Shown: positions 1 through 64,000 of the stretch, in pieces
Layout of the letters: the number at the start of each line of letters is the position of its first letter
Numbering within the stretch: the first letter of the stretch is position 1
Source of the DNA: Podarcis liolepis
Taxonomy: Eukaryota
Strand: one strand, 5' to 3'
Assembly (NCBI GenBank): GCA_965112155.1
Contig: OZ218108.1
DNA length: 64,000 nt
Position numbers and translations under genes: made by a program
The notes under the pieces: model-generated
Told to the model about the DNA's origin: nothing
The model's input: the letters and a program-made list of their open reading frames with translations, nothing else
Database searches by the model: none

Positions 1-1068
1 TGTCAGTTAAAAGGAAGTGGAATGAAGGAAAATAAAGGGCAGAGGAAGCCCTTGGCAGTTTCTAGTAATGGTAGTGGGGGGTTAGTGCCCCTGCTCCCAG
101 TATATCACTGTACAGTAGGTTTGAGGGGAAGGCTTGGGAGAGCTGGAAGGAAAATAGGAAGTGCTCTTTATTCCTTCCCCACTCCTGAAACACCCTATCC
201 CACAAGCAGCCAGTACAGTACTGCCAGGTTCCTGCTCCAGGCCATTTAACGTGAGTACTCTTCTTAGGATATTTTGTAGCAGGTCCCACTGGCCTTGAAA
301 TATACACACTTTTAAGGGATAATCAGTTGATAATCTGCATGGAGCAGGGGTGTTTACAGCTGGGAAGGGATGGCAATAGACTGCATTGTTCCCATAGTGA
401 TTTAGTTTCTCTTTATGTGCCTTTTATTTTAAAGAGCATGAAGATCCGTTTGCAGTTTCAAAGAGCCCTACCATTTCTGTCAGCATTAAATCGGTACAAC
501 GAAAGAAAGAGGCAAGTTACCACAGCAATGAGTAAAATATATTCACTTGAATGTGCACATTCTCTTATGGTTGCCAGAGGTCTCTAAGCAGGCTGCATTG
601 CATGCCCTAAAGCTTGCAAACAAATAATACCTAAACTTCAAAGTCTTTGCTCTTTTCTGCCTGTTGAGGCTCAGTCTGTTTCCTGTGTCAGCTCAGAGCA
701 CATCCTCCTTGGGATCTTCACCTTACCTTCTGTTTTCTCTCTCTCCTGAGTTTTACCTGGATATTTTCCATTTAACCGTATAAAACCAAAAAGCTCATTT
801 TTTACCTCAGCAGCTCCTCCTTTTCCCACTCCACCCCCACCATCTTTTTCTGCTCCTTCTGGGTCTTGAAGCAGGTCTTAAGAATTTCCCCACCACTAGT
901 AACAAAGAAAACCAGACACATTTCTAGTGCTGGGCACTCATCAGTGGAAGCCGTAAGGATCCAAGCAGTCACCATTGGACTGTATAGATTTAAATAAGAT
1001 GTTTCTGTATGGCAATTACAGGCTGACATGCTCAAATGCACTTAAAAGCCTTTTTTTTTTAATTACAG

Positions 1069-1151
1069 CAGCCGTCTGTATCAGATGTTGAATATCCACA
1101 AGAAGATCCATTGACGGAAACATTGGAGGAAAAATTTACCAAGCTGGATAA
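1069..1151 (+). CDS. CPLANE1: CPLANE1 exon ([27 protein letters not shown])
   Basis: Poly-T tract plus CAG/CAG acceptor; donor GTGAGA; phase 2 end fits next exon. Confidence 0.7.
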
Positions 1152-4100
1152 GTGAGAGAAATTATATCCTTAATTTAAAATAAAATAAAATTGTGCTTTA
1201 ACTCTATTCTAGTTTAAGGGAAGTTTAGATACCTGACATTAAATTCATCATCAAAGAAAAGGATGTACTACTTAAAAGAGCAGTTTAGTTTTATCAGACT
1301 CCTGCAGATTTACATGAATCTAAACTAAACTTTTTTGAAAACTTTTTTGCTTTGGTATCTTGGCCATTTGTCACTTCCTTGTTTGCAACGGCCCCAGTCC
1401 AAAAAAATCCAGTTAATTTGTACAAAGAACTGTATCTCGTGGAGATTCCCTTCCCTCCTCTTCCGCTTCCTCTGATTTTATTAGAACTTTCAGTAAAGTA
1501 TTTCCTGGGACATCTTATTGTGTCACTTTTCTTCAGATGTTGCGGTGAAAGTTGCAGTCCTTCTGCTTGTGCAAGGACTTCCACTCTCCCAACAGAACTT
1601 CCTCTCCCTGTGTCTCTCCCAAAATTGTCTTCAGAGCTTTGGCAGTGGAGTGGGTGGCAACCTAGAAGAGAATTAGGGAGGTCACAGAGGGAAAAGATGG
1701 AGGAGAAATTCAGTTGCACTAGTCTGAACAGAACTATTTCATTTGATCCAACAAAGCAGGCCAGCTTTTATGAGTATATGACATAATTCAGACATTCCAC
1801 CCCCACTTGAATATGTGGGGCCAGCAAGCACCCTCTGAATTGGCCGCTTGTGTTTTAAGTAGGATCAAAGGAATAAAGAAGTATAACTTCTCTTAAAATA
1901 ATTGACATGCATTCAAATCAAGATACCTAATGTGATGAAAAAATCCTGATATATTTTTTCTCTCTACAGTATTTACCATACAAAATGCGAGACAACTCCC
2001 AATAACACTCCATGCTCATTTTGCCCTGAAATGAAGTCAGAAACTACTAGGTAAAAGAAACTAAGAAGCTCTTTTTAAATATTAGGCATAGCATAAGGTC
2101 ATCTGTCACCTTAATCTTTAAAAACACTTTTGGCCATTTCATGTGAAAAGTTGAAGTTATAATTAAAGATACGTTGGCTGCTTCATAAGTTTTGCAACCC
2201 ATTGTCTGGTACTGCATACAGGTAATGGCTGAGCAATTCAGTTTACTTTTGAGCCTGGATTCATAAGGGTTCAGTCAGATAACCTGCTTTTCAATGTCAG
2301 TGGCACTCAAGGCAGGGGATTGAGTCTACCAGCCCAAACATTCTAATCAGGAACTATCTGCTTGATTTTAGGTTGGTAGATGTTTAAGGAACTGCTAGGT
2401 ATTCTAGGAAGTACTACTAATACTAAATTCCAAATTGAACTCCATTTCCTTGTGTCAATATTCATTTAACATCTCATGTCTTACCAGCATTAAGGATCAA
2501 GTATCTTAAGTACAGCCTACTTTTTCTGTCTTTTTCACAGTGGTTGATTAAAGTAGCAATTTTGTTTTTAAAGAAAAAGCTATTAGCCATTTTGAGCCTA
2601 TAAAAGACAGCATGGTATTGTATATTTATAAGCACATTTCTAATTGTTAATGAGAAAAATCACTAAAAATATTTTCTAGTCTACTGTGTTAAGTATGCAA
2701 ATGACAAGCTGTCAGACAAAACAAAACTCTTAGCCACATCTTTATATTCCTATAAATAGCCATAGTTACTGTCTCCAGCAGTAGAAAGATTGGGGGCAAA
2801 CACTATATCAGATTAGGAGTATTTATGTGAAGTGATCAGAATCTAGGTATTTTACAAGTTAGTTTGTCTCAGGTATATTTCCCCTCTGCTTTTGCAGCGT
2901 ACAGCTTGCGGTCTCAGATGAACGGGCTTCTTTCACTGCAGTGTCAAGTGTTCTTCCAAGTAGTCCTCTTGTTCCAAAGAACGAAGAAGTTAACACTACT
3001 TTACCGACAGAACAACCACCAAATGTTTCAGATGCTGTTAGGCAAATGATGCAAGATGAAATGTTTAAATTGGTTCAGGTAAAAAATATTCATTATGAAA
3101 AAGTGCTCCAGAGCCTGCTAGAATTTTTCTGGGGGACATGTCTGAAACACTTACCGTATTTTTCGCCCTATAAGACGCACTTTTTCCCCTCCAAAAATGA
3201 AGGGGAAATGTGGGTGCGTCTTATGGGGCGAATGCAGGCTTTCGCTGAAGCCTGGAGAGCGAGAGCGGTAGGTGCGCACCGATCCCTCTCGCTCTCCAGG
3301 CTTTGCAGACCTCTCCTCAAGCAGCGGGAACGTTCCCGCTGCTTGGGGAGAGTTGCCGGCATGCCGAAGCCTGCGTGCGCTGACCTCAGCGCGTCCAGGC
3401 TTCGCGGATCTCTCCCCAAGCAGCGGGACCGTTCCCGCTGCTTGGGGAGAGTTGCCGGCATCCCGAAGCCTGCGCGCGCTGACCTCAGCGCGTCCAGGCT
3501 TCGCGGATCTCTCCCCAAGCAGCGGGACCGTTCCCGCTGCTTGGGGAGAGTTGCCGGCATCCCGAAGCCTGCGCGCGCTGACCTCAGCACGTCCAGGCTT
3601 CGCGGATCTCTCCCCAAGCAGCGGGACCTTTCCCGCTGCTTGGGGAGAGTTGCCGGCATCCCGAAGCCTGCGTGCGCTGACCTCAGCGCGTCCAGGCTTC
3701 GCGGATCTCTCCCCAAGCAGCGGGAACCACCGCTGGGCTCCCACGGCTTGCAGAGAGCTGCCTGTTTGGAGGCTGGGGTCGGGGGAAGCTCGGGCTGCCC
3801 CAGCCCCGCGCCTGGGGGGGAAATAATTTTTTCCCTTTATTTCCCCCCAAAAAACTAGGTGCGTCTTATGGGACGGTGCGTCCTATAGGGCGAAAAATAC
3901 GGTATAGCAGAAGAAGTTCCTTGTTTGTTTGTGTACATTTCACTAATTCATCATGTTGTTCCTCAAAGGGGGTTACATACGGTACTCGGGCAGCTTCTGG
4001 GGCAGACACAGATGGGGGTTCAACTACTCGCCTCCCCACATATTTGTTTGATGCAGGGAGGGGGACTGTGGCTACTGTCCTTGCAATACTTGCCTGTGCT

Positions 4101-7100
4101 TTGTGCATTTGCATGAATCCTATGCGATCAGGGTTCCCTGTAGGCACTTTCAGCTTTATGCACATAGGAACTTCTTTCCAATGCTCTGCTGAATGTTAAG
4201 AGGTTGGGTTAGAGCTGGCGGCAGCCCACTTGGGAGTGGGGCGAATGGGTACACTCCACACTTTAAGTACAGTCAAACCTCGGCTCCTGAGGTTTTGGAA
4301 CGTTTCGGCTCCTGAACTCCAAAAGCCCGGAAGTAAATACTCTGGTTTTCGAACGTTTTTCAGAAGCTGAACATCCGATGGGGCTTCCGCTTGAGTGCAA
4401 GAAGCTCTTGCAACCAATCGGAAGTGGCGCCTCAGTTGTTGAATGTTTTGGAAGTTGAACGGGCATCCGGAACGGATTACGTTTGACAACTGAGGTTTAA
4501 CTATGCACATGAAGGAGGCGTTTCTGAACAGTGTGGGAGTCTGATGTGACTTGAGATGATCCGTTGAGCAAGACTGTGTACTGTTTCATTTATTATATAT
4601 TGGTGAAAATTCTGCATCTACTATTGTAGTACTTGCAATAATTGCGCAGGACAAAACTGTGCTTGTGAAATATGATGTTCCTGAGCAGAATGCTTGGTAT
4701 TATTCAGCTAGTATTATTTCACTAAAATATAGACACTTTTGCATTCCTAGATAACCTCACTTTGCTGAGTCAGTGCAATAGAATAAGAATATTATGAAGT
4801 CGTGGGTTTTTTTAGTCATGATTTCGGTTTATATTCTAGCTGCAGCAGATCAACTTTATGAGCCTCATGCAAGTAGTAGGATCATCATTTGCCAACTTGC
4901 CAAATATGTCACAGCAGATGCAGCAGTCACAGTCCTTTCAGTTGGGAAGAAACCAGGCTTCAAACACTGGCAGCACTGATGTCAATAGGATTCCTCCAAA
5001 ACTTGTAACGTATGACTTACCAGTAAAAGAGATGACAACTCTAGAAAACAGTAGTGATGTCACTAAGAAAAACGCCAATTCCCAGGAGAAAAACAGCTTG
5101 CATTATCAAAGTCATAATGGAGATACTTCAGTAAGTAGAGAGTTGCACTTTTAAATGTAAATTTATAATTCATTTAGGGTCTCATCTATTACATTAAGTC
5201 AATGTCTGTTCACCTTGTGACAGTATATTTTTCTCTCATTTAGAATCCACTGCACATCAGTGATTCTTCAAGCTTACCAGAGTGCCAGACCAATGGAACA
5301 AGCCAGATTCCACCATTTCAAAACTTGCTTCATCAGGTTCCAGCCAGACCATTACCTTTATTATCAGTTTCCCTAAATGCTGAGAAGATCCCCAAGCTTA
5401 TTCCAGTTTCAAAACCCTTAAATAATGCAAGTGGGCTTCCTTTGCTTAAACTTAAACCTGACTTTCAGTTCCAGCCACTCAATATCTGCCCAGTAAAAAC
5501 CCCAAAAGTTTTCAATGGACCATTCCCAAAACAAAGAGAAGCCTGGGGTGTACCTCCTCCTCTGGTGAAGAGTCCTCAAGGTGTACAGATGCCAGAGTAT
5601 AAAGGAACAACAGAACACCTAAATTTGAACAACTATGATCAGGCAGGCCATTGGTCAGAAACTGTAAATAAGGGTCGGTCCAACCATGTTAATTTGGATG
5701 AATATGAGAAAAAAGAAAATATGGCGCCTTCACAACACCTTCATGCACATTTAAAGGCGGAGAAGCCACTGGTTGACAATGGGATTCCCTTGCATAAAAC
5801 TTACCAAAATTTTGCACAGATTCCTTTGCTTTATCTGAAGCCCTACTCGCAATACAAGCATCCATCTGCTATGCCACCTGCGAAACTTTCGGAAAAGAAC
5901 TTTGATTCCATAGACCCCTTTTCGCAGACAGGAATGCCATTGCTTTACACTAATTTACCTCCACTCACCAAGGTAATTGATTCTATATAAGCATGCATAA
6001 AGATATCTTTTGAAAGTTTTTCTGTTTCGGTCAGCCTGTCTAGACACATGATTTGGTTATATCCACTCTGAAATTTGCTTCAGATGTTTTATATGTTTTG
6101 TTGTTTTTAGATGTTATGTTTTTTATTTTCATTTGTATTTTTATTACTGAACTGTTTGCTGCTGGGCATCCTTTGGAGGATATCGACTTAAGAAATAACA
6201 AATATTTTAATTAAATAATTTAACCTTTCCTTTAAAACAGGGATGGGGAATTGGTGGCCCTCCAGATGTCGCTGACTTTGACTCCCATTATCCTTGAGCA
6301 GTGACCATGATGGCTGTGGCTCATTAGAGCTGGAATCCAGCAACATCTGGAGGGGCACAGATCTCCATCTCTGCTTTAAAAGATGTGCATAAGAATTAAG
6401 TACGTCTTAATAAACATTACTCCTTCCTTTGTTGTTTCCATTTACATTAGTGTGATTTGAATGTCTTTCAGTATTATCAGAGTCTGACCTCTTTTGCTTT
6501 TCAAAGTCATCATCCAAATTGGGAAAAATACATTATTCACATAATTATCAAATCCTGCTTTCTTTCCTAAACAGTTTCAAACACCAAAACTCATCCCACT
6601 TCAAACTCTCATTGCATTTGAGCAAAGCCGCCAGGTTGTCCAAGTCCCCCACATTGGGGTTAAAGACCATCCTGAAAAGATTCAGTTACTAAAAGCTAAC
6701 TTTAAACCGCGTGAAGTGAGACAAGATATGAATAATAAAAAAAGGTAAGAACAAATAGTACTGATCATACCAATCTATCTAAATGTGATCATATCAGTTT
6801 GGGTGAACTTAATGTAAGAAAACTAAGTAACTATGGGCTGATAATAAATTACAAAACAAATATAATTTATCCCTTCTAGTTGTACTGGTTCAGAAACAGT
6901 GGTTTCTTCTGCCAAATCAGAGGCAAGATAGCAAGCTGACTTTAGTCTGGATTATAGGATCCACAGAAACTTCATAAACTCTGGTTTGCTGTCTCTTGTT
7001 CCTTTCAGCCCACCAAGCTGAAACCAGTCTTGTTTCTTTTGTTATTTTACATGTTTTGTTTTAAAGAAGACTGCTTTAGCCCCACAAGTTCCCTGCTTCT

Positions 7101-10100
7101 TTTAAGAAGTGTGGGAGTTGCCTCTGACCCCTAATGAGCCTGGAGAGGAACTACTCACGGTAATTCTATCAAATACTGAAACCTCCATAGGCATAATTCA
7201 CTGTGCGAAATACCACGTGGAGAGGCAGGCAGGGTCTTGTGGTCCAGTTTCATGGTCATTTGAGTGTGTATAACTTGCCCATTTTTGCTTCCTTCTTTTA
7301 AACATGCTCTTGAGACACAAAATTAATTATTTGTTCTGGTCTTGAATGAAGTGGAGGTCTTCTCACGCTCATGTTGTCATATGTAGTACCCTGCCCCAAC
7401 AATTTGGTACCCTCAGGCAACTGCCAGGGCCCCAGCATCCCAGCAGGATCTACCAGCACAGGCACATGCCTTGGCCCTCCTCACACCAGTCAGTTGGATT
7501 TGGGAAACCATCTTTCAAAAATCTCCCACAATTCCCTGGGACACTGCACTCTTCAACCCTATGGGAACCTCCTTTTGTATCTCTCCTGTATCTCTGTTGT
7601 ACTGTGGTATTAAGCGGTAAAAGTAAATAAAACAGCCACTTCCCAGCTGCCTGCTGCTGTTTTCAGATGAGTCCATTCTCAGGGAACACCTGGACATATA
7701 AAGAGGCTTGCCAGGTGGTATTTGTATTTTCTGCGAGTCCCTTGACACAAGTGCCATCCCTAGGTTGCTCAGTTGATGGACTTTGCAATTTGCCTAAATA
7801 CAAAGAGAGAATTATCAGAATGTTGTTAAAATGCTAATGTAATAATAGGCAGAGGAGGCGTGTCAAGAAACAGATCAAAGAGAAGCAAGAAAGGAAGAAA
7901 GCAACTGTGACTTTTCAACAAGATGGCTCCATTGTTTCAGCTGATATTGTAGAGCAAGCAAAGGTACAGTGATACAGCAATTCTGACTTGTAATTATATT
8001 GTTGACTGTATTATTTGCTTTAATGAGCACTTCCAAGCTTTTGGTATTCAGCAAGAGGGATTCAAACACATAGCGGGAGATTTAGATTTGCAGAATTGAA
8101 GTGCTCTTTTGCCCTAGTGCAACAAATCCACTATGAAAAGGCAACAGACTTTTTGTGGTTAGGAAAGTAACGAGAAAATTCACTGAAAAGTGTGGGATGA
8201 ATGAATTACTAACTTGAAGACCCTGTGAGGAAATCAAGTCCAAAGCTTATTGTCATATAACCTCCCTGCTAACAAATCAGCACAATTGCTCAGGAAATAG
8301 GTCTACCTAAGCTACCACCCATGTGAACATGTCTGCATTTCTTTTCCTTAGGTTTCGTGTGACATTGTCATGCCAATAACAGCTCTGGAGCAGAGGAAGG
8401 GAGAACAAGAGATAGGTGCAGCCAGTGAAAAGGTTAACAACAACAACACAAAAAACTATACAGATTTAGTATAGAGTCTCATAGTGAGAAAAGAGCAGCT
8501 AAATGCTGAGCAGAAATGACACTGATATGATAATAGGTCTGATCCTGGGCAGGGCAGAAAAGGAACCAAGGGTAGCGCCTCCAGAGCAAAGAAATTCCTA
8601 ATAATAATAATAATAATAATAATAATTATTATTATTATTATTATTTATACCCTGCCCATCTGGCTGGGTTTCCCCAGCCACTCTGGGCAGCTCCCAACAG
8701 AATATTAAAAACACAATCAAACATTAAAAATTTCCCTAAGCAGGGCTGCCTTCAGATGTCTTCTAAAAGTCAGATAGTTGTTTATTTCCTTGACATCTGA
8801 TGGGAGGGCATTCCACAGGGCAGGTGCCACTACCAAGAAGGTCCTATGCCTGGTTCCCTGTAACCTTACTTCTCGCAGTGAGGGAACTGCCAGAAGGCCC
8901 TCGAAGCTGGACCTCAGTGTCCGGGCTGAACGATGGGGGTGGAGACGCTCTTTCAGGTGTACTGGGCCGAGGCCATTTAGGGCTTTAAAGGTCAGCACCA
9001 ACACTTTGAATTGTGCTTGGAAACATACTGGGAGCCAATGTAGGTCTTTCAGGACCGGTGTTATGTGGTCTCGGCGGCCACTCCCAGTCACCAGTCCAGC
9101 TGCCGCATTCTGGATTAGTTGTAGTTTCTGAGTCACCTTCAAAGGTAGCCCCACATGTTCCTGCCTATTCTGAGTAGGAGGCAAAGACAAACTTGGATGC
9201 TGACTTGTTAAAGTTAACTCTGGAGAAAGCAAAAGGGAAGGCTCAGCCGGGAAACCCAGCCAGATGGTCAGGGTATAAATAATAAAATTATTATTATTAT
9301 ACTCTGGCAGAACGATTATAAGACTTATTCTATGAAGTAAGCAATGTTAACATACATAATTTTTCAGTTGTGTATCTAATAGATCTTCCAGACAGGATGG
9401 ACTAATCAGAACAAAACCTATTTAATTTCCTTCCCTCACATGCTTCCTAGGTATATTTTAAAACGATGATGGGAATCACAGAAGCAAATCAAATTTAAAA
9501 TAATAATTTGTAAGAAAGTTATAGAAAACCATGTATGATCTCTTAATCAAAAGGAGTTGCCCACTTATCTGTTTCTTATTTAAACCTAATGTATTGAAAT
9601 AATATTAGTATCTTGAAATATGTTAGCAGAAGTTGAACCTATATGAATTTAATCATATTTATTCTTCTGTCAGGATAATCAAACAGAATTCAGCTATGAC
9701 CTCAATGATGGTGGGTCCTTACTGAGTGAGTATTTCAACAAAGCTGTTAAAAATGGAAGATCCAGTTATGACCTGTCCATTCTATTGAAATATGAGGTTG
9801 TATCCAACTAAGTCCTACTTGGAGTAGATCCATTGAAATGAATTAATTTAGTCATACCCGTTAATTTCTATTGGTCTGCTCTGAATAGGAGTAAGATGGA
9901 ACACAACCCGTGGTATTTATCTTGAACGACAGTGATATTTAGCATGATCTAGTAGATACAAAGAACTTTGGAATGAATAGTCAGTCATAACTTTACATGC
10001 ATTCACTGCTTTTGTGGATTCATTTTGAAATAAATCACTATTTCCTGGCATCAGTTTCCTATCTGTAGAATTGTGATTATATTTATAATGGATATAAGAG

Positions 10101-13100
10101 CAGGATATAAGAGCAGGATTCACCTAACGTACCTACATATGCAAAAATGTTTCTTTAATCTTTATTAAATATAATTTTAGGTTTTCTTCATTTTTAATTG
10201 TACAGCTGAGACAATGAAATTAGCAAAAACTATTGAAATAGTTTTCTTCCCCTACTAATTTTGATGTGGATAGTAATTATGTATTCCTCCCTCTTAGACC
10301 CAGAGGCAGTTATTTCTTCAGCAGGACTACATTACTTAGCTTCTGTAAGAAAAAGAATTTCAGATCTTCAAGATGCCTCTACAAATACAGATCCTGGTAA
10401 AATAACCTGCAGGAAATTGTTATGTTGTTGTTGGTTTTTTAGCTTTTGCAGCTAAATCCCTTTCCTCTAAGTTAATTTATATTGGATTATCTCCTAGCAG
10501 CACAATCCTATGCATGTCTACTCAGAACTAAGTCACATTGAGTTCAGTGTGACTTCTGGGTGTATTTAGGATTACAGCCTAAGAACTGTGAAAGAAATAG
10601 CAATCAATAATTTCTGCAGTGTTAAGCATTGTGTATGAAATTTGTCCTCTTCAGACCAAGTCCTTCCACCAGAAATAACCCTCCTTCAATAAGTAACAGA
10701 ATGTTTTGTTTTGCCTTTCTGTTGATTGATCTTGATTTTACTTTTTCTTACCAATCAAGTTAATAAATCACATCAAGATGTACAAACGGTCTCAGATGAA
10801 ATAGTTTCTGAACCTGATAAAAATCAAACAATCACCGCTGCTTCGGCATCTGTAACAGGTGTGCTTCCTTTCAGTCTGTTTCTATGAACTGTTTGTTTGT
10901 TTGTTTTTCAAATGTGTTCATTCTGGGTGGGTTCCACTTTTCCTGAAGTCTCCTGGGATGACTAAAAATTTGCTCTGGGTGTTGGAGAATAGTGTGGGAG
11001 GTGCTGCAGGGGACTAACCTTTTTTGAAGATTGGCCACATTGAGTGTTTGGACCATATGTTAGTGCATGCACAAATCTGTGGTGCCATTGTTAGAAGGAG
11101 AGGAACCAGGAACTCAGGAATGCAAGACTAACCTGCTGGATCAGACCAGTGCCCCATCTAGTCCAGCATCCTGTTGTCACAGCAGCCAGGTTTCTTCCTG
11201 TTTTCCAAGAATCTCTGAAACATTCTAATAAGGGCACCATACCAGAGAGAGAAGGGCCCTTTGGAAAAATAAAATGTAGCGCTATAATGTCACCTTGCTT
11301 ATGAGATCTGAGGATGGGGTTCAACCTATTATTAGGTGTGGTGTTCAACAGCGCCACCTGCTGGCGAAAAATAATTTTTGGAAAGTTTCTCAGCATTGCC
11401 CTTTAATAAAATAAATTGAGGAACACCAAAACCTGCTTGGGAAGCCAAACATGCCCTACAGGTTAGCCAACCCTGGTGTAGGGTAGAGGAAGAATTGGCA
11501 AATGAGTAGGCAGATCTGTTGAACTGACAGTCCGTGAAGGGACTCCTCTGGATCCAACCAGGTACCTTTAAATTTATCTTTAATTTCTTTTTATCTTAAA
11601 TTAATCTCCAGGTAATTCACTTGCTCTCCTAAGGCCAAATTATTCAAAATACTCTCAGAAATCCCTGTATTTTAATAAAGAATAGAATGTGCTTTCCTGC
11701 TATTGATTCATCTTGACTTTTATTTATTTTATCAATCAAGTTGTTAAACCTTTTGAAGATATGCAGACCATCTCAGAAGAAATCGTTTTTGAATCTGGTA
11801 AAAATCAACCAATCACTCCTGCTTCTGCGTCTGTAGCAGGTGTGTCATCGGTCTGTCCATGTTGATTTTTTATATGTGTACATTGTATCTTCCTTTAGAA
11901 AAGAAACTTTATTTTACTGATTTAGAATTCATATATATCTATAGTATGAGACTGCTCCCCCCCCCAGTTAATATGAACATAAAGTTCATGTTGATTTTTA
12001 TTGGCAAAGAAATGTTGATGAACCACGTTTTTCACTTACGTACCCTCTTTTATTGTCATTTGTTTTTCAAAGATAGCTAAGAAGTTAATATTTAGTCTTT
12101 GCCTTCTGTGAAAACCTTAGAAAAAAACTTTTGAGCAAATCTTGTATTTGTATTTCATATGTTATGATTAAGAGCGAATGGACTCCCCATCACACATCAT
12201 GTTGTTTTCTGCTGAGAACATGCTTGTGGAGGAGAGGGTTTAATTTTCCCATTTAATTTTCTCAGTCTTTGAAAGCAGTCTTTTCTCCCTTTGAAGGCAG
12301 TTACAGTGGTACCTCGGTTTACGAACTTAATCCATTCCTGAAGTCCATTCTGAAACCGAATCCGTTCTAAAACCGAGGCGCACTTCCACTGTTTGGATTC
12401 CGGTTTTGCGGACTTCGCAAACTGAATAGTTCGTCAACAAGGCTGTTCTTAAACTGAGGTACCACTGTATTTGCCTTGATAGGTAAAGGGTTAACCCACT
12501 CCCCCAGGGCTGCTGCTCCAAACAGAATCACAGGTCCTCTGTGGTTGCTTTTAACCAAAAAAAGGAAGAAATACTGAGCGCTCCAATGATGCATTTGCTG
12601 CATCTAGTGCAGTTATGCCCTTGAAAACCTAATTAAAGTTTTTCTGATGGAAATGAGCACCATTAGTCAAGTAAACTCTGCCAGAATCCCTCTTCTGGGG
12701 GAGACGCATGAGGCTCATTCCCACTTGTAGTACAGGGATAGGGAACCTGTAGCTCTCCATGTCTTGTTGGACTCCAGTTCCCATCAGCCTCAGCCAGCAT
12801 GCCCAGTGGTATGCGGGAGACAATATGGTAACTAACCCCCACTTCTCAGCACAGGAGGAAAATACCTTACTGTCATAGCATATTCAGGTTTTCAATGTTC
12901 TTATCAGTCCTATTGCTACTGTGTCCAAATATATTTTCCAGCATTCCTGGATATTTACTACCCATGGTGACTTAACAATTTCTTTTTCTTCACACAGAGC
13001 TTTTACCTGCAAGTGTTCCCCCGGCGTTGCCACCAGACTTGTACTTGAACCTTACTTTCCCTGCTGAATCAGGAAATGTGTCTTTACAATCCTCATCTGA

Positions 13101-16100
13101 TATTACATCTGATTTGGTAAGTTATGAGAAATATGTGCTGATGATGCAGCAGTACATAGATACAACATGTGTGTTATATTCATGCATCCACTGAAGGGGG
13201 AGTAAGTTCACTACTTTCATTTAAAAATTTAATATTGATCTTTTTGATGTGGTTTAGACTGGACGGAAGTTTATCAATGTGATTGATATAGAAGATGGTG
13301 ATCTTCTGAAAAACTTGCCAGATATTTCTGAGTCGGTTCCAAAACACATTGCCACTCAGCCTATGAAGTCTGAATTCCCAGCTTCTGCAAAATTGCATCA
13401 CATGGCAGCATCTGTTACCAATATAGTTCCACCTGAAGAATTTGAGACAGAAGGTGAACAATTTTCATTTTATTTCAAAATATTCGCTTTTAAAACCGGT
13501 TCCGTTTGATATTGTTAATTGAACAATTCCTCTGAGAATGTGCACCCCTTCAAAACACACTTTAAGTTCTTCCTGCAAAGCTGTAGCTTTCATTGTTGTA
13601 TATTGTGTTTCTTTCTTTTTTTATTTTTTATTATTAGAGTTTCCATAATTTTTATAACAACGAAAACAAAACAAGACAATACAGTAAAACACAACAAACA
13701 TTGTTGTATATTGTGTTTCTGGCAGTTAATGGAAAAGCATTTTCCCCTCTTTTTTGATTCAAAGGCAATCTTCTTCAAACCGAATCACCACAAGTGCCAC
13801 CTAAGCCAGCAGAGACAGAGATTCCTGGTGATCATCTAACATTGAACCTCCTGAATGAAGATTTCAGCACTACTTCCTCCACAGGACCATTAGCCAGAAA
13901 AATGAGCAGGAAGCACATTTCTGCCAAGCTACAGGAAATGGATAGGCAGCTACTGGCCCTACAGAACGTGGCAGAAAGGATGGAAAAAGAATTTAGCAGT
14001 ACTAAACTGGTAGGTTTATGTTTTATATGCTTCCTTCTGCTCAAAACTTTTTTGCGCCTGTGTTAAAGATTGGATAAATATTTATGTTTAAAGTGTGGCT
14101 TTGTGATCTCTCTCCTTTTTTCAGGTTGTGGACACTGTAGAAGATGTAGGTACAGGAGAGGATGACATCTCATTCTTTGCCCCAGGTGTTAAAGTTTCCA
14201 AAGAAGGTGGGTCTTGTTGGTTCTGCTGGCTGATCTATGGAAAGTTGAGAATAATTGTCAGCAGCAGGAGTGGAAGGGATGTGGGCTCAGGGTGAGAATG
14301 GTAGGATGAGATGGATGGAGAGAGGTTTCGCTGGATAAAATATTTTGAAATGAATAAAACAGTGTAGGGAGCATTGGGGAAAGGTAAAATAATCCAAATG
14401 TATCAAAATATTGCAAAAATAAGGAAGTGTCTTATGATACCTTCAAGACCTAATAAATGTATTGGTTCATTTCATGCATCTGAATGAGACTATCGCCAAC
14501 AAAAGCTTATGCCCATAATGAACTTGGTAGTTGGATAATTCCCTAAGTCACACAGAGCAGATCTATGTAAATTTAATAGACTTAAGTCCATTGAGTTCAA
14601 TGGGTAAACTCTGAGCATGATTAACACTGGATTTTTATTTTTAAAAACCCTTGTAAGTGTCACAAGACCCTTTCCTGTTTTTGCTACAAGAGATTCACAC
14701 GGCTGCTCCTCTGAACATATTGTAAAAATGTGTTTTGTTGCTTCTAAAAATCAATGTGCACTCATTTGGTTTCAATTATCCTTTTGTTGAAACAGAGCGC
14801 TATTCAACCCGTGTGATTGTGGAGAATTATACAGAGGAGGAAAGGAGTTTAGGAACGGAATCATTTCAAACTAACTACATTGCTTTGCAAACACCCTCTG
14901 CTTCTCCTTCAGCATCAGCTTCTAATCTTCCCAGAATCAAAAAGTCATCTTCTGGTACCTTTCCCTACCTGTTGATTATTCTATCATCGTGCTGCTTACT
15001 GTTTTTAGTTAGCATTATTTGTATAGTAGCCACATTTCATCATATGTGGAATAGTTCTGCTTCCATAACATTTCAAACTTTGCCATTTCATTTAGTCGTA
15101 TTTGAGGAAAGTGTCATGGATCTTGTGTGAGATAGTAGATAAAGTTGAGCCTGGTTGGGAAATTGTTCTTTCCTATGCTGTTACCTCTGTTCTGCCTTCT
15201 GCTTCCTCTGATCTTTGCATATTAAAAAGAAATGGGCAGAATATTATACTTACTCCTCCATAATCCTCCATATGAGGTGGGTGCCCTGTCTTACTTCTGT
15301 TCCTTACAGAGCTAGACAAAGGCTTGGTGTGAGAGTGTTGCATAAATCATTTTTCTTAATGGCATTGTACCACAGAGGGATGGTTCAGCCCTGGTAAAAC
15401 ATGATTGGAGGGTCACTAAGGTCTGTAGGATTGTTCTGTTCATCATCAAATGACAGGCATTTGAAGTGTGACTTTTTAAAATATGTGGGCTGCCAAAAAA
15501 TAGTGGCAATGCTTTAATGGTTTATTTTAAGCTAGTGTCCTCACAGTCCCTTTTTAATGATAGACATGCTATGGTTTTAACACTAAGCTTGGTAGTTGCC
15601 CTGAATAACGTAATACTGTCTAAATACAAAGGTATTAACTATGGATGGCTGCTTAGCAAATTCAAACACCGCAACTCCCAATATCCCTGACATTAGGCTG
15701 GTGGGAGTTAGCATCCAACATCATCTACAGGGTCACACTTTTCCTGTTTCTGTCCTAATGTATTTGTACAGTGTCCCATGTTGGTTGTATCTTATGGTGC
15801 ATTTCTCTTCTACAATCTATGCTGTCAATAAATTCTGTTTCTTTTTGCAGATATTAATGTTAGATCAGAAGAACTGGATGAGAGGTATGTATGAGAAAAT
15901 ATTGAAATTGGAGACTTGTCTGGAGAACTGGACTTGGGAAAATAGCCTGTGGGAGGGTTAAAAGACACCTGCCCACCCAAAGTCCTGATCCAATTGAAAG
16001 TCTCCATAGATGCCTTTGTTTGTTTGTTTAAGTAAAGGTATGAAATTGCAATTATACATTTAATGTATCATCAAATTTGACTCCCTAGTTTTTTCTAGAA

Positions 16101-19100
16101 GTGGTATTTTTTCCCTATTTGCAGTAATGTAATTGCTTTTTTAAAATAGTTTTTCAGAAGATCCTCTGCAGATCACTGGCTTGAGTGGCGTTTCTGACAT
16201 CATTGCTGATCTTCTACTTGAGGGTGGCATTTCTGCTTCAGAGCTGGGTCTCACAGAAACACAAGCAAAAAAAATATCCAGGTAATTGCTACATGACCTG
16301 TGACATTGTGGTAGAGTGGTTAGAGGTTAGGATACACCTTGGAAAATCAAGGTTCAAATCTCCTCAGCCATAAAGTTCACTGGGTGAATTTGGACCTGTC
16401 ATCATCTATTAGTCTAACCTACCTTATAGGGAAGAACCATGTATGCCACCTTGAGCTCCTTGGCAGGCAGGCAGCAAGTAAATAATTACAGCTGAACCTT
16501 TACTGAGATTTGTGATAGATGTCTGTTTACCTTAACCGGTCAGGTGGCAAACATCCCCACCCCATCCCCGCCATTATCCAGCGATGGGCCATGACTCGGG
16601 GGGGTCGGTCCCAGCCAGCACAACACCAATAATGGTCCCCATGCCATCCGGGGAAGTGGATTTCAGCCTGCCCCAAATTTGGCCAATCATGGGAAGGCTG
16701 TGTTGCTGTTTCTGTCCTAGAGGCAGATCGGACTGAGCTGGAAGGCTTCACTCCCATCCATCTCTTGGATATTTATTCCCTCCTCACACAGCTTCACTGA
16801 GATTCATGATAAAGTTATTAGTGTTACCTTGAGAGAGGTCCAAATCCAGTTCTGGTTGTGGACTAACTTTTGCTTTCCATGCACTTGATATTTTTGGAAA
16901 CTTTGTAGTCCTTTGAGATCAAACAGACATATATATTGCTATGCTACTTCTACATGCTTTTAAATGTTATTTCATCTAATTATTTGAAGTATGTGTTAAT
17001 TATGTCTGAGTTTTGTGCTGTATTCCAGCCTCTCCAGTGTAGTGAGTGGGCATTCACATAAAACAGAAAAGGAGAGAAAAGAGTTACACACTTGGATGAA
17101 AAGAAAGCGAAAGGAAAGACTAGCTGAGTATCTGCAAACGCTGGCTGAACAAAGGGCAAAAGAACACAATCCATTTCATTTTAGAAGAAAAATGGTAAGA
17201 CTACTTACATTGTATTGTGATCATCTGGCTGTAACAATTCAATGTAGAAAATCATTTTTAAAATGAGTTAAGATGTCGTTCTCAAATATGAATGCCCTAA
17301 TCAGCTTCCGCTGCAAATTCTATATTCTTCTGTACAATCTATTACAGCTTTAAAATTAGCTGGATCCATTTGGGGCTGGTTCAGCTACAGAAATGATCAA
17401 AGCTTGTTTATTTGTGGGATAAAATATGATAAGGAGAGGGGGGAGGGGTTGATCACATAGCCTGATCCTTTAATCCAGGGGTGGCCTAACATACCAGTAG
17501 TGGTTAGAGCAAAATGAGTAGAGATACTCTTTTCTCTTTGTCCTTCACACATTCCATTCATTTATTTTCTGGTTGGAGTGAACAGTGCATTGAGTATGGG
17601 TTAGCTTCTCCTACAGCCCAAGAAAGACAGGGAACATGCAACCAAATTTGGGAGGGGGAGTTGTCTATGCAGGGCTTTAGACTAGATGACCACTGGAGTC
17701 TCTTCCAACTCTACAATTCTGTGATTCTGTAAGGGCAGCAGACACCACTCCATCATGCAAAGATGCATTTACCAGACCTCTGACCCATTCAGTCACTCCC
17801 ACCCCAGCAGTTGACTGAAAATTCTCATAGGTTGTGTCAGTTGAAAGTATAGTTGTGGACCATGTTTGTTGGCTTGAAATGCTCGGAGGCAACCAGTTGA
17901 ATAGTTTTTATTTGTTGAGTGGCCACACCTCTCTTTTCCATTTGGGCACAGTTCCAAAATCCTAGCTCTGAAAAAGCACTTATGATGAATGTGTAACCAG
18001 TTATGAAGATTGGAAAGAGAAGATAATTTTAGTAACCGTTTGCCTTTCTTGTATAGCCACTTGGAATCACAACACAGAATATTAAATTACAGCAGAAAAA
18101 GAAATGTGAAAAAGCTAAGTAAGTTATTGCTCAGTGCCATTCCAGCCTTTCCATTTATTTTGTTCTGGTGTATGTGAATGCCAACCCCTTTACCCTGGGC
18201 AGGGGGTGGAGTTTGAATCGGGCTGAGGTGTCTATGTCAGCCCTGCTGGCCTCTGTAGCTTCCCAGCAGCCACCAGCTGATGTCACTCTGTTGGCATGGA
18301 GGTCCCCTTCTGCCCACTCAGTGGATGTGTGGATGGGCAGAAATGCCACTGGCTGCTGGATCCTAAGCATTGGGCCCAACTGTGATGTCACCCTGTCATT
18401 CTGTAAAGCCCTGTTGGTGTGGGGGTGGGAACTTAGGATTTCTCCATATAGACCTTTCAGTCACCTGCCCGGAAATAAGATCAAATGAAGCAATTTTACA
18501 TAAGGACAATTGTCCTATGAAGCTCCAGTCCTGATGATTTGCTGAAAAATAGGCCTTGGGCAGAAAATGCTGACTCAAAAAAGGGGGGAAGATGGTACAT
18601 CTAAAATTGTATACAGTGGTACCTCGCAAGACGAAAAGGGTTTTTGGTTTTTTGAGTTGCTTCGCAAGACAATTTTCCCTATGGGCTTGCTTCGCAAGAT
18701 GGAAACGTCTTGCAAGTTTGTTTCCTTTTTCTTAAAACCGTTAATACAGTTGCGACTTGACTTCGAGGAGCAACTCATAGCACGCGGTGTGGTAGCCTTT
18801 TTTGAGGTTTTTGAAGACTTTGGTGATTTTTGAAGCTTTTCCAAAACTTTTCCAAAACCGTGCTTCGCAAGACGAAAAAAACTGCAAGACGAAAAAACTC
18901 GCGGAACGAATTAATTTCGTCTTGCGAGGCACCACTGTATTGCTGTCTGTCCTGTTTCTCTGGGGAAGTTATACAGCAGGGTTGTACAATTTAAGGCCCA
19001 TAGATGAATTAGGATCCCTCTCTGCTTTCCCCCAAAGGTTAGACAGACTTTGTTTTCTTCATTAAACTAGACGAAATGTCAGTAAAGAAACAAGACTTGT

Positions 19101-22100
19101 AATAATTGGCTTAAATAATAGGCATCTTGTTTTCATTCCCTTTAGAGCCTTGTTTTCTGAGCATCATAACATTAGAGTCTCTGAAGCCCTCACTCTGATG
19201 CATGAGCTGTTGTCTGACACTGTGCAACTTCCTTCAAGTGACTTTGACTCATTAGCTAAAACCAGATCACCTCATGATTTCAAGAGACCACATATTGCTT
19301 CCGCTGGAGGGTAAAGTATACAGGCTCCCCAGTGCCTTTAATTTCCCCAGCTCAGAAGTAAGACCAATTGAGTTCAATAGACAAAAATATTAGCTGCTGC
19401 TTCCCCCACCATCTGGGTCAGGACCGCAGCATGGACGGCTAGAGTTAAGTGTGCACACACACACACTCAGATATGCATGTTAATATAACATGTAGTTTGC
19501 TCTTCAGCCTATGGAGATTGTTGTGGATATCTGTGCTACTTCCAGTGCTAACAGCAAAAAAGGAACCTAACTTAGTGGTAGAGGATCTACTTTATATGTA
19601 AAGATCCCAGGTTCAATCCCCGTCATCTCAAGTTGAATTGGTAAGATGATGGAATCAGTTATTTGCTGTAGATAATACTTGCATAGAGAGACAAATAGTT
19701 TGATATGGTTTTCTCAGTAGTTGGGAATCTGCCTTATGCCAACTCCTCACTGCAAAAATGAACCATTTGAACACTGCAGTGGTACATGGTTGTCATTACA
19801 GACACAATGGTATTATAATGTTAAATGATTAGCCTCAGCATGGACTCTGCTAATGTTATGAGAAGCAATTTTCATGCATTTGTATATTATTTCTGAAACC
19901 AGTATTGCTATGATAGAAATGTGGTATATCCCTTATAGAAGTTGCCACGCTGCAAGGAGGAAGGCTGCTTCCAAAGGTAGTTTGAGTCAGACGAGATCCT
20001 TTTCCAGTCTGTCCTGTGGCATAACTCCAAGGAAAGGTAAGAATGGAAATGAGATGGCCACAATGCCCAGATTGCACTGAACTATTTTTTTTTTTTGGGG
20101 GGGGGGTTAATACAGTTGTGCTTTCCAATTCTTGATCCATAAATTGGGTATTTTGTGTCATTTCTGCTCAAGGCCGACTATGCCAAACTCCATACAGAAG
20201 AAAGGGACCAGAATCCCATCATGGGGAGATGTGGAAAACCAGGAGACCCCTGCAACAGTGGTCAAGTCACAGGCTTGACTTAAGAAGTCAAGGTTTGTTA
20301 TTGGACCAGTTCTCGCACTGTTCATTGGTGCTCATCTCTGCTTTCCGGCAGTGAACACTGAATCTTCTGGGAGGAAAGTTTTTTGTCTTATTATAAGCTT
20401 CAAAAGTCCAAAATACATAGGTTAGGGGTTTAACCAAGAGCTGGATAATCAAAAGTCTTTACCAATGCTGTTTGCTGGAGTTGGGGACCTTTCTGGGCAG
20501 CTTCCGCAAGACTTGGAAATGCGAGTGAGCTTGCCCAATAGTTGAAGGAGCTTTAAAAATGTTTGGTGTATTTGACTAGCTGTGCAAGCCATAACTAGGG
20601 TCTTGAACTTTGCGTTACAATAGATAAATTCCAAAGCACTTTTTGTGCCTGTGCAGAACCTTCTGAGCCTTTGAGGAAAATAATGATGTTTGAGATGAAT
20701 ACCATTTCAACATAACAAAGTAGCCAAATTTGTACTTGGTAATTACACCATTTAGTGGCATGTCCAATGGGCATCACTGTCAAGACCAACATAATAGAGG
20801 AGGCTATGGGAGCAGAGCTTTGTGCTGCAGTCCCTTGATTAGAGATTGAGGGCTTTTGACTTTGTTCAATACAGTAAAGTTTGCTGTGTTGAGAAGTTTA
20901 TATTGCATCGCTTTGTAGCGCATCTTGCTTCAAATAGTAAGCGGTTGAGGGTTAAGTTGTAATACTGCATGCACTGATTACAGAATCTTTATTCCTTCCA
21001 TTTGTAACAGATTCATTTTGCTGCATCTTTCTTCTGTGAACATGGAACTATAAGCAGAGAACAGTAGGCCCCAAAGTGTACCATGGCAGGGGTGACTCTA
21101 AGACAGTTATAATTGGGTAAAACGAATAAGAGGGCTCAGTAGCCCATATTAGATATTCTAGGGCAGGTGGAAACCACTAGCAAATCTGACTTTGGAAGCA
21201 AGGGGGATAAAGGTTGCAGAATTTAGGCCCAGAACACCAATTAAGAAGAGATAGTTGAATGAAAGAAATACTTGCAAATAAAGAATGTGCTCTCTTGCAG
21301 CTTCTGATGAGCAGAGAAAGTTCCAAGACACCGACACAACAACTCGCACAAATGAGGAGAGTGAAGACGACGCCATGAGTGTTTGGAGCATCCCTGATGA
21401 GATCCAGAGGATACTGTATGGTGGTTCTAATTCCCATTTCAAGGTAAGGGTGGAAACATAATTAGCCATTTCTCATTCTGCGTATTTGGGACAGTAACTT
21501 TATTTTAATCCCCTTTTCTATGCAAATGCACTCGATGTTGCTGGCTAAAAATGCAGACATGATAACTGGGGGAAGGTGCCAGCCCAAGCCACTGGTGGAA
21601 GGGATCATGGCAGCATAGGATGCACCCACCCTACTGTCCCTGGTGGATTTCTGGGAGAGGGGGAAGAGACGCTGAAACAGTGTGAGCTCACAGAAACTCC
21701 AAATAAGGTGGTCTTTGCTGGCATTATGGACAGCAATGCTAGGCAGGCAGGATAATTATTCTCCTGCTGTTAAAGCAGGACCTGGCTGCTGCTCCGAAGG
21801 AGCGGCTATCTTGAATGTTTAGACCACCATCTGAGAGGAAATATGGAATATGGTAGACTGTAAGTCAGAGTAGAGGAGGAGAGGGGGGAAATGAGATCCT
21901 GGCAGTTGGTGGTGTCAGTATAAAGTTGGTGAAGAAAGCACTTTGGGGAGCTTAGTCTGGCTAGCTAAGCTCTATCACACAAAATCCTATCATTGATTAC
22001 CTTTTATATCTCCACAGGAGTCTTTGCCTCATGAAGATGCTTGCTCCATTGCCAGCCTTAATAACTTGGACAGTGTGTCTGAAAGTACTAGCAGCATCCT

Positions 22101-22158
22101 CAGCAAGCTTGACTGGAATGCAGTGGAGGCTATGGTAGCAAATGTGGAAGAAAAATAA
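1069..22158 (+). CDS. CPLANE1: CPLANE1 (C5orf42/JBTS17) ciliogenesis and planar polarity effector 1, 3' part (25 predicted coding exons; gene begins upstream of the window)
   Basis: Exons carry recognisable CPLANE1 motifs ([14 protein letters not shown]|[30 protein letters not shown]...[43 protein letters not shown]). GT-AG boundaries chain with compatible phases. Tail-to-tail synteny with NIPBL. Confidence 0.95.
1970..2050 (+). CDS. CPLANE1: CPLANE1 exon ([26 protein letters not shown])
   Basis: ttttttctctctacag acceptor, AG|gtaaaa donor, phase 2-2, open frame. Confidence 0.7.
2898..3078 (+). CDS. CPLANE1: CPLANE1 exon (...[17 protein letters not shown])
   Basis: tttgcag acceptor, CAG|gtaaaa donor, conserved motif. 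Confidence 0.9.
3154..3902. mobile_element. Tc2/pogo-type non-autonomous DNA transposon (MITE) with internal minisatellite
   Basis: TA + CCGTATTTTTCGCCCTATAAGACGCAC ... GTGCGTCCTATAGGGCGAAAAATACGG + TA (27-bp TIRs with 1 mismatch, TA TSD). Confidence 0.9.
3311..3728. repeat. 99-bp GC-rich palindromic tandem repeat, ~4.2 copies
   Basis: Unit starts at 3311, 3410, 3509, 3608, 3707; appears as a 33-aa repeat in the ORF track. Confidence 0.95.
4270..4503. mobile_element. Tigger/pogo-like MITE, degenerate
   Basis: TA-CAGTCAAACCTCGG at left, decayed TGAGGTTTAACTA at right. Confidence 0.7.
4840..5130 (+). CDS. CPLANE1: CPLANE1 exon ([21 protein letters not shown]...)
   Basis: ttctag acceptor, gtaagt donor, 291 nt, conserved motif. 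Confidence 0.92.
5244..5972 (+). CDS. CPLANE1: CPLANE1 large proline-rich exon
   Basis: 729 nt open frame (ORF 5325-5990), catttag acceptor, AAG|gtaatt donor. Confidence 0.9.
6238..6373. mobile_element. Palindromic hAT-type MITE (136 bp)
   Basis: CAGGGATGGGGAA...CTCCATCTCTG ends, 8-bp TSD CTTTAAAA on both sides; related to the 62160-62295 copy. Confidence 0.8.
6575..6744 (+). CDS. CPLANE1: CPLANE1 exon ([17 protein letters not shown]...)
   Basis: aaacag acceptor, AG|gtaaga donor, PKLIPL motif. Confidence 0.9.
7849..7963 (+). CDS. CPLANE1: CPLANE1 exon ([24 protein letters not shown]...)
   Basis: Phase-2 start completes an AGG codon; RQRRR and VTF motifs; AAG|gtacag donor. Confidence 0.85.
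8600..9155 (-). mobile_element. L2 (LINE2) 3' fragment with (TAA)n tail
   Basis: Minus [26 protein letters not shown]...[14 protein letters not shown] is a typical L2 ORF2 C-terminus; TAA microsatellite tail at 8600-8645. Confidence 0.9.
9245..9300 (+). mobile_element. Second L2 3' tail fragment, opposite orientation
   Basis: GGGAAACCCAGCCAGATGGTCAGGGTATAAATAATAA is the reverse complement of 8640-8675. Confidence 0.8.
9674..9710 (+). CDS. CPLANE1: CPLANE1 short exon ([12 protein letters not shown]); alternative in-frame donor after 9725
   Basis: ttctgtcag acceptor; donors G|gtgggt (9711) and A|gtgagt (9726) both give the required phase 1. Confidence 0.65.
10298..10396 (+). CDS. CPLANE1: CPLANE1 exon ([32 protein letters not shown])
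   Basis: Conserved SAGLH...DASTNTDP motif, GT-AG bounds, phase 1-1. Confidence 0.92.
10760..10858 (+). CDS. CPLANE1: CPLANE1 99-nt exon, copy A ([33 protein letters not shown])
   Basis: caatcaag acceptor, CAG|gtgtgc donor, phase 1-1, open frame. Confidence 0.75.
11741..11839 (+). CDS. CPLANE1: CPLANE1 99-nt exon, copy B ([33 protein letters not shown])
   Basis: 76/99 nt identical to copy A, same splice contexts, open frame. Confidence 0.7.
12304..12467. mobile_element. Tigger/pogo-like MITE
   Basis: TA-CAGTGGTACCTCGGTTTA...TAAACTGAGGTACCACTG-TA. Confidence 0.9.
12998..13116 (+). CDS. CPLANE1: CPLANE1 exon ([22 protein letters not shown]...)
   Basis: PDLYLNL motif; cacacag acceptor, gtaagt donor. 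Confidence 0.9.
13258..13453 (+). CDS. CPLANE1: CPLANE1 exon ([17 protein letters not shown]...[13 protein letters not shown])
   Basis: INVIDIE and [10 protein letters not shown] motifs; phase 0-1. Confidence 0.9.
13613..13698 (-). mobile_element. 5'-truncated retroposon 3' end with A-rich tail (L1/Tx1-like)
   Basis: Perfect 22-bp direct repeat CATTGTTGTATATTGTGTTTCT at 13591-13612 and 13699-13720 flanking a T-rich start. Confidence 0.75.
13765..14009 (+). CDS. CPLANE1: CPLANE1 exon (...[31 protein letters not shown], coiled coil)
   Basis: ttcaaag acceptor, CTG|gtaggt donor, in frame with ORF 13794. Confidence 0.9.
14125..14206 (+). CDS. CPLANE1: CPLANE1 exon ([27 protein letters not shown])
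   Basis: Strong pyrimidine tract plus cag; G|gtgggt donor; phase 0-1. Confidence 0.8.
14796..14954 (+). CDS. CPLANE1: CPLANE1 exon ([20 protein letters not shown]...)
   Basis: aaacag acceptor, G|gtacct donor, phase 1-1. Confidence 0.75.
15851..15884 (+). CDS. CPLANE1: CPLANE1 34-nt exon ([11 protein letters not shown])
   Basis: tttttgcag acceptor, AG|gtatgt donor; supplies the phase 1 to 2 change needed. Confidence 0.75.
16150..16281 (+). CDS. CPLANE1: CPLANE1 exon ([36 protein letters not shown]...)
   Basis: DPLQxTGL and ELGLTE motifs; phase 2-2. Confidence 0.92.
17029..17194 (+). CDS. CPLANE1: CPLANE1 exon ([25 protein letters not shown]...EHNPF)
   Basis: Highly conserved motif; ATG|gtaaga donor; alternative in-frame acceptor at 17038. 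Confidence 0.92.
18057..18118 (+). CDS. CPLANE1: CPLANE1 exon ([20 protein letters not shown])
   Basis: gtatag acceptor, AA|gtaagt donor. Confidence 0.88.
18614..18937. mobile_element. Tigger/pogo-like MITE (CGCAAGACGAA subfamily)
   Basis: TA-CAGTGGTACCTCGCAAGACGAA...TTCGTCTTGCGAGGCACCACTG-TA. Confidence 0.9.
19146..19310 (+). CDS. CPLANE1: CPLANE1 exon ([29 protein letters not shown]...)
   Basis: SEH...LMxELLS.VQLP motif; phase 2-2. Confidence 0.9.
19939..20036 (+). CDS. CPLANE1: CPLANE1 exon ([21 protein letters not shown]...)
   Basis: ccttatag acceptor, G|gtaaga donor, phase 2-1. Confidence 0.75.
20173..20292 (+). CDS. CPLANE1: CPLANE1 exon ([21 protein letters not shown]...)
   Basis: ctcaag acceptor, G|gtttgt donor, open 120 nt, phase 1-1. 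Confidence 0.6.
21301..21443 (+). CDS. CPLANE1: CPLANE1 penultimate exon (...[23 protein letters not shown])
   Basis: ctcttgcag acceptor, AAG|gtaagg donor, WxIPxEI motif. Confidence 0.9.
22018..22158 (+). CDS. CPLANE1: CPLANE1 last coding exon (...[29 protein letters not shown])
   Basis: Conserved C-terminal motif; TAA at 22156-22158. Confidence 0.95.
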
Positions 22159-22553
22159 AACCAGAATTTCTTGGATGCTCTGCCCTTTAAAAGGAAAGTA
22201 GGCCCAATATTATTTGGAAAAATATCTGACAGCTGACCATCATGGCATAATATTATGGCAAAATTCTAAGCAAATAACACTTCTTTCCTAACCAATAAGC
22301 TAGCATATAAAAGCAAAATCACGGAATTATGCAGACCAGTACAATACTACATATACTTCTTGGAACATGACTTCTTGGAACATGCTTATGTTTGGTATAT
22401 TGGGCAAAGAAGACAAGATTCATAGTTTCTGAAAGCAGTATTTAAATAGCAAGATTTAAATAGCCACAGTTGCACAGTGATTAAAAAGATAATTCATACC
22501 TAAGATTCTGAATCATGTTTTATAGTTATTTAAGTAGTAGTTTGTAGTAATGT

Positions 22554-22559
22554 AATAAA
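22554..22559 (+). terminator. Probable CPLANE1 poly(A) signal AATAAA
   Basis: AATAAA ~400 nt after the stop, followed by T/GT-rich sequence. Confidence 0.6.
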
Positions 22560-22776
22560 TTTTTTTGCGGTTTAATACTTTCAAATGGTGTTTTTGCAAA
22601 AGAAAGACGATTCTGGCAGGTCAGTCAGTGTCACAGCTTTATTGTTTGTCCCCAAAGGCCATTTACAATTGAATGACCCAACAAGGTTTGGTTGTTCAAT
22701 TGCTTTGAAGACTATGACTGATGCTGCCCACCTCGTCCATAGTCACCTTCTATTTTAGGCCTACTGTGACCATTTA

Positions 22777-23086
22777 GGTAAAGGGACCCCTGACCATTAT
22801 GTCCAGTCGTGGCCGACTCTGGAGTTGCGGCGCTCATCTCACTGTACTGGCTGAGGGAGCCGGTGTACAGCTTCTGGGTCATGTGGCCAGCATGACTAAG
22901 CCGTTTCTGGCGAACCAGAGCAACGCACGGAAATGCTGTCTACCTTCCCGCCAGAGCGGTACTTATTTATCTACTTGCACTTCGTGCTTTCGAATTGCTA
23001 GGTTGGCAGTGGGGATTCAAACAGCCAACCTTCTGATCGGCAAGCCCTATGCTCTGCGGTTTAACCCACAGCACCACCCGCATCCC
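22777..23086 (-). mobile_element. Sauria SINE
   Basis: Minus strand begins GGGATGCGGGTGGTGCTGTGGGTTAAACC, ends CCCTTTACC; 11-bp TSD GTGACCATTTA (22766-22776 and 23087-23097). Confidence 0.9.
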
Positions 23087-24860
23087 GTGACCATTTACAA
23101 AATACTAGTTCCTACAGTCCACTGTGCTGTGAATGCAAGGCACAACACCGATTGTACCTTACTCCATTAGAAAGGCAGATGTGCAAGAATTACATCTGAG
23201 ACAGAAATTGGTAGAATGAATACTACACACACAAAACTTTAGCACAAGGGATAGCGGGGGGGGGGGGGGGTCTTGTAAAAGTGCATCCTCAGCTGGGCAA
23301 GCTGTCTTCCCTTGGATCTCATTTCATCTCTATATACCCTACAGTATATACAACACAACCTCCTAGAAGTATAGAGTTGGAAGGGACCATGGACGGTGAT
23401 CTAGTCCAATACCAATCAATGGAGGAATCCTGGCCACAGCTGTCCCTGGGTGGGCTCAGGCCACCAGCCTTCGGGTTAAGAGCCATTGTGCCACCTGTTT
23501 ACATTTAAAATGGGATTATAGGCTGTGAGGCAGGAAGTCCCCAAAGAGGGAATTCTGAATAACTAAGAGTCGGAACTTGATCTTTGAAACAACATTCTTA
23601 AAAGGAAAATCCAAATTAATAGAGGGATGTTAAGCACACATGGTTTCTAACTTGCTGCCCTCTATATATTGCTGGTCAACAACTCCCACAATCCCTATTG
23701 GCCATGCTAGCTGCTGTTGATGAGAGCTGGAGTCTCGACAATATCTGGAGGGCAACATGTTTTCCTATTCATGTTATAAATCATCTAAACTAAGAGTTTA
23801 AGAGTGTCTGTTGGACTCACATTCTTACCTGTGAGGAGTACTCAGGTGGCATCCCAAAGCAAATAACCCTTTACAGAATTGCTGTTTGCCTCCAGTGGTA
23901 CTTGCTATCTTTGCAGAAATTACCTGGAGGCTGAAGGGGTATATTTGAAGAAAAACATAAGCCAACATTTAATTAAAAAGTAAACTTTAACTCAGAAGGG
24001 AGGAATACCCTTTGCTCTGCCCAGTTCCAAGGCACCATTCCTGAAAATAGTATTGCTGTCCTTATCAAATTATCCAAAGATTGATTTCTCTTGTCAAGTG
24101 CTCATCAATGGTCAGAGACTGCAAGATTCAGACTGTATAAAGAGATATCAAACATCCATATTTTCTTATTCAACAGTTTTGTTTGTATACGTAAAAGGAG
24201 TAGGTGGAATTTATTACAATTCTTGATGCCCCTCCAGAAGCAAGACTCAACATATAATCCACTCACCAATAACAATACCTGCTCCCCTTAGGAGCTTGTG
24301 CTGGAAACACAGTAAACAACTTTGAATCAGTTCTGTGTAAACTCAAAATATCCTGGAACAGTTGCTGCAAGGAACAAGCTTAATTAGCAATGGGAATATA
24401 CATGAAATTTCAAACATTTTTGCTGTTAAATTCTAATATATTAATTCTACCCAGGAAGGTATTGGAATAAGTAATAAAGTAATAAGGAAGTAATAAAACC
24501 AATTTGTAAGCACCTAGAGCGAAGCCTTCCCCAATGTCGATCCCTCTATATGTTTTGCACTGCAACTTCCATCTAAAACTCAAAAACTGTAAACCAAAAC
24601 ATCTAGAAGGCACTAGGTTGGGGAAAGCAGACCTAGAGGGTAAATTTGACTTACTAACCGTCAGCATGCTTTTATAAAGAACATGTAAAAGAAACCCATT
24701 AAGTGACTAAGTATAACATTTGCTTTCCCAACTTAAAAGACTAAATTAGCACTAAACTGCAGTACAACAAATAGGAGGAAATTAAAATTATTTCATAGAA
24801 AATTATTAAATAGATTCTGATGAAGAATTAGTCATGTCAGTTTAATTCTTGAATTCTGTA

Positions 24861-25096
24861 CAGTGGTGCCTCGCAAGACGAAAAACTCACTAGATGAAAG
24901 GGTTTTTCAGTTTTGTGTTGCTTCGCTAGACAAATTTCCTTATGGGCTTGCTTCGCAAGACAAAAACGTCTTGTGCTTTTTTTAAAAGCCGCATGAAGAG
25001 GCGCAGTTGCGACGGACCATGCTTTGCAAGACGAAAAACATCGCAAGACGAAAAGACTCGCGGAACGAATTATTTTCGTCTTGCGAGGCACCACTG
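24861..25096. mobile_element. Tigger/pogo-like MITE, same subfamily as 18614-18937
   Basis: TA-CAGTGGTGCCTCGCAAGACGAAAA...TTTTCGTCTTGCGAGGCACCACTG-TA. Confidence 0.9.
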
Positions 25097-25775
25097 TATA
25101 AGAAACCATGCATTTATTATATTTTGCAGAATAAAATAAATGCATCCCAAAATTGTATGTTTGGTGAACATCCACTCTTATACAAGCTTGAAAACAAAAA
25201 TACTTTAAAGTAGTTCTCTGCTAATTATTTGGATGCTATTAATTTCTTCTCCATACGTTAATATGGGGGGGGGGGAGAGACTACTACCCAGAAAGTCAAG
25301 CTGCTTTTAAACCTGGTGATGATACTGAAGCAACCACTCCAGAGTTTTAAGTAGTATTTCTGCTGTGTAAAAGGTGAAAAGAAATTTCAAGTAACTACAA
25401 TACAACCAAGTGTTCTGACCCCAAACTTTTAGATAATAACTTATGATCATATTAGCACAATTAATCAGTTACAAATCCGTATTTACTCCTCTGATATTTG
25501 CACCCTATGACTGTAATTCAGTTAAGTGAAAATACCACTAGTGCAGCTAGGATTTTCTGGTTCACATAAAAATATATCCAACAATAGGATCCTAATGCAC
25601 AGGTGGTGTTCTTGGGTCACATACATTGTTCCTGGTCAAGAGCAGTCTGATCTCCTGATGTCCTAACCAAGTGAAATATATCCATTGCTAGTTTCTCAGG
25701 CGAGAGTGATGGCTGTTCCCACCCCCACTCAAATTTTGAACATTGCTATATAGACAGCATTAGAAAGAAATTGAA

Positions 25776-25915
25776 NNNNNNNNNNNNNNNNNNNNNNNNN
25801 NNNNNNNNNNNNNNNNNNNNNNNNNNNNNNNNNNNNNNNNNNNNNNNNNNNNNNNNNNNNNNNNNNNNNNNNNNNNNNNNNNNNNNNNNNNNNNNNNNNN
25901 NNNNNNNNNNNNNNN
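25776..25915. other. N-run (140 nt)
   Basis: Run of n. Confidence 1.
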
Positions 25916-26167
25916 CCCTTTTAAGGGATAAAAATAAAAGATACCAATTATTCAGAAGTCAGCCTATACAAACTGTATAAACAATATTTATGTCTTGCTT
26001 TGAAAACCACTGATATAGTAAATTTTACATAAAAGACTGCAAAATAATATAAATGGATTTAAACAGATCTTTACAATAAGAAATTCAAATGGAAACAGAC
26101 AAGTAACAAAGAGAAGTAAAAAAATTTATTGCAGTATTCGTTCCACCAGATTTGCTGGGGATCCCTT

Positions 26168-26447
26168 NNNNNNNNNNNNNNNNNNNNNNNNNNNNNNNNN
26201 NNNNNNNNNNNNNNNNNNNNNNNNNNNNNNNNNNNNNNNNNNNNNNNNNNNNNNNNNNNNNNNNNNNNNNNNNNNNNNNNNNNNNNNNNNNNNNNNNNNN
26301 NNNNNNNNNNNNNNNNNNNNNNNNNNNNNNNNNNNNNNNNNNNNNNNNNNNNNNNNNNNNNNNNNNNNNNNNNNNNNNNNNNNNNNNNNNNNNNNNNNNN
26401 NNNNNNNNNNNNNNNNNNNNNNNNNNNNNNNNNNNNNNNNNNNNNNN
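26168..26447. other. N-run (280 nt) in the NIPBL 3' UTR
   Basis: Run of n. Confidence 1.
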
Positions 26448-26709
26448 GAAAGGTTTTTTTTCAAGATATAAACAATTTTTGTTAAACTATTATACAGTGG
26501 GAGTAAAAATGAACTGAGAAGTTTCTGCTGCACAACAGCGAAGGAAGCTCCCACAAAAATGTTTACCAAACATTTCCTTCTGTTTCCTGCATCCCAGGTG
26601 TCATTCTTACTCTTCATTAAAATGATTTTTTTTTTGCCAGAAAGTTGATATTTCAAGTTTTTTTCTGTTATTTCATTTCCTGTAAAATTTGGCTGCATGT
26701 ACAAATGCA

Positions 26710-26754
26710 TTAGCTGGAAGTTCCATCCTTGGCGGCATACAACGATCGTAAAGT
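26710..26754 (-). CDS. NIPBL: NIPBL exon 47, visible end (isoform A C-terminus TLRSLYAAKDGTSS*)
   Basis: Reverse complement ACT TTA CGA TCG TTG TAT GCC GCC AAG GAT GGA ACT TCC AGC TAA; remainder is in the N-run. Confidence 0.9.
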   Translation of the reverse strand, partial: TLRSLYAAKDGTSS

Positions 26755-29700
26755 NNNNNNNNNNNNNNNNNNNNNNNNNNNNNNNNNNNNNNNNNNNNNN
26801 NNNNNNNNNNNNNNNNNNNNNNNNNNNNNNNNNNNNNNNNNNNNNNNNNNNNNNNNNNNNNNNNNNNNNNNNNNNNNNNNNNNNNNNNNNNNNNNNNNNN
26901 NNNNNNNNNNNNNNNNNNNNNNNNNNNNNNNNNNNNNNNNNNNNNNNNNNNNNNNNNNNNNNNNNNNNNNNNNNNNNNNNNNNNNNNNNNNNNNNNNNNN
27001 NNNNNNNNNNNNNNNNNNNNNNNNNNNNNNNNNNNNNNNNNNNNNNNNNNNNNNNNNNNNNNNNNNNNNNNNNNNNNNNNNNNNNNNNNNNNNNNNNNNN
27101 NNNNNNNNNNNNNNNNNNNNNNNNNNNNNNNNTTATTGCTTTTATTGCTTTTAATCCCTTGACGCCGGGAGTTGGGATTTCCCGGCACACATTCCATTGC
27201 CGGCAATGAGACGCACCGCGACCGCCAGCGCCAAGGGGTTAACATCCTTGCAAAATCACATATTAAATTGTACCCGTGTCTTTTAACTCTTATTGATATA
27301 TAAAATTATATGTACAAATGAATCATAAAGCTACATAAAAACTTGGCAACAATAAAAAGGATACACACAGTACATTCCAAAGGAAAATTAAACTTTATGC
27401 TAGATAAAATCTCTTCTATGTTTTTTATTGTTTTTGTTAGAACTTTCTACAAAAAGGTGTATAAACGGTTAAGAATTTCTATCTACAAAATGGTTTTTTT
27501 TCCATATTGATTACATTACTCAGTGTACATTTTATTATAGACTGACATTTATAAGCACATAAAATCATTTTACGTAATACGCTGCGAAATACGTTGACTC
27601 CTCCTCCGCCTCACCCCTGAAGTGCCTCCTCCTCTATCCTCCCCATCACTCTCATCATCCTCTGTCTCAGCTGCATTGTTTTTAGGGCTGCCTCCTCCGA
27701 GCAGCGAGGTAATAGCTTTGTTGCGAGCATTTGTGCTAGCTGACACTTCTCCATCTTCCTCTTCTTCATCAGGATCCAAGTGTTCCATGAGAAGTTTGAA
27801 CTAAGAAAGGATATTGGAAAGAAGATTAGATGAGTCAGGAAAACAGAAAAGAAAAAAAGGAAGGAGATGGTGTGCCAAGCCTTATGGGAGTAACCTTAAG
27901 ACAATTTGTGGAGTACACTATCAATTTAGTAGCATGTGACACATCTTTTCTTGGAGAAAGCAAGGATTGTGCTCTTCCTTAATAGGCCTTAAGGGGGCAA
28001 GGTTTTTAGATCTCTTACATGTTAGAGCCTCAATGTTAACCTTTGGCAATTGTGGGGAACTTTTGCTAGCACCACACCAACTCAAACCCAAGAGGGAGTC
28101 TTTTGACTCTTTGCCTGCTCTGTGGTCCATTTCTGGGCCAGGCCCAATGCATGAAATTTGCATTCGGTAGAAAGCTCCCAGTAGAACGAACAGAGACTCC
28201 CCTACAGCCCATAATGCAGATTGAAGGCATGGGGTGCCCCCAACCCAGATCGGGACAACAGCACACTAGGGTATGTTGGTAATGCGTGAAAGCAAACGCT
28301 TGTGCTCACTGGCAAATTCTGCAATGCCACATGTAGCTTGAGCCTACACGTTAATTTTTGCATGGACCATCTCAAGCTCGCTGTGACAGCCCAACCCAAT
28401 GACATTGCACTGTCAATGGAAAAATGATGCAACCTGCAGCTCATCCAATAGCCTTTAATTTGCCTACTTCTGTGCATTAGATACACATTTCTTCAGCAAG
28501 CAAACTGAAGAGGGCAACTTGCAGTGGAAGAAGTCAGCATACTCCATTCCTCACCTCTGAAGAAAAAAACAATTTCAGCCTGTAGCCACTGCTCTTCGTA
28601 TTTCACCTTCTAAATAACAAAAACTTAAAAGTATTTCAGAACATAGTTCAAGCGTTTTTATAAGGAAGTTGATAGGCAGTAAAATTCTGCAGGGGATGCG
28701 GGTGGCACTGTGGGTAAAACCTCAGGGCCTAGGACTTGCCGATCGTATGGTCAGCAGTTTGAATCCCCGCGGCGGAGTGCGCTCCCGTTGCTCGGTCCCA
28801 GCGCCTGCCAACCTAGCAGTTCGAAAGCACCCTCGAGTGCAAGTAGATAAATAGGGACCGCTTACTAGCGGGAAGGTAAACGGCGTTTCCGTGTGCGGCT
28901 CGCCAGAGTAGTTTTGTCACGCTGGCCACGTGACCCGGAAGTGTCTGCGGACAGCGCTGGCTCCCGGCCTCTAGAGTGAGATGAGTGCACAACCCTAGAG
29001 TCTGTCAAGACTGGCCCGTACGGGCAGGGGTACCTTTACCTTTTTAAAATTCTGCAGGCTCTCAATACTTACATCTAAGTACTGTTTGACTATATTCCTC
29101 TTCACTTCATCTGTGAGCTTGGAATGAGCCATATCACTTCGAAGGAAGTCTAGCGTCTGTTTTGGATGGAAATGAATTCCTGCCTTCCTGTTTATTGTTT
29201 TATCGTATACTTTTGCTGATTCAGAGGGAGAGTATTTCTGAATTTTACTGTTATCAAGAAAACAAAATGAATGCTTGAAGTTAATAATATTTCCCCACAT
29301 CCTTTGAAAGTAGAATCTATAAGCAATTCTTCTGAGTCCCTTAGGTAAAAATTCTTAGAAGAAGAGGAGTTTGGATTTGATATCCCGCTTTATCACTACC
29401 CGAAGGACTCTCAAAGCGGCTAACATTTTCCTTTCCCTTCCTCCCCCCGCAACAAACACTCTGTGAGGTGTGCATCTGAACTGTGATAATAGTTTTGCTT
29501 GCCTGAATAAAGGTTGGAGAGATGGGTTGGGTGTGCAGGAGGAAAGATCTGACTTTCGCATGGCTGGAATGTAACCTATAGTAAGAGTCACATCCCTTGC
29601 TCCACCAAGTTTTGCTTCCAGCCCCACCCATCACTGCCATGCACACCCTAGAACTTGCTCGCAAAAGAATGCAGCTCCCAGACTGAAAAGCTTCCCCACT

Positions 29701-32700
29701 CCTGAGATAAAGTAAGCAAAACATGAATGCTCCTCACCTGTCAGAAAATCCACAGAGGTTCTTCAAATGCTGTTTTAACATCAACAGCAACAATATGCCC
29801 TGGGAAACATTTGCAAATTCAATGAGAGGAGCTGAATTGTCTGGCAAACATTTCATGACAGCATTTATATCATTCTCTTCATCAGTATCTGAATCAGACT
29901 CTGCACGTTTTCGCAACTTTCGGGGTTTGTGAACTTCCTCCTCACTGTCACTGTCACTTTCACTGTTACTTTCACTCTCACTCTCTTCATCGGATGATGG
30001 CTTCCTTTCTTTTTTATATTTCACCATAGACTGAAAGAAAATGGCAGGTAGTTTAGAAAAATAGCAAACACCATTATCAATATATTATAAAAAGGGATTT
30101 GAAAACCGTTCTGACATGTAGTCATTCACCTGTATGAACTATCAAGAGAAATTAAGTGGTGAGATTTTGGGAAAGCAGGCTCAAAGGAACTACACACACA
30201 TCTAAGCTATTAAATATTCAACTCAGAATACATTCAATGCGTCCCACAAGACGACAGGATTGCTTAACTTGATTACCAGCAGCCCCCTACATGGTTGCAG
30301 CATTTCTTTTTTAATGTATGGGTGATCAATCTGCAGTGGGAGTGCAGGGCCCCAGCTGGTAGGCACAAGACTTGTGGCACGTTCGGAAAACAGCAATAGG
30401 GTTCATGGATCTGGTTACAGTACACAGACATACACTCTTGTCTGGCTTTCCTAATACCATGTTTCTGCCTAGACTACGTAGATTTGAGGCAAAGCCATCG
30501 TAAGGCAGAGGCATAGGAAGGTCATGTGGTACCCAGTGTGGAAAATTTATTGTCCGTCCCCCCCAACACACATTTATTTGTTTATTTATTTGCCTGAAAA
30601 AATTGTTTTACGTTATTTCATATTTTCTTACAAAGGAATGTAGATTCTGGGCCTCTGATAACAAGTAGGCGACTATGGACAGATATTTAAATCTACAGGA
30701 TGCATGTGTTTTGGCTTGTGTTATTTTATTTATAATTATTGTTTATGTATTTAATAAAATTTATTTTTAAAAACCTGCAAAGTGGTTTACCAAAACAAAA
30801 AAACCCACAGCAGTAAAATCAATAAAAATCGGCTGCGTGCAGGGGGTGAAGACAAGGAAAGGCCTAATCTACTCAGCCTAGTCTCATTTTTTTCACATAA
30901 GACGACTTTCCAGGACCAGGAAAGCCCAGCGGAGGGTAGGGCAGTAGGGTGGTTCATAAACTTTTTTTAAAAAAATGCCTGCTCCAAAGGTGTTATCTTA
31001 CTAAACTAGGGATTATATAGCTATATCTGAAATTTCATGCATATTAGTTAATATCTTGACCCTGCTCCACTGAATTGAAATTTCAGCCTTCACGACACAG
31101 GAAAATGGCCAAGTAAACAGCTATTTTTGTGGAGGAGGGAGGCAATGTTGTATAATATAATTCCACTTACCTCCTTAAATGACTGGAGAAGGTTACTACC
31201 AGAAACTGATAATGTGATGTCTATATGGTGCATTATAAAAAGTGGCTCTTCCTGGGTTTGGTAAGGAAAACAGGCTAGATTGTCTGCTATGTACAAAAGC
31301 TGATTCACCTCCGTTTTCTGTGGAAGTAGAAGAAAATAATAACAGACAGATACACATATACAATCATTTCTGTGCTCAATGAGCTCCATGCCACATTCTT
31401 GCTCCTTGAATACAGTATCCAGTGAGTTCCACCCAACATTTTTCTGGGGAGGGGGGATTTCCAAGTGTGACATCGCGTGTGCCCACACCCATTGCAAGAC
31501 CTGGTCCCTCAAGATTGGTAGGCTCAGCCCTGTCCCAATAGATTCTTTTGGGGGGGGGTGGCTGAAGACATCTCAGCCCTACAGAGTTGGCACATTTAGA
31601 AAGCATGGAGGAGATTCCGTTGTGCAAAGGCAAAGTAGTGGATTCCTACTACTTTGAATACAAACCATTATGCCTATTCCAAGTTATGAGCATGAAAAGC
31701 TCTTGCAATTGTAGCCACTGAAACATCACAGAAGGAATGGATTCTGTCTCCTGGTGCCTCTACCCACTCCAACTATAAATACAGGGGCTGTGCCAAAAAA
31801 AAACATAGAGCTCTTTTGGCATTGGAAGGAAGCTAAGATGAACCAGGAAAGCCACAAAGCATTCTGGGAAGAGAGAGGGATGGGTTTCACTCCTGTCAAG
31901 GAGAAGAAGTGAAAACTCAAATCTGACCAAGCAACTGCCTTGTTAACCCTAAGGATGGAATCCCGCATTTAGGAAAACCTATAAATATTATTGAATCAAG
32001 TTTAGCACTGTGTAGGGGGAATGCAACTTCATTTTTGTTAGCAATTCTCCAGGCCAGCCTCCCCCAACCTGGTACCCTCTAGATGATCTGAACCCCCATC
32101 AGCCCCAGCTAGCATAACCAATGGTTAAGGATGATGGGAATTGTAGTCTAAAACATCTGGAGGGCACATGATTGGGGACGGCTGCTCAAGACAATGAAAG
32201 AAATTTAAAAAATTGCCAAAGTTCAACATGTCACTACTTAATTTCTATGTAGTTATTATACTGCAACTTTTATACTATTTTCAAAACCAAATATTCTCTC
32301 CAAAGCAGATCATACTTCATCAAAAGCACTTTTTAAAAAGAGTACAGAAAAGGTCTGCATTAGACTCACAGCTGTGTCATCAAAGAGGTTGAGTAAGGAA
32401 ATGAGAAAGGCTCGTCGGTGTTGTCGGTTTCCTCGGATCATGGAGTAAAGGTGTGAGCACAAAGCACTGCTGGATTCATCATGCCTAAAACCCCTCACAG
32501 GATCTTTACGGCAAGTGTTGATTGCTTGCTGCACCTGGTATGACATCTTCATACCAGCCACTGCTTTCATCTGAAGTTAAAAACATTTATAAGTCTTCAT
32601 TTTGCTTAGGACAAACAGAAAGAGGCTGCCACAAAGATTTGAGCTCAAAGTTACCTGTTTCAGTTTCCCCAATAGCTTTCTAGTGAACAATTTTCAAATC

Positions 32701-35700
32701 ATTTGCTTTTTTATAGCAAACATGCACAATTTTGACACACTGATATACATGCTGCAGTTAGGGGAATTATTTGTGTTTTTAATATTTGTAGCCTTTCTAG
32801 GCCAAGGAAGAGAAAATATATGTGCGTTTTCTAGAGCTGTTCTAGTTGCAATGCAAGCATTTTTGTTACAATGTGAATTGAGGCAGAGTTCATATCTACA
32901 TTCCCAGTTTGTTAACCACAATTTAGCAAGCTAGGATTGTGCATCACGCATCATCTCTTCCCTGTGCACAGATCTTGATAAATGTAAGCTACAGTTGGTC
33001 ATTACTTCCAAAACAGGATTTAATATCAGATCAAATTGTACTAGTCAGTAAATACATTCCACCACCGTTCCCCATTTTATTAGCAGGTCTGTGACCATAT
33101 AATAAATGACTGGTTTGTTGGTTGGTTCCCCATTTTGGAAGTAATTACTGAATGGCTTCACTGGAAAGGAACAAAAATAAGCACAACAAACAGAAGCATA
33201 CATACATGAATAAATCCAGCATATTTTTTGTCAATCTCCACCAGCTGCTGGTCTGCTTTGTTCCTCATAGAAGGCTCTGGATCTGTGCCCATAGCTATTA
33301 AGTATGGCACACACTGAAAGACAGACAGACACTTAATGTAAAATCTTCACATATGCCTGCAGATGTCTATATTTTCCTCCTTTTATGTTGTACATGTTTG
33401 ACATGCTACAAATATCCATAGCCTGCAGAGCACCATAAAAAGAGGTCTGGAAAGGCTATGCGAACACCACAGAGCTACACTGTGAAAACTGTATAATTCA
33501 CTTCTTAATTTCAGTTAAGAACAGCAAAGTAGAATCAAGAATACCTGAAAAAGTCACTCAAATAATAGCACAACAGTTTAACCTAACCAGGTGGTCGTTT
33601 TTGAAACTTTGAACCTTTTCTGGAGCACCTCTTAAGAGGTTACAGATTCTATGAAAGAAAACCACCAGTTCCTGTGTTATTGTCTATCAGTCTGCAAAGA
33701 AACAGCTCATTAATGTATTACTGAAATCGTAAATTAATTTGCAGATTAACATGTGCAAAAAGTTTTTGTGAATACATTTTTTATTTTACTCCAAAGCAGG
33801 TGTATATAGGATAGCAGCCCAAATTATGCAATTGCATACCTGAACTGGATGGATAAGACCCTGGTTTAATGTCAGTGCAATAACATTGAGTGCGAAATGA
33901 CGGACGCTGGACTGCGTGTGAAAGAATGCCTCAAGGACCTGTTTGAGATAGAGCTGCATGATAGAGCTGCTCATCCCTGAGGAAATATCACCCATTTCTT
34001 TCAGATCTTCCTGCTTTGCTACCTTTTTCCCTATGAAAAAAACAGAAACGAAAGGAGATGTTTTATCAACACTTTTTATCACATTATATACATGTATATG
34101 GTTTTTCATACTATATGGAACACAGGTTGGGAACAGGCTTCCTAAGGAGGTATGTGCAATTTTTTAGTCGTACTGCTTAACTCCTTCCTAACCAAATCCC
34201 TGGTCCAACATTTGTATGCTTTGCCGGAAACAGAAACAGCATCTCATTCTTCCCTACTAACTCATTTCATCAATATAACATCACAACATTTCAGCATGTG
34301 CCTCCTCAATAATTGGGATGACTGAAAGGCCTCTTCAGAAATACCATCACCGCTGAAGATCAAAAGATACATAAACTTCTTTGTTGTTTTCAGCTGCAAA
34401 TGCTTAAAGTTTCATTACCTCTACAGGAGAAAAGCATTGCTTATTTCAGCATATGAAACCACACAATATCATTTCTGTTGTGGTTTACTACAGAGGTAGC
34501 AGAAAGACTTGAAGGGGAAGTGCCTTCTAGTTTAACTATCCAGATAAGTCTTCTAAAAGAACCTGCCACCAATTCCAAGTTGGGGGGGGGGGGAGAGTTT
34601 GCAGCAATTGCTCGAAAAAACCCAAGTATAGTTGAAAACTGAGCCAGAGCTCCTCAGAAGCCCCATCACTCTAGAGCAAGTAGGTGAGAAACTGGAAAAC
34701 AGCAGTTACTTTTGCAACTGCCATTGACAAAGGTTCTTTGAATAATTTGCATAAGCCCCGCCTGCTGAAGCAAGTGGGAGGAGTAATCCACTCCAGGGTA
34801 GCTGTCTCCAATGATGGAGAAACTACTTTTAACAGCCATTGTTTAAGTCCTTTTCTACATATGAAAAAGGCTAAAGTGGAAGAGCAGACTGTACCACTTC
34901 ATACTCCAGGTGGTAGCTGCTATGCTTTTAATGCTCCCTCTCAAGAAACCTTCTCTGAAAAGCAACACACACACGGTTCTGGCACAGCCTTTTCACTGCT
35001 ACGCCACTTTTCTTCTTGCAAATATGTTTTTACTTTGGGGGGTGCATTCAAAATGTGATTATACACCTTAGGTTTACTGCTTAAACTGCATTCAACCATT
35101 TCATTCTGCTGCACGTATAGATCTTTCCTAATTTGTTATCCCATTATCTGTAAAGTTTTCAATGCACAGAAAGCTCTTTGTGAAAACATCATCAGAGATG
35201 GAACTGAAAACTAAGTTGCAGTTACTTGATATTAATTACTTCTTTAAAATGTTTACTTAAAGTGCAACAATGCTCATCACTCACATTCTCTATCTGCCTG
35301 TTGCATCCGTGTATCTTCCTCTTGGAGGTATGTTTGGAGATTTTTTAACACCTGGATTTTTAAGTTTACTGAGCTGTTCTTATCAGAGAGTATGCTGTTG
35401 TATAATGTTTTCACTTCTTGTTCAAACATTAGACCTGGGTGTTGTATGAATGCAAACCCTGAAAAAAAATAAGATGATACAATTTGGTATATCCTTTTAC
35501 TGAAGCAGATTTTAAAAGAAGGTCCTGAGTGTTTATAAAAGGCCACATTCATATTTGCAGGCAACTTTATTTCAAATTCCTTTTGAAAACATACTGTGGC
35601 ACATTGTGGAATAATATTAGCTGCCTTACGACAGGACACAAAAAGTATATAGATACACAAAGTGGGTACTAGCCCATTTTAGAAGCATTAGAATTTCTCT

Positions 35701-38700
35701 GAAGTGTAAAACTTGCTTGCATAGAACTGAACTCTTACAATAATCTATCTCAACACAGAAGCAAATTCTCATGGTGTCGACCATTCTGCATAGGGGTTCC
35801 ATTCCTGGCCCTTGTATTATTCTGTCCTGCCCCTGTTCCGCCCCCTTCTGGATCCAAAAGGACATCATGTCAGCACAAAATGGTCACTGCCTATATTTAA
35901 ATAGCAATTGCTCTGAATCATCATAACCAATAACTCATAATTAATCCTGAGTGTCTGTTCAGCAAATGCAAAGGTAACTTCTATTATCAAAGCAACTTCA
36001 ATCCAGTGCAGGTTACTTCTGGAGGAGGGACAGGAGGCATTTTCCACCAATTTCTCCTTTTCCTTGCAAATTTCCAGTTCCACCTGCCATCTACCAACTC
36101 TCTGGTGCAGATGGAGGGGGCACGTAGGAGGCTGCAGGGGAAAGCAGAAATCAGCAGACGCTATCTTTCTTGCTTCCACCAACAGAACTTTGGTAGCAGA
36201 ATTCCACTATAGGCAAATCTGTGTGCATCTAATACCACAGTATTTCGAGGTTCTTACCTAGACCAATAATGGCTTTTGTTTGTACCTCCTCATCTGAATG
36301 TTTGGTAAAATACATCAGCAGCTCAAGTACTTTATCCTTAATGTTAACCTATTTAAAGAGGAAACAATGTGGATAATTCAGGGGGGAAAGCTTGGGAAAA
36401 TTTTCATTCATTTAAAAAGTAATCACATAGGAAAATCTGCTCATCTAAGTTTATTTTTCCCCAAAATGTCAGTCTATCCAAATGTAGTAGTAAGCAAATA
36501 AATACTGAATGTTTACCTTGCTGTTGCCTTTAAAATCTTCTTGATCAAAATCAAAATGCCGACACAGTGCACCAACAGTGAAAAGGGATCTAAGGAGTGC
36601 TGGTTTATTTGCTGTAAGTATAGTGCTGTTTGGGTCTTCTTGATGTTGACTTTTTAATTTTGAAAGTGCACCTGCAAAAAATGAAGAATACTTGTCTTCA
36701 TAGTTTCTTTTCCTATTAGATGTTTAATTAACTTTCAAATAATGAAAATTCTGCATAAAAATTTACTTACCATAGTATCTATTAAAGCAGGCCCATACAA
36801 ATTTGTAATTCTGAGTGACCTTGTTTACAACAGCCCCAAGACAGCTGACACAGTGTTGCACTACCTAGAAACAAAGCAGAACACATTAGATTTTGTTAGA
36901 AGTAATTTCTAAGACAATACAAAGCAGTCTGTTGAGAAATCAACATCTTGCTCTTATTTTAGCAGGTGTCAAAAGCAGAAAGCTCTGGGGCTATTATGAG
37001 AATACAATTTTATTCTAATATATTTCTAGCTTTCTTTTCTATAAGAAAACTAACATCTCTATAAGAAGACTAATGCAAATAAAGTGCAGTAAAAACCATT
37101 ACAAAAATATGAAGTCAAGTCTTATTTAACATGAGTACCATGCTAATGCAAATTGAGTTTGAAGTAGAAATTAAACCTTACTGTCATGCCATATTTGATT
37201 ATAAGCTTCATGAGATCTTCTTCAATAGTAGCAAGGAAAGTCTCACTCGGATGTTCCATCAGTGGCACTACTAATTCTAAAATTTTTGCAACGTTGCAGA
37301 TCACCATGAAATCATTTTGACTCTACAGAAAAATATTGCATATGGTTAAGCTTCTTCACTCTTCTTGTGCTGTTATACTACTACATATCTGAATAAAGTG
37401 AGTAACAATAACTCCTAGTGATCAATTCCATCTGTTTACAAATACACCTTGAATGGAATATTAAAAATTATATTGCAGATAGAAAAAACAGTTGCCAGTA
37501 TGTGAGTTTAAACAGTTAGCAACTTTATTATAAATAAATAAATGTTAAACTAGCATCAGCAAGGGTTGACACGAATGGGCATATGAGAAGGGCCCATACC
37601 CCAGCAGAGCTCACTGTAAAGGGCCCCCTAGACCTGATGCAGTGAGGAGGTAGGCTTACTGGGGGAGGGGCATGGAAACCATCTCCAAAACCTGGAGCTG
37701 AAACTGCCCTGAAGCAATCAAAAAAGCATATAAGACTAACATGTAGATATTTGTCTAATAAGGTCCCTTCTGATGTGTACACACAGTGTCTGCATGTTAT
37801 CACACTTTACCCATTTGCCGAGGGAAGCATTGGAGACCATGCAAACCTATTGGGCACATAAGGTTTGAAGCTACCCTGAATTAAAGAAGAGTAATCTGCC
37901 TGAAAAGGAATGCTTTCTGAGGCACAAGAGAGGACTATCAACCTTTTTCCCAACCCGTGATCTCCAGTTTGCAAATTTAAAAGCAGCAAGATGTTTACAA
38001 CAGTTTCCTATGCAGATAACCAATATAAAAATAAAGGAGTAAATCAGGGCAACCCCAGATTCCTCGGGAAATAGGTTACCTAGGTCTGGTGCCTAAAAGT
38101 CAATAGGGAAAGCCAATAACTTTGCTGCTTCCAATTTTCACTTCAAATCATGAGTTTCACATAACATAAGCAGAGGCAATGTGGGGAAACAGTAAGGAGT
38201 ACTTACACTGCATTTAGTGGTAAGATATGGCTGCATGGTCATGGCATGTTTGACCATTAACTGGGGCCTGATTTTGCTGAATAAGAACAAAGTGGTTATG
38301 CAAGCTACCAAGCAACTTGAATTCACACCCTTATTGTCGGAATCTGAAAAATAAAGAAAAAAATGTAAGTATACGTATGCACACACAAACACACTTAACT
38401 AATATTCCATTAAGATGTTCAAATATACAAAAACTGTTGTTAGTATTATTTAGTATCATGTGCGTCCTGGATATATTATGGACAATTAAATCAACAAGCA
38501 GAATTAGAACCAAAGCTGGTTGCAATGGCCAGGTCCATGTGCTGCTTCCTGGGGAGGGGAGAACTGGTAATATCTCATTTGCCCCCCTTCACCCATCAGA
38601 GGGCACAGTGCTACCATCCTCCTCTGACTCGAGGATGAGTGCCCTACTCAGTCTTGCAGAAGTCAAAGGCTACAAAATAAGGCAAGGGCCCTTTAACAAA

Positions 38701-41700
38701 CCAGCCAGCTCCACCAGCAAGGTGTAGATGCCTTAGGAGGAGAATGTTTCATCCAACAGTGCCCCCTTGGAGCTGTCTATTATCCTGTTCCTGTCTACTT
38801 TCTGGTTTGACATGAAACATCTGCTTCCCCTGCAACACTCAAAGCTTCCATGGGAACATTATTTAGATGGGTTTTGATTTCACAAGTACAGAACTATTGC
38901 AATTCAGTTTAAGACCATAAAATGTGCGCTGTGTGCTTCATTTTGTAATGGATATAGTTCTGAAGGCTGGGTCATAAGAAGCTTTCGCTCAATGTGAACA
39001 GGTCCTCCTGTACCTGCTTTCTAGCTACACAATCACATGATCAAGTGTATTTCATTTATTGAATTTATCTGCCACTCTTCCCCTCTAAGGGGACCAAGAC
39101 AACAAACTCACCCACAACAAATTTTAAAAAGCATTCTAAAACAGTTACCATTAAAAATACCTAAAAAGTTACAGGTAAAAATATTTCATCCAGTGATCTC
39201 AGGATGGCCCTTACAGTATTCTTTAGCCACCAAATGCCTGGTATACAGGAATGTTCTCAAATTCCTCCTGAAAGCTAACAGTGTTGGAGGCACACACCTC
39301 ACTACATGAGGTTTATATATGAACACACTTCTGCAATAATTCATACAGTCATGTGGAAGGGTAACTTGAATTCCACCTGGAGCTCTGCTACCCACAAAAA
39401 ATTCTACATAGCTTATGAATGGAATGTAAATAACTGTTTTACCTGCCAGAGATTCTTCATACTTCAGAATGTGTTCAACCAAATTATCCACAAGCTGAGT
39501 ACAGGCTTTCTTTACAGGCTTATATGAAGCATCTTCTTCAGATTTTAGCAACTACAAAGAGATACAATATGGACAATGTTGATACTCAAGGCTAGATTCT
39601 GAGAATATACAAGCCATCTTCATATGAAAGCATGTAAAAATAGGAAAGAACTATATTTCTGCCACACACGGGAAGCAACTGTCAATAGGCCAATAATTTG
39701 CAAGCAGTGCATTGGAGCAAAAGAAAAGTGTGTGTAGTGGGGTTGGAGGAGGGTGACTTTCCTCACACCCTCCTGGCAACCCCCTCTCTGAAATGGCTTC
39801 CCCAAAAGGTCTTGCTCCCATTTCTGGAAGCAACCTCAAGAATCCACCTTCACCTTCAAACTCCCATTCCACAGCCTACCCCATTCAGTATAAACCTTAA
39901 ACTGAGGGAGTTCCATTTTTAGAAAAAATTAAGTTATCTGAACAGTTACTTACATTTTGAAGAAGCTGTTCAAACCAATCATACCCTGTATCTCTACAAG
40001 CTGCAACCTAAGAGAAAATGAAAATTCATTTGCATGTAACTTTTCTACAGTAACATATGTGAATATTAAAACATCAATAAGAAAAGGTAAAGGACTCCTG
40101 GACAGCTAAGTCCAGTCAAAGGTGACTATGGGGTGCAGCTCTCATCTCGCTTCAGGCCAAGGGAGTCAGTGTTTGTCCACAGACAGCTTTCCAGGTCATG
40201 TGGCCAGCATGACTAAACTGCTTCTGGCACAACAGAACACCGTGATGGAAGCCAGAATACACGGAAACTCCATTTACCTTCCTGCTGCAGTGGTACCTAT
40301 TTATCTACTTGCACTAGTGTGCTTTAGAACTGCTGGGCTGGCAGAAGCTGGGAGAGAGCAACGGGAGCTCACCCTGTCATACGGATTCGAACTGCCAACT
40401 GCGAACTGCCCAAGAGGCTTAGTGGTTTAGACCACAGCGCCACCCACAATAGTAATATACCAAATGTAAGTTTTTTCTAACCTTATGACTATTGCTTTAT
40501 GTTACTGTCCCTTCACTCTGTCTAACCTACATTATTTTTGAAGCAGGGACCTCTTTCCTATTAGGCTCTGTAAAGTGACATGCTCATTCATAGTACTAAT
40601 AGGTTTCTGAATAGCATCTCAAATATTTGAAGCACCATCTAAGTTCATTAATCATCACCTTATGACCAAAGCAGACCAAATGTTTTTGGAAACAATGTCA
40701 AATAAACATGAAATCTGCTTTATATAAATGAAAACTATAAAAATATTATACAGTGGTACCTCTAGTTACAAACTGAATTTGTTTCGGAGGTCCATTCTTA
40801 ACCTGAAACTGTTCTTAACTAGAGGCGTGCTTCCGCTAATGGGGCCTCTTGCTGCTGCTGCACCACCAGCACACAATTTCCATTCTTATCCTGGGACAAA
40901 GTTCTCAACTCGAGGTAACTCTTTCAGGTTAGCGGAGTTTGTAACTTGAAGCATTTGTAAGTTGAGACGTTTGTAACTCGAGGTACCACTGTACTGCAGG
41001 AGTATTGTTAAACTCTCTTGAAAATATCTCAATCCATTTAACGTTATGTTTACTTAATCAACTTCAATCCTACATACATGCTATACTAGAATAGTTGATT
41101 AGTTATAGCGAACCTCACTAAAGACCCAGAGTATTTTACATGTATCAAGGGAGATGTGTGCAAACTGCAACATTTGCTTGAGCGCTACAATATGAGAACT
41201 CTCAGTCTTTAAAGAATAAACTAACACTAGGGACAGAGGATAATCACCAATCATGTCAAGGACAATAACAAAATTAGAACACGTCAGACACAACTCAATT
41301 TATCACAATTGATACATTAGTCAATGGGAACAATAGCACTCTCATACCACATCTGTAATGTTCAATATTTTCCTGGTCATTGCTTCTTTGTCATTATGGG
41401 GAGTTGGAGTAAACCACAGCTTCTGGAATGTCTCATTTACTAGTTTCTGGAAATAAAATGGATAGATATTGATTAGGTAAAAGTAGCTTTCCAGAGTCTC
41501 TAAACTTCCAACAAGAGTCTAGAAAAAGCACAACCCACTAGACACACATCACTAGCATTTCAACTTGAATGGAAGGGAAATCAGCACCAATATAGCCTCA
41601 GTCAAGCAACCCCCACCCTGCTGAAGCAGCAACCACCCACTGCTCACAGGAGATCCAAACACTGCTTTTGAGAAGTCCTTTAATCCCTGCTCAGTCCCGC

Positions 41701-44700
41701 TGTCCCGGCTGCACAATCCTGTTACTTGCTGGAAACATGGCATGCTGCTAAGGGCAGGATGTCAGCTGATGGGCATGAGGACAGGGTTTAATCCTGCCTT
41801 AGCAGCATGCCATGACTTCAGTGGATGGACAGGTGGGCCTGGTTTGAGGGAAATGACCTCACAGGCAAAACTGGAACCCCTGCCAACCAAGATGGGCGCA
41901 CAGGTCAGAGGCTGCTCACCCCTGTAGTAAGTGATTTGTTTACTGTACCTTAATGCCTTCTTCATCGTTGACTCTGCGAATCATTTTCACACACATTTCT
42001 GTAATTTTGGGAAATGTTGGTTGTTCAATGCAGATATCCCTAAGAATCTTTATGACTCTTTTTCTGACACTAATACCAGTATCCTGAAGAAGCAAAAGAA
42101 AGAAAAATTTTAATACTGGGGGAAAAATCAGCATGTTACCCATCTTACAAAACATAGGGCAGCTATAATAAGCTGATTAGCAACAGATAACTAATATAAT
42201 GTCTATTAAAACAAGACCACACAGTACTATGATTAATAAGCTAAAACAGTGTAAAATCCTTACAAATGGAGAAAAAATATTCTTAATGTTCACTATTGCA
42301 GTTTGAGATGCTTGTCAGAAACTATGTTTCAACAGAGGTGAACAGAGGACCATCATATTTATTTCATCATAAAGAGCTATGTAAAAATTGAACATAAAAC
42401 GTTAGAATTTAAAAGCAGCCATACCAGTATTCGCTCAATCAGCATGTCATAATACTGTTCAGCAAGCTGTGGTCGACAAAGCACAAACCGACCAAGTAAT
42501 TCCACGGCTGCTTCTCGTACACTAGTGGAATTGTCCATCAACCGTCCATGGACACCACGTTGCATGTCAAGCTATAAGCAACAAGCAAGAAAGAAACACA
42601 AAGTGAGGGAAACCATAAAAGCTGCTTGTGAGAAAAATGTGTGTATGGTTACAGAGTGTTTTCTTTGTTTACCCTGGCTAGAATGCTGGGATCTACAGCA
42701 ACAACCTCAGACAAACACTTCATGGCTTTTGTTCGAACAGCAATTGCATTTTCACCAAGCACACGCAGAATCTAATAAGAAAACAAAAAAATGGCATTTT
42801 ATTTGCTTTTGAAAAGTAGCATGCAATGTTTAACGAACAAAAATGAAGTGAGGAAACATGCTAGAATTGAAGTAAAATGAAAAACCAGCTACCAGAAATC
42901 TAACATAACCTCACCAAAGGGGCACTCAGTCAAACATATTAATTGCACCACCCCATTTCACTCCATGTGAAAGGTCCACATGTTTTGCCACAATTCAGTA
43001 GCCAAGCCATTATTTGAAATAGCCAATATTCCCCTCCTTCAAATCCTTTAACATGTGCACACTTGCATATGTGGAGGACTGGGGGCAAGAGGTACCTTAC
43101 GTCTTGCTGACATTTGAAACTGGCAGAAGCAGAAAGTGTTTGCCTGCTCCAAAGCCCAACTTATTCCAAAAGGAGACTGGGTAGGGGCACCCTGTGTCCC
43201 ACTTGATTCACTTATGGGGTGGGCAGGTGCATCCATTACCTGTGACACTTCTCAAGAATGATGTGAATTGAAGACCACTCCAGAGAATATTACGGCTGGC
43301 TGAACTGTAAGAGGGTAGGATTTTCATTGGCCATCACAGAGAAAGCACTTCCTCCTCACCAAAGATGCATGATTTTGGGGCCAGGAAAATAGACTATCCT
43401 GTCTATACCACTGTTGGCCAGATGCAGCAGTTCATTGGAACTCACTACAGTGAGCCTTGGCTGCTTGTATCAAATATGGTCAGGGAGAAGGTAAAGAGAA
43501 CATCTAGGTCACAGCACTGAGCCTAGGTGAGGGACATTTGCCCCGGTAAGTGGATTTGTGGAGGGCCTGCCCCTTGAAATGAATGGAGGCTGTGCAATAG
43601 CAATGTTAGGTGGATTGTGCCCAGAGTGATATAAAATATGACTGCTTGCTTGTTGATATTGCCTTCTTTAAAGAGGCATCTAAGTATGTGTTTTCTTTTG
43701 ATTTTTTGTGATAATTTTGGATCAAGTCCTCCATAGTAGCTATTCATTATTCTTTCTGCATTTTTAATCCACTCTGGTCAAGAACCACAATGAAGGCCAA
43801 AAAATTAAACAAAGTAGGAGTACACTTGTACTTCTGGAGACCTAACGTGGTGACCCATTCAAACATGCTTGCATTCCTATTAAGTATTAATATAATCAAG
43901 CTATTGAATTACGACATTCATCATGGCAGTACCATGCACTGCAAGCAAACTACTAAAACTATTTTCTAATTTGAGTTATTAGGCTGCTCTACTATGATGT
44001 GTGAATATACACTTTATGAGGTAATATCCTTAAAATTCAAGAATGCAAATAAAGAAGTATATGTAGGCAAAGGACCATTATCCTTTTAAGACACCTTTTT
44101 CACTTAAGGTTCTTGTTACAAAAATGAACAGATGAAATAAGAGTTCAAGGAGGTGTGAAATGCATGCAGGATAAAGAAAAATGTTGTGGAATTGATACAT
44201 AATTATGGAAGCATGTGGTGTTACCACGACCTATTAAATACCTGCGCTTAACAATGAACAGATATTGCACACTACCGCATAAGCGTTTGGAACCAGGAAG
44301 CCAACTGTATTTCACTAAGACTTCTGGCACAGTTTACCTGTGTCAAATAAATATCGAAGCTCTGGGCAAACGGCCTCATAGAGGCCAAGTAGCGAACAAT
44401 CAAGCAAGCATCTTCATAGTCCACAGTATCAGAATTCATCCTGTAAATGAAGGGGTAGAATATTGCTTTAGCATTTGCTTATCAACAGAAGAATATGGCA
44501 ATACATGAACACCAAATGTTGTTTAGTAAATAAAAATGAACTATCTGTGGAACTCACCTTAATGTACTGAACTGAGAAGGTGCCGTTTTAATGATGTTGC
44601 GAAGAAATTTTTTGCGACTTTCTGCTCTGTGCATGATTTGTCCCGTTGTCTCGATTTCTTTTGCATGGTGTGTTCCTTCAGATGAATCATCATCCTTCTG

Positions 44701-47700
44701 AGTTTTCATTGCTTTCTCAGTCTCCATTGTAGTGTCCCGAAACCACTGTGCTATATAAAATTTCCGAGAAAACTGGTGCGGCAGGAGAGAGTGTGGGAAA
44801 ATAAGTCCCAAAAAGGACAATGTCAGAAAGTGTTTCATTGCTTCTACTGTTTGTTGGATATGCTTATTTAGTATATTTTTAATTGATGAAAGCTGTCTTG
44901 AGTATTTTTACAGCAACAGAAAGGAGGGATATAGATTTTCTTAAATAAATAAGACACTAGTATTTTAGAATATATTGATATAAGTTCTTGTTACTGGAAA
45001 TGAAGCAGGGCATTTCCATATTCCAAGCCAACTACATTTTGAATTACATATAGCTGAATTTATCAACTGTATTTTGAGTTGCATATAGTTGAATTTACTC
45101 CAAAGTCATTTTCATGTACAAGTGTTACTTCAGTTTGCAAATACACTTTAACTCCTGGATTATTTACACTACAAAACATGATAAAACAATTATAAACTGA
45201 TTTTTAGAGTCTATGATAAATGAACGTGTTCCTCTACTGCTTATTAAATGTGACCATCATAAAAGTGTTAGGGCCTACTCTTCACCTACACAGAGTGCCT
45301 CTGTCCATGATAATACAGAACTCCTTACATGATAGGAAGCAGAGTCAATGACAAATTGAACCTGGGGTCTTCTGAATGTAAAGCATGTGCTATGTGATGT
45401 GGCCCTTCTCCTTTATGGGGAATATACCACAGTTGTCATTGACTCTGCTTCCTATCAAGTAAGCAGTCCTGTATTATCATGGACAGAGGCATTCAAATGT
45501 GGTTCTGTCATCTCTTTCTTAGGTTATATTACAACCCCACAAACTTTAAAAAGAAAAAAAGTATTGCCAAATTGGAAAAACAAGCATTTTTATACTGAAC
45601 AGTGGTTTAGTGGTAAATTTTTAGTGAAGGAGCTAGTTAGGACAGCTCCCAAACTTCCTAACACTGGGTGTGTATGAAGCAGAAAACAGTTTATAGTAAA
45701 AAGAGGCAATTTGCATGTAATACTAAAACACTGCCATGTAAGGATCAGCAGGGAAAAACACTAGAGTAATACAATTTGCCAGTTTTTTGCCTCATATCAA
45801 AAAGCTACAAGTACATGAACTTTATAACTGTTGGTATCAATCTCTAAATAACCTTTTAGATGTCCATACATACCACCTTTCTATATGTTTAACTTGTGAT
45901 GCCTGTGTATCTAACTTAGTTGCAGTTTAAAAGTTTAAAAGGCAGTAGCCTTTGTGCCACCTCCTCAATTGGTGTGCTAAGGAAGAAAGGCTTATGGTCT
46001 CCCAAGACAGAAGCACTCAGCTTAAAAGGGAACAAGCCAGCATATTTGCAAGGTAAGCAGAAGACCTTCCTTTCCAATGTAGAACCATAGGGTGTGTGTG
46101 GGTGTGCATGTGTGTGCATTTGATTTCGTTCTGCAAACTCTGGCCATGCCCAACATGGGCATACCACCCTCAAGGGGTTGGCCTACAGTTGATGTGGCCT
46201 TCAAGACTGAAAGGGTTAAGTAGACTTTCACTTAAACAACTACAACATACCACTAGTGATGCATCAGTTTCTGTATTTTCTTCCAAATAATCTAACAGTG
46301 CCTTTTGCAGTTGCTGGATTTCATCATCCCCTCCTGAGACCTGTAACACACAATATATTTTAAATAAAATTCACACCCTTCCCAATATCAGAGCACACTA
46401 ACTTGGATTGATTTGATCTAAACACACTTTAAAGTAAACAAATTACAAAACACACCGGGAGCATCAATATGTCACACACAACACGTTAACACACAACAAA
46501 AATAAAAGGTATCAAACAAAGTCGTCATACGCACAATCAATTAGTAGCAAGTGTGTGAAACACCATCTCCCAGCAAACCTGTTGGGCTGCTCCTTCTGCA
46601 GCAAATTTTTATTTTGCCATGAAATTAAATGTTGTCTCTTCCCCCTCACCCTCCACCTCCCACATCACCCCAGCTAACAGCTGGATGCTCCCAGAGGCAA
46701 CTGCCACAAACTTATATTTATGGGTAAACTAATCAAAATGAGAGGTCAAAGGCACTCTTGATTTTTGAGAGTAACACAAAGAAGTCTCACAATGCTATTT
46801 TTCTCATTATTGTTTTGTATGGGATGTTACTCCAAATATTTTATGGACACTAATCTCTACACTGAAACCTGTCTTAAAATAATCAAAAATAGCTTCACTC
46901 AAACCTGTTTTAAAATTCGGGCTATAGATCCTTGATCCATTTTGCTAGTGACTGCATCCTTCCGCAGCCGTGCTGCTACGGTACCAAGATAGTCGAGTGA
47001 TGCCACCCTCAAAGCCATCTCTGTAGATTTATTACTAAATTGATGGACCTAAGAAAATGAAAGAAAAAAATATATAAACTTCATTTTTATTCCCCTCACA
47101 TTTCAAGACAATATTGCTTGATCCTCTCCTACAATAATGGGAAGAGTTCAGTAACATTATTTAGCATTTCACATATAATTCAGGCCACTTCAGATCAAAG
47201 CCATTCTCTCTCCATTTGTAAGAAAATTTCTTCTGCTTCTCATTTAGCATATATTTACAGTTGACCAACATTAACTCATAGATACTTCAAACATAGCTTT
47301 TGAAATCTGGAGTCCATTTCTGTAACCATGCTTAACACTGGTGAGACTTAACATGGAACAGTGATAATAGAGCAGGAGGGAGAAGAATTCAAAGTCTAAA
47401 AGAAGAAATGGTAGGAAAAGGAGTGAAACTGCCTGTTCTTCATCCCTCATCCTATTTAAGGATCACTCTTATATTAAGTCTTCACCAGCTCAAAGCACAT
47501 TGCATTGCATGCAACATGCAGATTCAGTACAATAAGACTATTTTCACAACTTACATCAAAATAAGCAAGCCATTATTAAAAGTGAAGCAGAATTATTGCT
47601 TCAAAAATCCAAGCATCTTACCAACAGTCTTCCCAATAGACTAAGTAGTAACTCCGCAGCTGGCCATTCTGGTTTGTTGACCGTGGAAAGGAGATCCTGA

Positions 47701-50700
47701 ACAAAGTTCTCAAAGAGTGGCCTATAATCTTCTTCCCCTTGCTTGCTACCACATCTGTTTGAAGAAAGCAATGAAAAGGGGAAAATAAGACATAATGAAT
47801 TCACCTTTCAATCAATCCTAGATTTTTCTTTTACATTTTAAGTGAGAATTTTATGGCACTATATATAGAATCATAAATGTGGAACAATAACAGTAATAAC
47901 CCTGATAATCACACCTGGGAGAAGAAGTATGCCTTAACATCCTTTTGATGCCAGGTTAATGAGCACTAAATATAAAAGCACTCATACATTTTTGCCTCCC
48001 CGGAACAAGCCCCTCCCAGTTTCACCATGGACAAGCTCATAAATGTCAAGAGTTATCTGGAAGTGAGGGAGGGACAAAGAAAAGAGAAACTATGAGGGAA
48101 GGGTTGTTTATGATGCAGAAGTGTCAGCATGTAGTCCATGATAACATATTGTTGCCATTGAATGCCAGCCATTGAATGAGAGTTTTGGGTTGATTCTGAA
48201 TGCCTCTGGACATTTTGAGAAGGAAAGTCCCAATGTTCTTTCTCTGTTTGTCCAGATATCCAGGATGTGATAACTGTCCAACAAATCTGACATTGGAGCA
48301 TTTGATGATAGGAATGCTGAGGAAACTGCAGCCCTGATGGAAAGTACGATGATGATGAATGAAACAGGGATGTGTTGTGCTTTGTATGCTAGAGGAATGC
48401 AAAACTTGATCTACTAAGCAATGGTGGAAGTAGATACTTTTTTCACCAGGGATGGTAGAAGGAAACAAAAAGGTTATAAAATTTTCTGAACAATGATGTG
48501 TGTTAGATGTCTATTTTGAGAGCTCTGCACACAACCAATTTATGCCATAGGTCTTTGGTAGAGTGGGATAATTCCTGATATTCTCCAGGGAGAAAGAAAG
48601 AATTATAGAATTGTAGGAGCTTAATAAGGGAGGTAAGGGTAATATTTAGCATGATCCCTGCCTCTTGAGCAAGTGGAAGGAGACAAAGCCCTGCATGGAC
48701 AGGAACACAGAAATAAAACTGATAACAGATGAACAGTTGAATTCTACTCACTTCTTGAGAAAAATGGAAAGGAAGTTTTGTGCTGTTCTCATGGCTGTTT
48801 CATATGAGTTTGTAATGAGGACATCCTGGTCCACCTGAAAATGAACATAGCGCCTGCTTACTGAATGTGTGTTGTGATTTATGCAACAGCAAGTATAATA
48901 CATATGTTTCTCAACTATGGAAAAGGAGATGCAACCTTGCAATCATTTTTGAGTCTAATGAACATGAACAATACCGTATTTACTTGAACCTAACGCTCGC
49001 CTTTTTTGGACAAATTACACTAAAATTAAGGTGCACATTAGATTTGATGGCACATTTACCATATTGGCCTGAATATAAGCCACACCCGAATATAAGCTGC
49101 ACCTTTAGAATTGAAAAAGTAAGTAAATACCCAAATATAAGCTGCTCCCTTTCTCCCTGCTCCTGGCTGAATACTGAGCAGGGGCAGAGCTGCATTGCCG
49201 GCGGCCTTTCCCCTTCCTTGCTCTCTCCCTTCCCGGCCTTGGGGGAGAGGACAGGGGACTACGCCGAGGCGGGCGCTGTTTGCCCTGCGCTCCTGGCTGC
49301 ATACCGTAAGGTTGTGAATATAAGCTGCACTTTAACTTTTCATGGTCGGAATTTGGGGGGAAAGTGAGGTTTAAATTCAGGCTAATACAGTATATTCACC
49401 AGCAAATACTTTTTTTGGTTTCAATGTTCTGGAAATTGAGGTGCTCATTAGATTCAATGGTGCATTAGATTCGGTAAATACGCTACTTCATTATCTTAAA
49501 AACAAAATATAATTCACTCAGCCAATGAACAGGGTCATCAAATAACTCAACCTCAGTTAACACAGTTAGTTGAACATTCATTTCTCACAGTTCTTTCGGT
49601 CTATCTGCTCTGTTGCCCAGGTTCACTTTTCTTCCTCTCTGATATATTCTGTTTACTTGCTTCCTCTCTCTTCAGTGCCTTTTCAACTTCTCCTTCAAGT
49701 GTCACAAACTAACATTTCCCCCTTTGCTCTTTCCCCACATTCCATGCTCAACCCATCACTGGCCCAGCATTCCATGAATTCATAATGATAACGGTAAGAA
49801 CTATATGAACATATGCTAAATACATATATCTTCATAAATCTAAAGCATTTTTTACCTTCTTATTTGACTCCTCTTCAGAATTAGAATCCTTCTCGCCTGA
49901 TGGTAGATGCACAACACACTGAATTAGTTGTAGCACCAGTGCAGTCACCATTTGAATATACATAGGTTCACCATCAGTGTCACTGCTGTTCAGTCTGTTG
50001 AAAAACACAAACCTATTTTACTAATGTTAAAAATGAACCCAATGGAAAACATTAAAACCCTTGGCATTTTTTTTCGATTGGCTTCAATTATTACAGTGAT
50101 CTCAAATCTTATTCCCACAATAGAGATGTGGCTTTGCATTCAAACTAAGCAATAAACCTCCCCCAAAGAGCAGTACATTTCTGGAACAAAAGTTGATCCA
50201 ACAGAAGTGTATCACTTTACTTTGAAGCTACATGATTTAAGCCAGGGATGGGAACTTTTTTCCTCTACACCCCAGCTTGAATACAAGCAAGGTTGTAGAG
50301 GAAGACCCCTGACAAAAACAGGACTTGGAGTTGATGCTGAATTGAAGTCCCACTTTCAGCATGCATCAACTGCATGTGAAAGCTTTGGATCAGGAACCCT
50401 ACTGGAGACTGCAGTCACCACCCATGAGTTATAACAGCAACCCACACCTTCAGAAGGGATCAGCAGCTCCCAAGTGCTATGGAACAATTGGGAGTGCACT
50501 TCAAGGCTTTTGGTTGTTCCTCTGCAGTAATGTCTTTACCTGTCCTAAACCTAATACTGGGTGTAGATACAGATTGACAGGAGGTGTATGGCATGGGGAA
50601 AACAGCCTTGTAGGCCAAACTAGACCTGCTGGGTCTAATTTGGTCTGCAGGCGAAACTTTCCTCGTGCCTCATTTAAGCATTCCTGCCTCACACTCATAC

Positions 50701-53700
50701 ATCTCCTTCCTGCAATGTTATCCCACCCTTCCTTTATAGCATTCAAAGAGGCATGCTTTGCATGGCTTGATCCTATGCTATGCCCCACCCCTCTTTTATC
50801 ATCTCATCAAATCTGTTATGTAGGATGGGCTGTAATAGTAGCTGGAGCAGGTCACCCAGGGAGTTTCATGGTGGAGTGGGGATTGGAATAGATGCTTGCC
50901 TAGTCTTAGTGCACTAAATCTCACTAGCATTTCGTTAACCAATATTCAGTTAAGCCATATTAAAAAAAATAATGAAAAAGTTCAAGCAAAAAGTAGGGGA
51001 TGGTAGGAGTTTTCCCTCATCTGACATTTGATGTGTTTTCTACTCTCCCAACAGCCACAAGCCTTGTATGCAAAATCTGAAATTGCACCTTAGATTCAAA
51101 TCCCAACCCTGCAGTTATGCAGACATAGTTTGGCTTAGCATGCCCCTTGAAGCAGGCAGTTAACAATAAAATGTCTTAAAAAACCCAGACTTCTTCAAAA
51201 GATGGGAGGAGAGGGAGAGAGAAATTAGCACTGTATATTACCTGAAGTTCCTCAGACTTCTTTTGCTGGTTGGTAACCTTGCAAGTGAAGTGAAAATTTC
51301 TTCTAATATCAACTGCCTATGCTTTTCATATCTTGAGAAGACCTGAAAAAAGTTAATTATGGTTATTATATGTATGTCATTTCCTGTTTATTTTGCTGTC
51401 CAAAATACAAACTATTTTACAAACACACATACACACTTATTAAAACATAAAGTTATTTTCCTACTACCAATCAATATCTATAGCCAAGAGGTATGAATCC
51501 AGAAAAGTGGTATTAATGTAAATGTATTAAATGGTTTAAAATTATTTTGGAGAAGGTACTACTAACATTAGTTTAAGAGAGTTGAAAATACCAACTCAAA
51601 TTGTTTTCTAAGTAAACTTTCAAACCTAGTGAGGCTCACCAAGTTGTTCACACACTGAGCCATTAGGCTGGACAAATTACCGTACTTTTTCATGACTAAG
51701 ATGAGGTTTTTTACTCTAAAATAATGTTTAAAATCTGGCGTCGCCTTATACATGCATAGTGCAGAGGGGAGACGGGCTATTGGTTGCAGCCACGAGCAGG
51801 AGCTTGTCAGCGGCGATATGGTGGGTGATTGGTGGCTGCGGCAAGGGCTGCTGTAGATTGGCTGTCGCTGCGGCAATTGGGCGTGCGAATGCCGGCTTCT
51901 GTTGTGGCTTTGGCGACACTTGCCATTTGTAGTGTTTGTCAGTCAGCTTAGTGATTTTTGGCATCCCCCCAAAAAAAGCTCAACAACCCTGGGCAATTCC
52001 CCATTTTCTTACATTGGAGTCCCCCAAAACAGGGGTCGTCTTATACATGGGGGTGTGTTAAACATGGGAAAATATGGTAGCTGCTTTAAAGCAGCTATCC
52101 TAATCTACATTGCTTCAAAAGAAATTAAAAATCAGCCCAATCTGTATTTGCTATAGCAATGAGATTTCTCTCTCGGAGATATCTTCTTGTAGGTTTTCAG
52201 CTACTCTCAGTATGCCCCAAATCAAGTTAGTGTCCCATCACAGACACATCAGACATGGTCTCAGTAACATAATTCCTTAACCCTTTCCTACTATCAAAGT
52301 ACAGTAATAGAGCTGTTTGATCGGCAGTGCTCCTTGCTTCTAACAATTAAGGTAAATAATGGCGTGAAAGATCAGTGGTGGTGGTATTGTTATACTTTTC
52401 TCACAAACCAGCTGCAATCTGGCTTATGAGGCAAAGCTTAGTGGGAAGTAGTTCAGTGGGGAAAAGAACCTGTTGCCAGGCAAAGTTAGAAGTGAGGGCA
52501 GGACCAGGACCAGATTAAGTAATTCATGAAAGCCACCCCCCACAAAAGTTCCTTAAAAAACCAACAACAACACCAGAAGCCATTCATTTCTTTACAATTA
52601 AATATTGGTTAAAAGGTGTGCTTACTGCAGTGACAAGTTTGATGGCGCATAACTGAAGTTCACTGACATTTTCTACAAAAAAAGGTGTTATCCCCATTGA
52701 AGAAACCTATTAACAGAAAAGGAAATATATACATAACTTCTCATAATACTTGATAAATGAAAATAAAATCTTTTCAACAGAAAAAGACCTCTGATCATCA
52801 TCTTTTGAATTGTGTTCTCCAATTCCCATACTAGTCGCAGTAGCATACAAGAGGGATGAAAAGCACCTCAGATTTAAGACAGAAAAACACATTTGTTTTC
52901 CTTGGGTATTTTGTAGTTATTGTTCTTCAAAGATGCATATATTTTCCATATCATATATATTTATAACTGACTGCCCAAGTTGCCTTATAAAATAATTTTA
53001 AAAATCTAGTAGCTTAAATTTAAGAAGTTTCATTATTACTGCTTGTAAAAGAAAATAAACATCCACTGGAGAAGAACTTTAGACCTGTGTGTGTGTACAG
53101 AAGGGGAAGAGAAATCTGGATAAAATGGATCAAACTTACCTGAAGAATAGTGGTGTCAGTAAGAAGCTGTATCTCCAACAGTTCAGCCAAACTGCTAACA
53201 ATATCACAAATTTTGTTGTATAACATCACGATTACTCTTTGCTTATGGGTAGAACACTTGGCACGCTTTGCTTTTGAGCTTAATACACCACCTAGTAAAT
53301 TTTAAAACAAGATACATTTTTTAGAAATTCAGCACAACGCAACCATATTAGATATAAAGTTTCTCCTCAACAAGTTCATATATTTCTCTTATCTCCCGAG
53401 ATGAAATACAGTGGTACCTCGGGTTACAAACACCTCAGGTTACAAACTCCACTAACCCAGAAGTAGTACCTTGGGTTAAGAAATTTGCCCTAGGATGAGA
53501 ACAGAATCGCGCGTTGGCAGCGGGAGGCCCCACTAGCTAAAGTGGTACCTCAGGTTAAGAACGGTTTCAGGTTAAGAATGGACCTCCGGAACGAATTAAG
53601 TTTGTAACCAGAGGTACCACTGTATAGTCAACCAAGTTGACTATAATAAATCAAGTTGATTGTATGTATTGTATGTATACAATACAATCCCTTCTGAAGG

Positions 53701-56700
53701 GAACACTTAACGAAGCTTTTACATCATTAAGTATGCAAATTAAATTTACTCAAATCAATAATGACAGGACACCAAATAATTTCAGACTATTCAGATCCCG
53801 ACAGGATTTTCCCATAGTCAAAATTTTCAGGGAAAATGCAACTTATACTTTAAGTTGCAGCTGGCACAGATAGCAATGGGAACCCTCTAAAGCACAAGCC
53901 AATATTTTGAAAAATACAAGAAGAGCATAATGAAAAAGAAAAGAGACTGCTGTGATGTGCTTTGCATGGGACTATCAACAGCTATATATTGATAGACCAG
54001 GTAGCAGCTATCAGTGTCTGCTAGCTGCAATGTCCACACAGTTGGAAGCAGTAGGCTTCTCAATACCAGTTGCTGGAAACCACAGGAGGAGATAGTGGTA
54101 TTGTGTTCAGATTCTCCTTGTGGGCTTCCCATGGGCATATGATTGGTAACTTTGAGCACAGGATGCTGGACGAGATGAACCACTGGTCCGTTCCAGCAAG
54201 GCCATTCATATGTTCTTATGGGGCTGTCCTTAAACCTAGCGTAGAAGTTTCAATTGCTCCAAAATGAGCTGCCAGGTAGTCAATCAAATTGTTTTACATT
54301 TGTCTGAGCTTCACTTATTGCCAGTCTCAATTCAAGGTACAGTGGTACCTCGGGTTAAGTACTTAATTCGTTCCAGAGGTCCGTTCTTAACCTGAAGCAA
54401 CACTTTAGCTAATGGAGCCTCCCACTGCCGTGGCGTATGTAACCTGAGGTACCACTGTATTGATAGTGACCTTTAAAACTCCAAGCAATCTGGGACCAGA
54501 ATATCAAGTTCCCTTTCTTCCATTACACCACATATACTTGGCAGTATTAATTTATTTTAGCCTCCCCAGCCCTCTCAGATCACTCTCTATATTTTAAAAT
54601 TTGTTGTTGGCAGACACTTTGGGCATACCAGTGGTGGAATAGAAAGGTGGGGTATCAATACTTTAAACAAAATATATATCTAAGTAAAGCTGAAAAAGGC
54701 TTACTTTACATTAGAGTGGTTGGGGAAACCCAGCCATATCGGCGGGGTATAAAGAAGAAGAAGGAGAAAGAGGAGAAGGAGAAGGAGGGAGGAGGAGATG
54801 ATGATGTTGATTTTGGATCTCCATGTATATTCTCTACAATAGTATGATTTCAAAAAGCAAGAAATATATCTGTTATACTAACCACCATGAGGGTCCAATC
54901 GGTAAACAGGATCATACTGAGGATAAAGTGTGTTCTGTAAGTGAAATTTAGTGTATTGAATAACTCTTTCTATTACATCTTCAATATATACAGCTTTGGG
55001 CATGTTGGGTGATGTCATAATGTTGATAGCTGTAAGACAGGCATCTGCAGATTTTGTGACTCTCTCCATGATCAAGTCTCTCCATAATCTTTCCTCATCT
55101 TCAGTGTCGTTATTCTGCAGAAAAATTCAGAGTGCTAAGTTTAAAAGAAAACATTTTTAAAAAGCAATCAGAGAAAATAAATTTGAGCAAAATTTACGCA
55201 GCAATAGTTAATATATCAATATGAAAAAGTTTAGTGATTACTCGTATTTTAAAACCTCCCAATAGCCAAATAAAAACCAGGAATCTCTGTGATATATTTC
55301 ACAATGCTACAATCTCAGAAAAACCCTTCCTGAAGTACAGTTGCCAACTTTTTCACCAGCCGTGCTCTTGCGTCTAATCAGCCAGGGCTTTTTTCTGGTT
55401 ACTAAGCCTCACCCAAAATGACCCTGCAGAATGACAACAGTGAGTGAGGCTCACACTGCTCATGGAAGTATTGGAGCCTTACTCAGTATTTCTTCATCCA
55501 TTGAGATAAACTCTTATAGATAAAATTTTTTTTTTATCTTATCTGATATAAAAAATTCTGCTCTTTTCCATCTTCTGTTAACCAAGTAGGAAACCATGTC
55601 AGGAAGGAAGAAGCAACACAAAAACAGAGAAAACTCACTCTGGAAAAGTTCCTGTTCCAACTAAGGAATCTGAATTTCCAATGCAAGTGCATTCAGCTAT
55701 TTCCAGTAACAGGGAAGTAAGAGCATTACCTCCCTCTCAAAGTGGAAGGTAAAAAAGTCACTCTAAAGTCTAATTCTGCGGAATTTAGCATGATGTGGAT
55801 AAGGCATTCTATAGAGGTCACAGCACTTTGCTACAGTATTCCTTTAGGCCAGGGGTTGTCAACCTGGTCCCTACCGCCCACAAGTGGGCAGTTCAGGATT
55901 CTAGGTGGGCGGTAGGGGGTTCTACTGCACAAGCTGAATCCTCCTTCCATTGAGCACTGGTGGGTGGTTAGGACATTTTATCATCAAGAAAGATGCATTA
56001 GTGGCCAGTAGGTATAAAAAGGTTGACCACCCCTGCTTTAGGCAAACCAACAGAAAGAGAAAAAATAGAATATAGATCTTGACACAAGTCAGTCACAGAA
56101 GTCAGTTAAGAAGTCAGTTACAATAATGGAAAAAGGCCTTTGAGAACAAAAAACATGCAGATATATCACTGATTGAGAAATATAGAGCAATATGCATGTA
56201 TGTAAACTGTCCATCCCAAGCCTTCAGCTGAGTTTACATTTCAAAATAAAAATTGGACACTAGAGGGCAGGCATATGCCAACTCTAGGCTTGAGAGGTCC
56301 AGAATTCCCGTTTTCCACAGATGCATGTTTAGACTTTACACTTTCCGTGTCAAATTCAAGAAAGGTAGCCACAGTCTTCTGCTAGAGTAAATACAAATAG
56401 CCTTGGTTAGCATCTGTGATTCCCTCAGTGTGTGCATTGCTAAGTGAGCGAAAGCCTTTTGCACTGCAACCACCAACATTAAGAAGGAAGAGTAGAAGAG
56501 GTCAGGGAGAAGGAAATGGAATGGAGGGGGGTGGGGAGAAGGAAACAGATGTAAGGCAGAAAAAAGTAACAAAATGGGATGCACAGAAGCCTGGGTAATG
56601 GGAAGAGATAGTTGGAGGAGTAATACATTGGGTACAGAGGGAATACAGAAAAGTATATAGACTGCAGAGATAACAGAAAGATAACAAATGGGATACAAAG

Positions 56701-59700
56701 GTATCTGGAAATGGGAGCAGAAAGTGGGGAGGCTAGAGAGGAGAATGCAGGTCTATGGTGGTATAAAGAAAGAAAAGTCTCAACTTGGAGAGAGATAATA
56801 AACAGCAGTATGGGACATGGAGAAATGAAAGGTCAAAAAATTAGCTAAAGAGAACACTGGCTAGTTAAAATTATAACATGATGCTTGTCTTCAGTTAACG
56901 TATCAGTGATGTCCTGTTGATAAAATATAAACAAATCATTTGTGGTTATTCGAGTTGTGCATACCTAGACTAGTGGAACCTCTATTTCAATTTAAAGAGG
57001 CTCTCTGTAGAAATGACTTCCTAGTAAGTTACTTAGACTAGATATTATTTTCTCTATGTGACATTCTCAGCTGAGGTTGGTAGCAATGTCACAGTATACT
57101 CCATGCCATTTGAACCAGCCTTATTAGGATTCCTCAAGTGCAGTCTCCAGTTCAGAAGGAGAGCTGGAGAGGCTTTTTCTAGCCTCTCAATTAATGTATA
57201 AAATAAATACAATGATACTAGCATCATTTAGCAACTTACATGGTTAAGAAGAGTAGAAAGCTTTGAACCATCTTGAATATTCTTCTCCAATATGTTCAGG
57301 ACTTTCACTGTTTTTTCTGTTGAAAGCTAAAAACAGAACATTTTATCTACCAATTATCCTTCATGGATATGATCATCTCTATGTCCACCATTTGGACTTA
57401 TAAACAGAGTAGTGTCTTTCATCCTCAAATTGCGTATCCTTCCTTTCACTTGCCAATTAAAAAAGTAATGGCTCCAAATAAAATTGGAAGTAGATCCTAG
57501 TTCAGCTCAAGGTTAGGATTTGGAGGGGGGAGTGCCCAGACAGAGCTCGGACTAGACTGCAGGCAACTCTCAAGTTACATTGTGATTATGTTCCAGATAG
57601 CGCCTAAAGCCAAAATAATGTATCGTCAAAACCCATGGGGTTCTTGAGTGGGTGGGCTTCCCAAACGGGTTTTTTTCCTGGATGCTCACCCCATTTTTAC
57701 CATCTTTTTAATTTATTTTAATTTCTTAATTTGCCAAGAGCATAAAGCTGAATGTGTATAAGTTGTGAGTTACCAAAACAAATAATAAATGCTTCTACAT
57801 TTAACTGACAGCACACACTTGTCTTTTACATTTTGTCCCAAATGCCCCGGAGATTAAAAGAGCTCTCAGATAACATCTCTTCCAGAAGAAAAATATTTGT
57901 TGAAGAATCACTCTGTGAACAAAAATCTGCCGCATTCTTCATTTTTAAGGCAGCAATAACTTACCCTGTCCATAATGCCCATTGCCTTAATTTTAGCAGA
58001 TTCACTGCCCAATTCACTAAGCTGATGCTTTCCCAATAAAAACTCCTGAGGAATTTCATCATCATCACCTAAAGAAGAAGAAATTAAAAGATTTCATTTT
58101 TCTTTTCAATGCAGCAGCATGACAGAGCCATTTTAAAGATAGACATCAATATCTCAAGAAAGTTATAGCTGTTGTTTTTATTTTACCTTTGTTCCTTATT
58201 TTTCCAGTTTTCAGTTCACCTTAGTTGTGTATCAGTTTGCATTTTTTTTAAGTTCACTAATAATTTGTGTGCATTTTCATGTGCATTTCACGTAATATAT
58301 ACTTTTTGTATGCAAATTTGCCTAATATATGCATTTCTGTGTACACTCTCCCCAAATATATGCTTTTTTATAAGCATATTTTTGTTGCAGAAATGCATCA
58401 CAGTTCATGTATCAGCTTGGGAGATGTGACTACAGAGAATGTGAGCCCAACTAATTTCTCCATCCTTCTCAACTTCAGAAGTAAAGGCTAGAAGACTGTC
58501 TCTCAAAACCTCGCTCAAGAGTTTCTCAAAATGCTCCATAGATCAGCTCCATTCAATTGGTCCATTGAAACATTGCTGAAGAATTGAGAAGTTAGGAACT
58601 TTAAATTTTTGTGATGACAGAAACTGAAGCTGTTTTGAGCAGGGCTGAATTATCAAGCAGGCTAACAAGACCATAATCTAAGGTTCATGATCCAGGGGGA
58701 CCCCCTATGCCATTCCATGGTTTAATATGAATGAGCAGTGTGTTGTGCATGCTGCTCAAAAGTCTTGGCTTTGATCCTTCTGTGTGACTTGAATGCTGGA
58801 AACAAATCATAAGCATTGGCATGCTGTCAAGCAAACCTTGGCTCACATTTTGTTTCCCCCCAACGAAACACAAGTGGTACACAGAAGATGACTTAGCTAC
58901 TATTCATGGTTTATTTAGTGAGAAGCAAACCACAAGCCTGAGTCTAGATGACACAACAAGCTGCTCCTGGTGCAGCCAAGAAAGCAGGAGGAGCGAAGTG
59001 GTGACTCCACCAGTACACTGCTCAATTGCATAAAACAATTAAGGTGTAAATGATGTGTAAACATAGCCAATGTCTGCAAGTACAGCAGTTAGAGATCCCT
59101 GGCAAAAGTTGGATAAAAAAAACCCCTGAATTTCAGAACAAAAGTCTAAGCAACACAATCATTCCACCCTGTCTAAACAGGAATTTTTGTGCTGGTTGCA
59201 ATGGGTTGCAATGACTATTCCTTCTTGAATTCTCAAGCGGTGCCATGGGGAGGGGGAGTTTTAGGAAAATAGTGTTCAAGTCCACTGAAGATGTTAGTCA
59301 AAAAGGCCGATATATAGCAATCTATGTATCATTTGATAAGAAAAGGATTATTTACCAAATGCAGTATAATCCATGTCTTCCAAATTGTCCAAAATATTTT
59401 CTACTGAAGCGCTGAACCTCTTGAAGGTAGACGAATCCATCATTTCTAATAAAAATATGAAGTATAGTATATTTGAGCCATGGTCAATTAATGGCAGCTA
59501 ACAATGGCAAAGACATTAAAGGTAGGAAACAACGGTGGCAGCAACCTTACCTTCTGGTGTTAGCTTTGGTTCATAAGCTTTCCTCTTCTTTTGTTTCTCT
59601 CTTTTCTTCATTTTTCTAGCCACTTAAAATATAAAATAGAACATTTCCACAAATGTTTTCTTATATGGCAATGCACAGATTGTGTTCAGACATCACAATA

Positions 59701-62700
59701 ATCATGGTTTACAGAGATGGGAATGAGCCCAGCCTCCTCCCTGGCTCATATGCTCTCCTCTCCTCCTGCTGCATGGCTGTGAGAGGAGACAGGAAACTTT
59801 CGCTTCCGCTTTCAGTTACCTGAAGCTTAGCATTATGTCCAAACCCTAAACTGAGGTTAATCTTAATTATGGGTTGTTGAAATAAACTAGCTTCACAGCC
59901 AAGGTTAACAGCTTCCAAGCAAGCCAGGATGTTTGACTTCCAAATCCTGACGTGTTTCAAAGCCATTAACCATAGTTCCTGGTTCACATGAATGGAAAGC
60001 TATGGACAATTGCAGCTTCCTGGTTTGTTTTGTTGCCTACATAAAAGGAGAAGCGACGCAGGGGCTATGTGTAAGTACATACAGCTCATGTATGATTGCG
60101 GCTTATTAAGCCAAGATTTCATCGTGTGAGTGCAGTAATTCTTGGGTTCAGGTAGCTGTGTCACATGTAATCAATCTCAAAAACTTCCACACTCCTCCTT
60201 GGGGACATACTGGAGTAGAAGAGGAATACAAGCCAGGGGAGACTAGGCTTCTTCCTGTCACTATAAAGTATGGTTTATCATGACATTCAATATGACCAAT
60301 ACAACTTTAAAACTATCTGTCAATAAGTCAGGTTTTTAAGAATACTTTTTTAAAAAAATTAAGCCTTAGGAAAAAATTATCACTAATGTGAGAGCAAGTT
60401 TAACAGTGGTGTGATAATTACCCTCACTGAGGCTAGGAGGGGGAGAATAATCATCTACATCTGAGTCTTCTGGACTACGATTGCGATATCGACTGCTACC
60501 AGAGCTCCTCCTTCCTTCATGATAGTGGCTACTCCTTTTATGTTCTCCAGAAGCTCGTCTGTCATGTTCTTCATATTGCCAAGCTTTATCATCCTCTCTA
60601 TCCTTTTTATGCCTTTTCCGAGAAGCTAGAAATTAACACACTGTTATGAATGCAAAGTCCAGTTTAAAGAAACTCAACTTATCTTCCAACTAGGAGCAAT
60701 TCACAAGCATGTTTTCACTTCTTTCTTGGTGCAGTAGCAATCATGGAGGACAAACTGATAAAGATCAAGTTGCTAAATTCTACTGAAAGTTTTCAAGCAC
60801 AGTATTCAATATACAGAAACACGGAAGCCCATCCTTTCCTGTTTCTGCTCCCAAAAGCTTTTTCAGACTTGTATTTCTTGTCTAAGGTATTGCTGTGCTT
60901 ACCTGGGCTTCATTTCTCACCTTCGATTTTTGAGTCAAGATCTGTATAAGCTATTATTATGGTTGATGTCTGACTTTCATTTGCTGTTTTCACTTCAGAA
61001 ATTCCCACTGCTAAATATATAGGCTGAAGTATGGGTTGTTTTTGTTTGTTTGTTTGAGGTAGTGCTAGTGGTAGTTTTTTTAAAAAATTAAGCAGCAACA
61101 TCCCAGATGTGCATGCAGAACTGACTTGTGTGCCAGCCACTTCTTTGAAACCTTGAAGCTGTTGCAGAATTCCTTTACTTACATTATTTCTCTTGCTCAC
61201 TGAAACAAACATGTTCTCTCTTCTTTACAGTTTTCATCCCTGGCTCCAAATCTCATCAGGTGTTCAGTTTATATGTCTGATTCTCACTTTTCAGGCTCTC
61301 AAAAGTTGGAGGGGGGCCCTTAAAAATATACATATTGATGTTCCTGCCTGGACTCTACATTAATCTGACCCTCTTCTTGATAGACCTAATGTCTCTTATT
61401 CCATCAAACTTCTGCAACCTTTCTGCAACCTTTCTTCTTTTGCCTCTCCCTTAATAAGAAAATTAGTATGTTCCAGAAAAGTTTCAAAATGTAAATTTGA
61501 ATTTCCCTCCTATGCCTTTTCTCCCTCTTACTCTTTATAAAAATTGCCTATTGGTCGAAATTAGTGTTTCTTGACTGGATAAAACTGTGTATCTCTAGCT
61601 TCAGTTACTGAAAGGTATACTTTTTAGCTAAAACTTTGATTTTCATTTCAAGACCAAGGACACCATTATTTGTATTATTACTTTCAATTTTCCCCTAATT
61701 CTTTTAATTTTGTTTTAGAAATACAATTAAATTGCAAAACACTTTGTTTAGGGGCCTATTCATTTTATCTTCTTGTAAATAAAGCATATCTGTAGCACCA
61801 TGAAAGTAGTAGGACAGGAACCCAGAAGTAGGCATGTGCATGTTATTTTCCACTCCAAATTTTTTCAAACCCTTCCACTGAACCATAAAACCTTTCTTCT
61901 GATGTTTCTTTACATTTTGTTCACTTTTTGCTCAGTTTCTAAGAAGGGAAGGAAAACATAGTAAGCCATCTTTTTCAGCCCCACTAGATCAATTAAAGGT
62001 GATTAAATTTTCTATAAAACACAACTTCCAGAAGCACCACAGATGAGTTCTCAAAATAAATTTGTTTACTGTTTAAAGAAAAAGAGCCATGTATGAGTTC
62101 CATGACTACGTTTATCTCTGTATTGTAGTGAATTCCTATTAAGTGACCTTTGTCTAAGTCAGGCATAGGCAAACTCGGCCCTCCAGATATTTTGGGACTA
62201 CAACTCCCATCATCCCTGACCACTGGTCCTGTTAGCTTGGGATGATGGGAGTTGTAGTCCCAAAACATCTGGAGGGCCGAGTTTGCCTATGCCTTGTCTA
62301 AGTTATTTCCCCAAGAGTTGCCATACTACACCAGCATACCTCAACACAGCCTACTATAGTTTCCTCAATATGTCTACAGTACCCTACACAAGAAAACCAT
62401 CCAGACTTGTGAAGGAGAGCCAGTAGCTAAATTCTGTCTCAGCTCCTATTTGTTTTTATCTAAGGTACTCAAAATGTGACACTGCAGGTTACTTAGCTGT
62501 TTCCTTACTATGCTGAATCAGGAAGTGATTTACTTCAGACACTGGGTTACTCGATGAAGACCACAGAATGCTGGGAATGTGTACACCTACTTGGTCCCCA
62601 CCCCCCATGTGAACTACCCTGGCCTCATCCTTGTTGATCTGGCAGGACTGATTAGGAAGACACCATAAACCATTTTTAACACAATATATCACCGTTATCA

Positions 62701-62909
62701 AAATGAGAAATCACCACTCTACTTACTTTCAAAAGCTACTTCACTGTCATTGTCATCATCAGAACTGATTTCAGCGTATTTTGGTTTTTCATTTACTGTG
62801 CTACGCTTACGTTTGTTCATTTTCACTCGTTCACAGAGAGGCATGGTAGATTCAATTTCTGCTAGGAGTTCTGGAGGTAATTCCTTTAACACTGACTGAT
62901 CTATGCTAC
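26710..62909 (-). CDS. NIPBL: NIPBL (Nipped-B-like, cohesin loader/delangin), exons 11-47; 5' part lies beyond the window
   Basis: 36 complete GT-AG exons plus the end of exon 47, with near-identical peptides to mammalian NIPBL HEAT-repeat region and consistent phases. Confidence 0.99.
26755..27132. other. N-run (378 nt) covering most of NIPBL exon 47
   Basis: Run of n abutting the visible TLRSLYAAKDGTSS* codons. Confidence 1.
27141..27146 (-). terminator. Probable poly(A) signal for NIPBL isoform B (AATAAA)
   Basis: Minus strand AAAAGCAATAAAAGCAATAA directly after a hairpin, ~430 nt past the isoform-B stop. Confidence 0.6.
27151..27242 (-). promoter_or_regulatory. Structured RNA element candidate in NIPBL intron 46 / isoform-B 3' UTR
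   Basis: 18-bp terminal stem TTAACCCCTTGGCGCTGG/CCGGCGTCAAGGGATTAA with G-U pairs on the transcribed strand; inner palindrome CATTGCCGGCAATG. Confidence 0.6.
27570..27800 (-). CDS. NIPBL: NIPBL exon 46 (isoform B reads through to the stop at 27570; isoform A donor after 27615)
   Basis: FKLLMEHLDPDEEEEDGEVSAS...GGGTSG|VRRRRSQRISQRIT*; internal GGG|gtgagg donor. Confidence 0.97.
   Translation of the reverse strand, partial: FKLLMEHLDPDEEEEDGEVSASTNARNKAITSLLGGGSPKNNAAETEDDESDGEDRGGGTSGVRRRRSQRISQRIT
28693..29044 (+). mobile_element. Sauria SINE, full length
   Basis: GGGATGCGGGTGGCACTGTGGG head, ACCTTTACCTTT tail, TSD TAAAATTCTGCAG. Confidence 0.92.
29073..29247 (-). CDS. NIPBL: NIPBL exon 45 (KIQKYSPSESAKVYDK...IVKQYLD)
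   Basis: 175 nt, GT-AG. Confidence 0.97.
29353..29470 (-). mobile_element. 3' fragment of a Ther1/MIR-derived squamate SINE (Squam3-like)
   Basis: GAAGAAGAGGAGTTTGGATTTGATATCCCGCTTTATCACTACCC...CAACAAACACTCTGTGAGG, recognised as a lacertid SINE tail. Confidence 0.65.
29738..30030 (-). CDS. NIPBL: NIPBL exon 44 (SMVKYKKERK...LKNLCGFSD)
   Basis: 293 nt, GT-AG, ORF 29734-30027. Confidence 0.97.
31171..31317 (-). CDS. NIPBL: NIPBL exon 43 (KTEVNQLLYIADNLACFPYQ...QSFKE)
   Basis: 147 nt, GT-AG. Confidence 0.97.
32370..32570 (-). CDS. NIPBL: NIPBL exon 42 (MKAVAGMKMSY...LFDDTA)
   Basis: 201 nt, GT-AG. Confidence 0.97.
33206..33313 (-). CDS. NIPBL: NIPBL exon 41 (CVPYLIAMGTDPEPSMRNKAD...GFIH)
   Basis: 108 nt, GT-AG. 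Confidence 0.97.
33840..34030 (-). CDS. NIPBL: NIPBL exon 40 (KKVAKQEDLKEMGD...LIHPVQ)
   Basis: 191 nt, GT-AG. Confidence 0.97.
35285..35458 (-). CDS. NIPBL: NIPBL exon 39 (FAFIQHPGLMFEQEV...QQADRE)
   Basis: 174 nt, GT-AG. Confidence 0.97.
36258..36348 (-). CDS. NIPBL: NIPBL exon 38 (VNIKDKVLELLMYFTKHSDEEVQTKAIIGL)
   Basis: 91 nt, GT-AG. Confidence 0.97.
36517..36671 (-). CDS. NIPBL: NIPBL exon 37 (ALSKLKSQHQEDPN...DFKGNSK)
   Basis: 155 nt, GT-AG. Confidence 0.97.
36771..36864 (-). CDS. NIPBL: NIPBL exon 36 (VVQHCVSCLGAVVNK...FNRYY)
   Basis: 94 nt, GT-AG. Confidence 0.97.
37182..37322 (-). CDS. NIPBL: NIPBL exon 35 (SQNDFMVICNVAKILEL...KYGMT)
   Basis: 141 nt, GT-AG. Confidence 0.97.
38207..38343 (-). 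CDS. NIPBL: NIPBL exon 34 (SDNKGVNSSCLVACITTLF...TTKCS)
   Basis: 137 nt, GT-AG. Confidence 0.97.
39443..39551 (-). CDS. NIPBL: NIPBL exon 33 (LLKSEEDASYKPVKKAC...EESLA)
   Basis: 109 nt, GT-AG. Confidence 0.97.
39954..40007 (-). CDS. NIPBL: NIPBL exon 32 (VAACRDTGYDWFEQLLQN)
   Basis: 54 nt, GT-AG. Confidence 0.97.
40086..40447 (-). mobile_element. Sauria SINE, diverged
   Basis: GGTAAAGG tail and GGTCATGTGGCCAGCATGACTAA core shared with the other copies. Confidence 0.85.
40751..40991. mobile_element. Tigger/pogo-like MITE
   Basis: TA-CAGTGGTACCTCTAGTTACAAAC...GTTTGTAACTCGAGGTACCACTG-TA. Confidence 0.9.
41348..41446 (-). CDS. NIPBL: NIPBL exon 31 (KLVNETFQKLWFTPTPHNDKE...ITDV)
   Basis: 99 nt, GT-AG. 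Confidence 0.97.
41949..42083 (-). CDS. NIPBL: NIPBL exon 30 (DTGISVRKRVIKILRD...EEGIK)
   Basis: 135 nt, GT-AG. Confidence 0.97.
42425..42571 (-). CDS. NIPBL: NIPBL exon 29 (LDMQRGVHGRLMDNSTSVREAA...IERIL)
   Basis: 147 nt, GT-AG. Confidence 0.97.
42673..42771 (-). CDS. NIPBL: NIPBL exon 28 (ILRVLGENAIAVRTKAMKCLSEV...ILAR)
   Basis: 99 nt, GT-AG. Confidence 0.97.
44338..44440 (-). CDS. NIPBL: NIPBL exon 27 (MNSDTVDYEDACLIVRYLAS...YLTQ)
   Basis: 103 nt, GT-AG. Confidence 0.97.
44558..44772 (-). CDS. NIPBL: NIPBL exon 26 (FSRKFYIAQWFRD...QFSTL)
   Basis: 215 nt, GT-AG. Confidence 0.97.
45293..45494. repeat. Long inverted repeat (62-bp arms, 78-nt spacer)
   Basis: 45293-45354 matches the reverse complement of 45433-45494 with 4 mismatches. 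Confidence 0.9.
46251..46340 (-). CDS. NIPBL: NIPBL exon 25 (VSGGDDEIQQLQKALLDYLEENTETDASLV)
   Basis: 90 nt, GT-AG. Confidence 0.97.
46905..47048 (-). CDS. NIPBL: NIPBL exon 24 (VHQFSNKSTEMALRVASLDYLG...ILKQ)
   Basis: 144 nt, GT-AG. Confidence 0.97.
47622..47754 (-). CDS. NIPBL: NIPBL exon 23 (CGSKQGEEDYRPLFENF...LGRLL)
   Basis: 133 nt, GT-AG. Confidence 0.97.
48752..48834 (-). CDS. NIPBL: NIPBL exon 22 (VDQDVLITNSYETAMRTAQNFLSIFLK)
   Basis: 83 nt, GT-AG. Confidence 0.97.
48974..49483. mobile_element. Tc2/pogo-type MITE containing a second nested Tc2-type MITE (49059-49390)
   Basis: Outer TA-CCGTATTTAC...GTAAATACGC-TA; inner TA-CCATATTGGCCTGAAT...ATTCAGGCTAATACAG-TA. Confidence 0.75.
49856..49994 (-). 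CDS. NIPBL: NIPBL exon 21 (LNSSDTDGEPMYIQMVTALVLQ...SNKK)
   Basis: 139 nt, GT-AG. Confidence 0.97.
51242..51342 (-). CDS. NIPBL: NIPBL exon 20 (VFSRYEKHRQLILEEIFTSLARLP...)
   Basis: 101 nt, GT-AG. Confidence 0.97.
51680..52077. mobile_element. Tc2/pogo-type MITE, diverged
   Basis: TA-CCGTACTTTTTCATG...CATGGGAAAATATGG-TA; internal GTCGTCTTATACATG subterminal motifs. Confidence 0.7.
52626..52706 (-). CDS. NIPBL: NIPBL exon 19 (VSSMGITPFFVENVSELQLCAIKLVTA)
   Basis: 81 nt, GT-AG. Confidence 0.97.
53140..53291 (-). CDS. NIPBL: NIPBL exon 18 (GVLSSKAKRAKCSTHKQRVIVMLYNK...TTILQ)
   Basis: 152 nt, GT-AG. Confidence 0.97.
53409..53622. mobile_element. Tigger/pogo-like MITE
   Basis: TA-CAGTGGTACCTCGGGTTACAAAC...GTTTGTAACCAGAGGTACCACTG-TA. 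Confidence 0.9.
53990..54220 (+). mobile_element. CR1-type LINE 3' end
   Basis: ACAGGATGCTGGACGAGATG...CCAGCAAGGCC...ATGTTCTTATG tail typical of squamate CR1. Confidence 0.65.
54340..54457. mobile_element. Short Tigger/pogo-like MITE
   Basis: TA-CAGTGGTACCTCGGGTTA...TAACCTGAGGTACCACTG-TA. Confidence 0.88.
54883..55114 (-). CDS. NIPBL: NIPBL exon 17 (NNDTEDEERLWRDLIMERVTKSAD...RLDPHG)
   Basis: 232 nt, GT-AG. Confidence 0.97.
55850..56035. mobile_element. hAT (Charlie-like) MITE
   Basis: CAGGGGTTGTCAACCT...AGGTTGACCACCCCTG TIRs, 8-bp TSD CTTTAGGC. Confidence 0.9.
57240..57326 (-). CDS. NIPBL: NIPBL exon 16 (LSTEKTVKVLNILEKNIQDGSKLSTLLNH)
   Basis: 87 nt, GT-AG. Confidence 0.97.
57965..58068 (-). 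CDS. NIPBL: NIPBL exon 15 (DDDEIPQEFLLGKHQLSELGSESAKIKAMGIMDR)
   Basis: 104 nt, GT-AG. Confidence 0.97.
59356..59445 (-). CDS. NIPBL: NIPBL exon 14 (MMDSSTFKRFSASVENILDNLEDMDYTAF)
   Basis: 90 nt, GT-AG. Confidence 0.97.
59551..59622 (-). CDS. NIPBL: NIPBL exon 13 (ARKMKKREKQKKRKAYEPKLTPE)
   Basis: 72 nt, GT-AG. Confidence 0.97.
60422..60625 (-). CDS. NIPBL: NIPBL exon 12 (SRKRHKKDREDDKAWQYEE...YSPPPSLSE)
   Basis: 204 nt, GT-AG. Confidence 0.96.
62160..62295. mobile_element. Palindromic hAT-type MITE, young copy
   Basis: Near-perfect fold-back arms of ~58 bp; 8-bp TSD GTCTAAGT. Confidence 0.92.
62727..62909 (-). CDS. NIPBL: NIPBL exon 11 (SIDQSVLKELPPELLAEIESTMPLCERVKMNKRKR...AFE)
   Basis: 183 nt, GT-AG. 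Confidence 0.97.
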
Positions 62910-64000
62910 CTATCAATGAAGAGTACACTGTGAGTGAATAAGGTTCAAAACAAATTAATATTTGCATGTGTTGATTAGAACTTTCACCTGTCCTTTCACA
63001 CAGTATGACAATAGTTTCTAAAACTTAAAAAAGTTATAGCAACTAGCAACACACAGCATTATCAACAAAAATAACTAATTCAAACTTTAAAGTACAAATT
63101 GTTAATTAAAATATCAAATCAATCAAGAGCTCTCGTTTGCAAAAAATAAAACTTTAAAAAATCATCTCCCTCTTAGAAGCAGCCTACTTCAGCATGACTC
63201 TTCATAAGCACAATACACAACATTATATTTGGAACCATTCATTACCCATTTCATATTTGCATATGTAAGCAGATTGTGCATGTAACCAGATGAAGGCAAC
63301 TTTGAAAAGCTAGTTATGTTGACAAAATGCATATTTCCAACTTATAGCAGAGCAACTTTACATACATCTTTAGATACACTGGCATCATTTACAATAAGCA
63401 TACTGTACAAACAAGTAGCAAATACTTCAATAATACGGTTCAATTCAAGGACATGCCCCCTCCTGCCCTCAGCAAAGCCTTAACACAGTGAGCTGTGATG
63501 CAAGCAGCTGACAGTAACTGCTGAACATTGGGTGAAGGTGCTTCCCAAAAGTTTCTGCTCACAAAAAGTGCTTCTCTCCAACTTTTGGTGAGCCTCCCCA
63601 CCCCCATAAAGACTTTCTGGGAGTCACCTTCAAATGATGTGAGAAATGAAAAATTTCCTACAGAAAAAGAAAGAATTGGAAAATTTTATATTTCATATGT
63701 TCATTAAGAGCAATGATAGAATGTCAAATGCAAAGAAGGCAATAGGTAAGCTTGGCAGTTTCAAAGTTTTTAACTTTGTTTACTGAATACAAGCAAAGTA
63801 TGCTTGCTAAATCAGATCATTCTCTCTAGTCTCTGCTCCCCTCCTGTACTATTTATCCACAGTGAGCTGCAACATAACCACTGTGAAAACAAGGATCTTT
63901 CTCCAGTTATGAGAAATGAGAGACATTACCCTTCTCTAACAGAACAAATGACTGAGGATGAGATAAAACTCACAGACACCTCTTCTCCCACTCTGACCAC

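Follow-up and report, generated by a model that had tools for sequence, protein, structure and literature searches.

The question raised by this locus is whether a CpG-rich inverted repeat of 92 nt, which lies in intron 46 of NIPBL shortly before the exon-47 acceptor, decides between isoforms A and B of the gene. The earlier note on this DNA had read the repeat as a candidate isoform switch at the RNA level, with cleavage after an AATAAA near the branch point and a structure that may set the A:B ratio; spelled out, the stem would hide or expose this AATAAA, and cleavage there would compete with splicing. The analyses below cover the whole stretch of 64 kb, here called the window.

Gene context and the end of isoform B

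Comparison of the peptide encoded by exon 46 indicated that it matches the human NIPBL chains 6wge_E and 6wg3_E, both from solved structures (E 1.8e-31), which bears out the gene and the intron that had been named. The following parts of the gene were located.

27615..27797, minus strand: coding sequence of NIPBL exon 46, part of it translated (translation and peptide match)
27570..27614, minus strand: intron-46 donor, with GT at 27614, and the read-through coding tail of isoform B up to its stop (frame and peptide match)
26710..26754, minus strand: visible end of the exon-47 frame and the isoform-A stop, which set the position of the acceptor (exon length from PMC4100155, in part)

The exon-46 frame stays open across the donor (27614) and reaches a stop after a short tail, which is the layout of isoform B described in PMC4100155. 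If exon 47 has its human length, the acceptor would lie at 27074-27075 and intron 46 would measure 539-540 nt; the earlier note, under the same assumption, had placed it near 27075. The acceptor, the branch point and the pyrimidine tract are covered by an N run (26755-27132), and the visible intron is 482 nt long. This run and two others, 25776-25915 and 26168-26447, overlie the coding part of exon 47 and the region of the isoform-A 3' UTR. Exon 47 has a weak acceptor, with a score of 0.41 in the same excerpt of PMC4100155.

The 5' part of intron 46 (27243-27614) has a GC content of 29% and a CpG o/e of 0.96 and is thus not CpG-depleted. A human isoform-B primer, printed in PMC5372497, fits the window near 27483-27466, where 11/12 of its first bases match by eye. 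From these two observations the whole short intron appears, as far as its sequence tells, to be under constraint, and the hairpin is not alone in this.

Analysis of the visible intron revealed three AATAAA hexamers, at intron positions 79, 186 and 469, and one variant signal.

27531..27536, minus strand: proximal AATAAA, intron position 79, in a weaker context
27424..27429, minus strand: AATAAA, intron position 186, likely the poly(A) signal of isoform B, with predicted cleavage near 27404 (from the 211 nt of PMC4100155 and the spacing of PMC11870849, both in part)
27141..27146, minus strand: distal AATAAA, separated from the stem by 4 nt (intron position 469)
27155..27150, minus strand: ATTAAA overlapping the end of the stem

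Human isoform B carries 211 bp of intron 46 (PMC4100155, in part), a figure that probably represents the reference transcript rather than a mapped cleavage site, and it is from this figure that we infer the end of isoform B in the window. The human extension maps to 27404, which is 20 nt behind the hexamer at 27429-27424 and about 160 nt before the hairpin; the spacing between hexamer and cleavage given in an excerpt of PMC11870849 is 10-27 nt. The mapping was aided by the primer match mentioned above, which is offset by a few bases. Two UGUA motifs lie at most 60 nt upstream of hexamer 27429, and its downstream tract is the most U/GU-rich of the two that could be scored. For hexamer 27146, the 60 nt upstream contain no UGUA; this hexamer belongs to a short tandem repeat rich in A, and the sequence that follows it falls in the N run. 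The predicted exposure of hexamer 27429 was 0.97, versus 0.44 for hexamer 27146 in a fold ended by the N run. Since the 211-nt extension ends behind 27429, where UGUA and the U/GU tract are also found, the AATAAA behind the stem is not the best candidate for the isoform-B signal, and from its sequence it would at best be a second poly(A) site.

The same data bear on the switch. Its appeal lies in the AATAAA and the overlapping ATTAAA right behind the stem, and cleavage 10-27 nt after this hexamer would leave 40-57 nt to the inferred acceptor. In the folded state the distance to the nearest UGUA (27316) would also drop from some 170 nt to some 80 nt, an arrangement in line with the statement in an excerpt of PMC11870849 that RNA structure can bridge poly(A) elements, and the number of AATAAA in 482 visible nt exceeds that of shuffled sequences (P 0.017). 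However, the published end of isoform B maps to the upstream signal, the distal hexamer lacks a nearby UGUA and is predicted to be less exposed, and the outer stem has no alternative fold, its inner pairs all being predicted with high probability (see below). Isoform A exceeded isoform B in every human tissue tested, and the patterns of the two are called 'extraordinarily similar' in an excerpt of PMC5372497. This nearly identical, constant tissue pattern argues against a tissue switch, and the regulated A/B switch fits poorly; we regard it as very unlikely.

Anatomy and origin of the 92-nt element

The element consists of the following parts.

27151..27242, minus strand: TTAA-bounded imperfect inverted repeat of 92 nt (84 nt between both TTAA), intron-46 positions 373-464, with 9 CpG
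27225..27242, minus strand: outer stem, 5' arm (TTAA and 14 nt); the inner 13 pairs are predicted with probability of at least 0.95, the four TTAA pairs with 0.3-0.67
27151..27168, minus strand: outer stem, 3' arm, in which the base adjoining TTAA is A and not the G expected of piggyBac
27195..27208, no strand assigned: perfect 14-bp palindrome, predicted as the apical hairpin with pair probabilities near 0.7; the window has 10 perfect 14-mers, this one included
27174..27183, minus strand: near-palindrome of 10 nt, the mini-hairpin of the earlier note, rarely paired (about 0.2)

Alignment of the arms showed that 15/18 positions match and that the sense strand has two G-U pairs and one C-A mismatch, exactly the 18-bp stem that had been described; the AATAAA 4 nt past it was likewise found, at 27146-27141. 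In the 14-nt arms inside TTAA, 11/14 positions match. The element had further been called a CpG-rich island in AT-rich DNA. Its nine CpG and its GC content of 60%, against 29% upstream, agree with this, while the richness is not unique, given the CpG o/e of the upstream intron. At the CpG depletion of the window 2.1 CpG would be expected (P for nine or more about 4e-4), and 0.9% of the 92-nt windows in the 64 kb reach nine. These other CpG-rich windows have the appearance of repeats.

The note had also likened the ends to those of a piggyBac-type MITE, and part of this likeness held. TTAA is present on both sides as the target-site duplication, the left end starts with a run of C, and the 14-nt arms fall in the length of about 12-19 bp given for terminal inverted repeats in an excerpt of PMC5381638. 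On the right, A stands beside TTAA in place of the terminal G, perhaps through a later mutation. PMC5381638 also gives a six-base motif for the ends, graded there as only 'relatively well conserved'; it fails in register at both ends and fits if shifted by one base at both. A search of the 64 kb by blastn and by a scan for the arms found no second copy. By its ends the element resembles a piggyBac-type MITE, of which it is a candidate member.

These shortcomings count in favour of a conserved pre-mRNA stem of non-transposon origin, with TTAA ends that arose by chance in an A+T-rich intron; TTAA is self-complementary and frequent, with 451 sites in the window, and the lack of a second copy speaks for it as well. 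Such an origin has to account, however, for TTAA in exact register at both ends, for the piggyBac-like arm length and the C-run start, and for the scarcity of comparable pairs: 11 pairs of TTAA sites 40-400 nt apart reach 13/18 matches in the window, and just two reach 15/18. We consider it decidedly unlikely.

The second TTAA-bounded inverted repeat at 15/18 lies at 6232-6379 (148 nt), and its arms are unrelated to those of the NIPBL element. At least six further elements in the window, at 12288-12483, 18611-18940, 24859-25098, 40749-40993, 53406-53625 and 54338-54459, have inverted ends of 25-39 nt and a common TA-flanked start; they probably form a single group of Tc1/mariner-type MITEs. 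Nowhere in the window is folding stronger than in a tandem array at 3295-3725, with 4.4 copies of a CpG-rich unit of 99 bp that are 96% alike and are each built from two palindromes, and this array lies inside an open frame of 331 codons on the plus strand (2863-3855). Other long frames follow on the same strand between 2863 and 15127, for example 4840-5151, 5244-5987, 13758-14063 and 14726-15127, and are possibly exons of a gene that converges on NIPBL, a place taken in human by CPLANE1. A Pfam search with eight long frames named none above the cut-off.

The three mismatches in the outer arms are all transitions, whereas 16/32 mismatches are of other kinds in 10 inverted repeats taken from this gene as controls; the numbers are small in both cases. 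The nine CpG have been kept despite diverged arms, which, with no second copy in the window, would suit an old constrained element better than a fresh insertion. A related stretch may exist in human NIPBL intron 46 and is given no weight here.

Described piggyBac-type MITEs such as human MER75 and MER85 (PMC4625184 and PMC5381638, in part) share with the element the TTAA flanks, arms of 12-19 bp, the left C-run and the non-coding character. The NIPBL element, compared with them by description, differs in its length of only 84 nt, its right-terminal A, a motif one base off and its single occurrence in the window. UCON29 was a first guess for its identity and was dropped: it stands with piggyBac-like elements in PMC4625184 and as Kolobok in Repbase according to PMC5753468 (both in part), and it was judged by name only. 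The ancient exapted repeats (UCON, Eulor, MER130) resemble the element, by description, as short non-autonomous elements in the non-coding part of a developmental gene with possible reuse by the host; the cases described act as enhancers.

Folding of the element on the two strands

The sense strand folds at -41.3 kcal/mol (z -2.71), a stability reached by 10/1000 dinucleotide shuffles. For the antisense strand the energy is -37.9 kcal/mol (z -3.27), a value matched by 2/1000 shuffles, and the outer stem of this strand includes a G-U pair. The difference of sense minus antisense is -3.4, against a shuffle mean of -4.4, and 63% of 1000 shuffles are equally asymmetric. In the helices described earlier G-U and A-C stand at 5:1 (one-sided p=0.11), and at 2:1 in the outer stem alone; the sense fold has six G-U pairs, a number attained by 17% of 500 composition-preserving shuffles. 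The argument that G-U pairs reveal structure of the transcribed strand is therefore not supported by the antisense z, the shuffled asymmetry or the pair ratio. The strand data are those expected from a decaying DNA palindrome and point neither to an RNA role nor away from one. A transcription-linked G+T excess was tried as the cause of the G-U pairs and explains little, the gene-body excess on the sense strand being small (G-C skew 0.032, T-A skew 0.031) and the control repeats having nine G-U and seven A-C.

Within the outer stem, the 13 inner pairs keep their high predicted probability (at least 0.95) both alone and within the 482-nt context, and the inner arm is predicted to pair at 0.53-0.86. 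The mini-hairpin proposed at 27183-27174 was rejected as a stable helix in view of its low pair probability. Among tiled windows of 92 nt, 35/684 reached z of -2.65 or lower, and six of these were also at least as stable as the element (five at a tandem repeat, one at an inverted repeat); the tiling used the minus strand and 20 shuffles per window and was out of register with the element. The stability of its fold is not exceptional within this window. Rfam gave no matches at the gathering score in the window, and the four matches around the element were at chance level by E-value (best E 0.9). As an excerpt of PMC8250186 puts it, the fold of a single sequence is no evidence of function, and functional RNA structure needs covariation in a well-powered alignment.

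The symmetry of the two strands is relevant for two readings in which the RNA plays no part. In the first the element is a functionless transposon relic, the hairpin is a by-product of the terminal inverted repeats, and the CpG survive through youth or low methylation. MITE-like inverted repeats abound in the window, any DNA palindrome folds alike on both strands, and CpG o/e is high in the adjoining intron too; the CpG-rich windows elsewhere, repeat-like in appearance, point the same way. Set against this are the absence of a sister copy in 64 kb, while other MITE-like families have several, the arms that already differ at 3/14 positions, and the conservation of the surrounding intron with human, and we hold a neutral relic to be possible but unlikely.

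In the second the element acts as enhancer-like DNA, with palindromic factor sites that are kept and a hairpin that is incidental. The strand-symmetric fold suits it, and the retained CpG suit an unmethylated or bound site. Inside the element are the perfect 14-bp palindrome and short matches to NF-kB-type and TEAD-type motifs; the near-palindrome at 27174..27183 is the one that fits an NF-kB-type consensus. Such short motifs are common, however: across the window the NF-kB-type consensus occurs nine times, and perfect 14-mers number 10. The ancient repeats MER130 and UCON29 are described as enhancers in an excerpt of PMC7786948. A role as DNA is in our estimate likewise an unlikely, though possible, explanation.

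A putative pre-mRNA stem before the exon-47 acceptor

We tentatively favour, as the best explanation and with clear reserve, an old relic of a TTAA-inserted, piggyBac-like MITE that has probably been selected as a fixed pre-mRNA stem and would aid the weak exon-47 acceptor, with no regulated switch. Insertion at a TTAA site long ago would have supplied the arms, and the element would then have been kept. Isoform B would be cut near 27404, about 160 nt upstream of the stem, so that the stem would be present only in RNA that extends past this site, as pre-mRNA or intron-retaining RNA. The stem would close about 75 nt before the acceptor, make the intron about 90 nt shorter and leave the branch-point region free, and the shortened intron would give a steady bias to isoform A through splicing to exon 47; isoform A predominates in every human tissue studied (PMC5372497). 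This explanation is favoured by TTAA together with arms of piggyBac length, mismatches that are only transitions, the high pair probabilities, the kept CpG, the conserved intron, the weak acceptor and the excess of A over B. It is weakened by the lack of a strand preference, the missing terminal G, the shifted motif and the lack of a second copy in 64 kb, and hairpins of MITEs that are equally or more stable are common in the window, which also counts against it.

Sequencing runs offered a hint at the transcript level. The index of runs gave 24 rows, 18 of them with at least half of the words; four rows that are maybe the window's own source were left out. Nine runs from three studies, guessed to be RNA, contained 0.98 of 63 sampled words over 27133-27800, their contigs giving no strand, end or level. 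RNA across the whole visible intron may thus exist, as pre-mRNA or intron retention would give. Over the 668-nt stretch, organisms B, E and F had 0.75-0.98 of the words and are close relatives only; the small shares of organisms C and D (0.25) and of four chicken-gut rows (0.19) are no evidence.

Comparable systems are known. The MAT2A hairpins with METTL16 are named in bioRxiv 10.64898/2026.10.24.761493. Conserved hairpins of this kind, which control the processing of a terminal intron or an intronic poly(A) site, share with the NIPBL stem a structured RNA near the choice between last splice and intronic 3' end, and IgM-type composite terminal exons (PMC11870849) share that choice. Unlike these, the NIPBL stem comes after the likely cleavage site, belongs to no Rfam family and is known from its sequence and predicted fold. 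In the literature on NIPBL intron 46, isoforms, RNA structure or polyadenylation and on ancient piggyBac-like MITEs no paper on the element itself was found, and the supplements of genome-wide screens or Dfam may list it. The accessible parts of PMC13420535, of bioRxiv 10.64898/2026.10.24.761493 (NIPBL absent from the main text) and of PMC11463631 (no NIPBL passage) do not describe it, and their supplements may. What sets isoform A versus B is not described in the NIPBL literature searched.

[quoted passage not shown] Autoregulation of its RNA is disputed: heterozygotes retain up to 65% according to some studies and 50% according to PMC9710879. NIPBL is also counted among the RNA-binding proteins of ENCODE (bioRxiv 10.1101/2024.08.26.609813). 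From these two points one could construe the ancient piggyBac-like MITE as a feedback sensor of cohesin-loader dosage, in which NIPBL or a reader of double-strand RNA would bind the stem and decide between splicing to exon 47 and an end or retention in intron 46. This is highly improbable in our judgement; if true, the sensor would give a physical handle on NIPBL autoregulation and a target for antisense oligonucleotides in Cornelia de Lange syndrome.

Transposon-derived hairpins and reused ancient repeats are already well known, and the element would matter only if it were shown to be conserved, to covary and to affect how intron 46 is processed. As a defined element of 92 nt, 75 nt before a weak last acceptor, it would be easily tested, and it would be a place to seek non-coding variants in patients.
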